Source: Candidatus Moraniibacteriota bacterium (GTDB lineage: Bacteria > Patescibacteriota > Minisyncoccia > Moranbacterales > DUUL01). Taken from it: DNA of 64,000 nt. The position numbers were made by a program, and so were the translations under genes. Under the pieces are notes generated by a model. It did not search any database. It worked only from the letters and a program-made list of their open reading frames with translations, and was not told the origin of the DNA. Each line of letters starts with the position of its first letter. Position 1 is the stretch's first letter. Location of the stretch: the NCBI GenBank assembly GCA_027008775.1, contig JALVDV010000010.1, positions 96,529 through 160,528 of the forward strand. The letters are read 5' to 3'. Shown here one piece after another: positions 1 through 64,000 of this stretch.

Positions 1-27
1 AAAATAATTTTTGATTATTGATTTTGC

Positions 28-430
28 GGGGGTGACAGGCTTCGACAGGTTGAACTTTTAAAAACCGGCAAGTCAAGCTTGAAAACCATCTTGTAAAACT
101 GGTTTTCAAAGATTTAAGTGCAAATCTAAAAACAAGGGTAAAAACCGCTTTGGCAAATTTATTTGCCAAACCAAGTTTTGCCGCCGCTGTCGCCTAATTG
201 AGCGATAGCCCGTCAACTGACCGACACCTGATAGGTCAGCTTGGCGTCAATTTTCAGGTTGCGAGTATTTTTTCTTCTCTCAAAAAAAATACTCTAAGCG
301 CACTGAGAGACCAACTGTGAGTGTTTTGTTTGTTTAGAGCTCACTGTTGGTATCGCAAAACAAACTAAACTTGTAGAAGGTTTTTGGAAGTCAACTCTGG
401 ACATGGGTTCAAATCCCATCACCTCCACCA
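28..430 (+). ncRNA. ssrA: tmRNA (ssrA)
   Basis: The 5' end GGGGGTG pairs with the 3' CACCTCC, giving a G3:U70 wobble, followed by ACCA. A tRNA-like T-arm GGTTCAAATCC is present. An internal tag reading frame starts at the GCA resume codon at 153 and encodes ANLFAKPSFAAAVA before a TAA stop at 195-197. Confidence 0.85.
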
Positions 431-436
431 ATTGGT

Positions 437-471
437 TTGACTTCTCTTTTTGTTTTATTGTATTATAGCTG
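437..471 (+). promoter_or_regulatory. Putative sigma70 promoter for the infC operon (TTGACT-N18-TG-n-TATTAT)
   Basis: TTGACT at 437-442 is followed by an extended -10 element 'tgTATTAT'. Confidence 0.4.
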
Positions 472-583
472 TAGCTATCGTTTTTTATTCAGAAAAAATT
501 AATATTTAAGATTCAAAAAAATTAGACGAGGACATTATTCACGCAACAAAAAACCGGAAATAAAACGCACAAGGATTAATGAA

Positions 584-1066
584 ATGATTCGGGTGCCTTT
601 TGTTTTTTTGGTTGATGCCGAAGGCAAAAAAGTCGGAGAAATAGAAACCGCCCAAGCTTTGGAAATGGCCAGAGAAGCCGGTCTGGACTTAGTGGAGATT
701 GTTCCCAAGGCTAAACCGCCGGTTTGCAAAATAATTGACTGGGGAAAGTATCAATACCAGCAAGCCAAGAAAAAACAGGACAGCGCCAAGAAGAAAAACA
801 AGGTGGTCGTCAAAGGAGTAAGATTTAGACCAACGACCGGAGAGAATGACTTGGCTTTCAAATTAAAGCAAGCGGAAAAATTTTTAAAAAAAGGCGCTCG
901 CTTAAAAGTGGAAATAATCTTGAGAGGCAGAGAGAAAGCATTTCAAGAAGCCAGCAAACAGAAGTTGCAAGATTTTGTTGACAAAATAGAAATTCCTGTT
1001 AGAATAGAGCAACCTATTCAAAAACAATTTAACGGTTGGAATATTTTACTTTCCCCAAAAAAATAG
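584..1066 (+). CDS. infC: Translation initiation factor IF-3
   Basis: It has the IF-3 N- and C-domain sequence (…DLVEIVPKAKPPVCKIIDWGKY…) and forms the typical infC-rpmI-rplT operon. Confidence 0.9.
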   Translation: MIRVPFVFLVDAEGKKVGEIETAQALEMAREAGLDLVEIVPKAKPPVCKIIDWGKYQYQQAKKKQDSAKKKNKVVVKGVRFRPTTGENDLAFKLKQAEKFLKKGARLKVEIILRGREKAFQEASKQKLQDFVDKIEIPVRIEQPIQKQFNGWNILLSPKK

Positions 1067-1222
1067 TTGCCGTTGATAGAATGAGGATTGCAGCTGAGAA
1101 GTTTAGATGGGGCCGTTAGATTGTTTGTTTTTTTGTTGCCAGAGTTTGAAAAGTTGAATTTTGTTGAGTAATTTTATTAAGTAATTTTCTGAAAAATTTT
1201 AACGAGGATAAAGAAAAAAGAT

Positions 1223-1423
1223 ATGCCCAAATTAAAAACCAGGAAAGCCATCGCCAAGAGAGTGAAAATCACCGGCAAAGGCAAGGTTCTGCGTCGTCGG
1301 GCCGGACAGAATCACTTTAATGCCAAGGAAAGCGGAAAATTGATTCGCAAGAAAAGACGTGACAAAGTGGTTGAGGGTGTGGTGGCTAAGAACATTAAAA
1401 CGGACATTGTTGCCGGATTATAA
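1223..1423 (+). CDS. rpmI: 50S ribosomal protein L35
   Basis: The sequence [25 protein letters not shown] is characteristic of L35. Confidence 0.9.
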
Positions 1424-1441
1424 GAAATTTAATTCAGTGTT

Positions 1442-1789
1442 ATGCCAAGAGTCAAAAGAGGAACAATCGCTTCTAAAAGACGCAAAAAAATTATCAAGGC
1501 CGCCAAGGGTTTTAAATGGCGACGTAAAAGTAATTATCGCGCCGCCAAAGAAGCTTTGATCAAAGCGGGAAAATATGCTTACCGCGATCGCCGAGTAAAA
1601 AAGAGGGTGATGCGACGTTTGTGGATTTTGAGACTAAACAACGCCTTGCGTCAACAAGGAATTAGATATTCCGAATTTATGAAAAAATTGAAAGAAAAGA
1701 AAGTGGAATTGGACAGAAAGGTTATGTCGGAGATGGCGATGGAAAATCCCGAGATTTTTGAGAAATTTGTGGAGGAAATTAAAGCTTAA
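1442..1789 (+). CDS. rplT: 50S ribosomal protein L20
   Basis: The sequence MPRVKRGTIASKRRKKIIKAAKGF…RDRR is characteristic of L20. Confidence 0.9.
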   Translation: MPRVKRGTIASKRRKKIIKAAKGFKWRRKSNYRAAKEALIKAGKYAYRDRRVKKRVMRRLWILRLNNALRQQGIRYSEFMKKLKEKKVELDRKVMSEMAMENPEIFEKFVEEIKA

Positions 1790-1803
1790 TGAATTGGAGA
1801 TAA

Positions 1804-1838
1804 AAAGGGCGGAGCCCAGCCGGGCTCCGCCCTTTTTT
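1804..1838 (+). terminator. Rho-independent terminator after rplT
   Basis: A GGGCGGAGCCC-agc-CGGGCTCCGCCC hairpin is followed by TTTTTT. Confidence 0.8.
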
Positions 1839-1916
1839 CAAATCCTTTTTTAACGCTTTAAACGTTTGCAGAGCACTGTTTGAAAAATCTTGGACTCGTT
1901 TCAACTTCGCGCTTTT

Positions 1917-2699
1917 CTATTCTTGAGGCTCAATAACTAGTTCTATTTTTTTAATAACCACTTTTTGCAGAGGTCTGTCTTTTTGGTCGGTTTCCAGACT
2001 TTCAATTTTATCAATTACTTCTTGACCGGAGATTACCTGACCAAAGACAGTGTGTTTTTTATCCAAAAAATCATTATCATTTGTGTTGATAAAAAATTGA
2101 CTACCATTGGTGTTCGGGCCGGCATTAGCCATAGCGATAGTGTATTTTTTGTTGTGATTATTTGCTCCGATTTCATCTTTGAAAGTGTAGCCCGGTCCAC
2201 CGCTGCCATTTCCCTTGGGATCGCCTCCTTGAATCATAAAATTTTTAATAATCCGATGAAAAGTTAAATTGTTATAAAATCCTTTCCGGGCCAAAGTGCA
2301 AAAATTGGCTATGGTCAGGGGTGTTTGCTTATTAAAGAATTTAATCTTGAACTTGCCAAAGTTGGTGATAATTGTCGCTTCTCGGCAAGTTTTTCCCAAT
2401 TCAGTTTTTATAGGCAACTGCTCCTTGCTGTCATCATTGCTTCCTTCCGCTTGATTGACATTCATTTTATTTTTTTGATCATTGTTCGCTTGCTTGCCCT
2501 CTTTTGCCTTCTCGCTTAAAGTCTTTGCGCCAAACTGTTGAGTTAGAACGGGAATATCTTCTCCCAATTGACGAAGGTCTGTCGCCTGTTTTTTACCTGA
2601 GTTAAGCGGCCGGTTTATTTGATTTTCCGTAGGTTGACTTTGACAACCGGAAAGAATGAATATCAATAGCAAAAATGTTAGCAAGCTGAATTTCTTCAC
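1917..2699 (-). CDS. Cyclophilin-type peptidyl-prolyl cis-trans isomerase, lipoprotein
   Basis: A lipobox (LSGC) follows the signal peptide. The cyclophilin core is present (FHRIIKNFMIQGGDP…GSQFFI…HTVFGQV). Confidence 0.85.
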   Translation of the reverse strand: MKKFSLLTFLLLIFILSGCQSQPTENQINRPLNSGKKQATDLRQLGEDIPVLTQQFGAKTLSEKAKEGKQANNDQKNKMNVNQAEGSNDDSKEQLPIKTELGKTCREATIITNFGKFKIKFFNKQTPLTIANFCTLARKGFYNNLTFHRIIKNFMIQGGDPKGNGSGGPGYTFKDEIGANNHNKKYTIAMANAGPNTNGSQFFINTNDNDFLDKKHTVFGQVISGQEVIDKIESLETDQKDRPLQKVVIKKIELVIEPQE

Positions 2700-2708
2700 G
2701 TCTTTATC

Positions 2709-3047
2709 TTATTTGTTATAAAAAAGTTTTTCGGCTTTTCGTTTAATTAATTGAGTGACAACATCCAAATTGTCTTCCGGAGATAATTTAACGGATTTGA
2801 TTTCTCCGCATTTTTGACAACGATGCTTGAGCCGCCATTTTTGCGATTTAAACTGGGCATCAACCGGTTCCATCAGCCCGCCACAATCATTTTGGCGGTC
2901 ACCCGGCCGGATGTCAACATGTTTGGACCAAAGACAATGGGGGCAATGATTGGTGTAGCCATTCCCCTTTACTTCTTGTCCGCAATTTTGACAAACAAAA
3001 TTTTCAAAACGGCGCTGAAATTTTTTTTCAAAAATTTGTTCACCCAT
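2709..3047 (-). CDS. RNHCP-domain zinc-ribbon protein
   Basis: The NHCPHC motif is present together with several CxxC pairs. Confidence 0.6.
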   Translation of the reverse strand: MGEQIFEKKFQRRFENFVCQNCGQEVKGNGYTNHCPHCLWSKHVDIRPGDRQNDCGGLMEPVDAQFKSQKWRLKHRCQKCGEIKSVKLSPEDNLDVVTQLIKRKAEKLFYNK

Positions 3048-3064
3048 TTTTGTCGCTTATTAGG

Positions 3065-4033
3065 TTAATTTTTGTCAGAGTCGGTTAAAGTCCGCCAGGA
3101 AAAATTGGCGGGATTTCCGGACTTGGTCCGGCTGTATTTTAAAATATATTTTTTGGCTTTTTGCAACAAATAATCGGCTTTTTGTGGATTGGAAATTTTG
3201 TGAAAATTCCGCAAGAGAGCGGTCGGCCCGGGAATTTCCGCCAATTCCAAGAGTAAATCTTCCGCTTGCGCTTTTTTAATCAGTTCTCTGTTTTCTTCTT
3301 GACTCCTACCCAGGATTAGGTGCCATTTCGTTTCCCCCGCTTTCGGCCAAAAATGGCGTCCTATTTTCAGAGATTGAAAATCTTGATTTTTCAAGGGCTT
3401 ATTTTTACTTTCCGTTTGTAAAAGATTCTTTACTTTTAAACCAAACTTTTCTTCGGTCAGCGGGCAACCGCCGGCGGGATTAGGGTAGTATTTCAGATTA
3501 AATTTTTTAACCAAGGACAGTTGCTTTTGCCGACTGCGTCCGGAAATATCCAGCAGTTTTTCTCTATCCACCAGGCCTTCTTGTTCATAAACGGTTTTCG
3601 GCAATAGTTTGGCGCTCAGAGGTCTGAGCAGACGATTTTCCAGGCCGGCTAAAATTTCCACTTTTCTGAGAGCCTCCCTGTTTTGAGAAAACGGCCTCTG
3701 TCCCACCACTTCCCCGCTGGCAATGATATCAATTTTTTTCTCCCGGGCAACTTGCTTGGCTACTCTGAACATCAAGCCGTGGCAATCAACACAGGGATTC
3801 AATCCCTTGCCGTAGCCGTATTTCGGATTCTTGACCACCGCCAATTGTTCCTCGGCAATGTTTTTAACCAGCAGAGGAATTTTCAGTTGCTTGACCGACT
3901 TTTCAGCCTCCTTCTCGTTGAAGAAATGACTGACAAAAGAAAGGGCTGTCACTTCAATTCCCTGCCGTTGCAAGATAGCTACCGCCAAAATGGAGTCCAA
4001 TCCGCCGGAAAATAATACCAAGGCTTTGCTCAT
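3065..4033 (-). CDS. PP-loop ATP pyrophosphatase family protein (ThiI/MnmA-like tRNA thiolase-like)
   Basis: It has an N-terminal SGGLDS PP-loop and a CVDCH cysteine pair. Confidence 0.6.
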   Translation of the reverse strand: MSKALVLFSGGLDSILAVAILQRQGIEVTALSFVSHFFNEKEAEKSVKQLKIPLLVKNIAEEQLAVVKNPKYGYGKGLNPCVDCHGLMFRVAKQVAREKKIDIIASGEVVGQRPFSQNREALRKVEILAGLENRLLRPLSAKLLPKTVYEQEGLVDREKLLDISGRSRQKQLSLVKKFNLKYYPNPAGGCPLTEEKFGLKVKNLLQTESKNKPLKNQDFQSLKIGRHFWPKAGETKWHLILGRSQEENRELIKKAQAEDLLLELAEIPGPTALLRNFHKISNPQKADYLLQKAKKYILKYSRTKSGNPANFSWRTLTDSDKN

Positions 4034-4205
4034 ATTTTCAGCTTTTGAAATTATTTTTACTGTTGGCAGTTTAACACCGGGTCAAAGGAAAAGCAAGGAA
4101 TTTTAGTTGACTTTCGGCTTACAATGTGCTAGCGTTTTGAGGTGTAGTACATTCAGACAATGCCCTGCTCTCAGGCAGGGTAAAAAAATCAAAGGAGGTT
4201 GTTGA

Positions 4206-4547
4206 ATGCCGAGAATTGAAATTAAAGAAGGCAGAATTGTCGGGAAGATGAAGAGAGATGGCAGGAATTGTTTGGAGGTGGTTCTAATAGATCTGGTTGA
4301 TGAGCCAAAAGTGCTGGGGTCAGCCATGATTACAGGAAGGGATTGCCGGAGCTGTACCATTGAAATACACCCGATCGGAGGGGCTATCGTTGTCACCCTC
4401 AAAAAGGGTGTGAATACCAGGACCTATGTATTGACATACGAGGTTCTGGTGGAAGAAGGGAGGAGAAAAAAAATTCTGGAGCTCATGCTCCAAAAAACAT
4501 ATTTCAGCAGAGTCTGGGGACGAAAGCTCCCCAAACGTGAAAAATAG
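4206..4547 (+). CDS. Hypothetical small protein (paralog 1)
   Basis: A strong SD (AAAGGAGG) lies 8 nt upstream. The protein is homologous to the ORF at 4830-5135 and is followed by its own terminator at about 4558-4600. Confidence 0.55.
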   Translation: MPRIEIKEGRIVGKMKRDGRNCLEVVLIDLVDEPKVLGSAMITGRDCRSCTIEIHPIGGAIVVTLKKGVNTRTYVLTYEVLVEEGRRKKILELMLQKTYFSRVWGRKLPKREK

Positions 4548-4829
4548 AATCTAAAGAAACCGGAAGGACAATTGTCCGACCGGTTTTTCTTTTTATTTTT
4601 TAAGCTTTTATTCTGTTTTTCACCGACTTTTTATTGAACAATCCGCAGTACTAAAAACCTCCTTTTTGAACCACCCTTCTTAGTTTTTTACCACTAATTG
4701 AAAGTGTATAGCAATCTTTCCCGTCTCAACTAACTTGCTTTTTTTTCTTGTTTGTGTCATATTTGTCTGTCATTCAGTTCTTTTAAATTTGAGTACTTTG
4801 CCATAGAAAATATCAAAGGAGGAAAAATT

Positions 4830-5135
4830 ATGCCAAAAATTTTTTTGGAAGAGGGAAAGGTGACAAAAATAATTAAGGATTTTGGAGAGAAGGATGTGTT
4901 ATATCTCTCTATTGAGGATCCGGTATCGGTCCGTAGCTATTTGATGGATGATACCGGAAAATTAACCGACAATAAGGCCGGGGTCAACGGTTCCTGGCCA
5001 GGCATTAAATATGCCGTTATCATCACTTCCATGCGTCCAATGGAAGTGATGTCAATTGAGTTCAGAAAAGGAGGCAGATACCTCCTGATATATTATGGAG
5101 GATCTGATTTTTCTTTTTTTAAGGCGACAGAATGA
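4830..5135 (+). CDS. Hypothetical small protein (paralog 2)
   Basis: Start from ATG at 4830, preceded by an AAAGGAGG SD. The N-terminus MPKIFLEEGKVTKI aligns with MPRIEIKEGRIVGK of paralog 1. Confidence 0.55.
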   Translation: MPKIFLEEGKVTKIIKDFGEKDVLYLSIEDPVSVRSYLMDDTGKLTDNKAGVNGSWPGIKYAVIITSMRPMEVMSIEFRKGGRYLLIYYGGSDFSFFKATE

Positions 5136-5248
5136 AAAAGGATGGTGCTACCCACACCGGGTTGATTAGTTGAGTTGGAACCAAAATATCTTAACTAACT
5201 GCCCGGTTATTTTATTTTCCACTGATATACTTTGGGCGTTTTTAAGCG

Positions 5249-5830
5249 TTAGATGTTGAGTCCGGTTTTTATTAGGAGAAAACGATAAAGCGCCAGGCTC
5301 ATAAGAATAAGAAATATCATTATCAGCCAATAGTATTTTTTACGATGTTGGTGGTGGAAGACCCTTTCTTGGTGAGTCACCTTGTCCAGCAATTCGTCAC
5401 CAAAGAGAATGGATAAAAATGTGCCCAAAGCGGAAATAAAAATAATAGACCAGAAAGGAATGGGGTGAGTTAAAATATTCTTAAACAATCTCAGCAATTC
5501 TGTTTTTTCGTAAACTTCCGGCTGAAAGAAAAAAGTATAAACGTTGAGGACGGCAGCGATAACCCAAACAATGATTTCTGCCCGGATCATTCTAATGTTT
5601 GTAACCAGACGCAAAGGAAAGTCAATCAAAAAACCGGCATCAGCAACGGGTGTGCAAAAGACAAAAAAGGACCAGGTTAAGACGGCCACTTGAAAGCCCT
5701 CCCCCGCCCCGTATTTTTTGGCTACCCAAAAAAAGTAGGCAAAAAAGATACCGACTATTAAAATAAATTTATAAAGAACTCTTCTTTTGGTTTGGTGTTT
5801 GATTAGATTGGGCCAAATTTTTTCTGACAT
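5249..5830 (-). CDS. Integral membrane protein, function unknown
   Basis: The sequence contains several hydrophobic helices. Confidence 0.5.
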   Translation of the reverse strand: MSEKIWPNLIKHQTKRRVLYKFILIVGIFFAYFFWVAKKYGAGEGFQVAVLTWSFFVFCTPVADAGFLIDFPLRLVTNIRMIRAEIIVWVIAAVLNVYTFFFQPEVYEKTELLRLFKNILTHPIPFWSIIFISALGTFLSILFGDELLDKVTHQERVFHHQHRKKYYWLIMIFLILMSLALYRFLLIKTGLNI

Positions 5831-5896
5831 AATTTAAAATTTAATGTTTTCACTTGGGCTACTTGAACGCTTGTTCATCCCTTCCATTTGCGCTTC

Positions 5897-6712
5897 TCAA
5901 CGAAGCAAAAAAAGCCAAATAATCAGAGCCAGTCCCAGACGATACCAAAAAAATATTTTATAACTTGTCTGATTAACAAATTTCATTAAACCGGCAATAG
6001 CCAGGTAACCACTGAGAGCGGCCGCTATTACTCCACTGATCTCATACCAGCCCACTCCTTGAGAAAATAGCGCCGGCATTTTATAAAGAACCGCGCCAAG
6101 GATAATGGGGATAGAAAGCAAGAAGGAAAAACGAGCAGCCGCCCGACGATTAAAATTCAGAAACAGGCCGGTGGTAATGGTGACGCCGGAACGGGAGGTG
6201 CCGGGAATAATAGCTAGGGCCTGTGACAATCCGATTAAAACGGCATCACGAAAATTCAGATTTTTGAGAGAGCGTCGTTGGCGGGAAATTAGATCAGCCC
6301 AATAAAGCAAGCCCCCAAAGAAAACCAAGGTGAAAGCAATTAAGGTCGGATTACGCAGAGCTTGTTCGGCCAAATCATTTAAAAAGTAACCGGCCAGCGC
6401 GCCCGGAATGGTGGCTAAAACCAACAGAGACAAAATTTTGTCCGGATAAAACTGTTTCTTGTTTTGGTTTGGCAGGATTTGCTTGATTTTGAATTGGTGT
6501 AAGAAATGAACAAATATTTCCCAAAGATCAGCGCGAAAATAAGTTATCACCGCCAGTAAAGTTCCCAAATGCAAAGCAACATCAAAAGCCAACCCCGGAT
6601 CGGGCCAGTGAAAAAATTTTGGCAAAAGAATGAGATGAGCCGACGAGGAAATTGGCAGAAATTCCGTTAATCCCTGGATAATACCAAGAACAATTGCTTG
6701 ACTTATTTCCAT
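5897..6712 (-). CDS. uppP: Undecaprenyl-diphosphatase
   Basis: The sequence MEISQAIVLGIIQGLTEFLPISSSAHL… matches the BacA/UppP family. Confidence 0.9.
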   Translation of the reverse strand: MEISQAIVLGIIQGLTEFLPISSSAHLILLPKFFHWPDPGLAFDVALHLGTLLAVITYFRADLWEIFVHFLHQFKIKQILPNQNKKQFYPDKILSLLVLATIPGALAGYFLNDLAEQALRNPTLIAFTLVFFGGLLYWADLISRQRRSLKNLNFRDAVLIGLSQALAIIPGTSRSGVTITTGLFLNFNRRAAARFSFLLSIPIILGAVLYKMPALFSQGVGWYEISGVIAAALSGYLAIAGLMKFVNQTSYKIFFWYRLGLALIIWLFLLR

Positions 6713-7046
6713 CTACTTTTTATTTATCAACCGGTTAATTAAATTTGATTGTTTGCAAAGAGAAAGTTGGCAAAGATTTCCTTTCTCGGTTTTGTTCATT
6801 ATAGCACTCTGCCTTGAAGTTACAAATCCCCCACCGATGACTGCTTAAAAAACCACTTTTGTTTTATGGTCAATATTTTGAAATATTTTGTCGGGAATTA
6901 TTTTGAATAATGTAATGACCGATTCTGCAATCTCATTGCAAATTATTTGCCTTTGCTTTGTTTTTTAGTTATTATGACAGAGAGGAGTTTTGTCTTGACT
7001 AAACCGGTAAATAGTATATTATTAGTAGGTCTTTTTAAAACATTGT

Positions 7047-7120
7047 GGGGGCGTAGCTCAGCTGGTTAGAGCGTCTGCCTGTCACGCAGAAGGTCGAGGG
7101 TTCAAGTCCCTTCGTCCCCG
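7047..7120 (+). tRNA. tRNA-Asp(GTC)
   Basis: A cloverleaf was folded by eye with anticodon loop cTGTCAc. No CCA is encoded. Confidence 0.8.
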
Positions 7121-7128
7121 CTTTTTTC

Positions 7129-7202
7129 GGGCGTTTAGCTCAGGTGGTTAGAGCGCGTCGCTGATAACGACGAGGTCCCAGGTTCAAGTCCTGGATCGCC
7201 CA
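7129..7202 (+). tRNA. tRNA-Ile(GAT)
   Basis: The anticodon stem is cgtcg/cgacg and the loop is cTGATAa. Confidence 0.75.
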
Positions 7203-7238
7203 CATTTTGCCAGCGCATTGTTTGTAAATAATTTTTCG

Positions 7239-7311
7239 GGGCCGGTAGCTCACCTGGTAGAGCACCTCGTTTGCACCGAGGAGGTAGCGGGTTCAAGTCC
7301 TGTCCGGTCCA
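7239..7311 (+). tRNA. tRNA-Ala(TGC)
   Basis: The anticodon loop is tTTGCAc and the acceptor stem has the G3:U70 pair. Confidence 0.8.
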
Positions 7312-7395
7312 CAATGAGCCAACTATTGCTTTTTTGTCAAAAGTATGCTAGGTTTCTCTGGTACGGGTTGGCACAGTAATTGATAAGTAAAATAT

Positions 7396-7719
7396 ATGAA
7401 AACCGACATTCAACCTAAATATTACGAAAAAGCCACTATTACTTGCTCTTGCGGTCATGTTTTTACCGTTGGTTCAACAGTGGAAAAAATGCAGGTGGAA
7501 GTTTGCAGTAATTGTCATCCTTTTTATACCGGTAAGAAAAAATTGGTTGATAGCGCCGGTCAGGTTGATCGTTTCCAGAAGAGAATGGCTATGGCTGAGA
7601 AACTAAAAAAGAAGCAAGAAAAGAAAAAGAAGGCTGTTCAAACTACGAAGAAGACAAAAGCGAAAAAAGAAGCCAAGATTAGTCAAAAAAACGTCAAACA
7701 AGACAAAGAAAATAAATAG
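7396..7719 (+). CDS. rpmE: 50S ribosomal protein L31 with a Lys-rich C-terminal extension
   Basis: The L31 core is present ([21 protein letters not shown]…[11 protein letters not shown]). Confidence 0.9.
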
Positions 7720-8021
7720 CTTAGCGGATTTCCTTTGTTTTATTTTCAATTGTCTTGTTTTTTGTTACCCTGAGTTACTTTTGCTATTTCTTGAGGTTTA
7801 AGATGGGGTCGTGTTGGTTTTTGTGTTATAATTTAAGCAGTTCTGGTGGATTAACAGTTACTGTGATTTTCTTAATTTCTTGTCAAGATTTCCGCGCACT
7901 ATTTTTAATTGAATTTTGGACTTTTTTCATTAAGATAAGTAGATAACTTGAAAAAATAATAGTTGGGAAATTGATGGGTTAGTGAATATTTAAATAAATT
8001 GTCGGTAAAAAATAAACAAAG

Positions 8022-9092
8022 ATGTCCGAAGTGGAAAATTACAAAGAAGAATTAAAGAAAATAGAAGCAGAGATTGCCAATCCAGACAATTTTTCTGACG
8101 GCAAAAAATTAAAGAAGTTGGCCACCAGAAAAGCCGAGTTGGAAAAAATTGTTCGGACAGCTGAAGTCCTGTCCTCTTTACAAAACGAATTCATTGAGAA
8201 TGAAAAATTGGCTGCCGGCGAGAATGATAAGGAATTGGCAGAAATGGCGCGAGAGGAAAATAAAAAAATTAAAAACAAGATGGCCGAATTGGAAAAGGAG
8301 TTGGCGGCTTTATTGCAACCGAAGGACCCTAATGATGAGAAGGATGTAATAGTGGAAATAAGGGCCGGCGCCGGTGGCGATGAATCGGCCCTCTTTGCCG
8401 CCGATCTTTTCCGGATGTATGCTCGCTACGCCGAGAAACAGGGTTGGCAAATAAAAATTTTAAATTCTCACCAAAATTCTTTGGGTGGTTACAAGGAAGT
8501 TATATTTGAAATAACTGGGGAAAATGTTTATGGACAAATGAAATATGAATCCGGCGTCCACCGGGTGCAGAGAATTCCGGAGACGGAAAAACAGGGACGA
8601 ATTCATACCTCTACCGCTACGGTGGCCATACTGCCTCAAGCGGAAGAAGTTGATCTGGAAATAAAAAAAGAAGATTTGCGAATAGATACTTTTGCCTCTT
8701 CCGGTCCGGGGGGCCAGAGTGTCAATACCACTATGAGCGCCGTGAGAATCACCCACTTGCCTACCGGAATAGTCGCCTCCTGTCAGGACCAAAAAAGCCA
8801 ATTGCAAAACAAAGAGCAAGCAATGAAAGTTTTGCGTTCGCGAATATTGCAGGCGGAAGAAGAGAAAAGAAGACAAGAATCGGTTGAGCAACGTCGCGGA
8901 CAAATCGGCACCGGTGACAGGAGTGAAAAAATAAGAACCTACAATTTTCCCCAAGACAGAGTGACTGATCATCGGATCAAGAAGTCGTGGGGAAATCTGG
9001 AAGACATTTTGGATGGAAACATTGGAAAAATTACGGAGAGCATTAAAGAGGTGGATAGAGAGAGAAAAATTAAAAAAGGTGTAAATTCTTAA
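8022..9092 (+). CDS. prfA: Peptide chain release factor 1
   Basis: The GGQ motif ([11 protein letters not shown]) is present together with an RF1-type PxT motif (PET). Confidence 0.9.
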
Positions 9093-9233
9093 TATGTTGT
9101 TGGGAAGGAGTGGTACTCTGAGCAAAGTCGCCGATGTGTTACTAAAAAATATTCCGGGATTGAGACTGGCAAGAAAGAAATAGTCCTCTTGGTAATTGAC
9201 TTTCTTGTCAAAAATGATACCATTTTGAGCAAT

Positions 9234-9307
9234 GTCCCGATAGCTCAGCTGGATAGAGCAACGGCCTTCTAAGCCGTAGGTCGCAGGTTCGAATCCTGCT
9301 CGGGACA
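9234..9307 (+). tRNA. tRNA-Arg(TCT)
   Basis: The anticodon loop is cTTCTAa and the acceptor stem gtcccga/tcgggac pairs. Confidence 0.8.
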
Positions 9308-9389
9308 CCCTAGAAAGTTGTAGATTGTGGGAAAAATGTGGTAAAATGATGGTGCCAGGAATATTGTTGAAAATGTAAATGCGCAAAGA

Positions 9390-9473
9390 GCCTCGGTGGC
9401 GGAATTGGTAGACGCGTTGGACTCAAAATCCAATGATAGCAATATCGTGAGAGTTCAAATCTCTCCCGAGGCA
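9390..9473 (+). tRNA. tRNA-Leu(CAA)
   Basis: There is a long variable arm, an anticodon loop cTCAAAa, and a gcctcgg/ccgaggc acceptor stem. Confidence 0.8.
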
Positions 9474-9534
9474 CACTAATAAATTTTATTTATTAAAAGG
9501 TCGAAAACATAATAAGTATTAAACACAAAAAAAA

Positions 9535-10260
9535 ATGAATACAGTAAAAATGGCAGACATTAACAACTCGCTGGTAGACTCCAGCCAAAAAATGTGGAAT
9601 GGGTTGGTTGATTACTTACCAGCGCTAGTACTGACAGTCGTGATATTGGTTGTCGGTTTGGTTCTGGCTTTTGTCTTGGGCAGTTTAACAACCAAGATAG
9701 TCAAGAGTCTGCAGGTTGATAAAATTTTGGCAACTTTTGGAATCAGAGAAAAATTGAAAAAGTATGATATTGATTTTTCAATATCCGGTATTTTCGGTTG
9801 GTTAGTCAAATGGTTTGTAATCTTTACCACCTTGTTTACCGTGGCCGATATTTTAAACTTGCAAAATGTCTCTGAATTCTTGAGCCGAATATTGGCCTAC
9901 ATTCCAAATGTTTTGGTAGCGGTTGTTATCTTGACATTAGGTTTGATAGTGGCCAATTTCTTGGCGGAATTGGTTGATAAGTCAATCAGCACGACTGACT
10001 TCTTAAACAAGACTTCCGTAAGAGTTCTGAGGGCTATCACTAAATGGATAGTAATACTGTTTAGTGTTATGGTGGCCTTGACAGAACTCAATATCGCCAC
10101 TGAACTAATCCAGATTTTCTTCTCCGGAATTGTTATGATGTTCTCTTTGGCTGGAGGTATTGCCTTCGGTTTGGGAGGCAAGGACAAGGCAAAAGAACTG
10201 GTTGATAAAATATTCAGCGAGGAAGAAGAGTCAGAAGTTAGGGAAGACTACGAAGAATAA
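9535..10260 (+). CDS. Membrane protein with TM-helix repeats (MscS-like N-terminal region)
   Basis: It has repeated TM segments and an acidic C-terminus. Confidence 0.55.
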   Translation: MNTVKMADINNSLVDSSQKMWNGLVDYLPALVLTVVILVVGLVLAFVLGSLTTKIVKSLQVDKILATFGIREKLKKYDIDFSISGIFGWLVKWFVIFTTLFTVADILNLQNVSEFLSRILAYIPNVLVAVVILTLGLIVANFLAELVDKSISTTDFLNKTSVRVLRAITKWIVILFSVMVALTELNIATELIQIFFSGIVMMFSLAGGIAFGLGGKDKAKELVDKIFSEEEESEVREDYEE

Positions 10261-10280
10261 TTTTCACTTTCCTTTCGAAA

Positions 10281-10311
10281 ACAACCGCCCAAAGGCGGTT
10301 GTTTTTTGTAT
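10281..10311. terminator. Bidirectional terminator hairpin
   Basis: The hairpin AAAACAACCGCC-caaa-GGCGGTTGTTTTTT lies between convergent genes. Confidence 0.7.
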
Positions 10312-10345
10312 ATAATTTTAGGAAAAAGTGGACAAGTGTTCCGTT

Positions 10346-10663
10346 TTAGCGAACCACTTCTTTACCTTGTCCATACCAGTCAACTATTCCCCTCTCCAGG
10401 TGAACAACATTGGAATAGCCCTGTTCCAAAAGATTATTAAGAATGTAAAAGCTACGATTGCCGGTGCGACAGTACAAAGCGATACGATCATCTTTTTTAA
10501 GGCCAAGGGGTTCAAAATGAGCCCAAAAATTGGAAGTGGGCACCAACTTGGCGTCTTTAATATGACTTTCGGCATATTCAAACGGCTCACGGACATCTAA
10601 AATATGTGTGTTTGGTTGTTTGATAAATTCTTCAAACTCATCAACGGTTAAATTTCTATTCAT
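10346..10663 (-). CDS. Rhodanese-domain sulfurtransferase
   Basis: The active-site loop CRTGNRS is present. Confidence 0.8.
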   Translation of the reverse strand: MNRNLTVDEFEEFIKQPNTHILDVREPFEYAESHIKDAKLVPTSNFWAHFEPLGLKKDDRIALYCRTGNRSFYILNNLLEQGYSNVVHLERGIVDWYGQGKEVVR

Positions 10664-10740
10664 AACTCTTATTTATCTTATTGTTTTAAAAGCTGGAGGA
10701 ATAAAGGATTTAGGAGGACAACTCTGAATAAGTTAGATAA

Positions 10741-11637
10741 TTATTCTGGTTTGAATTTCAATTTCCAAAATTCAACCAAGAGAGCGCTGGCTATGAAAAT
10801 TGAGGAATAAGTTCCGGCGATTATTCCAACCAGTAGGGCAATGGCAAAATATTTGATACTCTCTCCACCAAAGAAAATGATGGCTAAGAGAACGACAACA
10901 ACAGTTAGGGATGTATTTAGGGAGCGCGCCATAGATTCGTTGATGGAGCGATTAACTGTTTCTTCAAAGTTTTTTTTGGCTTCCGCTCTGTTCAAGTTTT
11001 CCCTGATGCGGTCAAAAATAACAATAGTGTCATTAACACTATAACCCAGGATAGTCAACAGGGCGGCGATAAAAGGAATGTTCACTTCCACCCCGTAATA
11101 ATGTCCCAAGAAAGCAAAGACACCCAGGACAATAATTATATCATGAGCCAGAGCCAATATGGCCCCTACGCCGTATTTCCAACTTTCCACCGGATAGGAA
11201 ACTTTCCGAAAAGCCCACATAATATAAAGCATAATACCAATGATGGCGACAATGGTGGCTTGAATAGCCTTATTTTTCAATTCTTGAGAAATGGCAGAAC
11301 TGATAAACGAAGTTCTTTCTATAATCGCTTGGGGGTATTCTTTTTTGATCAGTTGATTCAACTGAGAATTTACCTTATCGCTATCGGAAACAAATTTAAT
11401 TAGCATTTTGTTGCCTTCGGAAATTTGAATGCTCAAATCTTCCAAGGGTAACCGATTGATTTTTTGCATAAATTCTTCTTTGCTTGGAGCTTGTTGGGGA
11501 AACTTTACTTCAACCAAGACCCCACCCTTGAAGTCTATACCGGGCTTTAAACCCCAAATAAAAAGAGCCAGGAGACTGGCGATTACCGCCATTCCCGAAA
11601 GCACAAAAAAAATATTCCGATGTTGGATTATTTTCAT
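10741..11637 (-). CDS. secF: Protein translocase subunit SecF
   Basis: The SecF fold is present with a GIDFKGG motif. Confidence 0.85.
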   Translation of the reverse strand: MKIIQHRNIFFVLSGMAVIASLLALFIWGLKPGIDFKGGVLVEVKFPQQAPSKEEFMQKINRLPLEDLSIQISEGNKMLIKFVSDSDKVNSQLNQLIKKEYPQAIIERTSFISSAISQELKNKAIQATIVAIIGIMLYIMWAFRKVSYPVESWKYGVGAILALAHDIIIVLGVFAFLGHYYGVEVNIPFIAALLTILGYSVNDTIVIFDRIRENLNRAEAKKNFEETVNRSINESMARSLNTSLTVVVVLLAIIFFGGESIKYFAIALLVGIIAGTYSSIFIASALLVEFWKLKFKPE

Positions 11638-11671
11638 TTCTTGTTTTAATAAGTTAAAAATTTTCCGAATA

Positions 11672-12385
11672 TCATTTTCCGGAGGCGACCACTAAAACGG
11701 TAAATTCTCCTCTGATTTTATCTTTGTTTTCTTGGTAGTGGTTTAGAATTTCCGATACCTCCCCTTCTCTGATTTCTTCAAATTTCTTGGATAATTCTCG
11801 TCCAACAATCATCTTAGCACCGGGAACGGTTTTTTGCAACAGCTCCAAGTTTTTGATGAGGCGGTAAGGCGATTCATAATAGAAAACCGGGTAGCCGTTT
11901 TCCAAAAGATTGCTTTTAACCTCTGCAAAAAAGTTTTTGCGCCCTTTTTTATTGGGAGGAAATCCCAGAAAAACAAATTTCTGTAAATTCACACCGGCCA
12001 CTGAAGCCAAGGTGGTCAAGGCACTGGGACCGGGAATGGGGATGATTTTTACTGTTGGAATTTGTTTCCTAACGGCAGCGACCAATTCATTACCCGGATC
12101 GGAAATACCGGGTGTTCCGGCATCGGTCACCAGGGCCAGATTTTTCCCTTCTCGTAGCTTGGAAATAATTTGTTCAACTTTGTTTTGTTTGCTTCTTTGA
12201 TGATAAGAGAGAAGCGGTTTTTTGATTTGGCAATGATTTAATAATTTGGCGGTGACTCTAGTGTCTTCACAAACGATAAAATCAACACTTTTGAGCGTTT
12301 CCAATGCCCTAAGAGTGATATCTTGAAGATTACCAATCGGAGTGGCTACGATGTAGAACATATTTTTCTCTTTCTTACTTTGCAT
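11672..12385 (-). CDS. rsmI: 16S rRNA (cytidine1402-2'-O)-methyltransferase
   Basis: The RsmI N-terminus is present (FYIVATPIGNLQDITLRALETLK…CEDTR). The start was trimmed to the internal ATG at 12385 to avoid overlapping smc. Confidence 0.8.
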   Translation of the reverse strand: MQSKKEKNMFYIVATPIGNLQDITLRALETLKSVDFIVCEDTRVTAKLLNHCQIKKPLLSYHQRSKQNKVEQIISKLREGKNLALVTDAGTPGISDPGNELVAAVRKQIPTVKIIPIPGPSALTTLASVAGVNLQKFVFLGFPPNKKGRKNFFAEVKSNLLENGYPVFYYESPYRLIKNLELLQKTVPGAKMIVGRELSKKFEEIREGEVSEILNHYQENKDKIRGEFTVLVVASGK

Positions 12386-14714
12386 ATTCTTGCGCGCCTT
12401 CCAATTTAATTGATAGTAAATTGGAAACGCCGTCGTCACTCATACTGACGCCATAAATGGCTTCGGCTGTTTTCATAGTTTGGCGATTGTGGGTGATAAT
12501 AATGAATTGAGTCTTTTTGGACAATTCCCGAAGGATTCTGCCAAACCTTTGGGAATTGGCTTCATCTAAGGCGGCTTCCACTTCATCCAGAAGCACAAAC
12601 GGTGGCGGGTTGTGAGAGATGATGGCAAAAAGAAGCGCCAAAGAGGTTAATGTTTTTTCACCGCCGGAAAGCATCCCCAGACTGGAAATCTTTTTGCCCG
12701 GAGGATTGGCCACCACTTCCACACCAATTTGAATTTCTCTTTCCTTTTCTTCATCTTTGCTGTCAATTTCTTCTTCATTGTTGGAACGACGACTTTCTAT
12801 TTCCACTTGTTCCAGCTTGGCTGTTCCACCGTTAAAAATAATTTTGAAATAATGTTGAAATTCTTTGTTGATAGCTCGGAAGGTTTGGCTAAATCGCTTC
12901 TTGATTTGTTTGTCCATTTCCTCAATAACCTTTCTTAGTTTTTTCATAGCCACTTTTAGATCCTCTGATTCGGAACGCAGAAAATCATAACGAGCCTGAG
13001 TTTCTTTGTATTCTTTGATAACTTCCGGGTCAATGCCACCTATTTGGTCCAATTGGTTTTTAAGCCAATAAATACGTTCCGAATAGGCGGAAATTTCCTT
13101 CTCTGTCAAATTAGAGTTGACTGTGACCAATCTCTCTGGTTCTTTTTTTAATTCGCTTAGAATTTGCCGACGCAGGTCTTCTTCCTTTACCTCCAATTTG
13201 GCCAACTCAATTTTAATCTCGTTTAATTGATTTTTCAATTGATCAATATCAAATCTCAATCTGCGCAATTTATCTTCCAGTTCAATGGCCGTTCTTCTTT
13301 CTTGATTTTCCTTTTGAAGTAAAGCGTCTATTTTTTGACCGATTTTTTTTATTTTTTCCAGTAAATCTTTTTTCCTTTTTTGATTAGCGACAATTTTCTG
13401 CTCCCGCAGAGAAATCTCCTTTTCACTTTTCTCTTTTTGGGAAGCAAGTTCCGGAGAAATTTTCTTCTCAGTGATTTTTCCTTGACGAAGGGCTTGATAC
13501 AGCCCTTCTAAATCCTGCAAAATTTTTTCAGCCTCTTTTTGCAAAGAGTTTAGATCAATTTTCTTGTCTCGGTCAATAATTTGTTGCAAAAATTGTTTTT
13601 GTTTTCCCTTGAGAGCAACAATTTTATCTTTGACGAAATCAAGATTGACGGGAATCTCTCTGATAGCGGAGAGCTGGCGGAGCTTTTCTTTTTCCAATTC
13701 CAACCGGCCTTCATTGACGACCAACTCCTTTTCAATTTTGTTTAATTCTTCAGCTAGCGCTCTCTTCTCTTTTTCCAGAGCAGAAATTTCTTCTTTGTAA
13801 GAAACAGCATTGATGCTCTCTTGTCTGATTTTCCGAGAAAGGTCTTCTATATTTTTTTGCAGACTTTCAATTTCCTTCTCTTTGTTTTTTGCCTGTTGAG
13901 ATAATTCTTGACGAGAGGACTGTAATTGTTTCCAAAGGAAGGAGTATAGTTCAGTTTGCTTTTGCGTCAGTTCCCGCAGGTAATTTTCCCCTTTTTGCAT
14001 CTTGTTGTATTGCCTTTTTAAAAGGCGCAGGTGTGGTTCTATTTCCGCCAACAACTCATCCACTCTTTCTAGATTTTTGATGGTTGATTTTAATTTACGC
14101 TGGCTTTTTTCCTTTTTTAATTGATAACTTTTTACTCCGGCGGCTTCTTCCAGCATCGCTTTTTTTTCCAGAGGACCGGCCTGCAACAATTTGTCAGCCA
14201 TTCCTTGGTTGACGATAGCGTAACTGCGTTGACCTACTCCGGCCTTGGCCAATAATTCCAAAAGATCACTCAGTCTAACACGAGAGCCGTTAATTAGGTA
14301 TTCATTTTCTCCATCTTGGTAAACTTTTCTGCTGATTATCACTTCTTCGTAATCCAGAGGAATCTGTTTGTCAGAGTTGTCTAAAAAGATTGACACTTGG
14401 GCGCTACCCAGTCTTGATTTGTTGTCACTGCCGGCAAAAATGATGTCACTTGATTTTTTTCCGCGCAAATTTTTCATAGATTGCTCTCCCAAAACCCATT
14501 TTAAAGCGTCAGCCACATTTGATTTGCCGCTGCCATTGGGACCAACAATGGCTGTAATGCCAAAGTTGCGGGCGGTGTTTTCATCTTGTAGTCGGGGAGA
14601 CGCCTTTGTTTCAAAAAAGTTCAGTGTCGTTTTACGGGCAAATGATTTGAAACCGTTGATTTCTATTTTTTTTAGTAACATAATTTTGCTTTGCAATTTG
14701 TTTGCCAGTGCCAT
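12375..14714 (-). CDS. smc: SMC-family chromosome segregation ATPase (short form)
   Basis: It has an N-terminal Walker A (GPNGSGKSN), a long coiled coil, and a C-terminal signature with D-loop (LSGGEKTLTSLALLFAI…LLDEVEAALD). Confidence 0.8.
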   Translation of the reverse strand: MALANKLQSKIMLLKKIEINGFKSFARKTTLNFFETKASPRLQDENTARNFGITAIVGPNGSGKSNVADALKWVLGEQSMKNLRGKKSSDIIFAGSDNKSRLGSAQVSIFLDNSDKQIPLDYEEVIISRKVYQDGENEYLINGSRVRLSDLLELLAKAGVGQRSYAIVNQGMADKLLQAGPLEKKAMLEEAAGVKSYQLKKEKSQRKLKSTIKNLERVDELLAEIEPHLRLLKRQYNKMQKGENYLRELTQKQTELYSFLWKQLQSSRQELSQQAKNKEKEIESLQKNIEDLSRKIRQESINAVSYKEEISALEKEKRALAEELNKIEKELVVNEGRLELEKEKLRQLSAIREIPVNLDFVKDKIVALKGKQKQFLQQIIDRDKKIDLNSLQKEAEKILQDLEGLYQALRQGKITEKKISPELASQKEKSEKEISLREQKIVANQKRKKDLLEKIKKIGQKIDALLQKENQERRTAIELEDKLRRLRFDIDQLKNQLNEIKIELAKLEVKEEDLRRQILSELKKEPERLVTVNSNLTEKEISAYSERIYWLKNQLDQIGGIDPEVIKEYKETQARYDFLRSESEDLKVAMKKLRKVIEEMDKQIKKRFSQTFRAINKEFQHYFKIIFNGGTAKLEQVEIESRRSNNEEEIDSKDEEKEREIQIGVEVVANPPGKKISSLGMLSGGEKTLTSLALLFAIISHNPPPFVLLDEVEAALDEANSQRFGRILRELSKKTQFIIITHNRQTMKTAEAIYGVSMSDDGVSNLLSIKLEGAQEYAK

Positions 14715-14793
14715 TAACAGGTTTAGATTATACTACAAAATGAACCTTTTTACCAATTTCTATTTGTCCCTTCTTTCTGTTTTTCGCTTATTT

Positions 14794-16101
14794 TCATTTG
14801 TCGGCAGTGATTAACACTGAAACTTTCTTGGGACCTTGAAGAATTTGTTTTTTATCTCCGGGAAAATCGTGGATGGCTCGCCAAAGAGTTTTTTGGTCAT
14901 AACGGTAGCCCGCCCCCCTTCTCGTGCCGGGATCGTTAACAATAAAAACTCCTTCCGCTTTGCGTCCGACGCTGTCCCTGTCCGCTTCGTCATTGTAACC
15001 GATAATAATCAGGTTGTGATAAAGGGGACCAGGAGGGGTGAAATAGGGATTTTTTAAAAGACGGCCGGCGGTGGGCGCAAGAATCGGATGTCCAAGCGCC
15101 AGCTCCCGCTTGAGACTCAAAATGGTGGGGTTGTTGAGAATTTTTAGATTACTTAAATGATAATAATCATTAGCCAACTTGGCCGTTTGTTGTACATCAC
15201 TGTCAAAGAAATCGCCATAGTTTTTCAATTGAAATTTAACCAATTTTTGAATTTCTTCTTCTGCTAAACTTTTATTTAAGGGTTGATTTTTGTAAAAGTA
15301 GTACAGCATAACCAAAGAAGCCTCCTCGCAAGCTTCTTCGTGTAGTTGGTCCCAGCGACCAAAAGGTGCTTGACAGGTAAAAGGAATATTGGGGATGAGA
15401 ACTTTCGTCGGTAAATTTTGTTCTCTTTTGTCTTTATTGGAATTGTTTTTGTCGTCTACAGTTGAACTTTTTTTTGTTGAGATTTGTTGTTTTTGATTTA
15501 ATTTTCTCAGGTCGGTTTCCAGGTAGGTATTTGACTTATTTTTGATTTGACTTTTGTCTTTTGATGATTTTTCCAGAAAATTGTTTGTTTCAATTTTTGA
15601 AAGTTGGTTCTTGGACGGATAATGTTTTTTAAAAGCCGGAGAAGATGAATAGGCTAACCAACCAACTGTGAGACAAAATACTAAAAGGATTATTGCCAGT
15701 ATTTTTTTGTCTTTTTTGCGTTGATAATAAGTAATTGAAATAATTTTCATTGTCGCCCAAATACCCAGAAAATCAACAAAAACATCAATTAACTTACCGG
15801 TTCTGCCGAGCACAAATAATTGGTGAACTTCGTCCGAGAAAGCATAGAGAGTTGTCCAAATCATAGCTTGCCGAATTGATTTTTGAAAAGGGGATTGACA
15901 TTTGTAAAAAAATTGCCACAACAAAAAACCGAGTAAACCAAACTCGGAAAAATGCGCCGTTTTGCGCAAAGCCATTTCCAAAACATTGTTGCCTTGCGCC
16001 CTTAAGCCGGGCTGAGCGGAAAGATAAAAAATCAAGCCGGCCCAGAGAAGAATCAGCCCGAAGTACAACCAACAAGAGCTCTTAACGCCCCTTTTTTTCA
16101 C
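14794..16101 (-). CDS. VanZ-like membrane domain fused to a C39-like (papain-fold) peptidase domain
   Basis: The N-terminal TM region has a VanZ-like motif (HFSEFGLLGFLL). The C-terminal domain has conserved Cys/His residues (CQAPFGRWDQLHEEACEEAS…). Confidence 0.5.
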   Translation of the reverse strand: MKKRGVKSSCWLYFGLILLWAGLIFYLSAQPGLRAQGNNVLEMALRKTAHFSEFGLLGFLLWQFFYKCQSPFQKSIRQAMIWTTLYAFSDEVHQLFVLGRTGKLIDVFVDFLGIWATMKIISITYYQRKKDKKILAIILLVFCLTVGWLAYSSSPAFKKHYPSKNQLSKIETNNFLEKSSKDKSQIKNKSNTYLETDLRKLNQKQQISTKKSSTVDDKNNSNKDKREQNLPTKVLIPNIPFTCQAPFGRWDQLHEEACEEASLVMLYYFYKNQPLNKSLAEEEIQKLVKFQLKNYGDFFDSDVQQTAKLANDYYHLSNLKILNNPTILSLKRELALGHPILAPTAGRLLKNPYFTPPGPLYHNLIIIGYNDEADRDSVGRKAEGVFIVNDPGTRRGAGYRYDQKTLWRAIHDFPGDKKQILQGPKKVSVLITADK

Positions 16102-16197
16102 TGCGTTCTATTAGATCATTTATCAAATGATAGAGAGAATAAACCGGACGCCAAAGCCAAAGAGTTCTCTCTATAAAAAATTCAAAAAATCTATGCA

Positions 16198-16449
16198 TTA
16201 TTTTTTCCTTACTGATCTCTTTTTACGACCACGTCGTTTAGGTTGTTTCTTTGCCCTGGCTTGCATAATTTTTAAGTCGTCTTCTTCGCTTAGTCTGGTG
16301 TAAATAGCCACCAGGAAAAAGATAATTCCTATTTCTAACCATTGGGTGGACGCCAGCCACATATCTTGCACCGCCCAACCGAAAGCGGCCGCCAAGACAG
16401 CTACAGCCCCCAAAACAAAGAAACCGTCTGCTAAATTTTTGTGTAACAT
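16198..16449 (-). CDS. Small membrane protein with an Arg/Lys-rich tail
   Basis: It has two hydrophobic helices and a KRRGRKKRSVRKK C-terminus. Confidence 0.4.
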   Translation of the reverse strand: MLHKNLADGFFVLGAVAVLAAAFGWAVQDMWLASTQWLEIGIIFFLVAIYTRLSEEDDLKIMQARAKKQPKRRGRKKRSVRKK

Positions 16450-16489
16450 CTTAACACCTCCCTCCCAGATTAAGATTTATTATGATAAA

Positions 16490-17947
16490 TTATACTACAA
16501 ATTTGGTATGTTTTCTAAACCAACCGTTTTCCACCAATCTTAAGAAAATTCTGGTAATAACGATAGCGGTAAACATTGACAACAGAACGCCCAAGATAAG
16601 AATCAAGGCGAAGCCTTGGATGAATCCACTGCCGAAGAGAATAAGAATCAATGAGGTCAAAATGGTGGAATAATTGCCATCCCGAATAGATGGCCAGGCT
16701 CGGCGAAAACCTTCTTTAATGGCGGCGGAAAGTTCTCTGCCTCTAGCCAATTCTTCTTTAATACGTTCAAAAATTAAAATGTTGGCGTCCACAGCCATTC
16801 CCACCGACAAGATGAAACCGGCAATGCCCGGCAAAGTAAGGGTGATTCCAAAGGGAGAGAGAGAAGACAGTTTAATAACACTGACCATTAGAAGGGCATA
16901 GCTGGTTAAGGCGAAGACAGCCATCAATCCGGCCAGACGATAATAAATAATCATAAACAGCGCCACCGCCATTAGTCCCCAAAAAGCGGCAGTCAGACTT
17001 TTCTGTAAAGATTCCGCTCCCAGAGAAGCTTCCACTCCCTGTTCTTGCACTAATTTGATAGGAACCGGTAAAGCACCGGCATTAAGACGTTGGGCTAATT
17101 GCTTTGCTTCGGCTAAGGTAAAATCTCCGCTTATTTCCGCTCGCCCATCTCGGATGACGGCTTGCACCACCGGCGCGCTGATAATGCTATTATCCAAAAA
17201 AATGGCCACGCGCTTCCCTTGGTTTCTCTCGGTAATTTCTTTGAATAACTCCTTGCCTTTTTTATTAAAACTTAAAAGAACGGTGGGACGACCGGTTTGC
17301 GGGTTGAAAGCCACTTGAGCTCTTTCCAAATGCTTACCGGACAAACCGGTCGGCTTCCAGCTTGGTTGCAACATTTTCTTCCGAAGAGCGGTTTTAATTT
17401 CTTCCAAAGTCATTTTTTTGACTCCTTCTGGTAATTTTTGCTTTTGCATTTGTTGAAATTGTTGCAGAGCCAACTGTTCTACGATTTTTTCCTCGTCGGG
17501 TGATAATTTTTCTCTGGCTTCACCTTCCTCTTTGAATTCCAAAAGAGGAGTTTCTTTAATTATCTTTTTAGCTTGATTGATATCTTTTATTCCGGCCAGC
17601 TCCACAATCAGGCGATAACTTTTACCGACTTTGGAAGGACGAATGATCGGTTCGGCTACGCCAAAAGCGTTTACTCTTCTTTCCACAACATCTTGCACTC
17701 CTTTTAAGGCCTCCATTTCTTTGCCCTTTTCTATATTTTTCATATCCGCTTCATAAACAAGATGTACGCCACCTTGCAAGTCAAGACCTTTTTTGATGGT
17801 TATTCTATCCAGAAAATTATTTAACCAGCCAATCTTGGTGTCTATTTTGTGTCCTTTGATTTCCCGAGGAAGGCTGATGATCAGGGCGAAAAATATCAAA
17901 ATAATTATTCCCAAAAACTGCACTCGGTGTAGATTTTTTTTGGTCAT
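16490..17947 (-). CDS. secD: Protein translocase subunit SecD
   Basis: The SecD periplasmic domain (GLDLQGGVHLVY) and C-terminal TM bundle are present. Confidence 0.85.
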   Translation of the reverse strand: MTKKNLHRVQFLGIIILIFFALIISLPREIKGHKIDTKIGWLNNFLDRITIKKGLDLQGGVHLVYEADMKNIEKGKEMEALKGVQDVVERRVNAFGVAEPIIRPSKVGKSYRLIVELAGIKDINQAKKIIKETPLLEFKEEGEAREKLSPDEEKIVEQLALQQFQQMQKQKLPEGVKKMTLEEIKTALRKKMLQPSWKPTGLSGKHLERAQVAFNPQTGRPTVLLSFNKKGKELFKEITERNQGKRVAIFLDNSIISAPVVQAVIRDGRAEISGDFTLAEAKQLAQRLNAGALPVPIKLVQEQGVEASLGAESLQKSLTAAFWGLMAVALFMIIYYRLAGLMAVFALTSYALLMVSVIKLSSLSPFGITLTLPGIAGFILSVGMAVDANILIFERIKEELARGRELSAAIKEGFRRAWPSIRDGNYSTILTSLILILFGSGFIQGFALILILGVLLSMFTAIVITRIFLRLVENGWFRKHTKFVV

Positions 17948-18120
17948 CCTATTATTCGTTTAAAATTTTAGAATATTCCGGTTGTTTTTTATTTACCGTT
18001 CAGGAGGTGATTTGAATCACTTGTTACAGTATAACACTCTGCTTTTTATATTTCAAATCCTATTCTGGAAAATATTTGATTAGAGTAATGACTGTTGGAT
18101 TGCAAAGATGAATTTCAGGC

Positions 18121-18152
18121 AAAGAAAGCGCGACCGAAGGTCGCGCTTTTTT
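18121..18152 (-). terminator. Terminator after rpsP
   Basis: AGCGCGACC-gaa-GGTCGCGCT hairpin with flanking A/T tracts. Confidence 0.7.
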
Positions 18153-18169
18153 CGTAAAATATTTTCCTC

Positions 18170-18664
18170 TTACTTTTCCTCGGATTTGTTTGACTCTTTT
18201 TCTTTATTTTCCTCTGCTTTCTTGTCATCGCCCTTGTTTTCCACTTTGGCGTCGTCTTCAGTTTTTTCTTGATCACCTTTTTCTTCAGACTGCTCTTTTT
18301 CTTCTTTAGTTTCTTCACCGGCGGGCTCTTCTGTTTTTCCTTTTTCCTCGGTTGTTGAAGTTTCTTTTTCCTGCCCTTCTCCCTCTTCTCCTTTCTTTTT
18401 CTTTTTCAAGAAAACTTTTCTCTTTGGCCCGGAAATAACACCTTCTTTAACCAAGAGATTATAGACGGTATCAGAACAAGCCACCCCTTGAGAAAGCCAA
18501 TGTTCCACTCTCTCCTTTTTGAGAACAATTTGTTTGCTGTGAGGATCATAACTACCAACTTGTTCCACAAAGCGCCCTTTCACCGGAGCGCTTTTTTCAG
18601 CTACCACTATTTTATATTGAGCGTGATTTCTTTTGCCAACTCTTGATAATCTGATGTTTAGCAT
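18170..18664 (-). CDS. rpsP: 30S ribosomal protein S16 with an acidic/Lys-rich C-terminal extension
   Basis: The S16 core is present (MLNIRLSRVGKRNHAQYKIVVAE). Confidence 0.9.
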   Translation of the reverse strand: MLNIRLSRVGKRNHAQYKIVVAEKSAPVKGRFVEQVGSYDPHSKQIVLKKERVEHWLSQGVACSDTVYNLLVKEGVISGPKRKVFLKKKKKGEEGEGQEKETSTTEEKGKTEEPAGEETKEEKEQSEEKGDQEKTEDDAKVENKGDDKKAEENKEKESNKSEEK

Positions 18665-18750
18665 TTTATGTCTAGATAAAAAATTTATTTGTACTGGCTT
18701 AGTTTAGACCAGAAAAGACAATTTGTCAACAAAGCGGGCACCAACAGTGA

Positions 18751-18779
18751 TTTGTAAAGCTATTTGATAATCTTGTCAA
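18751..18779 (-). promoter_or_regulatory. Putative promoter TTGACA-N17-TACAAA for rpsP
   Basis: A near-consensus hexamer pair lies on the minus strand and overlaps the clpP stop. Confidence 0.4.
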
Positions 18780-19332
18780 CAATGCCATACTTTTTGGCCT
18801 CCAAAGGACTCATAAAATAATCTCTATCTGAGTCTTTTTCAATTTTACTGACTTTCTGGCCGGTATGCTTGGCCAAAATTTTGTTTAATTTTTCTTTGAC
18901 TTTCAAAATATGTTTGGCGTGGATATCTATGTCAGTGGCTTGTCCTTCCGCTCCTCCCATAACCTGATGGATCATAATTTCACTGTTTGGTAAAGAGTAA
19001 CGTTTTCCCTTGGCGCCGGCGGCTAATAAGATAGTGGCGGCGGAAGCGGCCAAACCGACACAAAGAGTAGAAACATCGCTTTTGACAAAATTCATCGTGT
19101 CGTAAATAGCCAAGGCCGCAGAAACACTGCCACCCGGAGAATTGATATATAGCTTAATATCATCATGTTGATTTTGGGAATCAAGAAAAAGGAGTTGAGC
19201 AATAATGGAATTGGCCACCTGATTATCAATGCCAGTGCCGAGAAAAATAATTCTTTCCTTGAGCAGACGAGAATAAATGTCATAAGCTCTTTCACCAAAT
19301 TGAGATTTTTCTATAACGGTTGGTATAAGCAT
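18760..19332 (-). CDS. clpP: ATP-dependent Clp protease proteolytic subunit
   Basis: The ClpP core is present ([19 protein letters not shown]…MIHQ). Confidence 0.92.
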
Positions 19333-19365
19333 AGTTGCGAAAGTTAGAAAATTATCGTTAGAAAT

Positions 19366-20748
19366 TTAGTGTTGGCATTGATGAACATTCTTTTCGCCAC
19401 CCATCAACCAGGTAAATACTTTCTCGTTGGCCAGACTTCCTTTTACCGCCTCATAAATTCTTTGTACATCCAATTTGTCGGTGTCACGACCATAAAGAGC
19501 TTGTTGCTGAAGAATCTGATTAACCTTTTCTTCAATCTCCTTTTTGTCCGGTTCCAATTTGTTTTTTTCCGCCAAGTGTTTCAAAATCAGCGCCGCCCTT
19601 ACTCTGTCGGGAGCTTGTTTTTGACGCCATTGCTCTTTCAGCTTCTCTTCGCTGGTTTTAACCTGTTGAAAATATTGTTCTTTGTTGAGTCTCATTCGCA
19701 TCAAATCATTTTCCAATTCTCTCATCATAACCTTTATTTCATCTTCAATCAGAACGTCCGGTACCGGAAAGTCACTCTTGGCAATCAGGGCTTCAATCAA
19801 TTCTTTCTTCCATTGATCTTCTTTTTTGTGAATCAGTTCATGCTCCAGACCCTGCCTGATGTTTTCTTTAAGCTCGGCCAGACTTTTAAATTGGCCGATG
19901 CTCTTGGCAAATTCGTCATCTAAATCCGGTAGAATGCGTTCTTGGACCAAATTGACTTTGACTTTAAAAGTGGCTTTTTTGCCAGCCAAATGCTTGGCGT
20001 GGTAATCCTTGGGAAAAGTTAGTTCAAACTCCTTTTTATCGCCGGCTGCCAAACCGATTAACTGTTCTTCAAAGCCGGGGATGAAGCGATTGGCGCCGAT
20101 GACAACTGGTTGTTTACGAGCACTACCGCCTTCCACCAAAACTTTGTTCAGAAAAACATCAAAGTCAACTTCCACCTGGTCTCCTTTTTGCGCTTCCCGG
20201 TTAACGGTCACTAATTTAGCTCTTTGGTTTGCTAAAATTTCCAGCTCTTTTTTAATATCTTCTTCGGAAACTTCAATTTTCTGTTGACTGAACTTTTTGT
20301 TTATTTTATCTATCTCTTTTTGATAATCTTTCAATTTGACTTCCGGCAACAATTCCACCGTAGCCGTAAATTCCAAATCCTCCCCTTTCTTTATTTTTTT
20401 CAAATCTATTTTCGGTTCCCCAATAGCCGGAATGTTTGCGGAGACAATAGTGGAAACGTAGATTTTACGAATGGCCAAGTCACCGGCGTAGTAAAGCACT
20501 CTCTCCGGACCCAATTCTTTTTCGGCAATCTCCGCCGGTACTTTACCTTTGCGGAAACCGGCCACTTTTAAATCCTTACTTAATTCTTGTAAAGCTTGTT
20601 TGTAAAATTTGTTAAATTCTTTGGTCGGAACTTTAAAAACCAGTTCTCGTTTTGTTTCGGAAATTTTTTTGTTATCAATTAAAAAATCGTCTTTTTTTGC
20701 TTTATTTTCGTTGGCTTTTTTCTTGCTTTTCTTTTGAATGACACTCAT
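19366..20748 (-). CDS. tig: Trigger factor
   Basis: It has the trigger-factor N-terminal ribosome-binding domain, FKBP domain and C-terminal domain. Confidence 0.85.
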   Translation of the reverse strand: MSVIQKKSKKKANENKAKKDDFLIDNKKISETKRELVFKVPTKEFNKFYKQALQELSKDLKVAGFRKGKVPAEIAEKELGPERVLYYAGDLAIRKIYVSTIVSANIPAIGEPKIDLKKIKKGEDLEFTATVELLPEVKLKDYQKEIDKINKKFSQQKIEVSEEDIKKELEILANQRAKLVTVNREAQKGDQVEVDFDVFLNKVLVEGGSARKQPVVIGANRFIPGFEEQLIGLAAGDKKEFELTFPKDYHAKHLAGKKATFKVKVNLVQERILPDLDDEFAKSIGQFKSLAELKENIRQGLEHELIHKKEDQWKKELIEALIAKSDFPVPDVLIEDEIKVMMRELENDLMRMRLNKEQYFQQVKTSEEKLKEQWRQKQAPDRVRAALILKHLAEKNKLEPDKKEIEEKVNQILQQQALYGRDTDKLDVQRIYEAVKGSLANEKVFTWLMGGEKNVHQCQH

Positions 20749-20784
20749 TTGAATATTGGTTAATAATCTTTGGTTTAAAATGGT

Positions 20785-22443
20785 TTAGGCTTCAATAGCC
20801 TCTTCTTCTCTTTCTCTTGCTTCTTCTTTATTGGAAGAGTTTTTGGTTTCTTCTTTTTGTTTGGAGGATTTTTTGCTTAGTTTTTTCTCTTCTTCTTTCT
20901 TTGGGCTTGATTTCTCCTCTTCTTTTTCATCTGAACCTGTTTCGTTTTGGTCGTTTTCCGTCGTCACTTCCCCTTCTTCTTTTTCTATTTTCTTTGCTTC
21001 AGTTTTCTCGAGGGTCTCGGAATTTTCTTTTTCCTCCTTGCTATTTTTTTCGGCCTTTTTTTCTTTATCCTTATTTTCCGGAGTATCTTCCGCTTCTGTT
21101 TCTTCCTCAGCCAATTCGGCGTCGTCGGTGGTTTTCACCGCTTCAACGTTAATGTTCCAACCGGTTAGCTTAGCCGCCAGACGAACGTTTTGCCCCTTTT
21201 TGCCAATAGCCAGAGAAAGTTGGTCTTCAGTGACATAGGCGATAGCTTTTCTTTCTGGGGATTTTTCTTTATCATTACTTTTGTCTTCTAAGTTTTCTTC
21301 GGAATCTTCTTTAGCTTCCTTTTCTTCTTCTTTTTTATCGGAAGATTTTTCCGTTGAAGATTCTTCCGGAAGAAGTTCCACTTTCAATACCTTAGCCGGA
21401 GAAAGGGCCTGTGCAATCATCACTTCCGGATCATCAACCCACTCAATAATATCTATTTTCTCTCCATTCAACTCGTCTATGACCGCTTGTACTCTGGTAC
21501 CTTTCTGTCCAACACAAGAACCGATGGGGTCTATATCTTCGTCATGGGAAACAACGGCTATTTTAGAACGACTGCCGGCCTCCCGAGCGACAGCCTTGAT
21601 TTCTATGGTACCGGCAAAAATCTCGGGAACTTCCAACTCAAAAAGTTTGGCCAAAAGTTGCGGATGACGCCGGCTCAAAGTAATACCCAATGATCTGGTA
21701 TCGTGACTGACATCATCAATGTACAATTTTAATCTTTGACCAATACGGTAGTCTTCGCCGGGGATTTGCTCAGAAGGGAAAAGAATGCCGGTAGATTTAC
21801 CCAGATCAACAAAAACTTTACCGCCTTCTATCCGCTGAACAGTGCCGTTAACAATTTCCCCCTCTTTGCCTTTGAATTCTTCATACATTGATTCCCTTTC
21901 CGCTTCTCTGATTTTTTGAATGATAACTTGCTTGGCGGTTTGAGAAGCAATGCGTCCGTACTCGTCTTTGGCTTCCAAGGGAAATTCCAGATAGTCACCG
22001 ACTTTAATATCTTTGACTACTTTCTGGGCATCCTCCAGAAGGACATCTCTTTCCGGATTGAAACGGGGCAAGGAAATTTCACCTTCCTCTCCTTCGCCAC
22101 TCTCCTTTTGATGTTTTTCAATTTTCTCCTCACTGCGCCGAGCATTTTCCGGAACTTGGCGCGCTTCTTCAGTCAAGCTTTCCTCTTCAATATTTCTGGT
22201 CGTTTCGTCAACCACTTCTTTCAGCTGTTTGAAAGAAGTTTCACTAGTTTGCTCATCTATCTTGGCGATGATGATTTGCCCTTTGCGACCATAGTCTTTT
22301 TTATAAGCCGCCGCCAAAGCCGCTTCAATGGATTTAACCACCTTGTCTTTATCAATCCCCTTCTCCTCGCAGATTTGCGCAATGGCACTGCTGAATTGAC
22401 CCAAACTGGATTGGTCTTTAATAATTCTCGTTCGTTTTTCCAT
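20785..22443 (-). CDS. nusA: Transcription termination/antitermination factor NusA with a long Glu/Lys-rich C-terminal tail
   Basis: The S1 domain (GEIVNGTVQRIEGGKVFVDLG) and KH domains (IDPIGSCVGQKGTRVQ) are present. Confidence 0.88.
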   Translation of the reverse strand: MEKRTRIIKDQSSLGQFSSAIAQICEEKGIDKDKVVKSIEAALAAAYKKDYGRKGQIIIAKIDEQTSETSFKQLKEVVDETTRNIEEESLTEEARQVPENARRSEEKIEKHQKESGEGEEGEISLPRFNPERDVLLEDAQKVVKDIKVGDYLEFPLEAKDEYGRIASQTAKQVIIQKIREAERESMYEEFKGKEGEIVNGTVQRIEGGKVFVDLGKSTGILFPSEQIPGEDYRIGQRLKLYIDDVSHDTRSLGITLSRRHPQLLAKLFELEVPEIFAGTIEIKAVAREAGSRSKIAVVSHDEDIDPIGSCVGQKGTRVQAVIDELNGEKIDIIEWVDDPEVMIAQALSPAKVLKVELLPEESSTEKSSDKKEEEKEAKEDSEENLEDKSNDKEKSPERKAIAYVTEDQLSLAIGKKGQNVRLAAKLTGWNINVEAVKTTDDAELAEEETEAEDTPENKDKEKKAEKNSKEEKENSETLEKTEAKKIEKEEGEVTTENDQNETGSDEKEEEKSSPKKEEEKKLSKKSSKQKEETKNSSNKEEAREREEEAIEA

Positions 22444-22520
22444 AAATTTATTCTTTAAATTTAAAAAAAAATTTCCGCCACCACCATGACCGAAATTTCT
22501 CCTCTTCTCTAACGGTATTT

Positions 22521-22548
22521 ATTATATAATAAATTTCAAAAATGTCAA
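22521..22548 (-). promoter_or_regulatory. Putative nusA promoter TTGACA-N16-TATAAT
   Basis: Consensus hexamers lie on the minus strand about 75 nt upstream of the nusA ATG. Confidence 0.4.
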
Positions 22549-22583
22549 TTGATTGTAGATATAGGTTTGTTTTTATTGTGATT

Positions 22584-22620
22584 TTTTGTGTTTGACCCCG
22601 GCAACCGAAGGTTGCCGGGG
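22584..22620. repeat. Perfect 17-bp inverted repeat with a 3-nt loop
   Basis: The sequence is GTTTGACCCCGGCAACC-gaa-GGTTGCCGGGGTCAAAC. A second hairpin (AATAGGCA…TGCCTATT) plus a T-run follows on the + strand. Confidence 0.9.
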
Positions 22621-22724
22621 TCAAACTTTCAATAGGCATTTGCTTGCCTATTTTTTTTATTGGGTTACAATTTTGGTTAGAGGTTTAATTCGGATAGAAG
22701 TTTAAAAATTGACATTTATTTTTT

Positions 22725-23795
22725 ATGAAGGCTTTGATTTTAAGTGGAGGGAAAGGCACTCGTTTGCGACCCTTAACTCACACCGGCGCTAAACAACTGG
22801 TACCAATTGCCAATAAGCCAATTATTTTCTACGTCATTGAAAATATTGTGGCTACCGGTATTAAAGATATTGGCATTATTATTTCTCCAGAAACGGGTGA
22901 AGAGGTTAAACAAACGGTTGGCAACGGACGACGATGGGGAGTAAACATCCAGTACATCTTGCAACCGGAACCAAAAGGGTTGGCTCACGCCGTTAAGGTA
23001 GCCAAGAAATTTTTGGGAAATTCGTCTTTTTTGATGTATTTGGGGGACAATCTCTTGGGAGCTGATATTGAAGAATTTCGGCGAAAATTTGTCACAGAGA
23101 AACCGGAGGCCTTAATTCTTTTGAAGAGGGTGGAAAATCCTTCCAGCTTTGGGGTGGCAGAAGTTGATAAAAAGGGACAGGTAAAAAAATTGGAAGAAAA
23201 GCCGGCTAAGCCAAAGTCTGATTTAGCTTTGATCGGTGTTTATTTGTTTTCCCCGGAAATTCACAAAGTTATTAAAACATTAAAACCATCCCCGAGAGGA
23301 GAATTGGAAATAACCGACGCCATTCAACAGTTAATTAGACAGAAGAAAAGGGTCGCCAGCTATATCGTAGATAGTTGGTGGTTGGATACAGGTAAAAAAG
23401 ATGATTTATTGAAAGCAAACACCGTTGTCTTGGATGAAAGGATTAAGAGAAATATAGAGGGTAAAGTTGATGGGGAAAGTCTTGTGACCGGAAGAGTAAT
23501 TTTGCCTAAAAGCGCGCAAGTAATAAACAGTGAAATCAGGGGACCGGTAGTTATTGGTGAAAAAACGGTAATCAAAGATTCTTTTGTTGGACCTTTTACC
23601 AGCATCGGCTCAGAAGTGAAGGTTGAAAAAGCAAATATTGAACATTGTGTCATTTTGGACGATTGCCGAATCAAAAAAATTGACAATTTGCAAGACAGCT
23701 TGATTGGCAAAAGGTCTGTAGTAAAGAAAAATGACCGCAAACGTCAAAATTTCTTGCGAGTCAGCTTGGGAGATGATTCAGTGGTGGAAATTTAG
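22725..23795 (+). CDS. Sugar-phosphate nucleotidyltransferase (long-form glucose-1-phosphate thymidylyl/uridylyltransferase-like) with a C-terminal left-handed beta-helix
   Basis: An N-terminal GGKGTRLRPLT nucleotide-binding motif is present, followed by C-terminal hexapeptide-like repeats. Confidence 0.75.
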   Translation: MKALILSGGKGTRLRPLTHTGAKQLVPIANKPIIFYVIENIVATGIKDIGIIISPETGEEVKQTVGNGRRWGVNIQYILQPEPKGLAHAVKVAKKFLGNSSFLMYLGDNLLGADIEEFRRKFVTEKPEALILLKRVENPSSFGVAEVDKKGQVKKLEEKPAKPKSDLALIGVYLFSPEIHKVIKTLKPSPRGELEITDAIQQLIRQKKRVASYIVDSWWLDTGKKDDLLKANTVVLDERIKRNIEGKVDGESLVTGRVILPKSAQVINSEIRGPVVIGEKTVIKDSFVGPFTSIGSEVKVEKANIEHCVILDDCRIKKIDNLQDSLIGKRSVVKKNDRKRQNFLRVSLGDDSVVEI

Positions 23796-23885
23796 TAAAT
23801 GGAAAGTTTTTTAATATGTGTTTTGCTCTAACGGAAGTTTGCTTTTGTTAACTTAAATAAGTTTTATTAGATTGGACAGGAAACC

Positions 23886-23910
23886 AAAAAACCGCCGGAG
23901 GCGGTTTTTT
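23886..23910. terminator. Bidirectional terminator
   Basis: The hairpin AAAAAACCGCC-gga-GGCGGTTTTTT lies between convergent genes. Confidence 0.75.
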
Positions 23911-23947
23911 GGCGGAATTAAGAGCAAATCAACTCTTGAAACAAAAT

Positions 23948-25006
23948 CTAAAAAATATTTTCTTCCTCCACTTTTTTGTTAACCTCTTTGAGAATTTGTC
24001 TGGCCAGTTTCTTGTTTTCTCGCAGGAATTTTTTGGCCGCTTCTCTTCCCTGACCGAGCTTTTCTTTTTGGTATTGGAACCAAGCGCCGGCTTTTTTAAC
24101 CACCCCAAATTTGGTGGCCAGGTCCAGCAAATCTCCCTCGTAGGAAATTCCTTGATTGTACATAATATCAAATTCAGTATTTTGAAAAGGCGGAGCCACT
24201 TTATTCTTGACCACCTTGGCTTTTACTCGATTACCGATAACCTGATCACCTTTTTTAATTTGGGCGGCGCGACGAACTTCAATCCGAACGGAAGCGTAAA
24301 ATTTAAGAGCGTTTCCACCGGTGGTCGTTTCCGGATTGCCAAACATCACTCCGATTTTCATTCGGACCTGGTTGATAAAAATGACGGTGGCGTTGCTTTT
24401 AGCAATAGCGCTGGTCAGCTTCCGCAAAGCTTGAGACATCAATCTGGCCTGCAAGCCCATATGACTCTGACCCATATCCCCTTCTATTTCCGCTTGGGGA
24501 GTGAGAGCGGCCACCGAATCAACCACCACCACATCAACGGCGCCGGAACGTACCAATGTTTCCACAATTTCCAAAGCCTGTTCACCGGTATCCGGTTGGG
24601 AAATCAATAAGTCATCCACTTTGACGCCCAATTTTTTGGCATAGACCGGGTCAAGAGCGTGTTCAGCGTCAACGAAAGCGGCCACTCCGCCGGCCTTTTG
24701 AGCGTTGGCTACCACATGCAAAGAAAGCGTTGTCTTGCCTGATGATTCCGGCCCGTAAATTTCTATAATTCTACCGCGAGGAATTCCACCAATTCCCAAG
24801 GCCAAATCCAGAGAAGGTGAACCGGTGGAAATGGAGGCGACATCCACTTTCTTGGCATCGCCCAATTTCATAATTGAACCTTCACCGAATTTGCCTTGTA
24901 TTTCTCCCAGAATCTCTTCAACCTTCTTTTTTGTTTCCGGAACTTTTTTGGAACCTCCTTGTTCGGCAGTTTTTTTGCCAACTCTTTGTTTTTTACTTTT
25001 TGCCAT
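23948..25006 (-). CDS. recA: Recombinase RecA with a Lys-rich N-terminal extension
   Basis: The Walker A motif (GPESSGKTT) and RecA core are present. Confidence 0.95.
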
Positions 25007-25074
25007 ATTTTTCTATCCCCCTGTTTATTTAGAACTTAACATTTTTATTGTACATAATTTATTGCCAAATGCAA

Positions 25075-26130
25075 CTATTGTTTGTCTGGCTTTGAAGAAT
25101 TTTCCCTCTCCCTCGATTGTTCGTTCCCGGTATTCTCGGCAATGTTTCTGCTGAAAACAACGTCTCTGATAACACCGGGGATGTCGGCCAACGGATGGAA
25201 CTCCTGGGAGTTGCCTTCTTTAATCAGAGTTTTATTGGCCATTCCGGAGGTAACTTTAATTTCCTTTTCAGCCACAAAGCTCTCTTCAGTGCCGGGTAAC
25301 ATAGTGCCGGAATATTTTTTCTCGCCATCAACTTTTACTGACAACCAAACCGGTGAATCCTGAGCTCTAATGGTTAGTCTAATCTTATCATCAGCCGGTT
25401 TGGTCTGCCCCTGCTCTGAGCTTATTTGCTCCCGGTTAAGATATTTTTGTTTGTCATAGCGAGCAGAAACATGAATTTTCTGTTCACTTTCTTTGCCAAA
25501 TTTATTTTTGGCTTTTATCACCAACTCGTTTAAACCGACGCGCAGAGAAACGCGTTCTCTAAATTTACCGCTTTCATCAACAAAAATATTTTTGCCGTTT
25601 AAACTGACAGTGTTGCCCACGTCGGTAACACCACTGACTTCCGTGGAGCTGTTTTTGATTACAGAATTGTTGAGAGGTTTGTAAACCAGGAGCCGAGGCG
25701 TTTCCGAAAATTTGCCGGCTTCCACGTAGAAATACCAGGCCAGAGCGATGAAAAACAAACCGAAAAGCAGGCTGATTATTAATTTAAGAGGCAAGATTAT
25801 CACCGGCAATTTGATTTTGCCGGACGGTTGACTGGGCCGGTCCTTTTCTTTGATATTGCGGAAAATTTTCTTTTCCTTGTCGTAGATCCTTAAAACATCC
25901 TCTTCTCTGATTGACAAGAAATCGGCATAGTTTTTTAAAAAACCTCGGACATAAACTTCCGCCGGCAGTTTGTCATATTGGCCAGCCTCCAGATAGCGTA
26001 AATATTTTAAGTTGATTTTGGTTACCTTGGCCGCTTCTTCAATGGAAAACCCTTTTCTTTCTCTGATTTCAGCCAGTCTTTCCCCCAAGTGCTTGGTATG
26101 TATTTCCTTTTTACTGAATGAATTCATCAT
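25075..26130 (-). CDS. rodZ: RodZ-like protein (XRE HTH, one TM segment, DUF4115-like C-domain)
   Basis: An N-terminal HTH (LGERLAEIRERKGFSIEEAAKVTKI) is followed by a TM segment and a C-terminal beta-domain. Confidence 0.6.
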   Translation of the reverse strand: MMNSFSKKEIHTKHLGERLAEIRERKGFSIEEAAKVTKINLKYLRYLEAGQYDKLPAEVYVRGFLKNYADFLSIREEDVLRIYDKEKKIFRNIKEKDRPSQPSGKIKLPVIILPLKLIISLLFGLFFIALAWYFYVEAGKFSETPRLLVYKPLNNSVIKNSSTEVSGVTDVGNTVSLNGKNIFVDESGKFRERVSLRVGLNELVIKAKNKFGKESEQKIHVSARYDKQKYLNREQISSEQGQTKPADDKIRLTIRAQDSPVWLSVKVDGEKKYSGTMLPGTEESFVAEKEIKVTSGMANKTLIKEGNSQEFHPLADIPGVIRDVVFSRNIAENTGNEQSRERENSSKPDKQ

Positions 26131-26141
26131 AACTCAGCTGA

Positions 26142-28085
26142 TTATTCTTCGGCCGGCGCCACTTCCGCATTGGTTAGATTTCGGATTATTCTTGAGGTGA
26201 CTCGCCCCAGATTGAATTGGATCGACTGTTTGGTAAAAGTATCCCGACCGGAAACTTTAATATTACTCATTAAAAGTAATTCCTGTCCGGCTTGATTGTC
26301 GGAAGGAATTGTCTTGACAATAAATTCCGCTTGACGAGGAGGTTGGCCATCGTAACCGGTGCCGGCCTTGAGAACACCGAGTAGCCAATTTAGGTTGTTG
26401 CCCCGCTCATTGAAATTAAGATTGTCTGATTTGGGTTCCACTTGTCTGACCCAAGAAATGCCGGCGGGAAAATCAGCTGTCAATTTTACTTCTTTTAAGT
26501 CGCTGGTGGTGTTGAACAACTGTAAAACAAGCCTGATGTTTAATTCTTGCCCAACTTTTAACCTGCTGATTTCTTGACCATTGTTATCCTCCGGTAAAAT
26601 TTTGGCTTGAACCTGAAAGTTGACAACGGAGTTAATAAGGGTAACCAATTTTTTGGAAATTATTCTCTTATTTTCGTAAAAGGGGGAGTCTATATCCAAA
26701 CTTTCCATTTCGGAAAAAATGCTGAGCGAAGGATTTTTATTTTCGCCTTGTTGGAAAGGTATCGGTCGTTGCACTCTTAATTTAAATTTGAGCTGACCAC
26801 TCTCCCCCGGCTCCAGGCTGGCCAACTGCTTGTTGTCACCGGCTTTCCAAATCAGCATATTTTTTTCTCTGTCAAAATATCCTCCTTGAGAACGAATTTC
26901 CGAAGGCACTATGTATTTTGCAGGTAAATGAGTTTTTAGAACCAAGTTTTTTAAAGCAACCGAGGAATTATTCTTAAAAATTATTTTGTATTCTATTGAA
27001 TCTCCGGGATTAACCACTCGTTGCTCCGTTTCTTGTCGTATTAGTAATTTGGGAGGTGTCACTCCAAAACTTTTCTCGCCGATGAAAAATACTTGTCGCA
27101 GATTGTCTTTATTTAGAAGAGTAACTTTTATTTTGCCAACTGTCTCCGTTGAGTTAACGATTTGGCCAACAACTTGCAGTTCTTTTTCTTCGTTGGCGCC
27201 AATGAAATCAATCCGCCATTCCCGGCCATCTGCGCTCAAGCGACCGCTGTCTATCGCCTCTTTGTTTTCTTCCTTGGAGAAAGAAAAGGCTTCTGGATAT
27301 TCTATTTTTAACAACAAATTGCTTTTAGACTGACTGTTTTCATTTTTTATCTTGAATTTCACTTTAATTATTTCTCCACTACTAACCGCGGTCGGTAAAG
27401 TAATTAAGACACCCAAGTTGCTCTTTGACAGCTCAACAACTTTTTCAGCTTGACTGACAAATTTGCTGCTAATATTTTCCGGGCGATATCTGAATTCGGC
27501 CCTAAGCGCTTGCTGATTGGCACTACTGTAATCGATATCAAAATCAAGAATGTAACTTTTTTCTTGATACTTAGGGATTTTTTCAATAATTATTTTGGGG
27601 CCGGTGAGACTGTTTTGGTCAATTATGGAGTCGTTTTTGAGTTTAAAGTTGGAGGGGAAGTTCAGAGACAGGACACCCTTTTGCAAAGCAACACGATTGC
27701 TGTTTTTTACAGTCACTTTATAGCTAACCGAATCTCCGACGGCAATTTTGGTCGGACCATTGATAAAGACTTGAACTTTGTCTTCACTAAAGGCGCTGTT
27801 TTTAATCCGAGTGTAAATGATGCCCAATAAAGCAATGATTGCCACCAAAGCAATCGCAACAGCCCCAATCAGAACATAAAGTTTTTTCTTCCGAGCATCT
27901 TCTTTTAGCAACTCTTCCGCCGCTCGTTGCTCGGCAACTATTTCATCGGTTATTTTTTTAAATCTTTGCTTGTCAGTCAGGCCGGCTTTGTCAACTTCGT
28001 AAATGTCGTCGGTAATATGCCGGTTTTCCAAATCTTTCTGTTTTCTCTTGCGAAAAATTTTGTTTAGTACTTCTCTCAGCCTCAT
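26142..28085 (-). CDS. Membrane-anchored protein with multiple DUF11/CARDB-like repeats
   Basis: It has a cytoplasmic N-terminus, one TM segment, and then repeated roughly 110-aa beta-sandwich-like units. Confidence 0.5.
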   Translation of the reverse strand: MRLREVLNKIFRKRKQKDLENRHITDDIYEVDKAGLTDKQRFKKITDEIVAEQRAAEELLKEDARKKKLYVLIGAVAIALVAIIALLGIIYTRIKNSAFSEDKVQVFINGPTKIAVGDSVSYKVTVKNSNRVALQKGVLSLNFPSNFKLKNDSIIDQNSLTGPKIIIEKIPKYQEKSYILDFDIDYSSANQQALRAEFRYRPENISSKFVSQAEKVVELSKSNLGVLITLPTAVSSGEIIKVKFKIKNENSQSKSNLLLKIEYPEAFSFSKEENKEAIDSGRLSADGREWRIDFIGANEEKELQVVGQIVNSTETVGKIKVTLLNKDNLRQVFFIGEKSFGVTPPKLLIRQETEQRVVNPGDSIEYKIIFKNNSSVALKNLVLKTHLPAKYIVPSEIRSQGGYFDREKNMLIWKAGDNKQLASLEPGESGQLKFKLRVQRPIPFQQGENKNPSLSIFSEMESLDIDSPFYENKRIISKKLVTLINSVVNFQVQAKILPEDNNGQEISRLKVGQELNIRLVLQLFNTTSDLKEVKLTADFPAGISWVRQVEPKSDNLNFNERGNNLNWLLGVLKAGTGYDGQPPRQAEFIVKTIPSDNQAGQELLLMSNIKVSGRDTFTKQSIQFNLGRVTSRIIRNLTNAEVAPAEE

Positions 28086-28274
28086 TTAATTTGATTAGAT
28101 TTTAGATACTGTTTTACACAAAAAAATCGTCTGATATTTGAAATTATAGCACAGAAAAGAAGAATAAAACAGTGGGCAAAAGAATAGGAAGATAAAGAAA
28201 AAGTTGCCGGTTCAGTCTTGTTTTGGAAGCAATGAAAATAAAAGAAAGGGATTCTTTTTGAACTTGACCGAAAA

Positions 28275-29015
28275 TCAAATAACAACTTTTTTATCCAAGA
28301 TTCTTTCCAAATTGATTTTGGTAAATTGTTTGAGATTTAATAAATCTTTATTTCCGATTTTTATTTTGGCGACAGCCGATATATCTTGACTGACAAAGAA
28401 TTTTATCAATTTGATAGTGTTTTTGTGAAGTTTAAACTTAAAATCATTCCTTTTTTGACAACCGCAACTTATTCCCTGACTAATGTAAAAATCGTAAAAA
28501 TCTTTCTCTGTAATTTTTTGCTGGCAGAAAATACAATGGTTGAGACGAGGAAAATAACCGCTGTAGAAAATCACTTTCCAAAAGAAACTTAATTGGGCCA
28601 GTTTGGCAGGAGTTTGTTCAAAATTTGCAGCTGAAGTTGACAGTTTGTCCAAGAATCTTAAAAAATCCTTAAGAGCCAGAAAAATTTCTTGACTGCGCAG
28701 GTCAAACTCCACCAACTTGTCCAGAATTTCTATGGTTCCCTTGCTGAGAAGCAGGGCGTCAAGATTCCTTTTTATTTTTAGATAAGGCTTGAGGGTAATG
28801 GCGCCCTTAACCCTGTCCAAAGAACGGCATTTTACCAAAAAAAGTTCCGACTCGGTGAGTGGCTCCAAACTGGAAGCCAGTTTTGCTTTCATTTTACGTA
28901 CACCCAAGGCGGAGATTAACATTTTACCGAATTCTTTGGAATAAATTGAGTAGATTCTATTGTATTCTTTTGATTTCCAAGATTTCAAAATGATAACTTC
29001 TGTTTTTACTTCCAT
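28275..29015 (-). CDS. recO: DNA repair protein RecO
   Basis: The RecO N-terminal OB fold is followed by a C-terminal Zn motif (CIFCQ…CGCQ). Confidence 0.8.
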   Translation of the reverse strand: MEVKTEVIILKSWKSKEYNRIYSIYSKEFGKMLISALGVRKMKAKLASSLEPLTESELFLVKCRSLDRVKGAITLKPYLKIKRNLDALLLSKGTIEILDKLVEFDLRSQEIFLALKDFLRFLDKLSTSAANFEQTPAKLAQLSFFWKVIFYSGYFPRLNHCIFCQQKITEKDFYDFYISQGISCGCQKRNDFKFKLHKNTIKLIKFFVSQDISAVAKIKIGNKDLLNLKQFTKINLERILDKKVVI

Positions 29016-29114
29016 AAATTTTGTTTTTACTCTTGAGGAATAACGGTCTGCTTTTGACTAAGCGAAGAATAATTACTATACTTAACCTGAAGATTATTTT
29101 TAAAATATCCGATT

Positions 29115-30128
29115 ATGTCTAAGAAAATCTTTTTTTCCGGGGTTCAACCTTCAGGCAATTTGCATTTGGGAAACTATCTCGGTTCAATCAAAAACTGGGT
29201 TGACATCCAAGATGAATATCAAGCCATTTGTTGCGTGGTAAATCTGCACGCCATAACTGTACCACAAGATCCATCGGAATTGAAGAAAAAAACGATAGAA
29301 GTGGCCAAGCTTTACTTGGCCAGTGGTCTTGACCCGGAAAAAGTTATCATTTTTCGCCAATCAGACGTTCCTCAGCACACCGAGTTGATGTGGTTATTGA
29401 ACACTATCACCAAGACCGGTGAATTGTTCAAAATGACTCAGTTCAAGGACAAGTCCGGCATTCAAGAAAACGGAGTAACAGAAAAAATCAGTGTGGGCGC
29501 CGGTTTGTTAAACTATCCGATCTTAATGGCGGCGGATATTTTGCTCTATGATACCGACTTGGTTCCGGTGGGAGAAGACCAAACTCAACACCTGGAATTG
29601 ACCAAAACTTTGGCTCGTCGCTTTAATAATCGTTTTGCCAAAGAAAGAGCGCTTCTGAAAATTCCGGAGATTTTTGTTTCCAAGATTGGCAAAAAGATTA
29701 TGTCCTTAACCGAACCAAATAAAAAAATGTCCAAGTCAGCCGAATCACCCAACAGCAGAATTGAATTATTGGATAAGCCCGAGGTTGTTCGCAAGAAAAT
29801 TATGCGAGCCGTTACCGATAGTGAAAATAAAATTTATTATAGTGACAAAAAAGAAAAAGCCGGCTTAAGAAATCTGCTGAATATTTTCTCTATAATCACA
29901 GGCAAAGCTCCGGAGGAAATAGCTGTTGATTATCAAGACAAGGGTTACGGTGATTTGAAAAAAGATTTAGCCGAGGAACTGGTGGAATATCTTAAACCTA
30001 TCCAAAAAAAGTTTTCCGAGATTAGCGACGAAGAGGTTTTGGATATTTTTGAAAAAAGCAAGAGAACTTTAATTCCCCGAGCGGAAAGGAAAATAACTGA
30101 GCTAAATCGGGCAATGGGGTTGGAATAA
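29115..30128 (+). CDS. trpS: Tryptophan--tRNA ligase
   Basis: The class I HIGH-type motif (PSGNLHLGN) and KMSKS motif are present. Confidence 0.92.
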   Translation: MSKKIFFSGVQPSGNLHLGNYLGSIKNWVDIQDEYQAICCVVNLHAITVPQDPSELKKKTIEVAKLYLASGLDPEKVIIFRQSDVPQHTELMWLLNTITKTGELFKMTQFKDKSGIQENGVTEKISVGAGLLNYPILMAADILLYDTDLVPVGEDQTQHLELTKTLARRFNNRFAKERALLKIPEIFVSKIGKKIMSLTEPNKKMSKSAESPNSRIELLDKPEVVRKKIMRAVTDSENKIYYSDKKEKAGLRNLLNIFSIITGKAPEEIAVDYQDKGYGDLKKDLAEELVEYLKPIQKKFSEISDEEVLDIFEKSKRTLIPRAERKITELNRAMGLE

Positions 30129-30146
30129 ACATTTGCGGGAACAAAC

Positions 30147-30173
30147 AAAAAACGGGACTACTCCCGTTTTTTG
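30147..30173. terminator. Bidirectional terminator
   Basis: The hairpin is AAAAAACGGGA-cta-CTCCCGTTTTTT. Confidence 0.75.
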
Positions 30174-30192
30174 TCATAGTGATGAAACAGTA

Positions 30193-30468
30193 TTATTTTT
30201 TTACTGCATCTTTTAAACCTTTGCCGGCTTTGAATTTTGGTACAACTGTGGCGGGAATTTGGATTTTCTCACCGGTAGCCGGATTTACACCTTGACGAGC
30301 AGCTCGCTTGGAAACAGAGAAAGTGCCGAAGCCGGTGAAGGCAACGCTACCTCCCTTTTGTAGCTCGTCAGTGATAACATCCAACAAAGCCGTGACGGCC
30401 AGTTCAGCGTCTCGTTTGCTGAGTCCGGTTTTGTCAGCGACGGCTGCGATAACTTCTTTTTTGTTCAT
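30193..30468 (-). CDS. hup: DNA-binding protein HU
   Basis: The HU signature is present (MNKKEVIAAVADKTGLSKRDAE…GFGTFSVSKRAAR…NPATGE). Confidence 0.92.
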   Translation of the reverse strand: MNKKEVIAAVADKTGLSKRDAELAVTALLDVITDELQKGGSVAFTGFGTFSVSKRAARQGVNPATGEKIQIPATVVPKFKAGKGLKDAVKK

Positions 30469-30611
30469 AGTACTCACCTCTCTTTCTAGAATATTTTTTT
30501 ATTTATTTTCGACCTTGCTTTAAGTATAGCACGAAGCCTTTATTTAAGCCAATAATTGTCCGGGTAATTGTGGATAACTCTGAAGGATAATTTGTTTTAA
30601 TTGAGAAAATT

Positions 30612-32132
30612 CTAGCGGGCATATTCAACCGCTCTGGTTTCTCTGAGAAGATTTACTTTGATTTCTCCCGGATAATCTAAGTCTTCTTCTATTTTTTCCG
30701 CTATTTTTTTGGCCAATTTCAGAGCCCCCAAATCATCAACTTTTTCCGGGTCAACGAACACTCTGATCTCCCGACCGGCTTGGATAGCATAAGATTTATT
30801 TACTTCTTTAAAGCTGTTAGCCACCTCCTCTATTTCCTCAAGGCGTTTTAAGTAATTCTCCAAAGTATCTTTGCGAGCGCCGGGACGGGAAGCACTAAGA
30901 GCGTCGGCGGCGGCCACTATCAAGGCGTAATTATTTTCAAAAGGATAATCCTCGTGATGCGATTTCATGGCGTCAATCACTTCTTGCGGTTGTTTAAATT
31001 TTTTCAGAATACTAATTCCCAGCTCAACGTGGGTCCCCTGGATTTCACTGTCAACCGCTTTGCCAATATCGTGCAACAGTCCGGCTTTTTTAGCCAGATT
31101 GGCGTCCAATCCCAACTCAGAAGCCAAGTAGCCGGCCAGATGAGCCACCTCCAGGGAGTGCAATAGAACATTTTGGCCGAAACTGGTTCGGTAACGCAGG
31201 CGTCCCAACAATTGAGTTAATTTGGGGTCAAAGCCGGTGATACCAACATCGTAAACGGCCGCCTCTCCCGCTTCCATGGCTTTTTTGGAAACAAGTTCTT
31301 TGGCCTCCTTGACCGCTTCTTCAATTTTGGTGGGATGAATACGTCCGTCGGCCAGTAATTTTTCCAAGGCTAATCTAGCCACTTCCCTTCTGACGGGATT
31401 GAAGGCGGAAATAACAATCGCTTCCGGAGTATCATCAACAATAATTTCCGCTCCCGTCAGTCTTTCAATGGCCTTGATATTTCGTCCCTCACGGCCGATA
31501 ATTCTTCCCTTTAAATCATCCGATTCAATGGAAACAGTTGTGGTGGTTGTGTCGGCGCTATGAGAGCCGGCGTAACGTTGCATAGCCAAAGTCATAATAT
31601 CTTTCGCTTTTTCTTCCAAGACCTCCTTTTTTTGTTTTTCCAAGGAACTGATCGCCTTAGTCAACTCGTTCTTGTGCGCTTTTTCCATCAGAGAGATGAG
31701 AGCTTTTTTAGCTTCTTCTTTAGTCATTTTGGCCAATTTTTCCAATTTTTCCACTTGCCGGTTTTTGATTTCCAAGATTTCTTTTTGGATTTTTTTGACC
31801 TGCTTGGCTTTTTGTTTTAATTGATTTTCCTCTTTTTCCAATTTGGCTATTTTTTGGTCAAGCCTTTGTTCTTTCTGCTCTAGGCGATCCTCTCTCTGCT
31901 GGATAGCGTTTCTTCTTTTTAACTCTTCTTTTTTGGTTTCCTCTAAAATTCTGACCGCTTTACTCTTGGCATCCAAGAGTTTTTCCTTGGCTTTAATTTT
32001 CGCCTCTTCCAGCAGACTGTTGGCCTTGCTCTCAGCGCTGTCAATTTTCTTGCCGACGATTATTTTTCGTAATAAATAACCCAAAAAGCCGCCTACCAGA
32101 AAACTTACCGTCAGGAAAAGTATGCTATTCAT
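30612..32132 (-). CDS. rny: Ribonuclease Y
   Basis: It has an N-terminal TM segment, a coiled coil, a KH domain and an HD domain (LLHDIGKA). Confidence 0.9.
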   Translation of the reverse strand: MNSILFLTVSFLVGGFLGYLLRKIIVGKKIDSAESKANSLLEEAKIKAKEKLLDAKSKAVRILEETKKEELKRRNAIQQREDRLEQKEQRLDQKIAKLEKEENQLKQKAKQVKKIQKEILEIKNRQVEKLEKLAKMTKEEAKKALISLMEKAHKNELTKAISSLEKQKKEVLEEKAKDIMTLAMQRYAGSHSADTTTTTVSIESDDLKGRIIGREGRNIKAIERLTGAEIIVDDTPEAIVISAFNPVRREVARLALEKLLADGRIHPTKIEEAVKEAKELVSKKAMEAGEAAVYDVGITGFDPKLTQLLGRLRYRTSFGQNVLLHSLEVAHLAGYLASELGLDANLAKKAGLLHDIGKAVDSEIQGTHVELGISILKKFKQPQEVIDAMKSHHEDYPFENNYALIVAAADALSASRPGARKDTLENYLKRLEEIEEVANSFKEVNKSYAIQAGREIRVFVDPEKVDDLGALKLAKKIAEKIEEDLDYPGEIKVNLLRETRAVEYAR

Positions 32133-32595
32133 TTATGTTTGACATGCAACTGCAGTCACCAAGAACTCTTACCACCTTATTTCAGGTAGCGCTTCAAAGT
32201 TTGTATTTTTTCAGTGATAATTTGTCTCATTGTCTCTTTGAATTTTTAACCTCTGGTTCTCTTCATTGGTATCCTCCGAGTGTGTCTGCAATTACATTGC
32301 GATTAAATATTAACTCTTCTGCTCTAAAACTCTTGTTTAGTGTAAACTTTTTTCTCTTTGTTGTCAATTGACCTTTTTTAGTGCTATACTGTCCCTGTGA
32401 TAAACTCATTTAGGGTTTTCTTTCCTAATGCTTAGTCAAGCTTTTCGGATCTCATTTTCTACCTGATGTTTGACACTTTGTTGATTAAAGAAGGAGTCAA
32501 ACATGTGTCCGAAAATAACATTCGGAAAGCTTGACGGACAAGGGGTTTATTGGGAGAGCCCCGAATGAGTTAGATAAATAACTAAAAACTTAAAA

Positions 32596-34170
32596 ATGGC
32601 AAATTACAAACCGGTGGTGCTGGTTGTTTTGGATGGTTGGGGTGAAACGGAAGAAACGGAAGGAAACCCCTTTGTAAAAGCAAAATTACCAACGGTGGAC
32701 AAATTAAATAAGTTTTACCCCAAGATTTTATTAAAGGCTTCCGGTCTGGCAGTAGGAGTGCCTTGGGGTGAAGTGGGAAATTCCGAAGTTGGGCACCAAG
32801 CTTTGGGAAGTGGACAGATAAAGTATCAAAATTTACCGAGAATCAGTTTGGCAATTGAAAGCGGAGAATTTTTTGAAAATAAAAACCTTGTTGAACCGAT
32901 GCAACGTTGCCGGCAGGAAGGCAAAAAATTTCATATTTTAGGGCTTTTGAGCGATGGTGGAGTCCATTCTCATATAGATCACTATTTGGCTGCTTTAGAG
33001 ATGGCTAAACAACAAGGCTTGAAGGAAGTTTATTTGCATGTCATAACAGACGGCCGAGACACTCCTCCGGATAGTAGTTTGAAATTTATCAAACGTTTAA
33101 GGGAAAAGATTGACGAGGTTGATTTGGGAGAGATTGCTACGGTGGTGGGTCGCTATTATGCCATGGACAGAAATAACAATTGGGACAGGACAGAAAAGGC
33201 TTATTTGGCCATGACGGCCGGAGTGGGAAATAAAACTTTTGATCCGGAATCCTTAATTGAAAAATGGCATCAAGAAGGCAAATCGGATGAGTTTTTGGAG
33301 CCGATAGTGGTAACTGATAAAAAAGAAAATCCGGTCGCCACGGTAACAGATGGAGATTATGTTTTCTTTATCAATTTCCGCAGTGACCGAGCCAAACAAA
33401 TTACCAGAGCTTTCACTGAAGAAAATTTTGACAAATTTTCTCCGACTACCAAACGACCTAAGGTTTTCTTTATTGCCATGGTGCAATATGATAAAAATAT
33501 CAAGGTTGACGCTATCGCTTTTCCTCCAGAGAAAATTACCGTTACCTTGGGCAGCGTCCTGGCAGCGCATAATAAGCGACAATTGCGTTTAGCGGAAACG
33601 GAAAAATACGCTCATGTTACCTATTTTTTTAATGCCGGCAAGGAAGGTCCTTATCCGGGCGAAGACCGAATAGTTATTCCTTCTAAGAATGTCCCTTCTT
33701 ACGACAAGTTACCGGAAATGAGCGCCCCGGAAATTACGGAAACTCTAATCGGCAAAGTTAATGAAGGAATTTATGACTTTATCTTAGTAAACTACGCCAA
33801 CGCCGACATGGTTGGGCACACCGGCAATGAAGAGGCTTGTATTAAAGCGATTGAATGTTTGGATAGATGTTTGGCGCAAATTATTCCTCCTGTTTTGGAA
33901 AGAAATGGTTGCTTGTTGATAACGGCCGACCATGGCAATGTGGAGGAATTGATAAATTTGAAAACCCACGGCAAAGACACTGAGCATTCCAGCAATCCTG
34001 TTCCGCTTTGGTATGTCACTCCCACCAATCATCGCGAAAAAAGCGAAGAAGAAATGATTGCCACCGTTCAAGGTTTTTTATGTGATGTAGCTCCGACTGT
34101 TTTGGAAATTATGGATATTCCAAAACCCCCGGAGATGACTTGTACAAGTTTGTTGCCACTTTTGCAATAG
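32596..34170 (+). CDS. gpmI: 2,3-bisphosphoglycerate-independent phosphoglycerate mutase
   Basis: The iPGM N-terminus is present (VVLVVLDGWGE). Confidence 0.92.
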   Translation: MANYKPVVLVVLDGWGETEETEGNPFVKAKLPTVDKLNKFYPKILLKASGLAVGVPWGEVGNSEVGHQALGSGQIKYQNLPRISLAIESGEFFENKNLVEPMQRCRQEGKKFHILGLLSDGGVHSHIDHYLAALEMAKQQGLKEVYLHVITDGRDTPPDSSLKFIKRLREKIDEVDLGEIATVVGRYYAMDRNNNWDRTEKAYLAMTAGVGNKTFDPESLIEKWHQEGKSDEFLEPIVVTDKKENPVATVTDGDYVFFINFRSDRAKQITRAFTEENFDKFSPTTKRPKVFFIAMVQYDKNIKVDAIAFPPEKITVTLGSVLAAHNKRQLRLAETEKYAHVTYFFNAGKEGPYPGEDRIVIPSKNVPSYDKLPEMSAPEITETLIGKVNEGIYDFILVNYANADMVGHTGNEEACIKAIECLDRCLAQIIPPVLERNGCLLITADHGNVEELINLKTHGKDTEHSSNPVPLWYVTPTNHREKSEEEMIATVQGFLCDVAPTVLEIMDIPKPPEMTCTSLLPLLQ

Positions 34171-34372
34171 GCAGAGTTTTCTGTAAAATCGGTTTTTTAC
34201 GACTGGAACGGTTTTCAAGTTGTTTTAGGACGCACTCTTTACGAACTATTTTCTCCAGAGAGTTTCGTCGCAACGTTGTTTTTCAATTATAGTCCGGTTA
34301 CGTCTGGTTTTCCTGATTGAATAAAAGCAAGCCGTTGAAGGCCTGTCTTTGATCGGTTTAGTTTGCAGGTTT

Positions 34373-35236
34373 TTAATTTTGAATGGCGTTGAAAAACATC
34401 TCAATTTTTTCCTCTACCTTGATTTGCACCGATTCCCTGGCTACTTCAAGAATTTTGCGCGGATCAATCAGATCGCATTTGGGAATTACTTTGTTGCAAA
34501 CCGCGCTGATAAAAGCCAGTCGCAAATCGGTGTCAACATTAAAGCAGACGATGCCGCGACTAACGGCATTTTTAACTTTCTCTTTATCCCAATCGGAAGC
34601 GCCGTGCATAATCAGGGGGGTTTTAGGAATTAGTTTTTTTATTTTTTCCAACCTCTCCCAATCCGGAACTTTTCTCTCTCTAAAGAAACCGTGAGCGTTG
34701 CCAATGCCAACCGCCAGGGCGTCAATGCCCGTTTCTTCAACCAATCTTTTTGCTTCTTCAGGTTTCGTCATCACTTCTTCCCAACTAACGGTTTGCCCGT
34801 CTCGGCCAATGTAAGGCACTCGTCCCAGTTCTGCTTGAACAGCTACACCCTTTTGGTGCGCATAGTCAACGACCATTTTTGTTAGAGCAATATTTTCTTC
34901 CAGACTTTTTGTGGAAGCGTCTATCATAACCGAATCAACTCCCAATTTGTCAATCGCCACTTTAACATCGGCAAAACTTTTTCCGTGATCCAGATGAAAA
35001 CCTATTTTGGCTTTGCCGGAATTATACTCAATTGTCTTTTGAACAATGGCTCCAATAATATCTTCGCCGACGTACTCAATGGAAGTGGGAGTAACTTGGA
35101 TAATACAATTTTTTTTCAAATGTCTGGCCGCCCCGGCAATGCCTTGACCGATTTCTGTGATGGAAGTATTGAAGGCTCCCACGGCGTAACCGCTGCGACC
35201 GGCTTCGTGTAAAATATCTATTGTTTTTCCTCTCAT
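34373..35236 (-). CDS. fba: Class II fructose-bisphosphate aldolase
   Basis: The class II FBA motif HLDHG is present. Confidence 0.85.
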   Translation of the reverse strand: MRGKTIDILHEAGRSGYAVGAFNTSITEIGQGIAGAARHLKKNCIIQVTPTSIEYVGEDIIGAIVQKTIEYNSGKAKIGFHLDHGKSFADVKVAIDKLGVDSVMIDASTKSLEENIALTKMVVDYAHQKGVAVQAELGRVPYIGRDGQTVSWEEVMTKPEEAKRLVEETGIDALAVGIGNAHGFFRERKVPDWERLEKIKKLIPKTPLIMHGASDWDKEKVKNAVSRGIVCFNVDTDLRLAFISAVCNKVIPKCDLIDPRKILEVARESVQIKVEEKIEMFFNAIQN

Positions 35237-35257
35237 TTTTTCTATTTTTATCGGTTT

Positions 35258-36043
35258 TTAAGCCTCTATTTTTTCCACCAGTCCCAATAATTCTTCCGGC
35301 ACAAGACTGATTTTGCCGACCAGAACACCATCCATGGCGCTATTTAAGCATGTTTCTCGGATATTCTGCGGATTGACACTGCCACCATAGAGTATTTTCA
35401 CCTGATCGGCTCCTTTCTGTCCATATTTTTCCACCAAAACTTTACGAATAAGCAATCTGGCCGTCATAATTTCATCGCTACTGGGTAAGGCAGTCGGTTT
35501 ATTGGTGCTGATGGCCCAAACCGGTTCATAACAAATCAATAAGCGACTAAGTTGTCCAACCGGCAGATCTTTTAAGCAACCATCCAACTGTTTAGCGATT
35601 ACTCGGGCAGTTTGCTCTTTTTTTCTTTCTTCTAAGTCTTCTCCCACGCAAACTATTGTTTTCAGACCAACCTTAGTGGCAGTTTTTAGTTTTAAGTTAA
35701 TCATATCGTCTGTCTCAGTAAAATATTTGCGACGCTCGCTGTGACCGAGAATGACATAATCTCCACCAAAATTTTTGATACCGGCCGGGCTGTTGGCCCC
35801 GGTGTAGGCGCCTTTTCTTTCCCAAAAACAATCCTGAGCGCCCAGAGCAATATTTTTTTCTTTGGTTTTCTGAACAAAAATTCCAAAGTGCTGAAGGGGT
35901 GGGCAGAGAACGAGTTGGGTTTTTAGAAAAGTGATTTTTTTCTTGTTAAACAAGAATCTCTCCAACCAATTTTCCAATTCAAACGGCAAAACCAAGTTCA
36001 TTTTGAAGTTAGCCACCACTATTTTTTTTTGTTCAATCATCAC
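35258..36043 (-). CDS. tpiA: Triosephosphate isomerase
   Basis: The TIM motifs ANFKMN, ILGHSERR and YEPVWAI are present. Confidence 0.9.
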   Translation of the reverse strand: MMIEQKKIVVANFKMNLVLPFELENWLERFLFNKKKITFLKTQLVLCPPLQHFGIFVQKTKEKNIALGAQDCFWERKGAYTGANSPAGIKNFGGDYVILGHSERRKYFTETDDMINLKLKTATKVGLKTIVCVGEDLEERKKEQTARVIAKQLDGCLKDLPVGQLSRLLICYEPVWAISTNKPTALPSSDEIMTARLLIRKVLVEKYGQKGADQVKILYGGSVNPQNIRETCLNSAMDGVLVGKISLVPEELLGLVEKIEA

Positions 36044-36141
36044 TTTAATACTTAGAAATAAACCGGGAAGTTTTTGAAAAGATTTTTAAAAGGGATAAGG
36101 AGGTGATAAAGCTATTTTCCTTGTTTTTTTATTGAACTGCC

Positions 36142-36633
36142 CTAATGAATAAAACCTGCTGTTAAAACTGTGACTATTAGCCCGGCCGTTATTATTCCCC
36201 CGGCAATGACGGGTAAGGCTTTTTTTCTTTCAATATTGAAAAGAAAAGCCGCTAAAACACCCGTCCACCCTCCTGTCATCGGTAAAGGGATGGCCACCAA
36301 AAGGAACAATCCCCAGAGGCCGTACTTTTTAATCTGCTTGTGTGTTTTTCGGTGAGTGCGACGAAAAAGCCAATTGAAAAATTTTTCTCCCCAAGAAAAT
36401 TTCTCAGAAACAAATTTTATCAGCCATTCCAAAATGATATCCAAAAGAAAAACGATAACAATGTTCCCACTTACCGCCCAGAAAAAAGCTGAGGCAATAC
36501 TTAGGTGAAAATAACCAATAGCTAGAGGAATAGCCCCTCTCAGTTCAAAAATCGGCACCATTCCGGCGATGAAGGTAATCAATTCTGGAGGAAGATTGGG
36601 AAATAAATTGGCAAAACTTTGGCTGTCTATCAT
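36142..36633 (-). CDS. Putative small multidrug export protein (Sm_multidrug_ex family)
   Basis: It has four TM helices and an IPLPMTGGWTG motif. Confidence 0.6.
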   Translation of the reverse strand: MIDSQSFANLFPNLPPELITFIAGMVPIFELRGAIPLAIGYFHLSIASAFFWAVSGNIVIVFLLDIILEWLIKFVSEKFSWGEKFFNWLFRRTHRKTHKQIKKYGLWGLFLLVAIPLPMTGGWTGVLAAFLFNIERKKALPVIAGGIITAGLIVTVLTAGFIH

Positions 36634-36649
36634 AAATTTCTCTTAGCCT

Positions 36650-38404
36650 CTACACCACCCCTTTTTTCTTCATAAAGGCCAAGATACCAACGGTGATTAA
36701 GGTAGAGAAGAGAACCAAGAGAACAATGTTGGTGGCCAAACCGGTCTTGGGAGCGGAGCGACGGTAACCAAAGTCAGCCTTGGTGTGTTCGTCTTTTTCT
36801 TTGAGTTTAACAGAGGTTTGGTTGTCCAGTTTACCATCGGGGTCGTAGGTTGGAATTAGATTCTCAACATCTTTAACTACCACCCGATAATGTCCGGAGC
36901 AAAGATTCTTAATCTTGTAACGACCATGTTTGTCAGTGGTGTCACAGTATTTCTTGTTACCGCGAAAAGCGCAGACTTTAACATCAGAAATTCCTTCTTC
37001 AATATCTTCTTGAATACCGTTACCATTGGTGTCATACCAAATATAGTTGCCAATGGAAGATTGACAATCTTCTTCCTCTTCTTTTCTTTCTTCTTTGAGT
37101 TTGACGGTAACCTGATCAGAGTCGGTAATGGTTTTGGAACCAAGCTTGGCGGTAACCGTTACTTTGTTGGTGGTATCTTGGTTGATGACCACTGACTTGG
37201 TACAACTCATAGCTTCGCCAACATTCAAAGAAGTCTGGGGACAGGTGATGGTTCCCAATTGATCATCTTGAACTTGAATGTTGGTTAGTTTAGTGTCGCC
37301 GGTGTTAGTGATACGATAAGTGTAAGTGACTGTTTCTCCTTTTTTTACTTCAGTGGCGGAAGCGCTTTTTTCAACTCTAACGCCGGTGTTTTCTTTTTGA
37401 CAAACACTACTGCAACCATCGCCACTGACAGTGTTGCCGTCATCGCATTCTTCGGAGTCTTGTTTAAGGCCGTCTCCGCATTTACCTCCTTGAACAACTA
37501 CGTTTTTACAGTCACTGGAACAATAGGTACAAGAACTGTTGTAAGCCGGGGTACAAGTTTGGCCGTTGTTAGCGCCTTCATCGCATTGTTCGCCACTTTC
37601 TTTGGTGCCATTACCACAGTTGGGAGAAGGAGAAGTTTCTTTTTGACAAACACTACTACAACCATCGCCACTGACAGTGTTGCCGTCATCGCATTCTTCT
37701 CCGTCTTCCAAAACTCCGTTACCACATTGGGGAGAAGGAGTTTCATTAACTTTCTCCAAAAGCATACAAACGGGCTCAAAGCCGTGTTTGAACTTTACTC
37801 CCTTGGGTCCGGCGTGGACCACTTTGATTTGGCGCAAAGGAGAAGTTATTTGCAGAGCAGAGGAACCATAGTTAACAGCAGTGATTTTACCGGCTTCTTC
37901 CACGCCATCGGGCAGGTCTTCCGTTGTGCCGGAACGAACTCCGTTAAAGTCTATGTAGTACTGTTCGTGAGATTCATCAGCCGGGTTGGCTTGACTGCGA
38001 CCGACATAGCTGTCAAAGGATTCCAGATAAACGTTGTACTTGCCGGCGGGGATGGAGATTCCAGAAACAGTCTTTTCCCTGGGGAAATTGTGACCGTTTA
38101 AAACTCCGCCGTCGGAAACCATAATGTCACCATTGTACTTGATAAGGATATCCCCTTGTTTCTTGGTTTGCAGATGACAAACTCCGGAACAGTGATTGGC
38201 CAGATAAGTGGTGGTTTGGCGAAGGTCTTGGTTGAGAGAAGCAATCTTTTGGTTTTGCGACTGAAGGAGAACAGCGCCGAAAGCCAACAAAACAATCAGC
38301 AATAAAAAGATTCCTCCCACCAAGAGAGGTTTACGCCAAGACCATTGGTAACGAGAAGAACGGCGAGATCTTCTTGGACCACTGCTTTTTTTTCTTTGCA
38401 CCAT
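36650..38404 (-). CDS. Surface protein with Myxococcus-type Cys-rich repeats, a DUF11 domain, an SdrD-B-like domain and a C-terminal sortase-type sorting signal (copy A)
   Basis: An N-terminal TM/signal segment is followed by two CDDGNTVSGDGCSSVC repeats and then an SdrD-B-like domain. The C-terminus carries a sortase-type signal: SAPKTGLAT, a hydrophobic stretch, then KKKGVV. Confidence 0.7.
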   Translation of the reverse strand: MVQRKKSSGPRRSRRSSRYQWSWRKPLLVGGIFLLLIVLLAFGAVLLQSQNQKIASLNQDLRQTTTYLANHCSGVCHLQTKKQGDILIKYNGDIMVSDGGVLNGHNFPREKTVSGISIPAGKYNVYLESFDSYVGRSQANPADESHEQYYIDFNGVRSGTTEDLPDGVEEAGKITAVNYGSSALQITSPLRQIKVVHAGPKGVKFKHGFEPVCMLLEKVNETPSPQCGNGVLEDGEECDDGNTVSGDGCSSVCQKETSPSPNCGNGTKESGEQCDEGANNGQTCTPAYNSSCTYCSSDCKNVVVQGGKCGDGLKQDSEECDDGNTVSGDGCSSVCQKENTGVRVEKSASATEVKKGETVTYTYRITNTGDTKLTNIQVQDDQLGTITCPQTSLNVGEAMSCTKSVVINQDTTNKVTVTAKLGSKTITDSDQVTVKLKEERKEEEEDCQSSIGNYIWYDTNGNGIQEDIEEGISDVKVCAFRGNKKYCDTTDKHGRYKIKNLCSGHYRVVVKDVENLIPTYDPDGKLDNQTSVKLKEKDEHTKADFGYRRSAPKTGLATNIVLLVLFSTLITVGILAFMKKKGVV

Positions 38405-38490
38405 GCTATTTGTTTTTATTTTTTAAGGAAAAGCAAAAAGACAATTCTTTCTTTGCTTAGATTTTAACATAAAAGGGAATTGGGGGCAAT
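36654..38490 (-). repeat. 1.84-kb direct repeat, copy A (gene plus about 90 bp of promoter region)
   Basis: It is near-identical to 58303..60140 in the same orientation. Confidence 0.95.
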
Positions 38491-38568
38491 GGATTCTGGA
38501 AATTTCCAGGGAATATCTTTCTATCAACAAATACACCGAATGCTTACTATCTCCAGGTATAGTTATAC

Positions 38569-41319
38569 TTAACGGCCGCAACATTTTTTATATTTCTTGC
38601 CACTGCCACAAGGGCAAGGGTCGTTACGTCCGATGTTTTTATTTTTATTAAATACCGGCTGTCGGTTTTGATTTTCATTTTCCCTGTTCTCGGCAATATT
38701 TTTTATTTCTTCAGCCGGCAGAACATCAAAACCGCTTGTTTCTTCAGCGCCACTGTAATTGAGATCTTTTAAATTATTTTCCGGCGGGGCTTCAACCGCT
38801 GTTTCCAGCGGAGAAACAAGCTCCACTTTAAAAATAGCCGTGGAAACGGAACGGTTTATATTGGCCAAGAGCGCTTGAAAAGCATTGAAAGCCTCTTTTT
38901 TGTAAGCCACCAAGGGATCTATTTGGGCATAGCCTTGGAAGCCAATACCTTCTCTGATGTGTTCCATATGTTCCAAATGATCCATCCAGAAACTGTCAAT
39001 AGTGCGCAAGTAAATGTTTTTTAAAATAGCTTGGAAATTTTCTTTACCCAATTCCTCTTCCTTCTTTTGGTAGGCCTGAAAGACTCTATTTAACAGAAAG
39101 TCTTCAATCGCCCTTCTTTTGTCTTTCTCGGTCAAATCCTTTTTCATAATTTCCGCCAAACTTTTTTTTGTTTCTTCCTTGTCATCGCCAGTGATGACAT
39201 TCAATTCTTCGGCCAATTCGGAGATATCCCACCGGTCTTCGTCACTGCCGGCGGTTAGCGCTCCAACCAAACCGGCAATGTCTTCTTTGAGCAATTCTTT
39301 GATTTCTTGACTGATATCTTCTTTGCGTAGAATATTTAATCTTTTTTTGTAGATGGTTTCTCGCTGTTTATTCATTACGTCGTCATATTCCAAAACTCTT
39401 TTACGAGCATCAAAGTTAAAACCCTCTATTTTTTTCTGAGCGGACTCAATTGATTTGGAAATCATTTTATTTTCAATGGGTTGGTCTTCCGGAAAGCCAA
39501 ATTTTTCCATCAAACTTTTCATCTTGTCACCGCCGAAGCGACGCATCAGTTCATCCTCCAGAGAAACAAAAAATTGACTGCTACCCGGGTCTCCTTGCCG
39601 ACCGGCGCGACCACGCAACTGTTCGTCAATGCGACGAGCCTCGTGTCGTTCGGAGCCAATGATAGCCAACCCTCCCGCTTCTTTGGCTCGATCGTCCAGT
39701 TTTATATCCGTTCCTCGCCCGGCCATATTGGTGGCGATGGTCACGCTTTTAAATTTACCGGCTTTGGCAATAATTTGCGCTTCTCTTTCATGATTTTTGG
39801 CGTTCAAAACTTCATGAGGAATTCCCTCTTTTCGCAACAGTTCCGACAACTCTTCCGACTTTTCAATGGCAATAGTGCCAACCAGAACCGGTCGTCCTTG
39901 TTGGTGTAACTTTTTGATTTCTTCTATAATGGCGCGAAATTTTCCCGGTTCGTTTTTGTAAACAATGTCACTCTTATCTTCTCTGATAACCGGCTTGTGA
40001 GTGGGGATCTGCAAAACTTCCAGACCATAAACTTTGGCGAACTCTTCCGCCGAGGAAGTGGCCGTTCCGGTCATACCGGACAGCTTATTGTAAAGACGAA
40101 AATAGTTTTGGAAAGTGATAGTGGCTAAGGTGCGTGATTCTTTTTGCACCACCACCCCCTCCTTGGCTTCAATGGCTTGGTGTAGACCTTCGCTGTAACG
40201 ACGCCCGGGCATTAAGCGGCCGGTAAACTCATCAACGATAACGATTTCACCGTCTTTAACAACATAATCTTTGTCACGCTTGAAAAGAATGTGAGCTTTT
40301 AAGGCCTGTTCCAGGTGATGAACGTAAGAAATTTTGTCGGTGGCGTAAATATTGCCAATACCCAACATTTTTTCCACTTCGTCTATTCCTTGCTGGGTCA
40401 AAGAAACACTACGCATCTTTTCATCAACATTGTAATGTTCATTTTCTTTCAGTCGGGGAACGATACTGGCAAATTGCTGATACATTTTGGTTGACTCGTC
40501 ATCGGGAGCGGAGATAATCAGGGGTGTCCGAGCTTCATCAATCAAAATGGAATCAACCTCATCAACGATGGCGTAATTCAATGGTCTTTGCACAACCTGC
40601 TCAGCGCTGGGAGCCATATTGTCCCGCAAATAATCAAAACCAAATTCATTGTTGGTGCCGTAAAGGATATCGCAACGATAAGCCTCGCGACGTTCAATCG
40701 GTTGCAAGTTTTCCATTTCCACTGTCACTTCATCATTGTCAATCTTGTTGGGTTGGTAACGATAAGAAATATCATGATTCAGACAAGCAACCGAGAGCCC
40801 GACAAAATCAAAAACCGCTCCCATCCAATTGGCGTCACGTTTGGAAAGGTAATCATTGACGGTCACAATATGCACTCCTCGTCCCGTTAGAGCATTGAGA
40901 TAAGCGGGGAAAATGGAGGCCAAAGTTTTACCCTCTCCGGTTTTCATTTCGGCTATTTTTCCTTGGTGCAAAGCGATGGCGCCAATCAGCTGGACGTCGT
41001 AAGCGCGCTCCTTAATGACTCGCCAACCGGCTTCTCGCATCAAGGCCAAGGCTTCCGGCAGAATTTCATTGAGAGCCTGATCTATTCTTTGTTGTTCTTT
41101 TTTCCTTTCTTCATCAGAGAGAAGAATTCTTTCTTCGTCGGTCTGATATTTGACAGCTTGAGAAATTTTTTCTTTGAATTCGGCCGTCCTGCGAGGAAAT
41201 TCTTCGTCGGAGAGTTTTTTCATCTCCGGCTCCAACTCGTTTATTTTAGCGACTGTTTTTCTGATTTCTTTCAACTGTTTGGAATTGGCATTGCCAAAGA
41301 TTTTTTCCAGGATTTTCAT
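38569..41319 (-). CDS. secA: Preprotein translocase subunit SecA
   Basis: The SecA DEAD motor and C-terminal Zn finger (CPCGSGKKYKKCCG) are present. The start was trimmed to MKILEKIFG. Confidence 0.93.
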   Translation of the reverse strand: MKILEKIFGNANSKQLKEIRKTVAKINELEPEMKKLSDEEFPRRTAEFKEKISQAVKYQTDEERILLSDEERKKEQQRIDQALNEILPEALALMREAGWRVIKERAYDVQLIGAIALHQGKIAEMKTGEGKTLASIFPAYLNALTGRGVHIVTVNDYLSKRDANWMGAVFDFVGLSVACLNHDISYRYQPNKIDNDEVTVEMENLQPIERREAYRCDILYGTNNEFGFDYLRDNMAPSAEQVVQRPLNYAIVDEVDSILIDEARTPLIISAPDDESTKMYQQFASIVPRLKENEHYNVDEKMRSVSLTQQGIDEVEKMLGIGNIYATDKISYVHHLEQALKAHILFKRDKDYVVKDGEIVIVDEFTGRLMPGRRYSEGLHQAIEAKEGVVVQKESRTLATITFQNYFRLYNKLSGMTGTATSSAEEFAKVYGLEVLQIPTHKPVIREDKSDIVYKNEPGKFRAIIEEIKKLHQQGRPVLVGTIAIEKSEELSELLRKEGIPHEVLNAKNHEREAQIIAKAGKFKSVTIATNMAGRGTDIKLDDRAKEAGGLAIIGSERHEARRIDEQLRGRAGRQGDPGSSQFFVSLEDELMRRFGGDKMKSLMEKFGFPEDQPIENKMISKSIESAQKKIEGFNFDARKRVLEYDDVMNKQRETIYKKRLNILRKEDISQEIKELLKEDIAGLVGALTAGSDEDRWDISELAEELNVITGDDKEETKKSLAEIMKKDLTEKDKRRAIEDFLLNRVFQAYQKKEEELGKENFQAILKNIYLRTIDSFWMDHLEHMEHIREGIGFQGYAQIDPLVAYKKEAFNAFQALLANINRSVSTAIFKVELVSPLETAVEAPPENNLKDLNYSGAEETSGFDVLPAEEIKNIAENRENENQNRQPVFNKNKNIGRNDPCPCGSGKKYKKCCGR

Positions 41320-41503
41320 TATATTTAAAAGTTGTTGTATTAAAAGATTTGGCTCGCTTTGCCATAAAGCCATTCTATTCCATTTTGGATGACAAGGCAA
41401 GCGGAGATTGGTTTTTTGGTAAATTTGAAAGCCGGTTTGGTTTCTTGACTTTTATGGGATTGGAATATTAGAAAGCGATGGTAAAAGATGGATGAAATAA
41501 AAG

Positions 41504-42583
41504 TTAAATATATTTTTCATCTTTCTTTTTCAGTTCTTTGATTATTTCTTTTACCTCCTGTGCTCTGGCTTTGGGGCAAACCAAAAGAGCGTTGTCGGTA
41601 TCAACAATAACCAGATCGTCAACTCCGATGGTGGCGATTATTTTGCCCCGGCGACCGTAAATCAAACTGCCGGAAGTGTCCAGGTTGAGACATTCTCCCT
41701 TGGTTAAATTACGCCTTTCGTCGGCCTGGGATAACAAATTTTCGTGCAGTGTGTCCCAAGTGCCGATGTCCTTCCAACCAAATTCACCTTTGATAATGAG
41801 CATATCTTTGGGATCAATTTTTTCCGTGATGGCGTAGTCAATAGAAATTTTTTCCATTTGACCGTATAATTCCCTGATTTTCTCCGGACGATTTTTTCCC
41901 TGCAATTCTTCTTTAATGGCTTGTAGAATTGTAAACGTTTGAGGTGTGTATTTTTCGTAAGCTTCCAGAAATTTACGCGGCGTCCACATATAGTAATTGG
42001 CGTGCCAAAGGTAGTTGCCCGATTTTAGATATTTTTGAGCGGTTTTAAAATCCGGTTTTTCGGTGTGTCCCAAAAATTCATAAAATTTCACGCCGTTTTT
42101 TTCCTCCAAGAGTTGACCGATCTTGGTGTAGCCCAGGGCGGTGTTTGGTTCAGTGGGAAAAATGGCGATGTCCAGCAGTTTGCCGGTTTGCTTAATCACC
42201 TCTTCGGCAGTGGCGATACTTTTCAGAAAATCGTCCACTCTGGCGATGTAGTGGTCGGAAGGAATGAAAGCCATCGGTTCGTCGGGATCAAGAAGGCTCA
42301 GTTTTAAAGCGTTAAAACCCATAGCCGGAGCGGTATCACGTCGTTCCGGTTCAATGATGATATTTTCCAAGGGAAAATCAGGCAGAATTTCTTTGACTTT
42401 TTCCGCGAGAGAAGCGGTGGTGGCGATAAATTTTTTGTCCGCCGGGTAATCTTTAAATCTGTCTAAAGTTTCTTCCAACATAGTTTTTTCGGAAGTGAGG
42501 CGACAGAATTGCTTGGGAATATCGGAACGACTCATCGGCCAAAGACGGGACCCGGAGCCACCGGCCAAAATAACTATTTTCAT
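41504..42583 (-). CDS. Mannose-1-phosphate guanylyltransferase-like NTP-transferase
   Basis: The N-terminal motif ILAGGSGSRLWP is present. Confidence 0.8.
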   Translation of the reverse strand: MKIVILAGGSGSRLWPMSRSDIPKQFCRLTSEKTMLEETLDRFKDYPADKKFIATTASLAEKVKEILPDFPLENIIIEPERRDTAPAMGFNALKLSLLDPDEPMAFIPSDHYIARVDDFLKSIATAEEVIKQTGKLLDIAIFPTEPNTALGYTKIGQLLEEKNGVKFYEFLGHTEKPDFKTAQKYLKSGNYLWHANYYMWTPRKFLEAYEKYTPQTFTILQAIKEELQGKNRPEKIRELYGQMEKISIDYAITEKIDPKDMLIIKGEFGWKDIGTWDTLHENLLSQADERRNLTKGECLNLDTSGSLIYGRRGKIIATIGVDDLVIVDTDNALLVCPKARAQEVKEIIKELKKKDEKYI

Positions 42584-42745
42584 AAATTTTCTTTAGTTTT
42601 TAAGTCTTTAAAAACCTGTTTTAATTTAGCACCAAAGAAATAGCTTGTCTAGCAAAATCGCCGGAAGATCAACTTTCGGAGGCGGTTGAAAAAGAAAACA
42701 GCCATTGCCCGGTTAGAGACAATGGCTGCGGAGAGGCCAGGAGAA

Positions 42746-43345
42746 TTATTTAATCTTTCTTCTCCCGACCAGGCCCAGGCCGGCGAGGCCTGAGCCGAAA
42801 AGGAGGATGGTCGCCGGCTCGGGCACCGGGGCTGGCGGGTTATCCACGGAAATCTCCGTTAGCTGGAGATTCCCGCACAAACCTCCGATGGCGACGACCA
42901 TGTCGTCGCGATCCCAGTCACTCCACCTGGAGGGCAGGTCCTCCAGGTGGATACTCCAGATTCCCGGAGCCGGCTGGTTCCAGAAAACGTGCTGGATTCC
43001 CTGGTCTTCGGGGGAATTCAACCGGGGATCGCTGTACCAGTCGTACAGCTCCCCAGAGGGGCTGTATGTTTGGAAATGGATTCCGAAAGACTGGAATCCA
43101 TCCCAATCATTGGCGGAGAAGGTCTGCCAGCTCCCGGGCTCGTCGCCCGCCTGGAGGACGGGCAACTGGTTTTGGGGATCGTCGGTTTTGTAGAAAAACA
43201 GTGACGATTCCCAGGATGCTTCTTCCTGGACGTCAACGACAAAAAGGCTGCCGTCCAGTTTGAAGATTGGGATTACCTGCGTGGCATTGGCCACACAGGT
43301 GAAAAAGAATAGAAAAAATAAAAATAAAAGTGGGATTTTTTTCAT
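42746..43345 (-). CDS. Secreted protein with a C-terminal PEP-CTERM sorting signal, strongly GC-shifted
   Basis: The signal peptide MKKIPLLFLFFLFFFTCVANA is AT-rich. The C-terminus reads VPEPATILLFGSGLAGLGLVGRRKIK, which is PEP, then a TM segment, then an RRK basic tail. Body codons end mostly in G or C. Confidence 0.75.
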   Translation of the reverse strand: MKKIPLLFLFFLFFFTCVANATQVIPIFKLDGSLFVVDVQEEASWESSLFFYKTDDPQNQLPVLQAGDEPGSWQTFSANDWDGFQSFGIHFQTYSPSGELYDWYSDPRLNSPEDQGIQHVFWNQPAPGIWSIHLEDLPSRWSDWDRDDMVVAIGGLCGNLQLTEISVDNPPAPVPEPATILLFGSGLAGLGLVGRRKIK

Positions 43346-43495
43346 TTTTTACCTCCCATTTCTGTGTCTCCCTGCCCCCAGGGAGACAATAAAAAGAACT
43401 AGCGACAATGGGGCTATTGCCACTTTTACTTTAAAAAATCTATCCCACCTCCTTTCATTCATTTTATTTAACGGACTTAATTAGTCCGACTTGGC

Positions 43496-43525
43496 ATTGT
43501 AAAACAGAAGTGGGTGACTGTCAAG
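43496..43525 (-). promoter_or_regulatory. Exact consensus promoter TTGACA-N17-TACAAT for the PEP-CTERM gene
   Basis: The exact hexamers with a 17-nt spacer read on the minus strand. They lie directly after a terminator hairpin at 43528..43557. Confidence 0.6.
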
Positions 43526-43527
43526 CA

Positions 43528-43557
43528 AACGCCGGGGGTTTGACTCCCGGCGTTTTA
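43528..43557. terminator. Terminator hairpin after the S74-domain gene
   Basis: The stem GCCGGG/CCCGGC is flanked by A/T runs. Confidence 0.55.
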
Positions 43558-43593
43558 GACATTGTAAAGTTGTAAGCAAGATGACTTTTCCCC

Positions 43594-44622
43594 TTATTTA
43601 TTTTCCAATTCAGCCACTTTAGCCTGCAAATCACGGATTTCCTTTTGTTGCTCTTTGACTGCTTCAATCAAAACTCCAACCAGACCGTCATAGTCAACTG
43701 TTTTGTAGCCATTGGGGCTCTCATTAACCAAGCTGGGGAAGTCTTTTTCAATTTCTTGAGCGATTACTCCGATATTTTTCTGGTCATTGCTTTTCAATTT
43801 ATACTCCACTCCGCGAATGTTCTCCAATCTCTGTAAAGCATTTTCCACTGTTTTGATGTCTTTTTTTAATCTAACATCAGAGCCCCGACGGAAATTGGCT
43901 GCCCAGACATCAGCAAATTGTCCTTTACCTTTACCAACTACCAAGCCGGCATTTCTGCTTCTGGATCCATCCACTCTAATCCCGATGGATCCGGCCAGGC
44001 TGGGAGCGTTGGGAGAAACATCAAAAGCGTAAATCCAGGGACCCCGGGTGTTATCAACTTTTTGATATTCACTGTTGTTAGTGACAGTGCCAATTCTAAA
44101 TTTGCCCTGAGAGACGAAAGTTTTACCAAAAATGTTAGCGTACTGGTTGTGACCGCGACCAACTACCAAAGCGCTATCCGGTCCTTGATTGCCAACGCGG
44201 ATACCGATGCTTCCGTTCATATTGCTCACGCCCGGCACTTGATTGATGGCATAAATCCAGGGTCCTCTCATCGCATCTATTCGGTTGTACCCGGCGGTGC
44301 TGTTAACCATTCCTATTTGCAGATACGGACCGGAGGCCTGGGCTCCTTGAGCATACAATCTGACAGCGCCGTTGGCAAAAATATTACCATTAGCCAACAA
44401 GGCTGTGCTTCGGTTACCGGCAACGTTAACGGCCAAACCGCCGTCTTTAGCTTGCCAAATTGGGCCGGTGTTTAAAGGCGCTTTCAAGTTACTGGCCGGG
44501 GGATTGGAAGATGGCTCCGTCCAATTGGTTGATTGGGCACTGGTTGATTGGACATAAACCAAGGCTGCCAAAGCAACAAGTCCCGTCGCAACCACCATTT
44601 TGAATTTACTATTCATTTTCAT
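43594..44622 (-). CDS. Secreted tail-fibre-like protein with a C-terminal peptidase S74 intramolecular-chaperone domain
   Basis: It has a signal peptide and two internal roughly 100-aa repeats. The C-terminus reads SDVRLKKDI…GVEYK…IGVIAQEIEKDFPSLV…VDYDGLVGVLIEAVKEQQKEIRDL, which matches the auto-cleaving chaperone of phage tail spikes. Confidence 0.7.
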   Translation of the reverse strand: MKMNSKFKMVVATGLVALAALVYVQSTSAQSTNWTEPSSNPPASNLKAPLNTGPIWQAKDGGLAVNVAGNRSTALLANGNIFANGAVRLYAQGAQASGPYLQIGMVNSTAGYNRIDAMRGPWIYAINQVPGVSNMNGSIGIRVGNQGPDSALVVGRGHNQYANIFGKTFVSQGKFRIGTVTNNSEYQKVDNTRGPWIYAFDVSPNAPSLAGSIGIRVDGSRSRNAGLVVGKGKGQFADVWAANFRRGSDVRLKKDIKTVENALQRLENIRGVEYKLKSNDQKNIGVIAQEIEKDFPSLVNESPNGYKTVDYDGLVGVLIEAVKEQQKEIRDLQAKVAELENK

Positions 44623-44686
44623 TTTGCTTTTTTATTAATTAATTTGTTATATTTAAAAAATTTTAAACCTTATTTGTTGATTACCA

Positions 44687-44974
44687 CTATTCTCCCATTA
44701 CCTGGGAAAGCTGATCTCTATTCATTTGAGTAACAGCCCCGTCCTGTCTGTTCATTATCTCCGAGAGTTTGTTGGCGTTGATTTTGGCCGGTTTAATATC
44801 GGAGGAATTTGATTTACTGCCCGAACCACCCAAGATGGCTGTTTTGGTAATGTCAAAATTAACTCCACTGGCGTTAATTAAATAAACCAAAAAGCCGGCC
44901 AGAATGAAAGATACCACCACCACAAAAGCTATGACCCTTACTTTCTCGGCTGATTTTTCCTTTTGTCTGTTCAT
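44687..44974 (-). CDS. Small single-TM protein
   Basis: It has an N-terminal TM anchor. Confidence 0.4.
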   Translation of the reverse strand: MNRQKEKSAEKVRVIAFVVVVSFILAGFLVYLINASGVNFDITKTAILGGSGSKSNSSDIKPAKINANKLSEIMNRQDGAVTQMNRDQLSQVMGE

Positions 44975-45019
44975 TTATTTGTTTGAAATTTTATTTGTTA
45001 GAATTATCTACCAGGCCCC

Positions 45020-45874
45020 CTAGTTAACTTTAACCGGTAAACTCGTTTCCAAATTATGATAGTTGTATTTGACCTGGACATTTCCGTTACCCTTATTTTT
45101 GGCTTGAATAATCTTGTTAACCTCTCCCGCCAAATCAAAGGCTGAAGAATTTTCCGTCCAGGTGGCCAAACCGGTGACATCTAAACCGGAACAACTGTTT
45201 TTAGAAGCGGAAAGACAAGCTTTGAGGTTTTTATTATCGCCCTCACTCATCGTTAAGCTTGTGAGAGGATTGTTGTTGCCACAAGTATTTTCACAGATAA
45301 CCAAATTTTTGCCAAAAGAATCTATTCCACAGGCTTTGGCCTGACCGAAACTTACCCAACCAAGCTCATTAGACCAGGCGTAACCGGACAGTTTCCCGTG
45401 AGAATCCAGATGGACTCCGTAGTCTTGCCCGTTTGTAACTTTTCCCCTCATCTTTATCCAACCTCTCCAACCACCAGAATTGTTTATTTTTTCCTCTTGA
45501 GCGATGCCCACAATTCTGGCCCAACCGGTCAAATTGTTACCTTCTTTTCTTACCCCTCCTTTATCTCCATTGGGCGCGTTGCAATTGGCTTGGTAAGCGC
45601 TTCCACAATGCTCTTGGGGACTAAAGTCCACCCAGCCCAGATTGGAACTCCAGGCGTAACCGGTAATATTACCGTCACCGCTTGGTATTTTTAAATTATA
45701 AGAAATACTGCCGTTTTGGTTGGCATTGGTGGCGCTAATCCAACCAAAATTAGTGTTGCTGCCAGCCCAAAACCAACCGACAATATTATTGTCATTAGGG
45801 GCGGCTTTGACTAGAAAGGTAATTCCAATAATTGCCAAACTGAGCAGAGAACCGTAGATTATTTTTTTGAGCAT
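45020..45874 (-). CDS. Secreted protein with tandem G(Y/W)AWS…LGW(V/I)xF repeats
   Basis: A signal peptide is followed by at least three aromatic GW repeats and a Cys-rich C-terminal part. Confidence 0.5.
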   Translation of the reverse strand: MLKKIIYGSLLSLAIIGITFLVKAAPNDNNIVGWFWAGSNTNFGWISATNANQNGSISYNLKIPSGDGNITGYAWSSNLGWVDFSPQEHCGSAYQANCNAPNGDKGGVRKEGNNLTGWARIVGIAQEEKINNSGGWRGWIKMRGKVTNGQDYGVHLDSHGKLSGYAWSNELGWVSFGQAKACGIDSFGKNLVICENTCGNNNPLTSLTMSEGDNKNLKACLSASKNSCSGLDVTGLATWTENSSAFDLAGEVNKIIQAKNKGNGNVQVKYNYHNLETSLPVKVN

Positions 45875-46024
45875 ATTTTTGTTTTGAGATTTATTTTAAA
45901 AACCGTGATTGCTTTTGTCTCTATTTTAAGTCATAAAAAAAATCCTGTCAAAGTTTTCAGTGTTTCCTTGTGTTTGGATTATAGCATAACTTCTAATTCC
46001 TAACAACTTTAGTCAACCGGAAAA

Positions 46025-46465
46025 TTAAAATAATCGGGAGGATTCAGCGTCCAAAGCTTTGTTAACCAAACTATCGGCCTCTTTATTTTTTTCTCTGGGG
46101 ATGTGTTGAAAGTTCACTTTTTGAAAATCAAGCGTGAGATTCCAAATTTTGATGAAGTATTTTTGAATCTTTTCGTCTTTCAATTTGTATTGATGGTTAA
46201 GTTGTTTAACTGCCAATTCCGAATCCAGAAAACAATGAATAGTGAAATTTTTCGCAACTTGTTTGCCCAGATGTTTTTTTGCTTCCTGCAGGGCGTAAAT
46301 CAGAGCTTCATATTCGGCCTCATTGTTTGTGCGTTGTGAGCCGATGTAACGATGAAAGGTAATTTTTGTTTGATTTGGTAAAATAATCACCCCGCCAATC
46401 GCCGCCGGTCCGGGATTACCGCGAGAGCCGCCGTCGGTGTGAATTGTTACATTTTTTTCAGTCAT
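46025..46465 (-). CDS. rnhA: Ribonuclease HI
   Basis: The RNase H motifs TDGGSRGNPGPAAIG and NNEAEYEALIYAL are present. Confidence 0.88.
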   Translation of the reverse strand: MTEKNVTIHTDGGSRGNPGPAAIGGVIILPNQTKITFHRYIGSQRTNNEAEYEALIYALQEAKKHLGKQVAKNFTIHCFLDSELAVKQLNHQYKLKDEKIQKYFIKIWNLTLDFQKVNFQHIPREKNKEADSLVNKALDAESSRLF

Positions 46466-46556
46466 TGTTTTTACAGAATGATTTTTCAAAATTAATTCAT
46501 TGATTTTTCGCAAAATAAATTCTTCAAAATTGGAGATGGGAAAAATTTAAACAGAT

Positions 46557-47612
46557 TTACTCTCCTTTCAATCTGCCAACTATGTTGCCCAGCTCTTCCG
46601 GTGAATAATAATCAATGATTATTTTGCCATTTTCTTTGATTCCTCTGATTTTTACTTTGGTGTTGAAGAGTTCTGACAGTTCATTTTCAATATTTAAAAG
46701 GTCCGGATCAACATTTTTTTGAATGCGGAAAGTTTTTTTAAGTTTAACATTTTTAGCCACACCTTCCACTTCTCTGACATTTAAATCGTCCTTTAAGATT
46801 GACCGGAAAAGATCCATTTGTTTTTTTTCGTCACTGAGAGCCAAAATGGTACGCGCGTGCCCTTCGGAAATGACCCCTTCGGCCAAGGCTTGCTTGATTT
46901 TGGTCGGTAATTTTAAAAGACGGAGCGTGTTAGCCACGGCGCTGCGACTCTTGCCGACCTTTTGCGCGATTTCTTCTTGAGTCAAACCGAATTTTTCTTT
47001 CATCACTTGATAAGCCTCGGCTTCTTCAACAGGATTAAGGTTATGCCTTTGAATATTTTCTATTAAGGCCCATTCGGCTTTGTTTTCTTCGCTGGCCTCT
47101 TTGGTGACCACCGGCACGGTTTTTAAACCAGCCAGTTTGGCCGCTTCTAACCTTCTTTCGCCGGCAATGAGTTCAAAGCCTCCCTGCGAACGGTGGGTGA
47201 CAACCAGCGGTTGGATGATACCGTGTAGAGCGATGGAATCGGCCAATTCTTGCAATTTGGCTTTGTCAAAATTTTGTCGGGGTTGGTAGGGATTGGGGAA
47301 AATTTCTTCCACACCGACTTCCATAATACTTTTCAATCTGATTTTGGCGGAACCGCTGAGACTCGTTTTTGTTTGCTTTTCTTTTTGGGCGGATTTGGCA
47401 GAGGAAGTTTTGTTGGTAGCAGTCTTTTTTTGATTGTCTGTCTTTTGAAATGAGTTGGCGCCAAAATAGTTAACTTCGCCAACGGCGCCGGTTCCGGCAA
47501 AGGCTTTGCTGGTGCCGGCAGTATTTTGCTTTGTTCTTGCTTTGTTGTTTGTTTTGTTTTTGCGAGGAATTAAAGAAGACAAACCTCGTCCCAGACCTCC
47601 CGGTTTTGCCAT
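46557..47612 (-). CDS. parB: Chromosome partitioning protein ParB with a low-complexity N-terminal extension
   Basis: The ParB box (GERRLEAAKLAGL) and HTH are present. Confidence 0.9.
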   Translation of the reverse strand: MAKPGGLGRGLSSLIPRKNKTNNKARTKQNTAGTSKAFAGTGAVGEVNYFGANSFQKTDNQKKTATNKTSSAKSAQKEKQTKTSLSGSAKIRLKSIMEVGVEEIFPNPYQPRQNFDKAKLQELADSIALHGIIQPLVVTHRSQGGFELIAGERRLEAAKLAGLKTVPVVTKEASEENKAEWALIENIQRHNLNPVEEAEAYQVMKEKFGLTQEEIAQKVGKSRSAVANTLRLLKLPTKIKQALAEGVISEGHARTILALSDEKKQMDLFRSILKDDLNVREVEGVAKNVKLKKTFRIQKNVDPDLLNIENELSELFNTKVKIRGIKENGKIIIDYYSPEELGNIVGRLKGE

Positions 47613-47632
47613 AGTTTTAAAATTAAAAATGA

Positions 47633-48400
47633 TTACTGTTTACTTCTTTGGATGACTTCTTTGGCCAGTTGACGATAAGCTCGCGCCCCACTGTTGAAAG
47701 TGTCAAAATTGAGAATTGATTTGCCGAAACTGGGTGCTTCCGCCAAACGAACAGTACGAGGAATAACCGCCGAAAAAACTTTGTCGGGAAAATGTCGTCT
47801 AACTTCCTTAACCACCTGCTTGGCCAGCTTGTTCCGTTTGTCGTACATCGTCATCAATATTCCACCCAGGCGCAAAGAGGGTTGCAGATTTTGTTGAACC
47901 AAATCTATAGTGTTCAAAAGTTGACCCAAGCCTTCCAAAGCAAAGTATTCGGTTTGAACGGGAATAATCACTTCGTCGGCGGCCACCAGACCGTTGATGG
48001 TTAACAGACCCAAGCTGGGCGGAGAATCTATAATGATGAAGTCATAGAGATGTTTGACTGTTTCCAAAACTTTTTGTAGGCGATATTCCCTGTTTTCCAG
48101 TTCGGCCAATTCCACGGTGGCGCCGGCCAAATCCTGGTTGGCGGGCAAGATATGCTGATTTTCCGTTTCCGTTTGCAGGATCAAATCCAAGGGGTGAGCG
48201 TTCCCCAAAAGCGCTTCGTAAAGTCCGGCAGACAGATTGGGTACATCAACACCTAATCCACTGGAAGCGTTGGCTTGAGGATCAAGGTCAACTAAGAGCA
48301 CTTTTTGGCCTTCATCGGCCAAGTAGCTGGCCAAGTTGATGGCCGTGGTGGTTTTGCCCACTCCTCCTTTTTGATTGATTAGGGAAATGGTTTTGCCCAT
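47633..48400 (-). CDS. parA: Chromosome partitioning ATPase ParA/Soj
   Basis: The deviant Walker A motif KGGVGKTT is present. Confidence 0.92.
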
Positions 48401-48555
48401 AAAAATGACGACACTAAAAAAATTTAGAAAATTTTGTTCCGGGTTTCATTCTGCTTGTCACATTATACTAAAAAACAAAACACCGGGCAAACGAATCGGT
48501 TTTAGATATGAAAAAAGCGGAAGCTTCGGCTTCCGCTGAGAAACCATTTTTCCCC

Positions 48556-49032
48556 TCACCTCCTTGGTGGAGGTGGAGGTGGAGATGGAGATGGAGGGTG
48601 TCGCCTCATCGGTTGCCCCTGGTGATAATAAGGGGCGGAGCGCTGAGACGCCGATGCCGGCGGTGGAGGGGGCACCGCCTGCACCTGTGATGGACGAGGT
48701 GTTGGCGTTGGAGGAGGGGGTGAGATATACCTCGCCCGTTGCCCCTGCTGATAATAAGAGGCGGACCGGCGAGGTGTTGGCGCCGGAGGGGGCGCCGGGC
48801 GGGGGAAGCGCTCTTGGAGACAGACACGTTGTCCCCCTAGGTACACGCAAACCCGGCCGAAACGCCGGGTTGCGTACGCCCCGTGATTTTTCCCCCACAG
48901 CTGAAGGCTGTGGGAAGAAAATTTGAATCCCTTCCCCCGGAACTCCCAAAAAATACTTGGGAGTTCCCACTGGGCCAGAACCGGCCCAGTGGAAAAAATG
49001 AAAAAAATAAAAAATAAAAAAATTTTTTTCAT
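48556..49032 (-). CDS. Secreted proline-rich repeat protein, GC-shifted
   Basis: A strong SD (GAAGGAGGT) precedes the ATG. The signal peptide MKKIFLFFIFFIFSTGPVLAQ is AT-rich. The body is a Pro-rich tandem repeat of the form RSAxYYxQGQ…PPPP. Confidence 0.6.
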   Translation of the reverse strand: MKKIFLFFIFFIFSTGPVLAQWELPSIFWEFRGKGFKFSSHSLQLWGKNHGAYATRRFGRVCVYLGGQRVCLQERFPRPAPPPAPTPRRSASYYQQGQRARYISPPPPTPTPRPSQVQAVPPPPPASASQRSAPYYHQGQPMRRHPPSPSPPPPPPRR

Positions 49033-49101
49033 ACTACCTCCTTCGCCCCGATTACCGGGGCTCTAAATTTTTTTAATTTTATAAGGTACTCATCTGCCTT
49101 G

Positions 49102-49130
49102 ATTGTACAACATTTTTGGAAAAATGTCAA
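49102..49130 (-). promoter_or_regulatory. Exact consensus promoter TTGACA-N17-TACAAT for the Pro-rich protein gene
   Basis: Read on the minus strand, the 5'UTR then contains a GCCCCGG-taat-CGGGGC hairpin immediately before the SD. Confidence 0.6.
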
Positions 49131-49278
49131 TGGTTTAAAGAACTCGTCAGGCGCGATAAGGTGGCTTACGTTGGCTGAGCAACCCTCCCCGACCGGGGTT
49201 TTTGCTCGGCTTTTTCAGCTAGAAAAATACGTTCTAAGACTGGAAAATTCCAGCGCATTAGAAATGAAGTTGATAAAA

Positions 49279-49312
49279 ACAGCCCCGCTCGCGCGAGCGG
49301 GGCTGTTTTGCT
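49279..49312 (-). terminator. Terminator after rplL
   Basis: The hairpin AAAACAGCCCCGCTCGC-GCGAGCGGGGCTGTTTT is present. Confidence 0.8.
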
Positions 49313-49333
49313 GTGACGACAAATAAATTAGTT

Positions 49334-49783
49334 TTATTTCAATTCCACAGTAGCGCCGGCTTCTTCCAATTGTTTTTTCATCTCTTCCGCTTCTTCTTTG
49401 GCCACTTTTTCTTTGATAACTTTAGGCGCTCCGTCCACAATATCTTTGGCTTCTTTTAAGCCAAGTCCAGTGATGGTCTTGACAGCCTTGATAACATTTA
49501 TTTTAGAATCTCCGGCGGAAACCAATTCCACGTCAAATTCTGATTTTTCTTCTCCGGCGCCACCCTCTTCTCCAGCGCCACCGGCAACGGCTCCGGCAAC
49601 AGCCACGGGAGCGGCGGCGGATACTCCGAATTTTTCCTCCAAGATTTTGACCAGTTCCGCCAAATCCAAAACACTCATTTTTTCAATTTCCTCCACCAGT
49701 TTTTGGAATTTTTCGGGAACCTCAACTTCTTTTTTCTCTTCCTTAGTTTCTGCGGAAGTCTCTTTTTTCTTGTCTTCAGACAT
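49334..49783 (-). CDS. rplL: 50S ribosomal protein L7/L12
   Basis: An Ala/Gly-rich hinge and the L12 C-terminal domain are present. Confidence 0.92.
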
Positions 49784-49845
49784 AATCTTTTTTTACTGAT
49801 TAAATTATTTATAAATTATTTACTTAACAAATTTGATTGATTGGT

Positions 49846-50367
49846 TTAGGCTTCTTTCTTATCCTTGATGGCCTGTAAAACATAAACCAGATTTCGCAAA
49901 TTGCCGGAAAGGGTATTGACTAAGCCGGACACCGGCGACTTCAAACTGCCCACCACTTTGGCCAAAAGCTCTTCCTTGCTTGGCAACTTGGCCAGAGCAA
50001 CGGTTTCCGACTGAGTAAGAGGCTTCTTTTCCAGTATTCCGGCCAAAATTTTTAAATTCTCGTTATCTTTGGCAAATTTATTGATTATTTTGGGAGCGGA
50101 AACTTCATCTTCTCCGCCGTAAACAAAAGCCAGTTGCCCTTCCATTTCTCTAACATTCAGATCAATTTTCTGGTCATCTAAAGCCACTTGCGCAACCGTT
50201 TTCTTTAGGACCTTCATATTGATTCCGTGCTCTCGCAATTCCCGACGTAAAGCGTTGATATCAGCCACGGACATTCCTTTGAAATCAACGATAACTGTTG
50301 TTTTGCTATTGATTAAATTTTCTATAAATTGCTTGGCCAGTTCTTTTTTTTGCTCTCGGGTTAACAT
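49846..50367 (-). CDS. rplJ: 50S ribosomal protein L10
   Basis: It starts from MLTREQKKELAKQF and has the L10 fold. Confidence 0.88.
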   Translation of the reverse strand: MLTREQKKELAKQFIENLINSKTTVIVDFKGMSVADINALRRELREHGINMKVLKKTVAQVALDDQKIDLNVREMEGQLAFVYGGEDEVSAPKIINKFAKDNENLKILAGILEKKPLTQSETVALAKLPSKEELLAKVVGSLKSPVSGLVNTLSGNLRNLVYVLQAIKDKKEA

Positions 50368-50597
50368 ATTTTTAGTTGAATTCGTTAAAAGATGGTTGAA
50401 TAGTTTGCGCAAAATAAAAAATCCGCCAACGGCAGACCAAAGACAAAACAATAATTTTACTTTCTCCTCGTTAGGACTTACGGTTGCCTAAGGTCTACGG
50501 ATTTTCTATTCGGTTGTGCTTGTTATTCTAGCAGAGAAAAAAATATTGTCAAGGTTTGAGAATATTTTTCGGGAGGTAGCCGACTAGAGGTACCCGG
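50368..50597 (-). promoter_or_regulatory. Candidate L10 (rplJ) leader 5'UTR
   Basis: A roughly 230-nt structured untranslated region lies upstream of rplJ. This is the position of the L10-L12 autoregulatory leader in many bacteria. Confidence 0.3.
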
Positions 50598-51248
50598 CTA
50601 GAATAATCCGTAGAAGCCACCCAAACCTATACCAATAACATTGTTGACAAATATTTTCAGAACACTGTTGAAAACCAAACCAAAAACATCGGAAAAGAGA
50701 AGTAAGAATATTACCAAGAAAACGAAACCGTATTGTTCCAGGGTCCTTTGCGTGTGCTCGGAAACGGGAATGATGGCAAAAAGCAATTTGGAACCGTCCA
50801 GGGGAGGAATGGGGAAAAGATTGAAAACCATCAGAAGAATATTGATAAAAACAGTGATGGCTAAAATCATTAGAAGAAAATCGTTGTCAATGTTAAAAAC
50901 TAGGAGAGCTTTCAACAAAACACCCGCCAATAAAGCCAGGAGCAGATTGGAAAGCGGTCCGGCCAGACCAACCAAGGCCGGTCCGTATTTCTGATTCCGC
51001 AAATTGTAGGGATTGTAGGGAACCGGTTTGGCCCAACCAAAAAGAAAAGGAGAATGAGCCAGGAGTAGAAAAGCCGGAACGATAAAAGACCCGAACAAAT
51101 CCAGGTGATTGACCGGATTGAAATTTAAGCGATTAGCCAATTTAGCGGTGGGGTCACCCAACCAATAAGCCATATATCCGTGAGAGACTTCGTGGACAAT
51201 GACGGAAAAAATTAAGATTATGATCTGGATAGTGGTGGAGATATCCAT
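50598..51248 (-). CDS. Site-2 protease family (M50) membrane zinc metalloprotease
   Basis: HEVSHG (HExxH) lies in a TM helix and the motif NLFPIPPLDGSK is present. Confidence 0.8.
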   Translation of the reverse strand: MDISTTIQIIILIFSVIVHEVSHGYMAYWLGDPTAKLANRLNFNPVNHLDLFGSFIVPAFLLLAHSPFLFGWAKPVPYNPYNLRNQKYGPALVGLAGPLSNLLLALLAGVLLKALLVFNIDNDFLLMILAITVFINILLMVFNLFPIPPLDGSKLLFAIIPVSEHTQRTLEQYGFVFLVIFLLLFSDVFGLVFNSVLKIFVNNVIGIGLGGFYGLF

Positions 51249-51256
51249 TTATTTTA

Positions 51257-51285
51257 TTGACATTTAGTTGTTTATTTGTTACAAT
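51257..51285 (+). promoter_or_regulatory. Exact consensus promoter TTGACA-N17-TACAAT for rpmB
   Basis: The exact hexamers lie about 70 nt upstream of the rpmB ATG. Confidence 0.6.
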
Positions 51286-51357
51286 TCCGCTGTTACTTTG
51301 TGAAGTTTACAATACTTTACCCTGTTTGACAAATTTGTAATAAATAAATTCAAAGTT

Positions 51358-51534
51358 ATGGCACGTTGCGCTGTTTGCGGGAAGAAGGCAATCACTGGCA
51401 ATAATCGTTCTCATTCCAATGTGGCCACCAAACGCAAGTTTAGAGTGAATATTCAAAGCAAAGTTATTGATGGTCGCAAAATGAAAATCTGTACCGCTTG
51501 TTTACGAACGATGAATAAAAACTTGACTGCTTAG
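51358..51534 (+). CDS. rpmB: 50S ribosomal protein L28
   Basis: Manual translation gives MARCAVCGKKAITGNNRSHSNVATKRKFRVNIQSKVIDGRKMKICTACLRTMNKNLTA. At 58 aa it is below the cutoff of the ORF track. Confidence 0.85.
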   Translation: MARCAVCGKKAITGNNRSHSNVATKRKFRVNIQSKVIDGRKMKICTACLRTMNKNLTA

Positions 51535-52337
51535 AAATTAGGAGTAGTTTCTTTTCCGTTATTTCTTGTATTTCTTACAACTTGTTCAATTTTTAAACCC
51601 TTCCGCTTGATTTCCCGAAGGGTTTTTTGTTTGTTACTTAGGTCAATTTTCAAGCTTTCGGTTATAGGGAAGTTGCCCACTCTGGTGCGAATAAGGGATG
51701 TTAAATAACCGCCGGTGCCGAGTTTTTCACCGATTTCCCGGGCCAGGGAACGAATGTAAGTTCCGGACCCAACCGTGCATTTGATTTTTAGAATGGCTTC
51801 TTTTGCGGAAGTAGCCGAATTGTTTTGAGATCGCCGGTAGTCAAGTATTTCAATATTTTTGATGTTGACCCAACGACTGGGTGGATTAAACTGTTCTCCC
51901 CGTCTGGCCTTGCGGTAAGCTCTCTCCCCTTTTATTTTGACAGCGCTGTAGAGAGGCGTTTTTTGTTTGATGCGACCGATAAAACCGACTAAAACTTTTT
52001 CAATGGTCGGCTGTTCGGGAAATTTTTTGACATTCACGATTGTCTTTTCTCCCTCTTCGTCATCGGTAGAACTATAGAAACCAAGTTTGATTTCGGCAAT
52101 GTACTCTTTGTCTTGGGAGGAAATTTTTTGCAAGTTCTTGGTAGCTCTTCGTCCGACAGCCACCACCAAGACACCTTCCGCCAGAGGATCTAAGGTGCCG
52201 GCGTGTCCCACCCGTTTTTCTCCGGTCAATTTTCTGATTTGTTGTACAATGGCAAAAGATGATAACCCTTTTGGTTTGTAAACATTCAGAAAATATCCCG
52301 AGGAAGAGGTTTTTATGTCTTCGGTTGACATAAGCAT
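51531..52337 (-). CDS. truB: tRNA pseudouridine(55) synthase
   Basis: The TruB motif GHAGTLDPLAEGVL is present. Confidence 0.88.
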   Translation of the reverse strand: MLMSTEDIKTSSSGYFLNVYKPKGLSSFAIVQQIRKLTGEKRVGHAGTLDPLAEGVLVVAVGRRATKNLQKISSQDKEYIAEIKLGFYSSTDDEEGEKTIVNVKKFPEQPTIEKVLVGFIGRIKQKTPLYSAVKIKGERAYRKARRGEQFNPPSRWVNIKNIEILDYRRSQNNSATSAKEAILKIKCTVGSGTYIRSLAREIGEKLGTGGYLTSLIRTRVGNFPITESLKIDLSNKQKTLREIKRKGLKIEQVVRNTRNNGKETTPNF

Positions 52338-52350
52338 TTGTCGGGAAATT

Positions 52351-53763
52351 TTAGATTTCGTTTTGGCTAATCAACTCAGTGAGCAACCTTACTGCCGGGG
52401 CAGCTGCTCCTTTGGCCAATTGTTCTTGAGGAACGGCAGTCATACGGGGAGCGATATCAAGGTGCGCCCAATTTGAGCAATCTTTGATAAAGTTCCAAAG
52501 AAAAATTCCGGCGGTAATAGTGCTGCCTTCACCCGGTTTGGCTTTAGTGTTAATGTTGGCAATGTCCCCTCTTTCTCCGATTATGTCTTGTTCGTATTCC
52601 TCCCAAAGAGGTAGTTCCCAAACATAATCGCCGGTAAATTCAGACATTTTTCTAATTTTTTCCGCCAGTTCTTCGTTTCGGGTCATTAAGGCGCTGGCTT
52701 TGGTTCCCAGAGCGACCAGGGAAGCGCCGGTTAAAGTAGCGACATCAATGACCGCTTTCGGTTTGAGTTTTTGGGCGTAAATCAAAGCCTCGGCAAGGAT
52801 AAGACGACCTTCGGCGTCAGTATGACCAATTTCTACCGAAAGTCCGTTACTCATTTTGATAACATCACCGGGACGCATACTGGAGCCAGAGGGCATATTT
52901 TCCACTGCTGGAATGAGAACGATGATATTCCTTTTTGTTTTCAGTTTGGCCAGAGCCAGGAGAGTAGCTAAAACAGAAGCGGCGCCACTCATATCCATCA
53001 TCATATCAAGAGCGTGCGGATGAGGTTTGGTGTCCAGACCGCCACTGTCAAAAGTAACTCCCTTGCCCACCAGGACAATTGGTTTCTCCTTTTTGTTTCC
53101 GACCAAATATTTGAGAATGATAAATTTAGATTCTTCCTTGCTCCCCTGTCCCACTGTTAAAATGCCATTCATTTTTCTTTTTTTCATTTCTTTTTCTCCC
53201 CAAACTTGAAGTTTAATCGGAGTTTTTTTGATTGCTTTTTTAATTTCCGTCACCAGTTTAGTGGGAGTCAAATCACTGCCGGAGATATTGGCCAGTTCCC
53301 GAGCGTAATTGACCATTTGGGCCACGGTTTGTCCCCGGCGTAAACCGGCTTGCAAGGAGCGAGCTTGTCCGGACCAACCCTCTAAAGAAATGGCAACCGA
53401 TTTGACTAAAGGCCAACCTTCTTTTGGCTTGCTTTTATAACGTTGAAAATCATAGTTGGCCATTTCCAGGGCTTCACTGAAAAGAGCGCCGAGGTGTTTT
53501 TCATCTTTTTCGGAAAGGTGTCCGGTTAATTCCCGCCAGGACAAAAAAAGTTTTTCTTCTCGATTTGCTTTGGCTGTCCGAATAATTTTGCGAGCCAAGA
53601 CAATCCACTTTCGCAAATTCATTTTTTTTGGTTCCGGTGTCTTTATTTCCAGAATTTTTCGACCGTTTCGTGAACAAAGTCTATCTTGCGCAATTTTGTG
53701 ATTTAAGACAACTTCGGTCAGTTTTTTGTCTTGCGGTTTTTCTTTAACTATCTTAATTTGCAT
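52351..53763 (-). CDS. pepA: Leucyl aminopeptidase (M17)
   Basis: The M17 active-site region (NTDAEGRL) is present. Confidence 0.88.
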   Translation of the reverse strand: MQIKIVKEKPQDKKLTEVVLNHKIAQDRLCSRNGRKILEIKTPEPKKMNLRKWIVLARKIIRTAKANREEKLFLSWRELTGHLSEKDEKHLGALFSEALEMANYDFQRYKSKPKEGWPLVKSVAISLEGWSGQARSLQAGLRRGQTVAQMVNYARELANISGSDLTPTKLVTEIKKAIKKTPIKLQVWGEKEMKKRKMNGILTVGQGSKEESKFIILKYLVGNKKEKPIVLVGKGVTFDSGGLDTKPHPHALDMMMDMSGAASVLATLLALAKLKTKRNIIVLIPAVENMPSGSSMRPGDVIKMSNGLSVEIGHTDAEGRLILAEALIYAQKLKPKAVIDVATLTGASLVALGTKASALMTRNEELAEKIRKMSEFTGDYVWELPLWEEYEQDIIGERGDIANINTKAKPGEGSTITAGIFLWNFIKDCSNWAHLDIAPRMTAVPQEQLAKGAAAPAVRLLTELISQNEI

Positions 53764-53876
53764 ATTGATGTAAATTAATTGCCGATTAGTAATTTTATTT
53801 GTCTCTGAATATTTTAAAACTAACCCAGTTCCAAGAAAAAAGCAACCTATTTTTCAAAGCCGGAATTCGTGTTAGG

Positions 53877-54623
53877 ATGGGACTGTGTTTAATTTTAGAG
53901 AGATTGTCAAAAAAAGTGAAAAAATTGATTATCGGACATCGGGGACTTAAAGGAATGATTGCCGAAAACACGGCGGAAAGTTTTAAAAAAGCCAAGGAGC
54001 TGGGCTTGGATGGAGTGGAACTGGACGTCAGAAAAAGCGCTGACGGCGAAGTGGTTGTTTTTCATGATAAAAGATTGGATAGAATGACAAACGCCCGAGG
54101 ATTGGTGCGTAAAAAAACATTGGCAGAATTGAGGTGCTTAAGAATCGGGGGAGGCGGAAAAATTATGACTCTAGCTGAAGCCTTGCAAATTATCGGACCA
54201 AAAATGATTGTTGATGTTGAGATTAAAGAGGAAGGTTTGGCTGAAAAAGTTGGGCAAATTGTAGATAAATTTGTAAAAAATAACGGTTTTGTTTATTCCA
54301 ATTTTGTATTGTCTTCTTCTAGTAATAAAGTTCTGCGAGAAATTTTTTCCCTAAAACAGTTAAAGACGAGAGCGAGAATGAGAATTGGAAAAATTTTTCG
54401 TTGGCGAAATGCTTGGGAATTATTAAAAAATGATTTCGCAAAATATGATTTGGTAGTTGTCAATCAGTACATTCTTTTGAAAAGATATTGGTTGAAAAAG
54501 CTTGGAAAAAGTAATGTAGATTTGTGGATTTATCAAATCAGAAACCCGGAGGAAATTGTTGTAAATGATAATTATTTGCAAGGATTGATAGTGGATTCTT
54601 GGGAAAGCGGAATTGAGCGCTAG
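53877..54623 (+). CDS. Glycerophosphodiester phosphodiesterase
   Basis: The GDPD motifs IGHRG and ELDVRKSADGEVVVFHD are present. The exact start is uncertain. Confidence 0.8.
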   Translation: MGLCLILERLSKKVKKLIIGHRGLKGMIAENTAESFKKAKELGLDGVELDVRKSADGEVVVFHDKRLDRMTNARGLVRKKTLAELRCLRIGGGGKIMTLAEALQIIGPKMIVDVEIKEEGLAEKVGQIVDKFVKNNGFVYSNFVLSSSSNKVLREIFSLKQLKTRARMRIGKIFRWRNAWELLKNDFAKYDLVVVNQYILLKRYWLKKLGKSNVDLWIYQIRNPEEIVVNDNYLQGLIVDSWESGIER

Positions 54624-54993
54624 GCTTAGGAAGGTATGATTATTGTTGTTTGGTGATATTTGCTTTTTATAAATTTTATGGATGCGTTTCTGCTAAAAAA
54701 AGAAGCCCCCGCCTGGATAGGGAGTGTTATCCCTAGGCGAGGGCTGACAAGGAGGTTGGGAGGGTTGCCATGATTTGTTTTCATTATAACAAGTGAAATT
54801 TGCTGCGTCAATTTTTGCAATTCTAAGTTCAACAATTAATTACAACACTCCAAATAAATATTAAACTAATTAGGTAGTAATTAGAAAATATTTATGAGTG
54901 TTAAAATTAAAAAATCACCTTTCGTTAAGCTGGAATTTTAAAACAACTCTCCCAATCGGGAGAGTTGTTTGTTGTGTGACTAAACCGCTTATT

Positions 54994-57900
54994 TTAGTAG
55001 GTTTCGCGGAAAGTATGAGGTCGACAAGGCGGACACTGCTTAACCTCATTGTGACAGCTTTTGCCGGTGGCCGATTTGTATTCCTTTTCTGACACTTGTA
55101 TGTAGGGAGCGTTGTTGGGGAAACATTTCTTGTCGTGTTTACGCGCTTGTTTTGTTATGATTACTCTTTCTCCACAATGTCCGTTACAGGCGCCAGGATT
55201 GATAGTTATACAACTATAGTCAAACTTCGGCACGCATTCGCAATTCTCATCTCCACCGGCTAAATCGTAGTAATCTTTAGGAACCAAGTTACCATAATTG
55301 ATATTGGTGTCTGTGAAACTACCGATATGTCTATTTGATTCTCCGGCTGTTCCACAGCGCCAGACATATTTTCCATCAATAAAGGCTAGACTATTAAAAT
55401 TTCCAAACCGACAGGCATCAGTTAATGATTTATATGGCGAGGACGTTGGATCATCATTACAAGCCGCCTTACTTTTAGCTCTACAAGTTGTTGTTTGCCC
55501 ATTTAAGCTACACTGCCAAGAATAACCTCCTTCATATTCTGATTGGTCGGTAAAATTAGAAACAACAGCATTTGCCGGTTGACATAATCCTTCCGAGTTT
55601 TCATTTAACTCATGAGTACCATAAGTCCCATCGGAAGCCGGGCCACAATCAACCCTTTGGGAGGCATGACATTCGGCATTTTTACCAGTTCCCCTGCCAA
55701 GGCATTGCCAGTTGGCCACGCCGTTAACAAATTCTGGATTAGTTGGCAATGGTTGCCCTGTGCTACAAAGTGGTTTACTAGGAGTAACAGCTGTTGACGG
55801 ATAATTGTTGCGACTAGCGCCAGGATTACAAACACCATCTGCATTGCAATTATCAACAGTGACTTCCCAAGAAAGCCGTCGAGCAGGTAAAATTATTGGC
55901 TGATCGTTAATTGCCTTCTGAGCAAGATTAAAGAAATCATCACTAGGTGACCACCAGTGAACCTTGACCGTTCCTTCTTTCTTTTCTGGATCCCAACTTT
56001 GCAGAGCATTTAAATCTCTGGCTGTTTGATAAGCGGTATATTCACGCCAAACTCCGTCACCGCATATTACCAGTACTTTTTCTCCAGAATCTTTAAAATG
56101 TTCAATACTCGTTGATTCGTAGTTTATTGCTGGGTTTCTTGGTATCCCAATATTTCTTAAACTAGATATCAATGACCAAATTTTGGCTTGAGTTTCACCA
56201 ATATGAGCCGTGACTCTTACTTTACCAGATTTTCCGGGTTGAGCTTGACAAATTAATCCATTACACTTCAAAATACTGTTGTCACTGGAAGTCAAATAAA
56301 CATTCGGTTTTTTAGCCGTCCAATAAATATAACCTTTGTTATAAGGGAAGGCTCCTTGTATTTCCAAGCTATTTCCGTAATCCGGGTGTTTTATATTACC
56401 TCCAAAACAGGAAGCATTTCTGTAATTATCACAAAATTTCCCAAAAGGAGTATCGTAAACATCACCAGCGCTGGTAAAAAACAGTTCCGGTTGATATCTA
56501 TAAGTCGCATTACCGTTACAAGATAAAACTGACTGTCCATTAATTTTGTGAGTTACTGTCACAATGTTATGGGCTATATAATAATAGGCTGGCTTCTGTT
56601 CTTTGACCAAGTTAGAATAATATCTGATGTGGAAATGGTTGATTGTGCTGGCTACACTTCCGCTGTAAGCCAAAGCTGGTTTGCCGGATGCAATTACGAG
56701 CAATCCTCCCGAAAACAGTAGCAAGAAAATAATTGTAAAATAGTTCTTCATTTTTTTAAGCAATAAAACCAAAATTATTATCAATACCGCTCCCAATACT
56801 ATCAGTATAACCGTTATAGTGTTTTTGCCTATGTTTTTGCTTCCCGCCAGACCTGTTTGCTGGCCGGATTTGGATTTCAATAATTTCCTGTCCAGTTCTA
56901 CCGAGTATTGATCCATTAGCATACCGGAAGAGTCCTTGAGCTGAGCGGTTAATTTTAAATAATCGTAGTCTTTTTTAGCCGGAAAACTTTTCTTAACAGC
57001 CTGCATTGCACCAGTGATATTTCCTTGGCGGAAAACCCTCGTTACCAAATGCCCCTCTTTATCTGTTAACTTCACTTCCACTGTTCCCACAAACCTATCT
57101 TTATTGGTATTGTGGAAACAAGTAAATAAGTCAGCTGTTTCTCCTTTTTTCAAGGGAAATTTCGTTAAACCGGGGTAATTTAATCTGCCCCAATTAATTC
57201 CTTCTGTGACTACCCTGGTATTGATAATTGTCTTAGTTCCCTCTGTCTCGGCAATTGTTTGCAAGTAGTAAACCGACTTATTGGCTGAGGGTATGGTGTA
57301 AGTAACTGTTTTTTGGGAATTTGCCGGCAACACTATCTCCTTTTCTTGATTGTCAACAAGGTCTTTTTCATTTAAGGCGTCCCAGAAATATAATTTTTGA
57401 GACAACTTAGCCTTGACCTCATGGCCTAAGGGATTGACAAGAGTTTGTTCAATAACCACTTTTGTTTCCGGCGCCACTTTGGGCCAATTGCCGATGTGGT
57501 TGTATTTTTCTCCGTTCACTTTTGTTGCCTCTCGCTGAAAGTGGATGTTGTTTTTGATGGTAGAAGAGACGGTAAATTCCGAGCTACCGCCGACAATTTC
57601 GTTAGTAAATGGCAAACCGGCCAAATTAAATTTTTTGCCGACAGAGAAAAAGAAATCAGCCCGATATCTGCCTTCGGCCAAATTGGTGGGAATCGCCCAT
57701 TTAAAAGCAACCTTTTGAGAGGAGTTTTTGTCTAGAACAAGATTTTTTTTGGCAATAAATTCATCAACAATATCATTGCCCTGTTGATCAAACTTATCGC
57801 TGACCTTGCTTATTCGGACAAAGAGATTGCCGTCAAAAATCGGGTATCTATTTTTATTAGTTAATTTTCCCTGAAAGGTTACTTTTTCCTCCGGTTGGTA

Positions 57901-58236
57901 TTGAAGTTTGTCCGGACTAAGATTGATGTCAACCGATTGAAACTTGTAGTATTGAAAACAATCTACTAAACCACTTTCACTTTTCTTTCTTTGTTCTTTT
58001 TTTAGAAAATGATTTTGGGGTGAAGAGACTTCTCCTTCAGCTGTTTTATTGCCAGAAAAATTACTTGTTCCCGATTTCCCGTTGGTAACTGTCGCTTGAG
58101 TTGTTCCTTCCGGCCCAGCCCATTCTAAGGGTAAGGCGGAATCAGAAGTGGCTAAAGCCTGCCCTATTCCCGTCAACCAGACAATTAAAAACACTGGCAA
58201 GAACAATAAAACTGATTTTGTGAATAGTTTGCGCAT
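54994..58236 (-). CDS. Large secreted protein (1080-aa ORF), probably two fused genes: a sortase-substrate domain followed by a signal peptide and a Cys-rich C-terminal domain
   Basis: It has an N-terminal signal peptide. An internal segment reads SGQQTGLAGS, a hydrophobic stretch, then LLLKK. This is followed at once by MKNYFTIIFLLLFSGGLLVIASG, which looks like a signal peptide. The junction sits on an A7 homopolymer at 56751-56757. Confidence 0.55.
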   Translation of the reverse strand: MRKLFTKSVLLFLPVFLIVWLTGIGQALATSDSALPLEWAGPEGTTQATVTNGKSGTSNFSGNKTAEGEVSSPQNHFLKKEQRKKSESGLVDCFQYYKFQSVDINLSPDKLQYQPEEKVTFQGKLTNKNRYPIFDGNLFVRISKVSDKFDQQGNDIVDEFIAKKNLVLDKNSSQKVAFKWAIPTNLAEGRYRADFFFSVGKKFNLAGLPFTNEIVGGSSEFTVSSTIKNNIHFQREATKVNGEKYNHIGNWPKVAPETKVVIEQTLVNPLGHEVKAKLSQKLYFWDALNEKDLVDNQEKEIVLPANSQKTVTYTIPSANKSVYYLQTIAETEGTKTIINTRVVTEGINWGRLNYPGLTKFPLKKGETADLFTCFHNTNKDRFVGTVEVKLTDKEGHLVTRVFRQGNITGAMQAVKKSFPAKKDYDYLKLTAQLKDSSGMLMDQYSVELDRKLLKSKSGQQTGLAGSKNIGKNTITVILIVLGAVLIIILVLLLKKMKNYFTIIFLLLFSGGLLVIASGKPALAYSGSVASTINHFHIRYYSNLVKEQKPAYYYIAHNIVTVTHKINGQSVLSCNGNATYRYQPELFFTSAGDVYDTPFGKFCDNYRNASCFGGNIKHPDYGNSLEIQGAFPYNKGYIYWTAKKPNVYLTSSDNSILKCNGLICQAQPGKSGKVRVTAHIGETQAKIWSLISSLRNIGIPRNPAINYESTSIEHFKDSGEKVLVICGDGVWREYTAYQTARDLNALQSWDPEKKEGTVKVHWWSPSDDFFNLAQKAINDQPIILPARRLSWEVTVDNCNADGVCNPGASRNNYPSTAVTPSKPLCSTGQPLPTNPEFVNGVANWQCLGRGTGKNAECHASQRVDCGPASDGTYGTHELNENSEGLCQPANAVVSNFTDQSEYEGGYSWQCSLNGQTTTCRAKSKAACNDDPTSSPYKSLTDACRFGNFNSLAFIDGKYVWRCGTAGESNRHIGSFTDTNINYGNLVPKDYYDLAGGDENCECVPKFDYSCITINPGACNGHCGERVIITKQARKHDKKCFPNNAPYIQVSEKEYKSATGKSCHNEVKQCPPCRPHTFRETY

Positions 58237-58298
58237 TGATTTTTTTAATTTTTTATTTGTTTAGATAAATAAGGCACCAAACAAAATCTTCTTACCCC

Positions 58299-60053
58299 CT
58301 AAACCACCCCTTTTTTCTTCATAAAGGCCAAGATACCAACGGTGATTAAGGTAGAGAAGAGAACCAAGAGAACAATGTTGGTGGCCAAACCGGTCTTGGG
58401 AGCGGAGCGACGGTAACCAAAGTCAGCCTTGGTGTGTTCGTCTTTTTCTTTGAGTTTAACAGAGGTTTGGTTGTCCAGTTTACCATCGGGGTCGTAGGTT
58501 GGAATTAGATTCTCAACATCTTTAACTACCACCCGATAATGTCCGGAGCAAAGATTCTTAATCTTGTAACGACCATGTTTGTCAGTGGTGTCACAGTATT
58601 TCTTGTTACCGCGAAAAGCGCAGACTTTAACATCAGAAATTCCTTCTTCAATATCTTCTTGAATACCGTTACCATTGGTGTCATACCAAATATAGTTGCC
58701 AATGGAAGATTGACAATCTTCTTCCTCTTCTTTTCTTTCTTCTTTGAGTTTGACGGTAACCTGATCAGAGTCGGTAATGGTTTTGGAACCAAGCTTGGCG
58801 GTAACCGTTACTTTGTTGGTGGTATCTTGGTTGATGACCACTGACTTGGTACAACTCATAGCTTCGCCAACATTCAAAGAAGTCTGGGGACAGGTGATGG
58901 TTCCCAATTGATCATCTTGAACTTGAATGTTGGTTAGTTTAGTGTCGCCGGTGTTAGTGATACGATAAGTGTAAGTGACTGTTTCTCCTTTTTTTACTTC
59001 AGTGGCGGAAGCGCTTTTTTCAACTCTAACGCCGGTGTTTTCTTTTTGACAAACACTACTGCAACCATCGCCACTGACAGTGTTGCCGTCATCGCATTCT
59101 TCGGAGTCTTGTTTAAGGCCGTCTCCGCATTTACCTCCTTGAACAACTACGTTTTTACAGTCACTGGAACAATAGGTACAAGAACTGTTGTAAGCCGGGG
59201 TACAAGTTTGGCCGTTGTTAGCGCCTTCATCGCATTGTTCGCCACTTTCTTTGGTGCCATTACCACAGTTGGGAGAAGGAGAAGTTTCTTTTTGACAAAC
59301 ACTACTACAACCATCGCCACTGACAGTGTTGCCGTCATCGCATTCTTCTCCGTCTTCCAAAACTCCGTTACCACATTGGGGAGAAGGAGTTTCATTAACT
59401 TTCTCCAAAAGCATACAAACGGGCTCAAAGCCGTGTTTGAACTTTACTCCCTTGGGTCCGGCGTGGACCACTTTGATTTGGCGCAAAGGAGAAGTTATTT
59501 GCAGAGCAGAGGAACCATAGTTAACAGCAGTGATTTTACCGGCTTCTTCCACGCCATCGGGCAGGTCTTCCGTTGTGCCGGAACGAACTCCGTTAAAGTC
59601 TATGTAGTACTGTTCGTGAGATTCATCAGCCGGGTTGGCTTGACTGCGACCGACATAGCTGTCAAAGGATTCCAGATAAACGTTGTACTTGCCGGCGGGG
59701 ATGGAGATTCCAGAAACAGTCTTTTCCCTGGGGAAATTGTGACCGTTTAAAACTCCGCCGTCGGAAACCATAATGTCACCATTGTACTTGATAAGGATAT
59801 CCCCTTGTTTCTTGGTTTGCAGATGACAAACTCCGGAACAGTGATTGGCCAGATAAGTGGTGGTTTGGCGAAGGTTTTGGTTGAGAGAAGCAATCTTCTG
59901 GTTTTGCGACTGAAGGAGAACAGCGCCGAAAGCCAACAAAACAATCAGTAATAAAAAGATTCCTCCCACCAAGAGAGGCTTACGCCAAGACCATTGGTAA
60001 CGAGAAGAACGGCGAGATCTTCTTGGACCACTGCTTTTTTTTCTTTGCACCAT
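58299..60053 (-). CDS. Surface protein with Cys-rich repeats, DUF11, SdrD-B-like domain and C-terminal sorting signal (copy B)
   Basis: Starting from MVQRKK it is 584 aa and about 99% identical to copy A, with one D/N difference seen. Confidence 0.7.
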   Translation of the reverse strand: MVQRKKSSGPRRSRRSSRYQWSWRKPLLVGGIFLLLIVLLAFGAVLLQSQNQKIASLNQNLRQTTTYLANHCSGVCHLQTKKQGDILIKYNGDIMVSDGGVLNGHNFPREKTVSGISIPAGKYNVYLESFDSYVGRSQANPADESHEQYYIDFNGVRSGTTEDLPDGVEEAGKITAVNYGSSALQITSPLRQIKVVHAGPKGVKFKHGFEPVCMLLEKVNETPSPQCGNGVLEDGEECDDGNTVSGDGCSSVCQKETSPSPNCGNGTKESGEQCDEGANNGQTCTPAYNSSCTYCSSDCKNVVVQGGKCGDGLKQDSEECDDGNTVSGDGCSSVCQKENTGVRVEKSASATEVKKGETVTYTYRITNTGDTKLTNIQVQDDQLGTITCPQTSLNVGEAMSCTKSVVINQDTTNKVTVTAKLGSKTITDSDQVTVKLKEERKEEEEDCQSSIGNYIWYDTNGNGIQEDIEEGISDVKVCAFRGNKKYCDTTDKHGRYKIKNLCSGHYRVVVKDVENLIPTYDPDGKLDNQTSVKLKEKDEHTKADFGYRRSAPKTGLATNIVLLVLFSTLITVGILAFMKKKGVV

Positions 60054-60140
60054 GCTATTTGTTTTTATTTTTTTAAGGAAAAGCAAAAAGACAATTATTT
60101 CTTCGCTTAGATTGTAACACAAAAGGGAATTGGGGGCAAT
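58303..60140 (-). repeat. 1.84-kb direct repeat, copy B
   Basis: It is near-identical to 36654..38490 with one homopolymer indel. The upstream non-coding part is more diverged than the coding part. Confidence 0.95.
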
Positions 60141-60387
60141 TGATCGCATCAAAAAGCATCATTGATAAATCATTGGAAATGACGCCAAGATTCGGATAAA
60201 ATATGCTATTTTATTTTTTATTTTGCGCGTTCTTGGTCTGAGATATTCGTTTTATATTTTACAAATATTTACGGTTATTTTATTTTTTCTGAAACACAAA
60301 CAAATGCTCATGCATAATCAGAAGAAAGTTATATTTCTTGGACCGCTCCACCCAAAACCCAGTCGCTTGGCAATATCAGTTTCGTAA

Positions 60388-60825
60388 TTATACTTCTTCG
60401 CTTTGAATTGTTTTTAATTTTTTCCAATTAATTTCTTCCACATTTTTGTTTTTGTCAACAAAAAAGATATACAAGCACAATCTTCTTAAAACATTAAATG
60501 GAGTTTTCTTGATAACCATATCGCGAAAATATGTAGAAAATGCCAGCCCGTATTTATAGCCATGATAACAATCACGATATCTTTCATTTCTGTTAGAATA
60601 CATTCGCGTGATAATTTGCCCCATCGCTGAATTAAAACTGCTACTCCTACTGCCAGAAGGACTTTGTACTTTACTAGACGGATCACCTTTTACTTCAATA
60701 AGCCAATATCTTGGATATTTATCATTTTTAACTTTTATATCCACGCCCTGCTCCCACAAATTCGCCGCTTTTAATGATGTGCCCCATCCTTTTTCTTTTA
60801 AATATTCACACCGCTTCTTGCACAA
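60388..60825 (-). CDS. Small PD-(D/E)xK nuclease-fold protein (putative)
   Basis: VDIKVKND…WLIEVKG fits a D…E-x-K catalytic motif. Confidence 0.35.
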   Translation of the reverse strand: MCKKRCEYLKEKGWGTSLKAANLWEQGVDIKVKNDKYPRYWLIEVKGDPSSKVQSPSGSRSSSFNSAMGQIITRMYSNRNERYRDCYHGYKYGLAFSTYFRDMVIKKTPFNVLRRLCLYIFFVDKNKNVEEINWKKLKTIQSEEV

Positions 60826-60886
60826 AATCTTCCGTTAAAATTGTTCGTTTTTGGTTTGATTGTGATAGCGTAATAATATTTTATTA

Positions 60887-61861
60887 CTATTTTTCTGAAC
60901 TAATTTTTATATATTTTCCAAATTTATCAATTTTTACATCACGATTTTTTTTATAATTACATTTTTTAAAATATCTTATCATCCTTTTTAAATAATTCAC
61001 ATCTTTGGCAACGAAACAATTATAACTATTTTCTACTATAAGTTGATTGATACTTTTAATCGCGTTTTTACCTTCTTTTTTATAAATTTCTATAGGTGAT
61101 TTTATTTTTGGTATTATTACAAGATGCAAATCGGGTCTCAAAGGAAAATGTACAACACCATCCAAAGATGAAAGTCCTACACTTCTATTGTTTTTAGAAT
61201 AAACAAAACAAGGATTATCGGATGTTATCATCGACATTTTCTTGGGAGGCACTATAAAAATCCATTGATTTTCAAATAACTTTTTTGCTATTTCATTAAG
61301 TTTAAATAACCACTTTGAATGCCCCGTGTTTGTTAATTTAATAACATAGCCATCATTTTGAATTGCCTCAAATAATTGTTTTTTTGCTTCTATTTTAGGT
61401 AAAGCATTTATCTTTTTTATCGCTTTTTTCTCGTCTTCATTTATCGCCTGTTTTTCATCTGGTATAATAATTTTATCTACTGACGAAAACTTATCTCTAA
61501 GTCCTATCTTTATAATGGTATCTATAACACTATTTATTTCACTTCTGTGCTTTGGAGTTCTTATGTATTGAAGAGCAACATAAAAAGCAATTGCACTTCG
61601 CTCGTATCCATTTAATTGCTTGCCATAATTAATATCTTTAATAGTTTTAATACCTTTTGCATCAATATATGCAGTAAATTTTTCAGGTAAATATTTATCA
61701 TTAACATCATCCAATATATTAAAATCTTTTATAGAAAAACCTGGCCAACCTGCACCCCTTCTTTTAATTTTGTCTTCCTCTGTGCTATAAATATTTAATT
61801 GATTATCATCACAATACCATTGTTTTAAATATTCCTTTTGTACAATATGATGTTTCGGCAT
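60887..61861 (-). CDS. DUF4238-family protein
   Basis: The N-terminal HHIVQKEYLKQW matches the DUF4238 H(Y/H)(V/I)PQxYL(K/R)xF motif. The start was taken at the internal ATG (MPKHH). Confidence 0.55.
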   Translation of the reverse strand: MPKHHIVQKEYLKQWYCDDNQLNIYSTEEDKIKRRGAGWPGFSIKDFNILDDVNDKYLPEKFTAYIDAKGIKTIKDINYGKQLNGYERSAIAFYVALQYIRTPKHRSEINSVIDTIIKIGLRDKFSSVDKIIIPDEKQAINEDEKKAIKKINALPKIEAKKQLFEAIQNDGYVIKLTNTGHSKWLFKLNEIAKKLFENQWIFIVPPKKMSMITSDNPCFVYSKNNRSVGLSSLDGVVHFPLRPDLHLVIIPKIKSPIEIYKKEGKNAIKSINQLIVENSYNCFVAKDVNYLKRMIRYFKKCNYKKNRDVKIDKFGKYIKISSEK

Positions 61862-61966
61862 AATATTTTCATCATCAAACAAACAACCCCTGCATCAAAC
61901 CTTTTTCCCAGGTTTGGACTTTGGTTATTTGATCTTGTTTTAATTGTATCATTTTATCAATAGAAT

Positions 61967-62956
61967 TCAGGAGGTCTGCGATTTTTTGTTGTTAGAGTGT
62001 TGAAATTTTATATCAATTTCTGCTGCCATATCTCTCAATTCTGAAAAAGAATTATCCAACGATTCTACATAAACATCAAGATTAAATGGATCAACATCTT
62101 TATCCATTGACACCATCTTTTCCATTCTTTTCAATAATTCGTCTATCTTTTTTATTTCTTCAACAATTCCTGGAATAGCTATTCCATGCTTATTTAATGT
62201 TTTGATGTTATACCTGTCCTTAACGCCTTTTTTAAAATCCTCATATATTTTACACAACGTTTCAAAAGAAGTTTTAGAGATATGACGATTGTCCTCAAAT
62301 GACCATAATTTTTGTATTAAATAGCCAGATTGTGCAAGCTTTTCTACTAAACTGTCATATTTAAACTTTTCTTTGTGTTTATTTTCAATTTCATTTAGCT
62401 TTTTTATGATTCTATCCATTTCTATACTTAATACACTAGATTGTTTATTTATTATTTCTATAATATTTATCTTTTTATTAACAAAATTATTATGCGACCA
62501 TACTTGATATTCTAAAATATTTGTATTTTCAGCTGTACTTAATGATGTATATGTAATATTTCCATCTTTATAAGAAATGTCTTTACTTCTTTTTTTCTTT
62601 GTTTCCGATGGATGTCCAATTGTTTCATTTCTTATATTTCGTATTTTTTTAAGTTCCGGAAAACTTTCAAATTTTGGCACCTTGATATCAATAGCCCTTT
62701 CCAAATGCACTATTGAATCCTGTTGTACAATTAGTGCTTGTAATATTCCATATATAGATAATTTTGTATGATATTTTTGCTCTATATATTCTTCTATTGC
62801 TGATTGAGCATCTTGAATATTATCAAAAGCAGACCATAATTTGCTCCAATTACCTTTATCTTTCTTATTCCAAGCTCTTTGCTTACAACAAAAAGATGTG
62901 TAAATAATCTTTTTTAATTTATCAATTTTTGTTCTTAAATTATAGTTATCATTCAT
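61967..62956 (-). CDS. Hypothetical protein with a possible HEPN-like Rx5H motif
   Basis: IRNIRNETIGHPSE contains R-x5-H. There are no other recognisable domains. Confidence 0.35.
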   Translation of the reverse strand: MNDNYNLRTKIDKLKKIIYTSFCCKQRAWNKKDKGNWSKLWSAFDNIQDAQSAIEEYIEQKYHTKLSIYGILQALIVQQDSIVHLERAIDIKVPKFESFPELKKIRNIRNETIGHPSETKKKRSKDISYKDGNITYTSLSTAENTNILEYQVWSHNNFVNKKINIIEIINKQSSVLSIEMDRIIKKLNEIENKHKEKFKYDSLVEKLAQSGYLIQKLWSFEDNRHISKTSFETLCKIYEDFKKGVKDRYNIKTLNKHGIAIPGIVEEIKKIDELLKRMEKMVSMDKDVDPFNLDVYVESLDNSFSELRDMAAEIDIKFQHSNNKKSQTS

Positions 62957-63035
62957 AGTATTTTTTTACACAAACAACCCCTGCATCAGTCCTCTTTTCC
63001 ACTCCTGCATTTTTTGGATTTGGGCGTCAACTGAC

Positions 63036-63506
63036 TCAATGCTTACTTTTCACCCCTTCAAACTCTACACCCACAAAACCCTCCCAGCCCAAAACTATTT
63101 CTTCATTCTTGTACTGTTGGGCGATTTTCTTTATGGCGTCATTTTTGCTTTTTGCCTTGACATCAACAACTCTCTGCAATGTTTCCGTGATTTCTATTTT
63201 GTATTTCTTGGTAGATTTCAAAACAACATCGTCCGCATCCTTATTCTTAATTTTTTCCAAAAATCCTTTAGCCATAAGTTGCAATGTTTCTTCGTCTAAG
63301 TTTTGTAAATTTTCCCATAATTCAAATGTTTGATAAGTGTCATCATTTACAATGTTTCGCCATTCTTTCGGTTCAATTTCCATAAAATCATTATCTTCTG
63401 AAAATTCTTTACACATTATTGAAAACGGAAAATAAAAATCTTTATGCTCATCTAAATATCTTAGAATTTTAATAGCCAAATTCCTATTGATTTTCATAGC
63501 ACACAA
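63036..63506 (-). CDS. Hypothetical protein
   Basis: An ORF is present but no motif was recognised. Confidence 0.35.
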   Translation of the reverse strand: MCAMKINRNLAIKILRYLDEHKDFYFPFSIMCKEFSEDNDFMEIEPKEWRNIVNDDTYQTFELWENLQNLDEETLQLMAKGFLEKIKNKDADDVVLKSTKKYKIEITETLQRVVDVKAKSKNDAIKKIAQQYKNEEIVLGWEGFVGVEFEGVKSKH

Positions 63507-63550
63507 AGTTAAATTTTATGCTTTCATTATTGATCACTATGAAAAACAGA

Positions 63551-64000
63551 TCAAGCCAATTTGTATTTACCTCCGCCCAGAAATTCCAAATAATTTTTAT
63601 CTCGCAATAATTGCAACTGTTGTCTGATTTTATCCTTAATATGTTTGTTGTTTGGATATTTTTTGCTTAAAGCATTTTCAAAATTATACAATTCTCGCAA
63701 AGTAAATTCCGATTTTCCCAAACTATCAATACACTTCATTATGTCCAAAATCCAACCGCGCAAATTTGACTTTTTTTCTTCCCGTAGAAACAAAGTTTTC
63801 CGCCAATTTTTCAAAACCGTTTCTTTCGGTTTTTCTCGGCGGTTTTTGACATAAAAAATTTTTCCACTTTCCGGAATACCCGACAGATCAATACTGCACA
63901 TTATATAGTTTGGTCTACCGGGAATACCGTTTTTTCTAGGAATAATAATCTCCGGCACAAAAAAATGTTTCGGAATAACAATAAAATTGGTAACTTCATA
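63551..64000 (-). CDS. DpnI-like (methyl-directed, GmATC-type) restriction endonuclease, 5'-partial with the N-terminus beyond the window end
   Basis: The reading frame stays open to the window edge. The C-terminal winged helix …CSIDLSGIPESGKIF…RGWILDIMKCID…EFTL…KIRQQLQLLRDKNYLEFLGGGKYK matches the DpnI/Dam-replacing family as I remember it. Confidence 0.55.
   Translation of the reverse strand, partial: YEVTNFIVIPKHFFVPEIIIPRKNGIPGRPNYIMCSIDLSGIPESGKIFYVKNRREKPKETVLKNWRKTLFLREEKKSNLRGWILDIMKCIDSLGKSEFTLRELYNFENALSKKYPNNKHIKDKIRQQLQLLRDKNYLEFLGGGKYKLA

What the first reader, a model, noticed from the sequence alone, without database searches (positions are those of the whole stretch)
42746..45874. 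Four-gene secreted-protein cluster as a candidate surface-appendage system
Four consecutive minus-strand genes lie between manC-like and rnhA. They are a GW-repeat protein, a single-TM small protein, a tail-fibre/S74 protein and a PEP-CTERM protein. All carry export signals. Two are compositionally foreign. An internal terminator and consensus promoter separate the last gene. The combination of an auto-processing fibre and a PEP-CTERM anchor protein is not a described system.
Basis: inference. Interest (0 to 1): 0.65.

Follow-up and report, generated by a model that had tools for sequence, protein, structure and literature searches.

The report
Conserved Patescibacteria surface-fibre operon plus stray lectin
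Three of the four genes form a conserved, undescribed operon of ultra-small (CPR/Patescibacteria) bacteria that probably builds a phage-tail-fibre-like surface fibre, while the fourth (PEP-CTERM) gene is an unrelated, foreign, fast-evolving lectin-like neighbour.

Summary
All four minus-strand ORFs exist at the stated coordinates with the stated domains. They are not one system.

- **Conserved module.** The GW-repeat protein, the small bitopic membrane protein and the S74 fibre form one operon. The same order recurs in at least 3 further S74-bearing lineages and in 12 species-level loci where the fibre lacks S74. Genes of the fibre's N-terminal family lie within 3 genes of a GW gene in 38 of 78 Patescibacteria loci (Fisher p 4e-11).
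- **Family annotation.** The GW region and the fibre N-module have no Pfam match. The GW profile finds 8,195 cluster representatives. GW genes also sit inside type IV pilus operons in 18 of 80 loci.
- **PEP-CTERM gene.** It has its own promoter, structured leader and terminator. Its GC3 is 0.69 against 0.42 for the window, and it has a GGAGG ribosome-binding site that is rare here. Its dN is about 10 times that of its neighbours. Its fold resembles LecB-type lectins. It sits beside the fibre only in near-identical strains, and a 37% homolog sits alone elsewhere. No exosortase is encoded in the window.
- **Best reading.** This is a cell-surface trimeric adhesion fibre, analogous to Bdellovibrio MAT fibres, with GW and membrane partners of untested role.
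- **Scores.** New variant of a known kind; interest about 0.5.

The parts
45923..45951 (-). Candidate promoter of the three-gene operon (TTGACA-17-TAAAAT), in the 150-nt gap after rnhA
   Evidence: Consensus scan, 11 of 12 matches. This is a consensus match only; function was not shown.
45020..45874 (-). Gene 1: secreted GW-repeat protein (284 aa). It has a signal peptide, four G[YW]xW..GW[IV]xF beta-hairpin repeats (residues ~33-176) and a C-terminal Big_2-like Ig domain (~190-284).
   Evidence: - ORF; repeats.
- No Pfam or NCBIfam hit for the GW region.
- AF2 model with mean pLDDT 73.5; the Ig-like C-terminal domain is confident.
- Foldseek and PDB profile hits are all to Big_2/Lig Ig domains.
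- 47% identical to the L003 homolog.
- dN/dS 0.04-0.12 between strains.
- The GW profile finds 8,195 cluster representatives.
44687..44974 (-). Gene 2: small bitopic membrane protein (95 aa). It has a basic N-terminus, one TM helix (~14-33) and an external tail ending in two short (K/Q)LS(E/Q)(I/V)M repeats.
   Evidence: - ORF and hydropathy.
- dN/dS 0-0.05 between strains, so it is a real gene.
- The architecture (TM plus tandem short repeats, 92-192 aa) recurs directly after GW genes in many loci, although the sequence is not alignable.
43594..44622 (-). Gene 3: tail-fibre-like protein (342 aa). It has a signal peptide (~1-29), a conserved N-module 'WTEPSSNPPASNLKAPLNTG..Q.K.GGL', two copies of a ~65-aa shaft/knob module (~105-170 and ~179-244) and a C-terminal S74 intramolecular chaperone.
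   Evidence: - Pfam PF13884.
- PHROG tail-fibre families, some spanning residues 32-342.
- PDB match to phage S16 gp37 (6F45), E 4e-8.
- Alignment with homologs; internal repeat.
- The N-module family is found next to GW genes in 38 of 78 loci.
43597..43881 (-). S74 chaperone/autoprotease domain of the fibre (residues 248-342). The predicted cleavage Ser248 is codon 43879-43881, and Lys253 lies in the motif S-D-V-R-L-K.
   Evidence: S248, D249 and K253 are invariant in 8 homologs. The motif aligns with SDRRIKKDIK of 6F45. The SDxxxK catalytic motif is as described in PMC10769870. Cleavage itself was not tested.
43527..43556 (-). GC-rich hairpin ending the three-gene operon (terminator-like, with a weak T-tract)
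   Evidence: RNA fold -22.8 kcal/mol, z -5.2. Identical in strain L001.
43496..43524 (-). Own promoter of the PEP-CTERM gene (TTGACA-17-TACAAT)
   Evidence: Consensus scan, 11 of 12 matches; sequence read directly.
43346..43495 (-). Structured 150-nt leader of the PEP-CTERM gene, ending in a GGAGG ribosome-binding site
   Evidence: - Fold -44.7 kcal/mol, z -3.2.
- The hairpins are conserved in L001.
- No significant Rfam family; ylbH gives only 20 bits against a cut-off of 50.
- Only 4 of 55 window genes have an SD-like motif.
42746..43345 (-). Neighbour gene, not part of the module: a PEP-CTERM protein (199 aa). It has a signal peptide, a LecB/DUF4114-like beta-sandwich (~25-165) and a PEP-CTERM tail (173-197).
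   Evidence: - Pfam and NCBIfam.
- AF2 model with pLDDT 69.
- Foldseek best hits are RS-IIL, CV-IIL, LecB and BC2L-C lectins (E 3e-4, prob 1.0, TM normalised to target 0.51-0.58).
- One homolog hits DUF4114 at 2e-4.
- GC3 0.69.
- dN 0.09-0.18 and dN/dS 0.21-0.25.
- Only 7 homologs were found among 5.8 billion clusters.
42698..42729 (-). Intrinsic terminator of the PEP-CTERM gene
   Evidence: 13-pair stem followed by TTTTCTTTTT. Conserved in L001.

Best explanation
The region holds two independent units.

**Unit 1 (45951-43527, minus strand).** This is a three-gene operon conserved in Patescibacteria.
- Shown: the fibre protein has a Sec-type signal, a conserved N-terminal module, a phage-tail-fibre-like shaft and a C-terminal S74 domain with an intact Ser-Lys dyad.
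- Inferred from the S74 family: three chains fold around the C-terminal chaperone. The chaperone then cuts itself off at Ser248, leaving a short mature trimeric fibre (~215 residues per chain) on the cell surface.
- Inferred from conservation pattern and by analogy to Bdellovibrio MAT fibres: the conserved N-module is cell-proximal and the variable part points outward to bind another cell, the host of an episymbiont.
- Inferred from co-localisation only: the GW-repeat/Ig-like protein and the bitopic membrane protein are the fibre's cell-side partners. The membrane protein would act as an anchor. The GW protein would act as an adaptor or adhesin module that also serves type IV pili in other lineages.

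**Unit 2 (43524-42698).** This is a separately transcribed, horizontally acquired, rapidly diversifying gene. It encodes a secreted LecB-like (probably Ca-dependent, sugar-binding) beta-sandwich with a PEP-CTERM tail. It is not part of the fibre module. With no exosortase in sight, the tail may simply act as a C-terminal membrane anchor.
For: **Module conservation**
- Close strains keep all the genes.
- L003/L014 (Moraniibacteriota) has a GW protein (47% identity), a 142-192-aa TM protein and an S74 fibre (43% identity) in a different genomic context.
- L094 and L095/096 have the same triad in two further contexts, confirmed with local HMMs.
- Among 80 GTDB species loci found with the GW profile, fibre-N-family genes occupy 53 of 401 gene slots within +/-3 genes. 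Beyond that they occupy 6 of 395 slots (Fisher p 4e-11).
- The exact order GW -> small TM -> fibre-N occurs in 12 of those loci.

**Operon structure**
- The intergenic gaps are 45 and 64 nt, with a promoter upstream and a hairpin downstream.

**S74 domain and selection**
- Searches support the S74 assignment and its dyad.
- All three genes are under purifying selection (dN/dS 0-0.16).

**Tail-fibre likeness**
- The window fibre matches tail-fibre PHROGs, as do non-S74 paralogs.
- This mirrors the S74/NS74 split of MAT fibres. Those also have a conserved N-domain after the signal peptide and an unidentified surface partner (PMC10769870).

**GW in pilus operons**
- In L045 the order is PilB-PilT-PilC-pilin-pilin-GW-PilD-pilins.
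- 18 of 80 loci contain pilus machinery genes.

**Separateness of the PEP-CTERM gene**
- Own promoter, leader and terminator.
- GC3 z of about 3.5 and a GGAGG site.
- 61-72% nucleotide identity where the flanks are 94-100% identical, and dN about 10 times the neighbours.
- A homolog sits alone.
- No GW, fibre or S74 gene lies near PEP-tail relatives in metagenomes.
- Lectin-like fold.
Against: - No experiment or co-folding links the three proteins physically; the case rests on gene neighbourhood.
- The small TM proteins are not alignable across lineages; only their architecture is shared.
- About half of the GW loci have neither a fibre nor a pilus gene within 6 kb, so GW proteins are not obligate fibre partners.
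- The window's GW protein lacks the C-terminal [WFY]xE tail and the second Ig domain present in its closest relatives.
- The GW region of the AF2 model is only moderately confident and has no structural match, so its role as anchor, adaptor or adhesin is open.
- Whether the fibre's N-terminal hydrophobic segment is cleaved or retained is unknown.
- The lectin assignment rests on a pLDDT-69 model built from 6 sequences, with TM scores of about 0.5.
- An exosortase elsewhere in the genome cannot be excluded.
Confidence: 0.6

Rival explanations
1. One reading: all four genes form one surface-appendage system, in which the PEP-CTERM protein anchors or partners the auto-processing fibre.
For: The genes are adjacent, share a strand and all carry export signals. 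The four-gene order is kept in six independent assemblies of the same species cluster.
Against: - A hairpin and an own promoter separate the PEP-CTERM gene.
- It has foreign GC3 and a foreign-looking SD site.
- It is missing from every other lineage with the triad and from all 80 GW loci.
- Its 37% homolog is solitary.
- Its evolutionary rate is decoupled from the other three genes.
- No exosortase is in the window.
Confidence: 0.07
2. The fibre gene is a leftover of a prophage (a phage tail fibre) and has no cellular role. GW and the small protein are unrelated neighbours.
For: The S74 domain and shaft match many phage tail-fibre PHROGs and phage S16 gp37.
Against: - The flanks are housekeeping genes (parAB, rnhA, manC, secA), and no other phage gene was seen in the annotated flanks.
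- The fibre has a signal peptide, which phage fibres lack.
- Selection is strongly purifying (dN/dS 0.02-0.16).
- The same triad sits in three other chromosomal contexts.
- The GW family is absent from 2.9 million viral contigs.
Confidence: 0.04
3. The GW protein is primarily a type IV pilus accessory or tip adhesin, comparable to the non-pilin PilX/PilY1-like proteins of Saccharibacteria. Its adjacency to fibre genes reflects clustering of host-attachment genes, not a shared structure.
For: GW genes lie between pilins and PilD in full pilus operons. In Saccharibacteria, large Sec-signal proteins in pilus loci are proposed tip adhesins (PMC11623550).
Against: - No pilus gene is in this 64-kb window.
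- Pilus-linked and fibre-linked GW loci barely overlap: 5 loci have both.
- The fixed order GW -> TM -> fibre with short gaps points to co-expression.
Confidence: 0.15
4. The genes are simply a secretome islet: independent secreted proteins that accumulate in permissive intergenic sites, with no functional coupling.
For: The small TM protein is not conserved in sequence. The region tolerates insertions: the PEP-CTERM gene here, and a toxin-antitoxin pair in L001.
Against: The order is conserved over 43-47% protein identity and across four different genomic contexts. The adjacency is statistically enriched.
Confidence: 0.1

Closest known systems
Mosaic adhesive trimer (MAT) fibres of Bdellovibrio bacteriovorus (S74 and non-S74 subgroups; Caulton et al. 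2024, PMC10769870)
   Same: - Both are cell-encoded, Sec-exported, phage-tail-fibre-like proteins.
- Both have a conserved module right after the signal peptide and variable distal parts.
- In both, some members end in an S74 SDxxxK autoprotease/chaperone and paralogs lack it.
- Both belong to a bacterium that must attach to other bacteria.
- In MAT fibres the cell-surface partner of the N-domain is unknown, and a link to type IV pili has been suggested.
   Different: - The phylum and envelope differ (Patescibacteria).
- This fibre is much shorter (342 aa against ~900-1,100 aa).
- The N-module ('WTEP..PP.GN..AP[LI]N') was not shown to be homologous to the MAT N-domain.
- Here the fibre gene is embedded in a fixed operon with a GW-repeat protein and a bitopic membrane protein, which the passages I read of the MAT paper do not mention.
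Phage tail fibres and tailspikes with a C-terminal intramolecular chaperone (Peptidase_S74; e.g. K1F endosialidase, T5 pb1, S16 gp37 6F45)
   Same: The S74 domain has an invariant Ser-Lys dyad and sits at the C-terminus of a fibre shaft.
   Different: This protein has a signal peptide, sits in a chromosomal housekeeping context, has no virion genes nearby, and has partner genes that are absent from viral contigs.
PEP-CTERM/exosortase protein sorting (Haft et al.; TIGR02595, PF07589), including DUF4114+PEP-CTERM proteins
   Same: The 199-aa protein has a signal peptide and a canonical tail (PVPEPATILLFGSGLAGLGLVGRRKIK) scoring above both curated cut-offs. One family member hits DUF4114.
   Different: The host is a Patescibacterium. 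No exosortase is in the 64-kb window or in the 20 kb around the Parcubacteria homolog. The gene looks imported.
LecB/PA-IIL family of calcium-dependent fucose/mannose lectins
   Same: This is the best structural match of the predicted beta-sandwich. From my memory of LecB, the motif E135-D136...D143-x-D145-x-D147-D148-M-V-V resembles the LecB calcium loop E-D-x-x-D-x-D-x-N-D-A-V-V.
   Different: There is no sequence-level match to the family. The model is of moderate confidence. The protein is membrane-tethered rather than soluble.
Non-pilin adhesin candidates in Patescibacteria type IV pilus loci (PilX1/PilX2 of Nanosynbacter lyticus; PMC11623550)
   Same: GW-family genes occur between pilin genes and pilD without a prepilin signal. 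This resembles the Sec-type large proteins proposed as pilus tip adhesins.
   Different: Homology between GW proteins and PilX1/2 was not tested. In this window there is no pilus locus; the GW gene is coupled to a fibre instead.

Membership tests
Peptidase_S74 intramolecular-chaperone fibres | C-terminal S74 domain above the curated threshold | tested here: met
   PF13884 scores 57.2 bits against a cut-off of 22, at residues 248-299. PDB 6F45 matches at E 4e-8.
Peptidase_S74 intramolecular-chaperone fibres | Catalytic Ser-Lys dyad in an S-D-x-x-x-K motif | tested here: met
   S248-D-V-R-L-K253. S248, D249 and K253 are invariant in 8 homologs. The motif definition is from PMC10769870.
Peptidase_S74 intramolecular-chaperone fibres | Trimerisation and autoproteolytic release of the chaperone | not testable with these tools
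   This needs expression of the wild type and an S248A mutant, followed by SDS-PAGE or mass spectrometry.
PEP-CTERM/exosortase sorting system | PEP-CTERM tail (PEP motif, TM helix, basic cluster) plus an N-terminal signal peptide | tested here: met
   PF07589 scores 29.7 against 20.7. TIGR02595 scores 23.9 against 16. The signal peptide is MKKIPLLFLFFLFFFTCVANA.
PEP-CTERM/exosortase sorting system | A cognate exosortase (EpsH/Xrt, PF09721) in the same genome | tested here: inconclusive
   Seven multi-pass membrane proteins of the window (plus three other large envelope proteins) were scanned. Six of the seven are BacA, MscS-like, SecD, SecF, M50 and a small exporter; the seventh (193 aa) has no Pfam hit. 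No exosortase is in the 20 kb around homolog P0181. The rest of the genome could not be read.
Bdellovibrio-type MAT fibres | Signal peptide followed by a family-wide conserved N-terminal domain, with variable tips in S74 and non-S74 subgroups | tested here: met
   The conserved N-module is present in more than 50 paralogs. S74 is present in only a few of them. Non-S74 members hit tail-fibre PHROGs. This shows a shared architecture, not shared ancestry.
Bdellovibrio-type MAT fibres | Sequence or structural homology of the N-domain to the ~130-aa MAT N-domain | not tested
Type IV pilus system | PilB/PilC/PilD and prepilins in the locus | tested here: not met
   No PilB, PilT, PilC or PilD homolog and no prepilin motif is in the window. 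GW relatives elsewhere do sit in pilus operons.
Listeria-type GW modules and choline-binding (CW_binding) repeats | A match to the Pfam GW or CW_binding_1 models | tested here: not met
   No such hit at E <= 1 in 14 family members or in the window protein.
LecB/PA-IIL lectins and DUF4114 | A family HMM match and calcium-binding acidic loop | tested here: inconclusive
   - The fold match has E 3e-4 and TM about 0.5.
- DUF4114 is hit by 1 of 6 members at 2e-4.
- The window protein itself has no HMM hit.
- The acidic motif is present by inspection.
Prophage / phage tail module | Neighbouring virion, baseplate or lysis genes | tested here: not met
   The flanks are parA, parB, rnhA, manC, secA and ribosomal proteins. 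GW, the small TM protein and the PEP-CTERM protein have no meaningful PHROG hit.

The most novel reading that the evidence does not exclude
The GW-repeat family is a Patescibacteria-specific docking or adhesin module shared by two kinds of surface filament: type IV pili and Sec-exported S74/non-S74 trimeric fibres. The family has thousands of members and no Pfam model. On this reading, the GW -> bitopic membrane protein -> fibre operon encodes a previously unrecognised host-attachment organelle of these episymbionts. The conserved fibre N-terminus ('WTEP...') and the [WFY]xE C-terminal tails of GW proteins would be its assembly signals.
Probability: 0.25. Interest if true: 0.75.

Novelty: new variant of a known kind. 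Interest (0 to 1): 0.5.

Why it matters
How ultra-small CPR/Patescibacteria recognise and hold on to their host cells is largely unknown beyond type IV pili (PMC9894109, PMC11623550). This work gives a concrete, widely conserved gene set to test:
- a phage-like, self-processing fibre;
- two dedicated partner proteins;
- a large unannotated GW protein family whose genes neighbour both fibre genes and pilus operons.

It also parallels the predator Bdellovibrio, where the cell-surface partner of the MAT fibres is still unidentified. GW-like partners suggest what to look for there.

The PEP-CTERM lectin is a smaller curiosity. It is an apparently imported, fast-evolving Gram-negative-style surface protein in a phylum where I found no report of exosortases.

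Tried and rejected
**Ideas tested and rejected**
- DGR-type or repeat-driven hypervariation of the PEP-CTERM gene. No template-like repeat occurs anywhere in the window.
- A riboswitch or known leader upstream of the PEP-CTERM gene. Only a sub-threshold ylbH hit was found (20 bits against 50), and nothing at gathering level in the whole window.
- The GW protein as a Listeria GW module, a choline-binding repeat or any other Pfam, NCBIfam, PADLOC-independent or PDB sequence family. No hit to the GW region; only the Ig domain matches.
- A structural neighbour for the GW domain. Foldseek against PDB and BFVD returned only Big_2/Ig-driven hits with TM about 0.25.
- A viral origin for the module. 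The GW family is absent from viral contigs.
- The high GC of the fibre as a sign of foreign origin. GC3 is normal, so the excess lies in codon positions 1 and 2, reflecting Gly/Ala-rich composition.

**Searches that led nowhere**
- The first GW alignment was too diverse for the locus search.
- A metagenome scan for relatives of the PEP-CTERM lectin found mostly matches to the tail alone, from contigs of many GC contents. No donor lineage was identified.
- Literature searches for PEP-CTERM, exosortase or S74 in Patescibacteria/CPR found nothing relevant.

Full report
**1. Observation**

The four ORFs are real and lie exactly where stated: 45020-45874 (284 aa), 44687-44974 (95 aa), 43594-44622 (342 aa) and 42746-43345 (199 aa). 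All are on the minus strand, between a ManC-type nucleotidyltransferase (41504-42583) and an RNase HI gene (46025-46513).
- Pfam finds Peptidase_S74 in the 342-aa protein and PEP-CTERM in the 199-aa protein. It finds nothing in the other two.
- The 284-aa protein has four G[YW]xW..GW[IV]xF repeats.
- Each protein starts with a hydrophobic signal or anchor segment.
- After the fibre gene comes a stable hairpin (-22.8 kcal/mol, z -5.2), then TTGACA-17-TACAAT.
- The claim of two compositionally foreign genes holds for only one. The PEP-CTERM gene has GC3 0.69, against a window mean of 0.42 (sd 0.078). The fibre gene has GC3 0.46.

**2. Organism and context**

The window also carries tmRNA, tRNAs, secA, secDF, parAB and ribosomal protein genes. 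All relatives of the GW protein are from Patescibacteria/CPR MAGs, and the closest are labelled Moraniibacteriota. Only 4 of 55 genes have a Shine-Dalgarno-like motif.

**3. Close strains**

Six independent assemblies keep parA-parB-rnhA-GW-TM-fibre-PEP-manC-secA.
- Against strain L001, DNA identity is 94-100% across the region. It drops to 61-72% inside the N-terminal domain of the PEP-CTERM gene.
- For the PEP-CTERM gene, Nei-Gojobori estimates give dN 0.09-0.18 and dN/dS 0.21-0.25.
- For GW, the TM protein, the fibre, manC and parB, they give dN 0.000-0.026 and dN/dS 0-0.16.
- So all four genes are functional, but the PEP-CTERM gene evolves about ten times faster at the protein level. Its divergence pattern also looks mosaic (alignment).

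**4. Distant relatives: a three-gene module**

A Moraniibacteriota genome (L003/L004/L014) has a GW protein (47% identity), a 142-192-aa bitopic protein and an S74 fibre (43% identity). They sit between groES and rpsF, with no PEP-CTERM gene.

Two further lineages repeat the triad in other contexts:
- L094: 429-aa GW, 138-aa TM protein, 285-aa S74 fibre.
- L095/096: 422-aa GW, 142-aa TM protein, then 270-aa and 269-aa S74 fibres.

A GW profile retrieved 80 species-level loci. I analysed these with my own ORF calls and HMMs.
- S74 is rare among them: only L014 has it.
- The fibre's N-terminal module has the form signal segment, then 'AWTEP[ST]xxPPxGNxxAP[LI]NxGxxxQxKxGGL', often followed by 'GNVGIGTxxPxxKL'.
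- This module is present within three genes of the GW gene in 38 of 78 loci.
- It fills 53 of 401 gene slots at offsets -3 to +3, against 6 of 395 further away (p 4e-11).
- The exact order GW -> small TM protein -> fibre-N protein occurs in 12 loci.

The small proteins are not alignable. They share an architecture of basic N-terminus, one TM helix and tandem short repeats. The window protein ends in two such repeats, KLSEIM and QLSQVM.

**5. What the parts are**

*Fibre.*
- The S74 domain aligns with phage S16 gp37, SDRRIKKDIK against SDVRLKKDIK. S248, D249 and K253 are invariant.
- Several PHROG tail-fibre families match most of the length.
- The shaft/knob module just before S74 is duplicated in the window protein.
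- Non-S74 paralogs in other loci also match tail-fibre PHROGs and have no Pfam family.

*GW protein.*
- AF2 gives a confident C-terminal Ig-like domain and a moderately confident beta-rich GW region.
- All sequence and fold matches are to Big_2/Lig-type Ig domains, so the GW region is uncharacterised.
- The GW profile finds 8,195 cluster representatives at E <= 1e-3 and 4,125 at E <= 1e-10. Some of these hits come through the Ig domain alone.
- The family is absent from viral contigs.
- In 18 of 80 loci the GW gene lies near type IV pilus machinery genes. L045 shows a full operon, PilB-PilT-PilC-pilin-pilin-GW-PilD-pilin-pilin. Pilus-linked and fibre-linked loci overlap little.

*PEP-CTERM protein.*
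- AF2 (pLDDT 69) gives a beta-sandwich. Its best PDB neighbours are the LecB/PA-IIL/RS-IIL/BC2L-C calcium-dependent lectins (E 3e-4, prob 1.0).
- One homolog hits DUF4114.
- Invariant acidic residues D136, D143, D145 and D148 form a motif that, from my memory of LecB, resembles its calcium loop.
- Only seven homologs were found in 5.8 billion clusters. Five of the seven, including the window's own allele, come from this species cluster.
- The 37% homolog in a Parcubacteria MAG sits alone between a PALP enzyme gene and infB.
- A metagenome scan found essentially only matches to the tail, and no GW, fibre or S74 gene nearby.
- None of the seven multi-pass membrane proteins scanned from the window is an exosortase.

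**6. Mechanism**

*Shown:*
- the gene order and its conservation;
- domain content and an intact catalytic dyad;
- separate promoter, leader and terminator for the PEP-CTERM gene;
- foreign composition of the PEP-CTERM gene and its canonical GGAGG site.

*Inferred from the S74 family:* Sec export, C-terminally templated trimerisation and self-cleavage at Ser248.

*Inferred from conservation pattern and the MAT analogy (PMC10769870):* the conserved N-module faces the cell and the variable part faces the target.

*Inferred from neighbourhood only:* the GW protein and the TM protein are the cell-side partners. Whether GW acts as an anchor, an adaptor or an adhesin cannot be decided. Its presence in pilus operons recalls the non-pilin adhesin candidates of Saccharibacteria (PMC11623550).

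**7. Comparison and novelty**

S74-capped fibres on bacterial cells are known from the MAT fibres. The PEP-CTERM motif and DUF4114/LecB-like domains are also known.

I could not find described any of the following:
- the fixed GW-TM-fibre operon of Patescibacteria;
- the GW family itself;
- the GW family's dual association with fibres and pili.

I therefore rate the finding a new variant of a known kind. The four-gene 'system' as proposed is not supported.

**8. Verdict**

- Interest is 0.5. This is a solid, testable lead on CPR host attachment.

Noticed in passing
window 48400-49334 (minus strand; ORF 48556-49032): A GC-rich stretch (0.58) between parA and rplL, where no gene was called in relatives' assemblies, looks like a complete transcription unit.
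- It has TTGACA-17-TACAAT, a hairpin, GGAGG and an ATG.
- The 158-aa ORF has a signal peptide (MKKIFLFFIFFIFSTGPVLAQ) and proline-rich repeats.
- A terminator hairpin follows.
- Strain L012 lacks one repeat unit.
- Its promoter, SD site and signal peptide resemble those of the PEP-CTERM gene.
   Followed up: partly
C-termini of GW-family proteins in loci L014-L093; window 54994-58236: A tail motif [WFY]xE[VIT..] lies within the last 10 residues (e.g. ..DDWREVTP, ..PLPKWKEVAPF).
- It occurs in 32 of 71 GW proteins, against 17 of 765 other ORFs in the same loci (p 7e-26).
- It also occurs on other large secreted proteins.
- The window's 1,080-aa secreted protein ends ..HTFRETY.
- It may be a Patescibacteria C-terminal sorting or docking tag.
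- It resembles the fibre's mature N-terminus, WTEP.
- The window's own GW protein lacks it.
   Followed up: partly
window 36650-38404 and 58299-60152 (minus strand): Two paralogous surface proteins of 584 and 617 aa share a near-identical C-terminal part and the same C-terminal TM anchor (..GLATNIVLLVLFSTLITVGILAFMKKKGVV). The 584-aa one was scanned and carries DUF4215, DUF11/DUF7507 and SdrD_B domains. DNA identity is about 97% over ~890 bp.
   Followed up: no
L001 3457-4159 and L002 2552-3254 (between parB and rnhA): A sister strain carries a Polbeta nucleotidyltransferase / NTase_sub_bind (toxin-antitoxin-like) gene pair inserted next to the fibre operon. The pair is absent from the window.
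   Followed up: no
window 43346-43495 (minus strand): The 150-nt leader of the PEP-CTERM gene is unusually structured (z -3.2). It contains a terminator-like hairpin with a T-run (43424-43401) and a perfect GTCTCCC...GGGAGAC hairpin, both conserved in strain L001. It may be an attenuator. No Rfam family matches. In L001 gene callers read through it, giving a 238-aa product.
   Followed up: partly
window-wide: Only 4 of 55 genes of at least 100 aa have a Shine-Dalgarno-like motif upstream; most leaders are A/T-rich. Canonical GGAGG is seen before the PEP-CTERM gene and the unannotated ORF158 (the two GC-rich genes), and also before the 113-aa ORF at 4206-4547.
   Followed up: partly
window 60000-64000: GC falls to 0.27-0.33 at the right end of the window. 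This may be a separate low-GC island.
   Followed up: no
L039 7307-7690, L049 7307-7702: In some Paceibacterota-type loci the gene after GW is not the bitopic repeat protein. It is a ~130-aa Cys-containing membrane protein (..CGxxGxxxCxxCHLF..WFEYPC), followed by RNase Y. Arrays of up to five fibre-N paralogs lie upstream of GW.
   Followed up: no

Follow-up and report, generated by a model that had tools for sequence, protein, structure and literature searches.

Two GC-rich genes in a 64 000-nucleotide stretch of a Candidatus Moraniibacteriota contig (the window, hereafter), one encoding a PEP-CTERM protein (gene A) and the other a Pro-rich protein (gene B), had been described as sharing one expression module: an exact TTGACA-N17-TACAAT promoter, followed by a GC hairpin next to the Shine–Dalgarno (SD) sequence. 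Do the two loci indeed carry a common module that other genes lack, and what may the hairpins be for?

Two secreted proteins and their occurrence among relatives

Gene A (42746..43345; both genes are on the minus strand, as are all of their promoter, hairpin and SD elements) encodes a secreted protein of 199 aa with a signal peptide. It is a PEP-CTERM sorting-signal protein by profile criteria, scoring 29.7 bits against PF07589 (cut-off 20.7) and 23.9 bits against TIGR02595 (cut-off 16). No cognate exosortase was seen among the ∼40 ORFs of the window that were scanned, and the only further homologues of gene A found in GTDB genomes are PEP-CTERM tails of unrelated bacteria. Gene B (48556..49032, with a GC content of 0.58) encodes a secreted orphan of 158 aa: besides the signal peptide it has a conserved core, and its tail is made of Pro-rich repeats. 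Neither Pfam nor NCBIfam has a matching family; an exhaustive profile search of 1.84 billion representatives gave only one cluster of relatives (P0008), and no further orthologues were found in JGI metagenomes.

The dN/dS ratios are 0.15–0.24 for gene A and 0.17–0.28 for gene B, and the orthologues of gene B (333, 468 and 471 nt) are in frame, their indels in the Pro-rich tail being in-frame as well, which indicates that both genes are truly coding and that their proteins are under purifying selection. On the same grounds, and because the terminator of gene B comes after its stop codon, we rejected the possibility that gene B is a non-coding RNA or is read in the wrong frame. A 170-aa ORF overlapping gene B was also rejected, as it runs through the terminator.

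The relatives of the ParB protein of the window are annotated as Patescibacteria, Moranbacteria or Parcubacteria. Two loci with ParB identities of ∼62% (L029 and L030) keep the gene order rpmB-rplJL-parAB-rnhA-manC-secA, and have neither gene B nor the four-gene block that ends with gene A. In two other relatives (L021 and L026), which share an identical rplL protein with the window, complete divergence sets in just 5′ of the −35 hexamer of gene B, and gene B is absent or replaced; being missing or replaced in such very close relatives, it is dispensable. Many contigs break at gene A or gene B. The absences, the divergence at the −35 of gene B and the contig breaks together characterize the two units as recent, discrete and variable. 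In two assemblies, gene B escaped gene calling.

Promoters, leaders and Shine–Dalgarno sequences

Both promoters match TTGACA-N17-TACAAT exactly: TTGACA-gtcacccacttctgttt-TACAAT for gene A (43496..43524; its end had been placed at 43525) and TTGACA-tttttccaaaaatgttg-TACAAT for gene B, which is found just where it had been reported (49102..49130). Both have the sigma-70-type consensus (−35 TTGACA and −10 TAnAAT, 17 ± 1 nt apart). The exact string occurs three times in the window compared with 0.03 expected occurrences (0 out of 100 shuffles reach three), and the third copy, on the plus strand (51257..51285), is upstream of rpmB. Sites that match 11 out of 12 consensus positions are found upstream of rplJ (50525..50552) and of the gene for a 284-aa secreted protein (45923..45951), with further ones in the nusA region (22521..22548) and at other genes. 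The promoter is thus not specific to the two GC-rich genes; TTGACA-N17-TACAAT is the ordinary strong promoter of this organism. The hexamers and the 17-nt spacing of the gene A promoter are kept in three orthologous loci (L003, L004 and L005), and in L005 this is so although ∼10 of the 17 spacer positions differ; the −10 hexamer of gene B is TATAAT in L006, L025, L027 and L028. Such conservation of hexamers and spacing despite spacer divergence indicates that both promoters are functional in the evolutionary sense. With transcription starts inferred from the promoter hexamers (−10) only, the 5′UTR is ∼145 nt long in gene A and ∼62 nt in gene B.

The leader of gene A contains four conserved elements. 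A perfect 5′-terminal stem-loop, CGGACU-AAUUA-AGUCCG (43472..43488; helix 1 of the alignment), starts 1–4 nt past the inferred transcription start and is retained in four orthologues. It is followed by a stand-alone SD-like sequence, AAAGGAGGUG (then [AU]) (43446..43455), which resembles a STAB-SD and precedes the start codon by ∼100 nt; AAAGGAGGTG(AT) does not vary between the window, L003, L004 and L005, and it recurs in the 5′UTR of a distant homologue (L007). No start codon or reading frame is conserved after it among the orthologue loci compared, and gene A alone would have a STAB-SD in the sense of an SD-like sequence in the 5′UTR that does not direct initiation. An upstream ORF in this leader (MNERRW..., which ends at the SD) was rejected, since it meets a stop after five codons in L003 and L004. 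The third element is a terminator-like hairpin with a U-run, AGUGGCAA-UAGCCCCA-UUGUCGCU (43391..43424; helix 3), in which two substitutions of the window produce G·U pairs where the orthologues have Watson–Crick pairs; it is possibly an attenuator or a stabiliser. The fourth is the SD-proximal GC hairpin, UGUCUCCCUG-GGGG-CAGGGAGACA (43365..43388; helix 4), of 10 bp including a flanking T–A pair, with GTCTCCCTG-GGGG-CAGGGAGAC as its core. It is 100% paired in four orthologues, one A→G change giving U·G. The preliminary description was right about the existence of this hairpin, but its loop is the 4-nt GGGG instead of ggggc, and it does not directly adjoin the SD: 7 nt (CAGAAAT) lie between the hairpin and GGGAGGT (GGGAGGU in the RNA; 43351..43357), and the spacing from there to the ATG is 5 nt, not six. 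An intrinsic terminator with a 13-bp stem and a U-run (42698..42729) is invariant in four orthologues.

The leader of gene B has neither a 5′-terminal hairpin nor a STAB-SD. It has an unstructured 5′ part of ∼34 nt, and a conserved A-tract precedes the SD-abutting hairpin, GCCCCG-GUAAU-CGGGGC (49045..49061), which has 6 bp and a 5-nt loop; in the DNA it reads GCCCCG-gtaat-CGGGGC and directly adjoins GAAGGAGGT, followed by AGT-ATG, as claimed. The preliminary description of these elements is confirmed except for one coordinate, one loop and one spacing. The SD, GAAGGAGGU (49036..49044), is 3 nt upstream of the ATG. Both SD-proximal hairpins persist in the orthologous loci, also where a loop has diverged. 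In gene B the stem survives a 4-nt indel in L003 and L006, where it has 8 bp, and two independent C→U changes in L027 and L025 (helix 2) give U·G in the sense RNA, while they would give A·C on the opposite strand. A T-run follows the hairpin on the plus strand, but a role as a plus-strand terminator for antisense transcripts is unlikely, since these two changes pair only in the sense RNA. The intrinsic terminator of gene B, with a 9-bp stem and a U-run (48516..48537), is conserved.

None of nine neighbouring genes (rplL, rplJ, rpmB, the S74-domain gene, the gene for the 284-aa protein, parA, parB, rnhA and manC) has a GGAG within 20 nt of its start, and only about nine of the 121 GGAGG sites in the window precede a real long ORF; judged by these counts, genes A and B carry strong SDs in an SD-poor organism. 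The nine neighbours also lack such a hairpin, so the combination of promoter, hairpin and SD is not ubiquitous, in agreement with the preliminary description. Perfect GC-rich hairpins within 20 nt 5′ of an SD are found in three of ∼70 genes: A, B and g4206, whose GC hairpin is 13 nt 5′ of the SD.

The architecture is thus shared: both genes are self-contained monocistronic units with a consensus promoter, a structured 5′UTR, a strong SD, an AT-rich signal-peptide leader, a GC-rich body and a strong terminator. A homologous template is not. When locus A is compared with locus B by blastn-short, the similarity is limited to an A/T run of 16 nt at the start codon, so the two loci do not derive from one template by descent; their SD-proximal hairpins differ in sequence and size, and their UTRs in length. 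The signal peptides are similar as quoted earlier (MKK followed by poly-Phe/Ile/Leu), and are written with AAA and UUU-type codons, but orthologues do not keep them as such (L005 has MKKTFLSIIFFICSI and L027 has MKKFLFPLLIFIVF). We also considered that the hairpins might be dispersed palindromic repeats (RPE/REP-like). No similarity was found among the hairpins or between them and the rest of the window, and we rejected the idea that they are copies of a mobile palindromic element, as they share no sequence. A known riboswitch, leader or sRNA at either locus was rejected likewise: against Rfam 15 only tmRNA and tRNAs of the window score at or above the gathering score, and all matches from a search in E-value mode over both loci are far below the gathering scores.

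Hairpins along the whole transcripts and their conservation

The SD-proximal hairpin is the first of 20–28 conserved hairpins that span each whole transcript, a feature absent from the preliminary description. Folding of the whole transcripts gives z-scores of −17.3 for A (801 nt) and −12.9 for B (586 nt). For the coding sequences, both of which are tiled with hairpins, the native MFE is −285.8 compared with −204.9 for dinucleotide shuffles in A, and −224.0 compared with −160.7 in B (∼39% lower in each case; z of −9.9 and −9.8, respectively). Against synonymous-codon shuffles the z-scores are −8.3 (A) and −11.2 (B), within a range of −8 to −13. The coding sequences of nine control genes have z-scores from +1.0 to −5.7, seven of them within +1.0 to −1.6; the small SD-bearing control genes g4206 and g4830 are at −3.2 and −5.7. 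High transcription alone does not produce the hairpins, since the fold of rplL is ordinary (z of −1.4), and this gene sits in the rplJ operon with its near-consensus promoter. Gene A has a GC content of 0.55 and a GC3 of 0.69 (the other measured genes have GC3 values of 0.39–0.51), and about two-thirds of the nucleotides in its coding sequence are base-paired. That the folding excess results from GC content is excluded by the dinucleotide, synonymous-codon and local 200-nt shuffles.

When the window is scanned in 200-nt tiles (320 tiles, with a mean z of −0.7 and a standard deviation of 1.8), the tiles of A and B all fall within the top 18 by structure, and 17 of the 50 perfect GC-rich hairpins of the window fall in the 1.4 kb of the two genes. 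It is therefore very improbable that these are ordinary genes with good promoters and a hairpin that happens to lie near the SD. The promoter is indeed generic and g4206 has a comparable hairpin, but the two loci are extreme outliers in the scan, with z-scores of −10 to −19 and no shuffle (0) reaching the native energy, and their structure is conserved with covariation (see below).

For gene A, exact-protein look-ups gave three syntenic orthologues (L003, L004 and L005, with 83%, 70% and 72% aa identity, respectively) and two distant homologues (L007 with 37% and L009 with 31%); the orthologues of gene B are in L003, L006, L025 and, in part, L027. The comparisons involve only four to five closely related sequences per locus. 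The orthologues are structured to a similar or greater degree, with z-scores of −10.7, −16.5 and −19.5 for gene A and of −7.0 and −9.1 for gene B. By contrast, the distant homologues of gene A fold in an ordinary way (−1.8 for L007 and −0.8 for L009) and have lower GC3 values (0.42 and 0.39, compared with 0.61–0.69 in the clade). The structure is thus specific to this lineage, where it arose on an older protein family.

The structure might have been selected for a purpose other than stability, for example to exclude Rho or other single-strand RNA-binding factors from a transcript on which membrane targeting slows translation, or to set the pace of ribosomes while the protein is secreted or folds. 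In line with this, both products have Sec-type signal peptides, that of gene A also a PEP-CTERM anchor, and it is the coding sequence itself that is structured, not the UTRs alone. We regard this as unlikely, however, because the coding sequences of two further secreted proteins encoded in the same block fold ordinarily, with a z of −0.7 for the S74-domain protein (43594..44622) and of −1.6 for the 284-aa protein (45020..45874), and because the distant PEP-CTERM homologues are unstructured.

An RNAalifold consensus of four gene A sequences comprises 28 helices (261 pairs), which extend from the 5′ end as far as the terminator. Of the cells in these predicted pairs 96.8% are paired (four sequences, with dS up to 0.76), compared with 40–52% when the partners are slid, and 19 pairs have changed on both sides, compared with 3–7 in the slid controls and 8.9 ± 2.0 in shuffles (0 out of 500). 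Third codon positions vary at 42% of the paired sites and at 66% of the unpaired sites (p = 0.003) with the structure predicted from the window sequence alone; the result is similar with L003 or L004 as the reference, and not with L005. In gene B 95.9% of the cells are paired; four pairs have changed on both sides compared with 1.8 ± 0.9 in shuffles (14 out of 500), which is not significant, as the orthologues are too close.

Could such stems have formed at the DNA level? Perfect inverted repeats may result from intrastrand template switching or repeat conversion, without any function of the RNA. The stems of A and B are near-perfect Watson–Crick stems (7.6% G·U, compared with ∼12% in controls), and when sense and antisense MFE are compared as a strand test, folding is similar in several sequences (the window, L003 and all B sequences); these two properties are the reason to consider such an origin. 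Single template-switch events could also yield changes on both sides of a pair. There is a precedent in the coding palindromes of Nematomorpha mitochondria, long and perfect repeats of up to 284 bp that are dynamic in evolution and for which a conversion hypothesis exists (PMC6649704). As in those genes and in the Rickettsia palindromic elements, inverted repeats lie here within translated sequence and protein function is retained. But the stems of A and B are short (6–13 bp), tile the genes and tolerate G·U, and the Rickettsia elements are a dispersed repeat family, whereas the hairpins described here do not represent copies of a single element.

Several further observations speak against a mutational by-product, which we consider improbable. 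Only two (perhaps four) of ∼70 genes have the hairpins, rplL being without them, and GC3 is raised in this clade only. Hairpin positions are kept over dS values of 0.4–0.8, and third codon positions are constrained in the stems. Among the helices predicted on both strands, the non-Watson–Crick cells comprise 40 sense G·U and 17 A·C, a bias of the wobble intermediates that favours the sense strand. Specificity, positional conservation, sense-biased wobble and third-position constraint all argue against mutation as the sole cause.

Translation initiation and a proposed stabilisation of the mRNA

Both genes have a single AU-rich segment, the initiation region, which is clamped by the UTR hairpin on one side and by a hairpin of 10–11 bp (at about codons 14–25) on the other. 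The preliminary description had raised the idea of an RNA-thermometer-like occlusion of the SD. The GC hairpins themselves do not contain the SD: that of gene A stops 7 nt short of it, and that of gene B abuts it on the 5′ side. What is predicted is a weak pairing, by A–U and G·U, of the SD/AUG region with the U-rich signal-peptide codons, in low-complexity sequence. The predicted probability of being unpaired is 0.29 (A) and 0.12 (B) for the SD region, compared with 0.35–0.82 in nine neighbouring genes, and it is 0.01 (A) and 0.09 (B) for the AUG; at 15°C the prediction for the SD region of gene B is 0.01. A mostly paired SD/AUG would fit regulated rather than maximal translation, and occlusion of the SD, if there is any, would not involve the GC hairpin.

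These predictions raise the possibility of a translational switch, similar to the fourU thermometers, in which SD-AUG-A7 would pair with U/C-rich signal-peptide codons between the GC clamps and open conditionally, in response to temperature or a trans-acting factor, with the GC hairpins acting as clamps or insulators. The low accessibility of both SD regions relative to the nine neighbouring genes is in line with it. In addition, four sequences (the window, L005, L025 and L027), though different from one another, have MFE folds in which the SD or AUG region pairs with downstream U/C-rich codons, and helix 5 of the gene A alignment has four pairs changed on both sides. However, this helix pairs an A-run with a U-run, both of low complexity, for which chance pairing and alignment ambiguity are high; and a switch would leave the hairpins over the remaining ≥500 nt of each coding sequence unexplained. 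The likeness to RNA thermometers (fourU, ROSE) would lie in the weak A–U and G·U pairing of SD/AUG with a U-rich stretch, but here the predicted partner is inside the coding sequence, the GC hairpins exclude the SD, and no Rfam thermometer or leader family matches. A switch is, in our judgement, a rather unlikely explanation of the two loci.

We favour the explanation that A and B are independent monocistronic units for high expression of abundant secreted or surface proteins, made nuclease-resistant by hairpins that would stabilise the mRNA, and give it a probability of about one half. We infer stability and high expression from the co-occurrence of the structure with all the classical elements of expression and stability, from an RNase Y-type decay context (the window contains an RNase Y-like gene with KH and HD domains, 30612..31619, and no RNase J gene was identified within it) and from the ordinary fold of rplL. 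Each unit would be served by an ordinary consensus sigma-70 promoter and a strong terminator, and the whole mRNA would have been remodelled into a string of local hairpins: in the 5′UTR, in the coding sequence (by codon choice, hence the raised GC3) and at the 3′ end. A window of ∼60 nt around the start codon, AU-rich and weakly folded, would be the only open stretch, bearing the strong SD, with the SD-adjacent hairpin as the clamp at its 5′ boundary; in gene A the leader would add the 5′-terminal stem-loop and the stand-alone SD of the STAB-SD type. The hairpins would leave little single-stranded RNA to endonucleases such as RNase Y, and exonucleases would be blocked, so that the messages would be long-lived while ribosomes load by way of the strong SD in the single open window.

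A stronger version, which we put forward tentatively and hold to be less probable than the reading just given, is that the lineage has recast the full mRNAs of two genes for secreted proteins (one belonging to an old PEP-CTERM family, the other an orphan) as contiguous, positionally conserved hairpin arrays, with the SD and the SD-proximal hairpin keeping the window for ribosome entry open. This would be an ‘armoured mRNA’ strategy previously undescribed in a cellular organism. Most likely, what we see here is a known type of mRNA-stabilising structure carried to an extreme in one lineage.

Among cellular genes, lpp and ompA of E. coli and S-layer genes have highly structured, long-lived mRNAs that encode abundant envelope proteins. 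Genes A and B resemble them in being monocistronic, in encoding secreted proteins and in combining structured RNA with a strong promoter and terminator, but the degree of structure is far greater here, with conserved hairpins placed back to back and a lineage-specific rise of GC3. A second parallel is the stabilisation of Gram-positive mRNAs by a STAB-SD together with a 5′-terminal stem-loop, as in cry3A of B. thuringiensis (Agaisse & Lereclus 1996; reviewed in PMC4113751). The gene A leader, with a perfect SD-like sequence ∼100 nt upstream and a stem-loop at the inferred 5′ end, both conserved in orthologues, appears to be of this kind. Gene B differs in having neither element, and in both genes the stabilising structure would reach beyond the leader and span the whole coding sequence.

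A third parallel is found in RNA viruses, where the excess of folding due to sequence order (MFED) is 7–9% in HCV, ∼15% in SARS-CoV-2 and at most 23% genome-wide (PMC7642675). The structure of A and B is similar to the GORS of such viruses in its consecutive favoured stem-loops throughout the coding sequence, measured as MFE against shuffled controls. The excess over whole coding sequences here, obtained by different methods, is ∼39–51% and lies above the viral values. In A and B the pairings also keep their positions, with covariation, whereas those of GORS are poorly conserved, and A and B are genes of cellular DNA.

The two genes matter for annotation, as gene B has been overlooked in gene calling and both loci are frequent sites of contig breaks, and they bear on mRNA design. 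Structure-rich coding sequences have been reported to lengthen the functional half-life of mRNA. If the tiling has been selected, A and B would be a natural example of coding sequences bent far toward RNA structure while the protein is kept. They bear on the use of SD-independent and SD-dependent initiation in this organism, in which an SD appears where the mRNA is structured, and on the way in which bacteria with few regulators may control the lifetime of their mRNAs.

Presence of genes A and B in relatives

We observed that in two very close relatives (L021 and L026) the sequence downstream of rplL diverges completely from a point just 5' of the -35 element of gene B (the Pro-rich secreted orphan), so the gene B cassette is absent or replaced there. 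Many public contigs stop at, or comprise only, gene B or gene A (the PEP-CTERM secreted-protein gene) (L002, L006, L022-L028), and gene callers overlooked gene B in L019 and L020. Together, the divergence, the contig ends and the missed calls suggest strain-level variability of the two loci, or difficulty in assembling them.

A conserved, structured stretch of ~140 nt (49131-49270, GAGCAAAAACCCCGGTCGGGGAGGGTTGCTC...) separates the terminator of rplL from the promoter of gene B, and is retained in L021 and L026 although gene B is absent from both. It gave no match in Rfam, and may encode a small RNA or serve as a regulatory site.

Leader and upstream block of gene A

In the RNAalifold prediction, the stand-alone Shine-Dalgarno (SD)-like sequence of the gene A 5'UTR (43446-43456) is paired with CAUCCUCCUUUU (42772-42783), 660 nt downstream in the PEP-CTERM-coding part (columns 47-57 with 713-724 of alignment A3). 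The pairing is kept in 100% of the aligned sequences, via G.U pairs in two close gene A orthologues (L003 and L005); this predicted contact may reflect a 5'-3' interaction, or may be an artefact of folding.

Upstream of gene A is a lineage-specific block (43594-45874, minus strand) encoding a 342-aa protein with a Peptidase_S74 domain (endosialidase chaperone, tail-fibre-like), a 95-aa membrane protein and a 284-aa secreted protein. Folding is normal for the genes of this block, and the entire block is missing from two relatives with ~62% ParB identity (L029 and L030).

Other hairpins and small SD-bearing genes

A perfect 17-bp GC-rich hairpin (GTTTGACCCCGGCAACC-gaa-GGTTGCCGGGGTCAAAC, 22590-22626) is located next to a near-consensus promoter (22521-22548, minus strand), and neither strand has a T-run after the hairpin. 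The rnhA-manC gap of L030, a relative without gene A, holds a long imperfect hairpin (~165 nt, 11820-11985), and the 299-nt gap (11697-11995) folds with a z of -8.4.

Two small-protein genes with strong SDs, g4206 (4163-4547) and g4830 (4830-5135), both on the plus strand, encode proteins with similar N-termini (MPRIEIKEGR and MPKIFLEEGK, respectively), neither of which matches a Pfam family. Their coding sequences are moderately hairpin-rich (z of -3.2 and -5.7, respectively), and g4206 has a GC hairpin (CCCTGC-tctcag-GCAGGG) with the SD 13 nt 3' of it; the two may be milder members of the class of genes A and B.

Surface proteins, stable RNA genes and an RNase Y-like ORF

Two paralogous genes (36650-38302 and 58299-60149, both minus strand) encode large surface proteins (DUF4215, DUF7507, DUF11, SdrD_B), and share near-identical 30-nt stretches around two GGAGG sites, internal or upstream. 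The segment 60001-64000, which includes a DUF4238 gene, is AT-rich (GC 0.27-0.33 versus ~0.40 elsewhere) and may be a foreign island. Stable RNA genes comprise a tmRNA gene (28-430, plus strand, 160 bits, tag ANLKTRVKTALANLFAKPSFAAAVA) and tRNA genes (7047-7312 and 9233-9474). The ORF at 30612-31619 (minus strand) combines KH and HD domains and resembles RNase Y, a likeness that points to mRNA decay of the Gram-positive type.

Follow-up and report, generated by a model that had tools for sequence, protein, structure and literature searches.

Does a gene whose product ends like a phage tail fibre, but which lies in the chromosome of a member of the ultra-small Patescibacteria, belong to the cell or to a phage, and what could such a protein be for? 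A large part of bacterial diversity belongs to the Patescibacteria (CPR), all of whose cultured members live attached to a host cell. What is known of how that host is recognised is largely limited to the type IV pili of a few Saccharibacteria (PMC12206443, PMC9894109). The 64-kb stretch of DNA analysed here (hereafter the window) carries a gene of this kind, which the initial annotation had described as encoding a cellular surface fibre with an S74 intramolecular chaperone domain. Our preferred reading, to which we give a probability of roughly 0.65, is that its product leaves the cell by the Sec route and forms a homotrimeric fibre at the surface, similar in design to the receptor-binding fibres of phages but owned and used by the cell, a member of the Patescibacteria and probably of the Moraniibacteriota. 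The features on which this reading draws are collected in Table 1.

Table 1. Features of the fibre locus in window coordinates; an arrow marks a predicted cleavage point.
Feature	Position	Strand	Details
Gene A, 284-aa secreted protein	45020..45874	minus	Trp/Gly-rich beta-hairpin N-domain and C-terminal Ig-like domain
Promoter-like site upstream of gene A	45923..45951	minus	TTGACA-17-TAAAAT, 11/12, consensus scan only
Gene B, 95-aa bitopic membrane protein	44687..44974	minus	64 nt upstream of the fibre gene
Fibre gene (gene C)	43594..44622	minus	ORF, 342 aa, ATG start; signal peptide, constant N-module, two 75-aa repeats, S74 intramolecular chaperone
Predicted signal peptide, aa 1-29	44536..44622	minus	MKMNSKFKM-VVATGLVALAALVYV-QSTSA↓Q, heuristic
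Constant N-terminal module, aa 33-80	44383..44526	minus	NWTEPSSNPPASNLKAPLNTGPIWQAKDGGL...; one local HMM match in the window, E 6e-14
Body repeat 1, aa 98-172	44107..44331	minus	...GPWIYAINQ...GSIGIRVG...LVVGRG...
Body repeat 2, aa 173-247	43882..44106	minus	...GPWIYAFDV...GSIGIRVDG...LVVGKGKGQFADVWA
Peptidase_S74 / intramolecular chaperone, aa 248-342	43597..43881	minus	PF13884, 6f45_A alignment
Catalytic Ser248 codon	43879-43881	minus	
Lys253 codon	43864-43866	minus	
Predicted scissile bond			Gly247↓Ser248
Predicted C-terminal helix			aa ~322-341, low-confidence model
GC-rich hairpin, candidate cassette terminator	43527..43555	minus	40 nt after the fibre stop codon
Separate promoter-like site for the PEP-CTERM gene	43496-43524		after the terminator hairpin
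PEP-CTERM protein	42746-43345		
DUF4215/DUF11/SdrD_B protein	36650-38404		

A phage-like chaperone at the C-terminus

The open reading frame was recovered exactly as first annotated, and so was its most conspicuous part. A PF13884 HMM scan places the S74 domain at aa 248-299 (E 2.1e-15, 57.2 bits vs a gathering cutoff of 22), and aa 239-340 align to the distal subunit of the phage S16 long tail fibre (6f45_A, E 4e-8). The motifs by which the domain had originally been recognised, SDVRLKKDI, GVEYK and IGVIAQEIEKDFPSLV, are all present, and the auto-cleavage serine that was to be looked for can be placed at Ser248, in the SDxxxK dyad S248-D-V-R-L-K253. Both S248 and K253 are invariant in nine family members and conserved in 10/10 S74 ORFs linked to gene A (see below) and in S16 gp37. 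Their i/i+5 spacing is that of S911/K916 in endoNF and S587/K592 in MyRF, with cleavage N-terminal of the Ser (PMC8326128), and SDxxxK is also the motif of the mosaic adhesive trimers (MATs) of Bdellovibrio (PMC10769870). The last ~20 residues of the fibre (LIEAVKEQQKEIRDLQAKVAELENK) are predicted to be helical in a low-confidence model. From these sequence features we infer that the fibre would trimerise and cleave itself. An AF2 monomer model of the whole protein, built from a 9-sequence alignment, was unusable (pLDDT 40). Two further profile matches, to Enterotoxin_a in Pfam (E 0.2) and to SemD in NCBIfam (E 0.017, 14.7 bits vs a cutoff of 160), were set aside as noise.

A repeated body of narrow distribution

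The part of the protein that precedes the chaperone does contain two internal repeats, as initially proposed, with a unit of about 75 aa and not of 100. Repeats 1 and 2 share 41% identity over 70 aa (E 6e-20) when the two halves are compared directly, which is how they were found, a BLASTP self-comparison having given none. Relatives with a single repeat align to both copies, and the second is the copy kept in all nine family members. An exact look-up of the window protein returned no match, and we therefore worked with orthologues of 98% and 89% identity, next to a clade of 8 clusters. Searched alone, the body finds only 7 relatives in 5.8 billion proteins, 7/7 with S74; it has no PHROG match at E<=1, and a search of 2.9 M viral contigs gave no relative. 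Repeat 2 likewise has no relatives among solved structures, in PHROG or in the 147 other proteins that share the N-terminal module discussed below (0/147). The capping-loop motif NVGIGTxxPxxKL, sought as a regular expression, is found in 93 of those 147 proteins and once in the relative P0008, and it is absent from the window protein and from P0001-P0007, suggesting that the stalk of the window fibre and its closest relatives may not be a standard triple beta-helix.

An export signal and a constant N-terminal module

At the other end of the protein, the signal peptide first proposed remains plausible as a heuristic prediction, with a basic N-terminus, a hydrophobic core at aa 10-24 (Kyte-Doolittle 2.48) and TSA↓Q at aa 27-30. 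Its relatives have canonical AxA↓AW cleavage sites, and across 147 module proteins and relatives the -3/-1 positions before a conserved Trp read (V/A/I/L)-x-A, a signal peptidase I site. Signal-peptide-like N-termini were called by a heuristic predictor in 137/145 module proteins vs 8/107 proteins picked purely by similarity to the S74 chaperone; 14 of the 16 N-termini listed for the latter set lack an obvious hydrophobic leader, like those of phage fibres.

The mature N-terminus carries the pattern WTxPxxxPPxxN..AP[IL]N..Q.K.G.L (in the window fibre, WTEPxxNPPxxN..APLN..Q.K.GGL), a profile of which matched 4,143 representative protein clusters. Among the 150 best profile matches the module lies nearly always at aa ~28-80, while the C-termini of module proteins vary and are adhesin-like: S74 is found in 13 of the 147 best matches (~9%), and other tips include fn3, Gp10_C, T7 tail fibre, Gp53-like_C, YadA head, Kelch, PA14, Laminin_G_3 and Shufflon_N. 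Judged by this profile, the fibre gene belongs to a very large family in the Patescibacteria, which is defined by its constant N-module. The module was not found in the 2.9 M viral contigs, in a search of limited sensitivity that used short patterns with tblastn confirmation over 44-50 aa.

A cellular gene in a housekeeping chromosome

Scanning the flanks for phage genes showed the window to be housekeeping chromosome. The Pfam scan of 56 ORFs over the 64 kb found no capsid, portal, terminase or tail genes, and no tRNA or att-like repeats lie near the fibre gene. The neighbourhood includes secreted and surface proteins, in line with the initial annotation: the PEP-CTERM protein, gene A, the gene B membrane protein, the DUF4215/DUF11/SdrD_B protein and SecA. 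A mobile island was ruled out by the lack of structural genes, tRNAs and flanking repeats. The same holds for a foreign origin inferred from base composition, given that the GC and GC3 of the gene fall inside the range of its housekeeping neighbours. Indeed, although the gene was correctly reported to be intermediate in GC (0.463) between the window (0.404) and the PEP-CTERM gene (0.55), this is uninformative because ParA (0.473), SecA (0.43) and gene A (0.433) have similar values. The excess sits in the Gly/Ala/Pro-rich body (0.495), and the chaperone part has a GC of 0.378.

One could nevertheless suppose that an orphan phage tail-fibre gene was left behind in the chromosome, given the matches of the fibre to 1,288 phage genomes and to 39 PHROG families of tail fibres and baseplates, those of tail fibres down to E 3e-31 in its C-terminal part. 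We consider such a prophage remnant very improbable. The phage similarity is limited to the last ~100 aa (essentially only aa ~240-342 are matched, and no record spans >=80% of the query), and the body without PHROG match is preceded by a predicted signal peptide. Furthermore, neither the body nor the N-module nor gene A is found on the 2.9 M viral contigs, related loci are likewise housekeeping, and the gene keeps its synteny with cellular partner genes across divergent genomes. Finally, its dN/dS is 0.045, with 140 synonymous substitutions. The housekeeping window, the body without phage relatives and this low dN/dS together make it a functional cellular gene. The original preference for a cellular surface fibre over a prophage remnant is thus supported by context, leader, phage-free body, synteny and dN/dS, and we infer its location at the surface.

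More improbable still is that the fibre serves a phage-tail-like nanomachine (eCIS or tailocin) whose genes lie in another part of the genome. PF13884 genes are known as 'shell' parts of some eCIS operons, in which they may replace Afp13 fibres (PMC8213781), but the window holds no eCIS or tailocin genes, sheath, tube, baseplate and spike genes are missing both from it and from the related loci examined, and eCIS particles assemble in the cytoplasm, so that a Sec signal peptide would be unexpected.

If the gene belongs to the cell, its product could also be exported for purposes other than adhesion, for example as a structural fibre associated with the envelope or S-layer, a lectin or enzyme that is secreted, or a phage-binding decoy. 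Compatible with this are the 75-aa repeat, which has no known relatives or function, the neighbouring genes for other envelope and surface proteins, and the synonymous divergence of the fibre gene (dS 1.29, vs 0.22 for the adjacent ManC gene), a pattern typical for any kind of surface locus that exchanges alleles or is under balancing selection. On the other hand, across the family the module comes with tips that can be recognised as binding or adhesin domains, and apart from MyRF the characterised S74-capped proteins are all receptor-binding fibres or spikes. We therefore regard a non-adhesive role as improbable.

A three-gene cassette

The fibre gene is the last in a cassette of the order gene A, gene B, fibre, with gaps of 45 nt between A and B and of 64 nt between B and the fibre gene. 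This cassette is found at the same locus in L001, L002 and L076 and at differing housekeeping loci in L003, L004, L007 and L008. The promoter-like site in front of gene A is, by its sequence, a candidate promoter of an A-B-fibre operon. Downstream, the hairpin that follows the fibre gene folds with a dG of -22.8 kcal/mol (z -5.2), and 0/200 shuffles were as stable. We considered and ruled out the PEP-CTERM gene as a part of the cassette, as it has its own promoter-like site past the hairpin and joins the cassette only in the closest strains.

Gene A homologues lie directly upstream of fibre genes in L003, L007 and L008 (E 1e-55 to 1e-75). The N-domain of the protein (aa ~30-181) carries the motifs GYAWSxxxGWIxF, GWARIV and SGGWxGWIKM, and no Pfam family covers it among 55 members; in an AF2 model of pLDDT 81, only the Ig-like domain (aa ~190-283) matches PDB or viral folds. 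No gene A was found in the 2.9 M viral contigs, and the 66 gene A loci in species genomes are mostly labelled Patescibacteria. Gene B encodes a protein with a basic N-terminus, a transmembrane segment at aa 14-32 (Kyte-Doolittle 2.97) and a hydrophilic tail. Its orthologue in L001 is 97% identical, with a dN/dS of 0.05-0.06, and the window copy has no BLAST match to those of L003, L007 and L008. At the same position, small transmembrane proteins with acidic or Gln-rich repeats are found in at least 11 diverse loci, in addition to L077 and L080; gene B is therefore conserved across clades by position and architecture only.

Linkage to gene A and to type IV pili

The association of gene A with module proteins extends well beyond the window. 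Module ORFs number 40, in 32/66 gene A loci, and 39 of them have a known placement relative to gene A: 38 share its strand and 36 lie within 1.5 kb. These counts carry an ascertainment bias, as the loci were picked through gene A. A reverse test was possible for two proteins with module and S74 that had been found independently of gene A (n=2). The first follows a gene A homologue at a distance of 4 nt and has a gene B-like gene ~2 kb upstream; the second is directly preceded by a gene B-like gene, with no gene A in its available sequence.

Type IV pilus genes lie within 6 kb in 25/66 gene A loci, and 19 of these 25 have at least two kinds (the labels were checked as T2SSE, T2SSF, Peptidase_A24 and N_methyl). 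A pilus gene lies within 300 nt of gene A in 16/66 loci, mostly PilD (prepilin peptidase) or a prepilin, and 23/24 are on the same strand. For example, L029 reads PilB-PilT-PilC-pilin-pilin-gene A-PilD-pilin x4, L032 reads gene A-module+S74 fibre-?-gene A-PilB-PilC-pilins and L023 reads gene A-S74 fibre-?-?-PilB; among loci with S74, 4/10 have pilus genes.

These observations raise the possibility that a type IV pilus carries or primes the same self-cleaving fibre, or drives it through the envelope. The fibre would then be either a T2SS-like substrate or an adhesin like PilY1, at the pilus tip or as an accessory, and gene A would serve as a pilus-associated adaptor in place of a static surface anchor. 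Besides the pilus genes near gene A, this draws on two module proteins with Shufflon_N, a pilus-tip adhesin domain, on PilX2, a non-prepilin protein proposed as the pilus adhesin of Saccharibacteria (PMC12206443), and on an interplay with type IV pili that is also raised for MATs (PMC10769870). We think this unlikely for the window fibre, while giving it some weight. No T2SSE, T2SSF, A24 or N_methyl genes are present in the 64-kb window, and the cassette loci of the closest relatives are likewise without pilus genes. No prepilin leader (G↓FTLIE) was found in the fibre, whose predicted leader is of the signal peptidase I type. Furthermore, the link is indirect, running from fibre to gene A and from gene A to the pilus, and the 25/66 is a raw frequency among gene A loci.

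A proposed mechanism

We return to the surface fibre owned by the cell. In this model, the A-B-fibre operon would be transcribed and the 342-aa precursor exported, with signal peptidase I taking off aa 1-29. The S74 domain (aa 248-342) would trimerise via its terminal helix and chaperone the folding of the preceding body, after which the Ser248/Lys253 dyad would cut at its predicted bond, freeing the 95-aa chaperone and leaving a mature fibre of ~218 aa. The second 'GPWIYAF' repeat of 75 aa would then become the distal end, that is, the C-terminal tip. The constant N-module may dock the fibre on a conserved partner at the cell surface, most likely the gene A protein and/or the gene B product, while the variable distal part would bind a ligand on another cell. 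Export, docking partner and a function as host-binding adhesin are putative steps, suggested by the leader, the cassette and the tips of the family.

Comparison with known systems

The closest precedent of the window fibre is the MAT family of Bdellovibrio bacteriovorus, namely its S74 subgroup with Bd3182 as an example (Caulton et al. 2024, PMC10769870). Both are encoded in the chromosome of a bacterium that depends on a host or on prey, and not by a phage. As in the Patescibacteria fibres, a signal peptide is followed by a family-wide constant N-terminal domain, which is proposed to bind the surface of the producer. Both families have variable tips and fall into S74 and non-S74 subgroups (13/8 in Bdellovibrio, vs S74 in 13/147 of the best module matches), and the SDxxxK dyad is shared, with S782A blocking cleavage in Bd3182. 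The capping loop is a further likeness to P0008 and the 93/147 module proteins that have it, the window fibre being without. The differences are equally clear. The constant domain of MATs is beta-rich and of ~130 aa, whereas the module WTxPxxxPPxGN..AP[IL]N has ~45-50 aa; phylum and envelope differ, as does length (>900 aa vs 342 aa). The tip of the window fibre is a 75-aa tandem repeat specific to its clade. Unlike MATs as described in that study, it also has conserved partner genes A and B and, in other species, a setting in type IV pilus operons.

Phage fibres and spikes with an S74/CIMCD domain (K1F endosialidase, 3GW6; T5 pb1, 4UW8; S16 gp37, 6F45) share with the window fibre the homologous C-terminal ~95 aa, the Ser-Lys dyad and a predicted helical end, but they have no signal peptides, are encoded among virion genes and offer no counterpart to the sequence upstream of aa ~240. 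The ICA domain of MyRF (PMC8326128) sets a cellular, non-viral precedent for an S74 switch that trimerises and then cleaves, with S587/K592 at the same spacing. MyRF is, however, an ER-membrane transcription factor in which cleavage frees a DNA-binding trimer, and it has no similarity outside this domain. Finally, PilY1 (Pseudomonas, Myxococcus) and PilX2 (Saccharibacteria TM7x, PMC12206443) are non-prepilin secreted proteins that confer binding specificity from within pilin operons, where gene A is similarly placed in 16/66 species. They differ in being beta-propellers without sequence or fold similarity, the window has no pilus genes, and any fibre-pilus association would be indirect.

Significance

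In the literature searched, we found no paper that joins S74/PF13884 or tail fibres with Patescibacteria, CPR or type IV pili, and tail fibres go unmentioned in the Cell 2023 paper on Patescibacteria genetics. The family of fibres with a constant N-terminus and swappable tips is, within that literature, undescribed. It is a large candidate family, in which 4,143 N-module clusters with receptor-binding-like tips go together with an unannotated partner that often lies inside pilus operons, and its fibres may be a way in which host-dependent bacteria grip other cells. Even under the conservative reading, the automatic annotation of such CPR genes as 'phage tail fibre' needs correction.

A broader and rather doubtful extension would be that N-module fibres, gene A and gene B form a host-recognition apparatus across the Patescibacteria, functionally coupled to type IV pili and fitted with swappable phage-like tips that set the range of hosts open to these obligate episymbionts. 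Such an apparatus would amount to a cellular equivalent of the receptor-binding-protein systems of phages; the S74 chaperone would then probably be phage-derived, and the allele exchange suggested by a dS of 1.29 vs 0.22 would drive changes in host range. If these are indeed host-binding fibres, their tips would be predictors of host range that can be read from sequence, and S74 self-cleavage offers a simple biochemical assay. Taken together with the MATs of Bdellovibrio, this would, if true, mean that bacteria living on bacteria have repeatedly taken up the receptor-binding architecture of phages.

A probable secreted fibre with a predicted self-processing chaperone

The protein encoded by the third gene of the cassette carries at its C-terminus the intramolecular chaperone that the initial annotation had recognised: Peptidase_S74 (PF13884, 'chaperone of endosialidase') scored 57.2 bits over residues 248-299 (gathering score 22), residues 239-340 aligned with the solved structure 6f45_A, the distal subunit of the long tail fibre of Salmonella phage S16 (E 4e-8), and 39 PHROG tail-fibre or baseplate families matched the C-terminal third. 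The signal peptide described earlier is likewise predicted, with a basic N-terminal segment, a core of 15 hydrophobic residues and a cleavage site made up of small residues, between TSA and Q after residue 29. Of the two internal 100-aa repeats, the number stood but the length did not: residues 98-172 and 173-247 align with 41% identity over 70 aa (E 6e-20), so that each repeat spans about 75 aa, and a profile of the repeat found no relative among solved structures. The GC content, described as intermediate, does lie at 0.463 between the window (0.404) and the neighbouring PEP-CTERM gene (0.55), but this is uninformative because housekeeping neighbours have similar values (ParA 0.473, SecA 0.43). 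Overall, the original observation on the fibre gene is confirmed.

In endoNF and MyRF, the S74 domain cleaves itself via a Ser-Lys dyad (S911/K916 and S587/K592, respectively), cutting the bond directly N-terminal of the serine and only after trimer formation (PMC8326128). Bdellovibrio Bd3182 has the same SDxxxK motif and its processing is blocked by S782A (PMC10769870). The motif in our fibre is S248-D-V-R-L-K253; both dyad residues are invariant in 9/9 close-family members, and the dyad is also kept in all ten S74 ORFs adjoining gene A in other phyla. As the dyad matches those of the three proteins above and is conserved, we infer by homology a cut between G247 and S248, which would yield a mature fibre of 218 aa (Q30-G247) and a released chaperone of 95 aa. 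The AF2 monomer model of the fibre was unusable (pLDDT 40).

A chromosomal gene rather than a prophage remnant

A prophage origin would sit well with the 1,288 records among 50,697 phage genomes that match the fibre; these matches are, however, essentially to the chaperone domain, and no record covers 80% or more of the protein. With chaperone and signal peptide removed, the fibre body (residues 31-247) retrieved only seven clusters among 5.8 billion, all with S74, and it had no relative on 2.9 million viral contigs; residues 33-247 had no PHROG match at E<=1. Pfam scanning of 56 ORFs across the 64 kb found a bacterial core chromosome (tmRNA, IF3, RF1, SecD/SecF, SMC, ClpP, trigger factor, NusA, RecA, RodZ, RecO, an aminoacyl-tRNA synthetase, RNase Y, phosphoglycerate mutase, aldolase, triosephosphate isomerase, SecA, a mannose-1-phosphate guanylyltransferase-like enzyme, RNase H, ParB, ParA, L7/L12, L10, TruB and leucyl aminopeptidase) and no capsid, portal, terminase, tail tube, sheath or baseplate gene, in agreement with the earlier remark on the flanks. 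The nearest tRNA is about 34 kb away, and no meaningful repeats flank the cassette. Some eCIS operons likewise include S74 genes (PMC8213781); the window contains no such operon.

The gene is under strong purifying selection: compared with its 89%-identical orthologue in the related locus L076, it shows 140 synonymous and 44 non-synonymous differences (dN/dS 0.045), with both body and chaperone part constrained. A signal-peptide-like N-terminus was found in only 8 of 107 S74 proteins retrieved purely by chaperone similarity, and 14 of 16 N-termini inspected began as phage fibres do (MA..., MPTQVQFRRGT... and the like) and lacked an evident hydrophobic leader; the predicted signal peptide sets the window fibre apart from phage fibres. 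Taken together, the lack of phage structural genes in 64 kb, the body without phage relatives, the low dN/dS and the predicted signal peptide led us to reject a prophage remnant, and with the housekeeping context they support the host surface fibre favoured at the outset.

A conserved cassette with two partner genes

Orthologues in the related contigs L001 and L002 (98% identity) and L076 occupy the same genomic place as in the window. More distant relatives (38-68% identity) lie in different housekeeping neighbourhoods: between GroES and S6-SSB-S18 (L003, L004, L008), near Lon/Mg-chelatase-like genes (L007) or upstream of SMC (L006). Wherever upstream sequence exists, genes A and B precede the fibre gene on the same strand. 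In at least 11 diverse loci, the place between gene A and the fibre gene is taken by a small bitopic membrane protein whose repetitive tail is acidic or rich in Gln. The window cassette (see table) has gaps of 45 nt (A-B) and 64 nt (B-fibre), a near-consensus promoter-like site upstream of gene A and a stable hairpin 3' of the fibre stop codon (dG -22.8 kcal/mol, z -5.2). As this hairpin, followed by a separate promoter-like site, stands between the fibre and the PEP-CTERM gene, the latter was ruled out as a cassette member and is a mere neighbour. One relative, L008, has two S74 fibre genes in tandem (1926-3549), the second of which (P0005) keeps the 75-aa repeat and S74 and lacks the WTxP module, with a different N-terminal region after the leader.

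Features of the window and their positions
Feature	Position	Strand	Basis
tmRNA gene, predicted tag peptide ANLKTRVKTALANLFAKPSFAAAVA	28-430	+	
DUF4215 + DUF7507/DUF11 + SdrD_B surface-protein gene, first paralogue	36650-38404	-	Pfam
ManC-like gene	41504-42583		
PEP-CTERM gene	42746-43345	-	
Fibre ORF, 342 codons	43594-44622	-	ORF scan of window
Gene B, one N-terminal transmembrane helix, 95-142 aa across loci	44687-44974	-	
Gene A, secreted protein, 284-429 aa across loci	45020-45874	-	mutual homology E 1e-55 to 1e-108
Place of the missing MNT/HEPN-like pair	46513-46557		
GC-richest kilobase	48400-49330		
Scanned ORF within it	48458-48970		
Unannotated 1080-aa gene, following second DUF4215 paralogue	54994-58236	-	
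DUF4215 + DUF7507/DUF11 + SdrD_B surface-protein gene, second paralogue	58299-60152	-	Pfam
AT-rich window end	60388-63958		

Gene A has an informative name in no source, and its N-terminal ~150 aa gave no Pfam domain in any of 55 members scanned. Its confident AF2 model (pLDDT 81) consists of Trp/Gly-rich beta-hairpins (GYAWSxxxGWIxF, GWARIV, SGGWxGWIKM) followed by an Ig-like domain; Foldseek searches of PDB and of viral models matched this domain alone. When the gene A profile was run over one genome per species, 66 loci were recovered. Most bear a Patescibacteria label (Moranii-, Paceibacterota, Nomura-, Wolfe-, Vogel-, Colwell-, Terrybacteria and others), and a few are co-assembly MAGs recorded under other taxonomic labels; the closest are Candidatus Moraniibacteriota, and no relatives were found on viral contigs. 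Most homologues (P0130-P0182) end in a conserved tail, [W/I]xE[V/T/I]xP-COOH or PxFxE[F/I/N/Q]-COOH, with no transmembrane helix after it, which may be an undescribed sorting or docking tag. An unrelated 258-aa secreted protein in the locus L080 shares this tail; the L080 stretches concerned are 2359-3135 and 4375-5613. The window gene A lacks the tail and ends LPVKVN.

After gene A and fibres, the commonest neighbours in ORF clustering of the 66 loci are prepilins, PilB/PilT ATPases, PilC and the prepilin peptidase PilD, as checked with Pfam (N_methyl, T2SSE, T2SSF, Peptidase_A24). As raw counts from loci selected by gene A, type IV pilus genes lie within 6 kb of gene A in 25/66 loci and within 300 nt in 16/66, with 23/24 on the same strand. 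Gene orders include PilB-PilT-PilC-pilin-pilin-geneA-PilD-pilin x4 (L029) and geneA-module+S74 fibre-?-geneA-PilB-PilC-pilins (L032). For the window fibre this link is indirect, because no pilus genes lie near it or in the loci of its close relatives. Another Patescibacteria locus, L023, has a thrombospondin type 1 ORF (TSP1_ADAMTS, 8167-8763), unusual for bacteria, between a gene A/S74-fibre pair and PilB.

A constant N-terminus with interchangeable tips

ORFs beside gene A in the 66 loci repeatedly match the fibre at its N-terminal end, outside the repeats. In their alignment a shared signal peptide is followed by an N-module, A-W-T-x-P-x-x-x-P-P-x-G-N-x-x-A-P-[IL]-N-x-x-x-x-x-Q-x-K-x-G-x-L. 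An HMM of the module finds a single ORF in the 64-kb window, that of the fibre; in the gene A loci it finds 40 ORFs, spread over 32 of the 66 and including 8 of their 10 S74 ORFs. Of 39 placeable ORFs, 38 are on the gene A strand and 36 within 1.5 kb of gene A. In an exhaustive HMMER search covering 1.84 billion cluster representatives, 4,143 proteins carried the module at E<=1e-3. Among the best 150 of these it lies nearly always at residues ~28-80, and since a signal peptidase I site ((V/A/I/L)-x-A at -3/-1) directly precedes its Trp, it is the predicted mature N-terminus. Leaving out three proteins of the fibre's own clade, 147 of those best 150 were new: 13 end in S74, 93 have the strict capping-loop motif NVGIGTxxPxxKL, and none has the GPWIYAF repeat of the window clade. 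Other C-termini among the 147 include fn3, T4 Gp10_C, Gp53-like_C, T7 tail fibre, YadA head, Kelch propeller, PA14, Laminin_G_3 and Shufflon_N. The module had no relatives on viral contigs. By analogy, receptor-binding proteins that dock onto a fixed partner are built in this way, with a constant N-terminus and binding tips that can be exchanged.

In a test not starting from gene A, only two of 112 S74-similarity matches carried the module. For one of them (P0009), a gene A homologue (E 1e-21) lies 4 nt upstream of its gene, and a gene B-like gene is found some 2 kb upstream. For the other (P0011), the preceding gene is gene B-like, in a neighbourhood of SmpB, IF3, L35 and L20, and the available sequence contains no gene A.

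Other features of the locus

The PEP-CTERM gene is of a kind that would not be expected in a genome of Patescibacteria. Its composition stands out strongly (GC3 0.69) and it evolves fast, with 70% identity to its L001 orthologue against 96-98% for flanking genes (dN/dS 0.14-0.24); no exosortase was found among the Pfam-scanned ORFs of the window. Compared with L076, dS is 1.29 for the fibre gene, 0.87 for gene B and 0.77 for the PEP-CTERM gene, far above the 0.22 of the adjacent ManC-like gene; this points to exchange of alleles, or to a balanced polymorphism of long standing, in this group of surface-protein genes. In L001 the SecA-adjacent DUF4215 copy is followed directly by the 1080-aa gene, which points to duplication or rearrangement at the DUF4215 paralogues in the window genome. 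The window end (27-32% GC) encodes DUF4238, a DpnD/PcfM-like protein and a fragment of a restriction enzyme that is DpnI-like (Dam-replacing family); together they probably make up a small islet for restriction or defence. The 98%-related strains have, between ParB and RNase H, a Polbeta nucleotidyltransferase and NTase_sub_bind pair (MNT/HEPN-like toxin-antitoxin; L001 4164-4866, L002 2552-3254) that is missing from the window. The GC-richest kilobase (0.527), between ParA and L7/L12, holds overlapping ORFs alone; its scanned ORF had no Pfam match, the stretch no Rfam match and the orthologous L001 stretch no called gene.

Relation to known fibres and implications

The closest precedent, by analogy, is the MAT family of Bdellovibrio. 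Its description (PMC10769870) reports 21 trimeric fibres, encoded on the chromosome and carried on the surface of the predator. Each begins with a signal peptide and then a constant N-terminal domain, for which no partner is named; 13 end in S74 and 8 do not, the tips are diverse, a capping-loop motif is shared with MyRF, and a possible interplay with type IV pili is raised. Judged against that description, the Patescibacteria family follows the same fibre logic in another lineage dependent on other cells, but its constant module is different and shorter, it has conserved partner genes A and B, and it is embedded in pilus operons in species other than that of the window; the window clade, moreover, lacks the canonical capping-loop motif and has a novel 75-aa tandem repeat as its predicted tip. 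Our literature search found no paper joining S74 or tail-fibre-like proteins to Patescibacteria or their pili.

The window protein is best read, from its sequence features, as an exported, self-processing surface fibre that would work with genes A and B and is probably trimeric. A pilus-coupled host-range apparatus with exchangeable tips is a tentative extension that we consider rather doubtful. The fibre belongs to a very large family of modular build, which may mediate cell-cell recognition in Patescibacteria.
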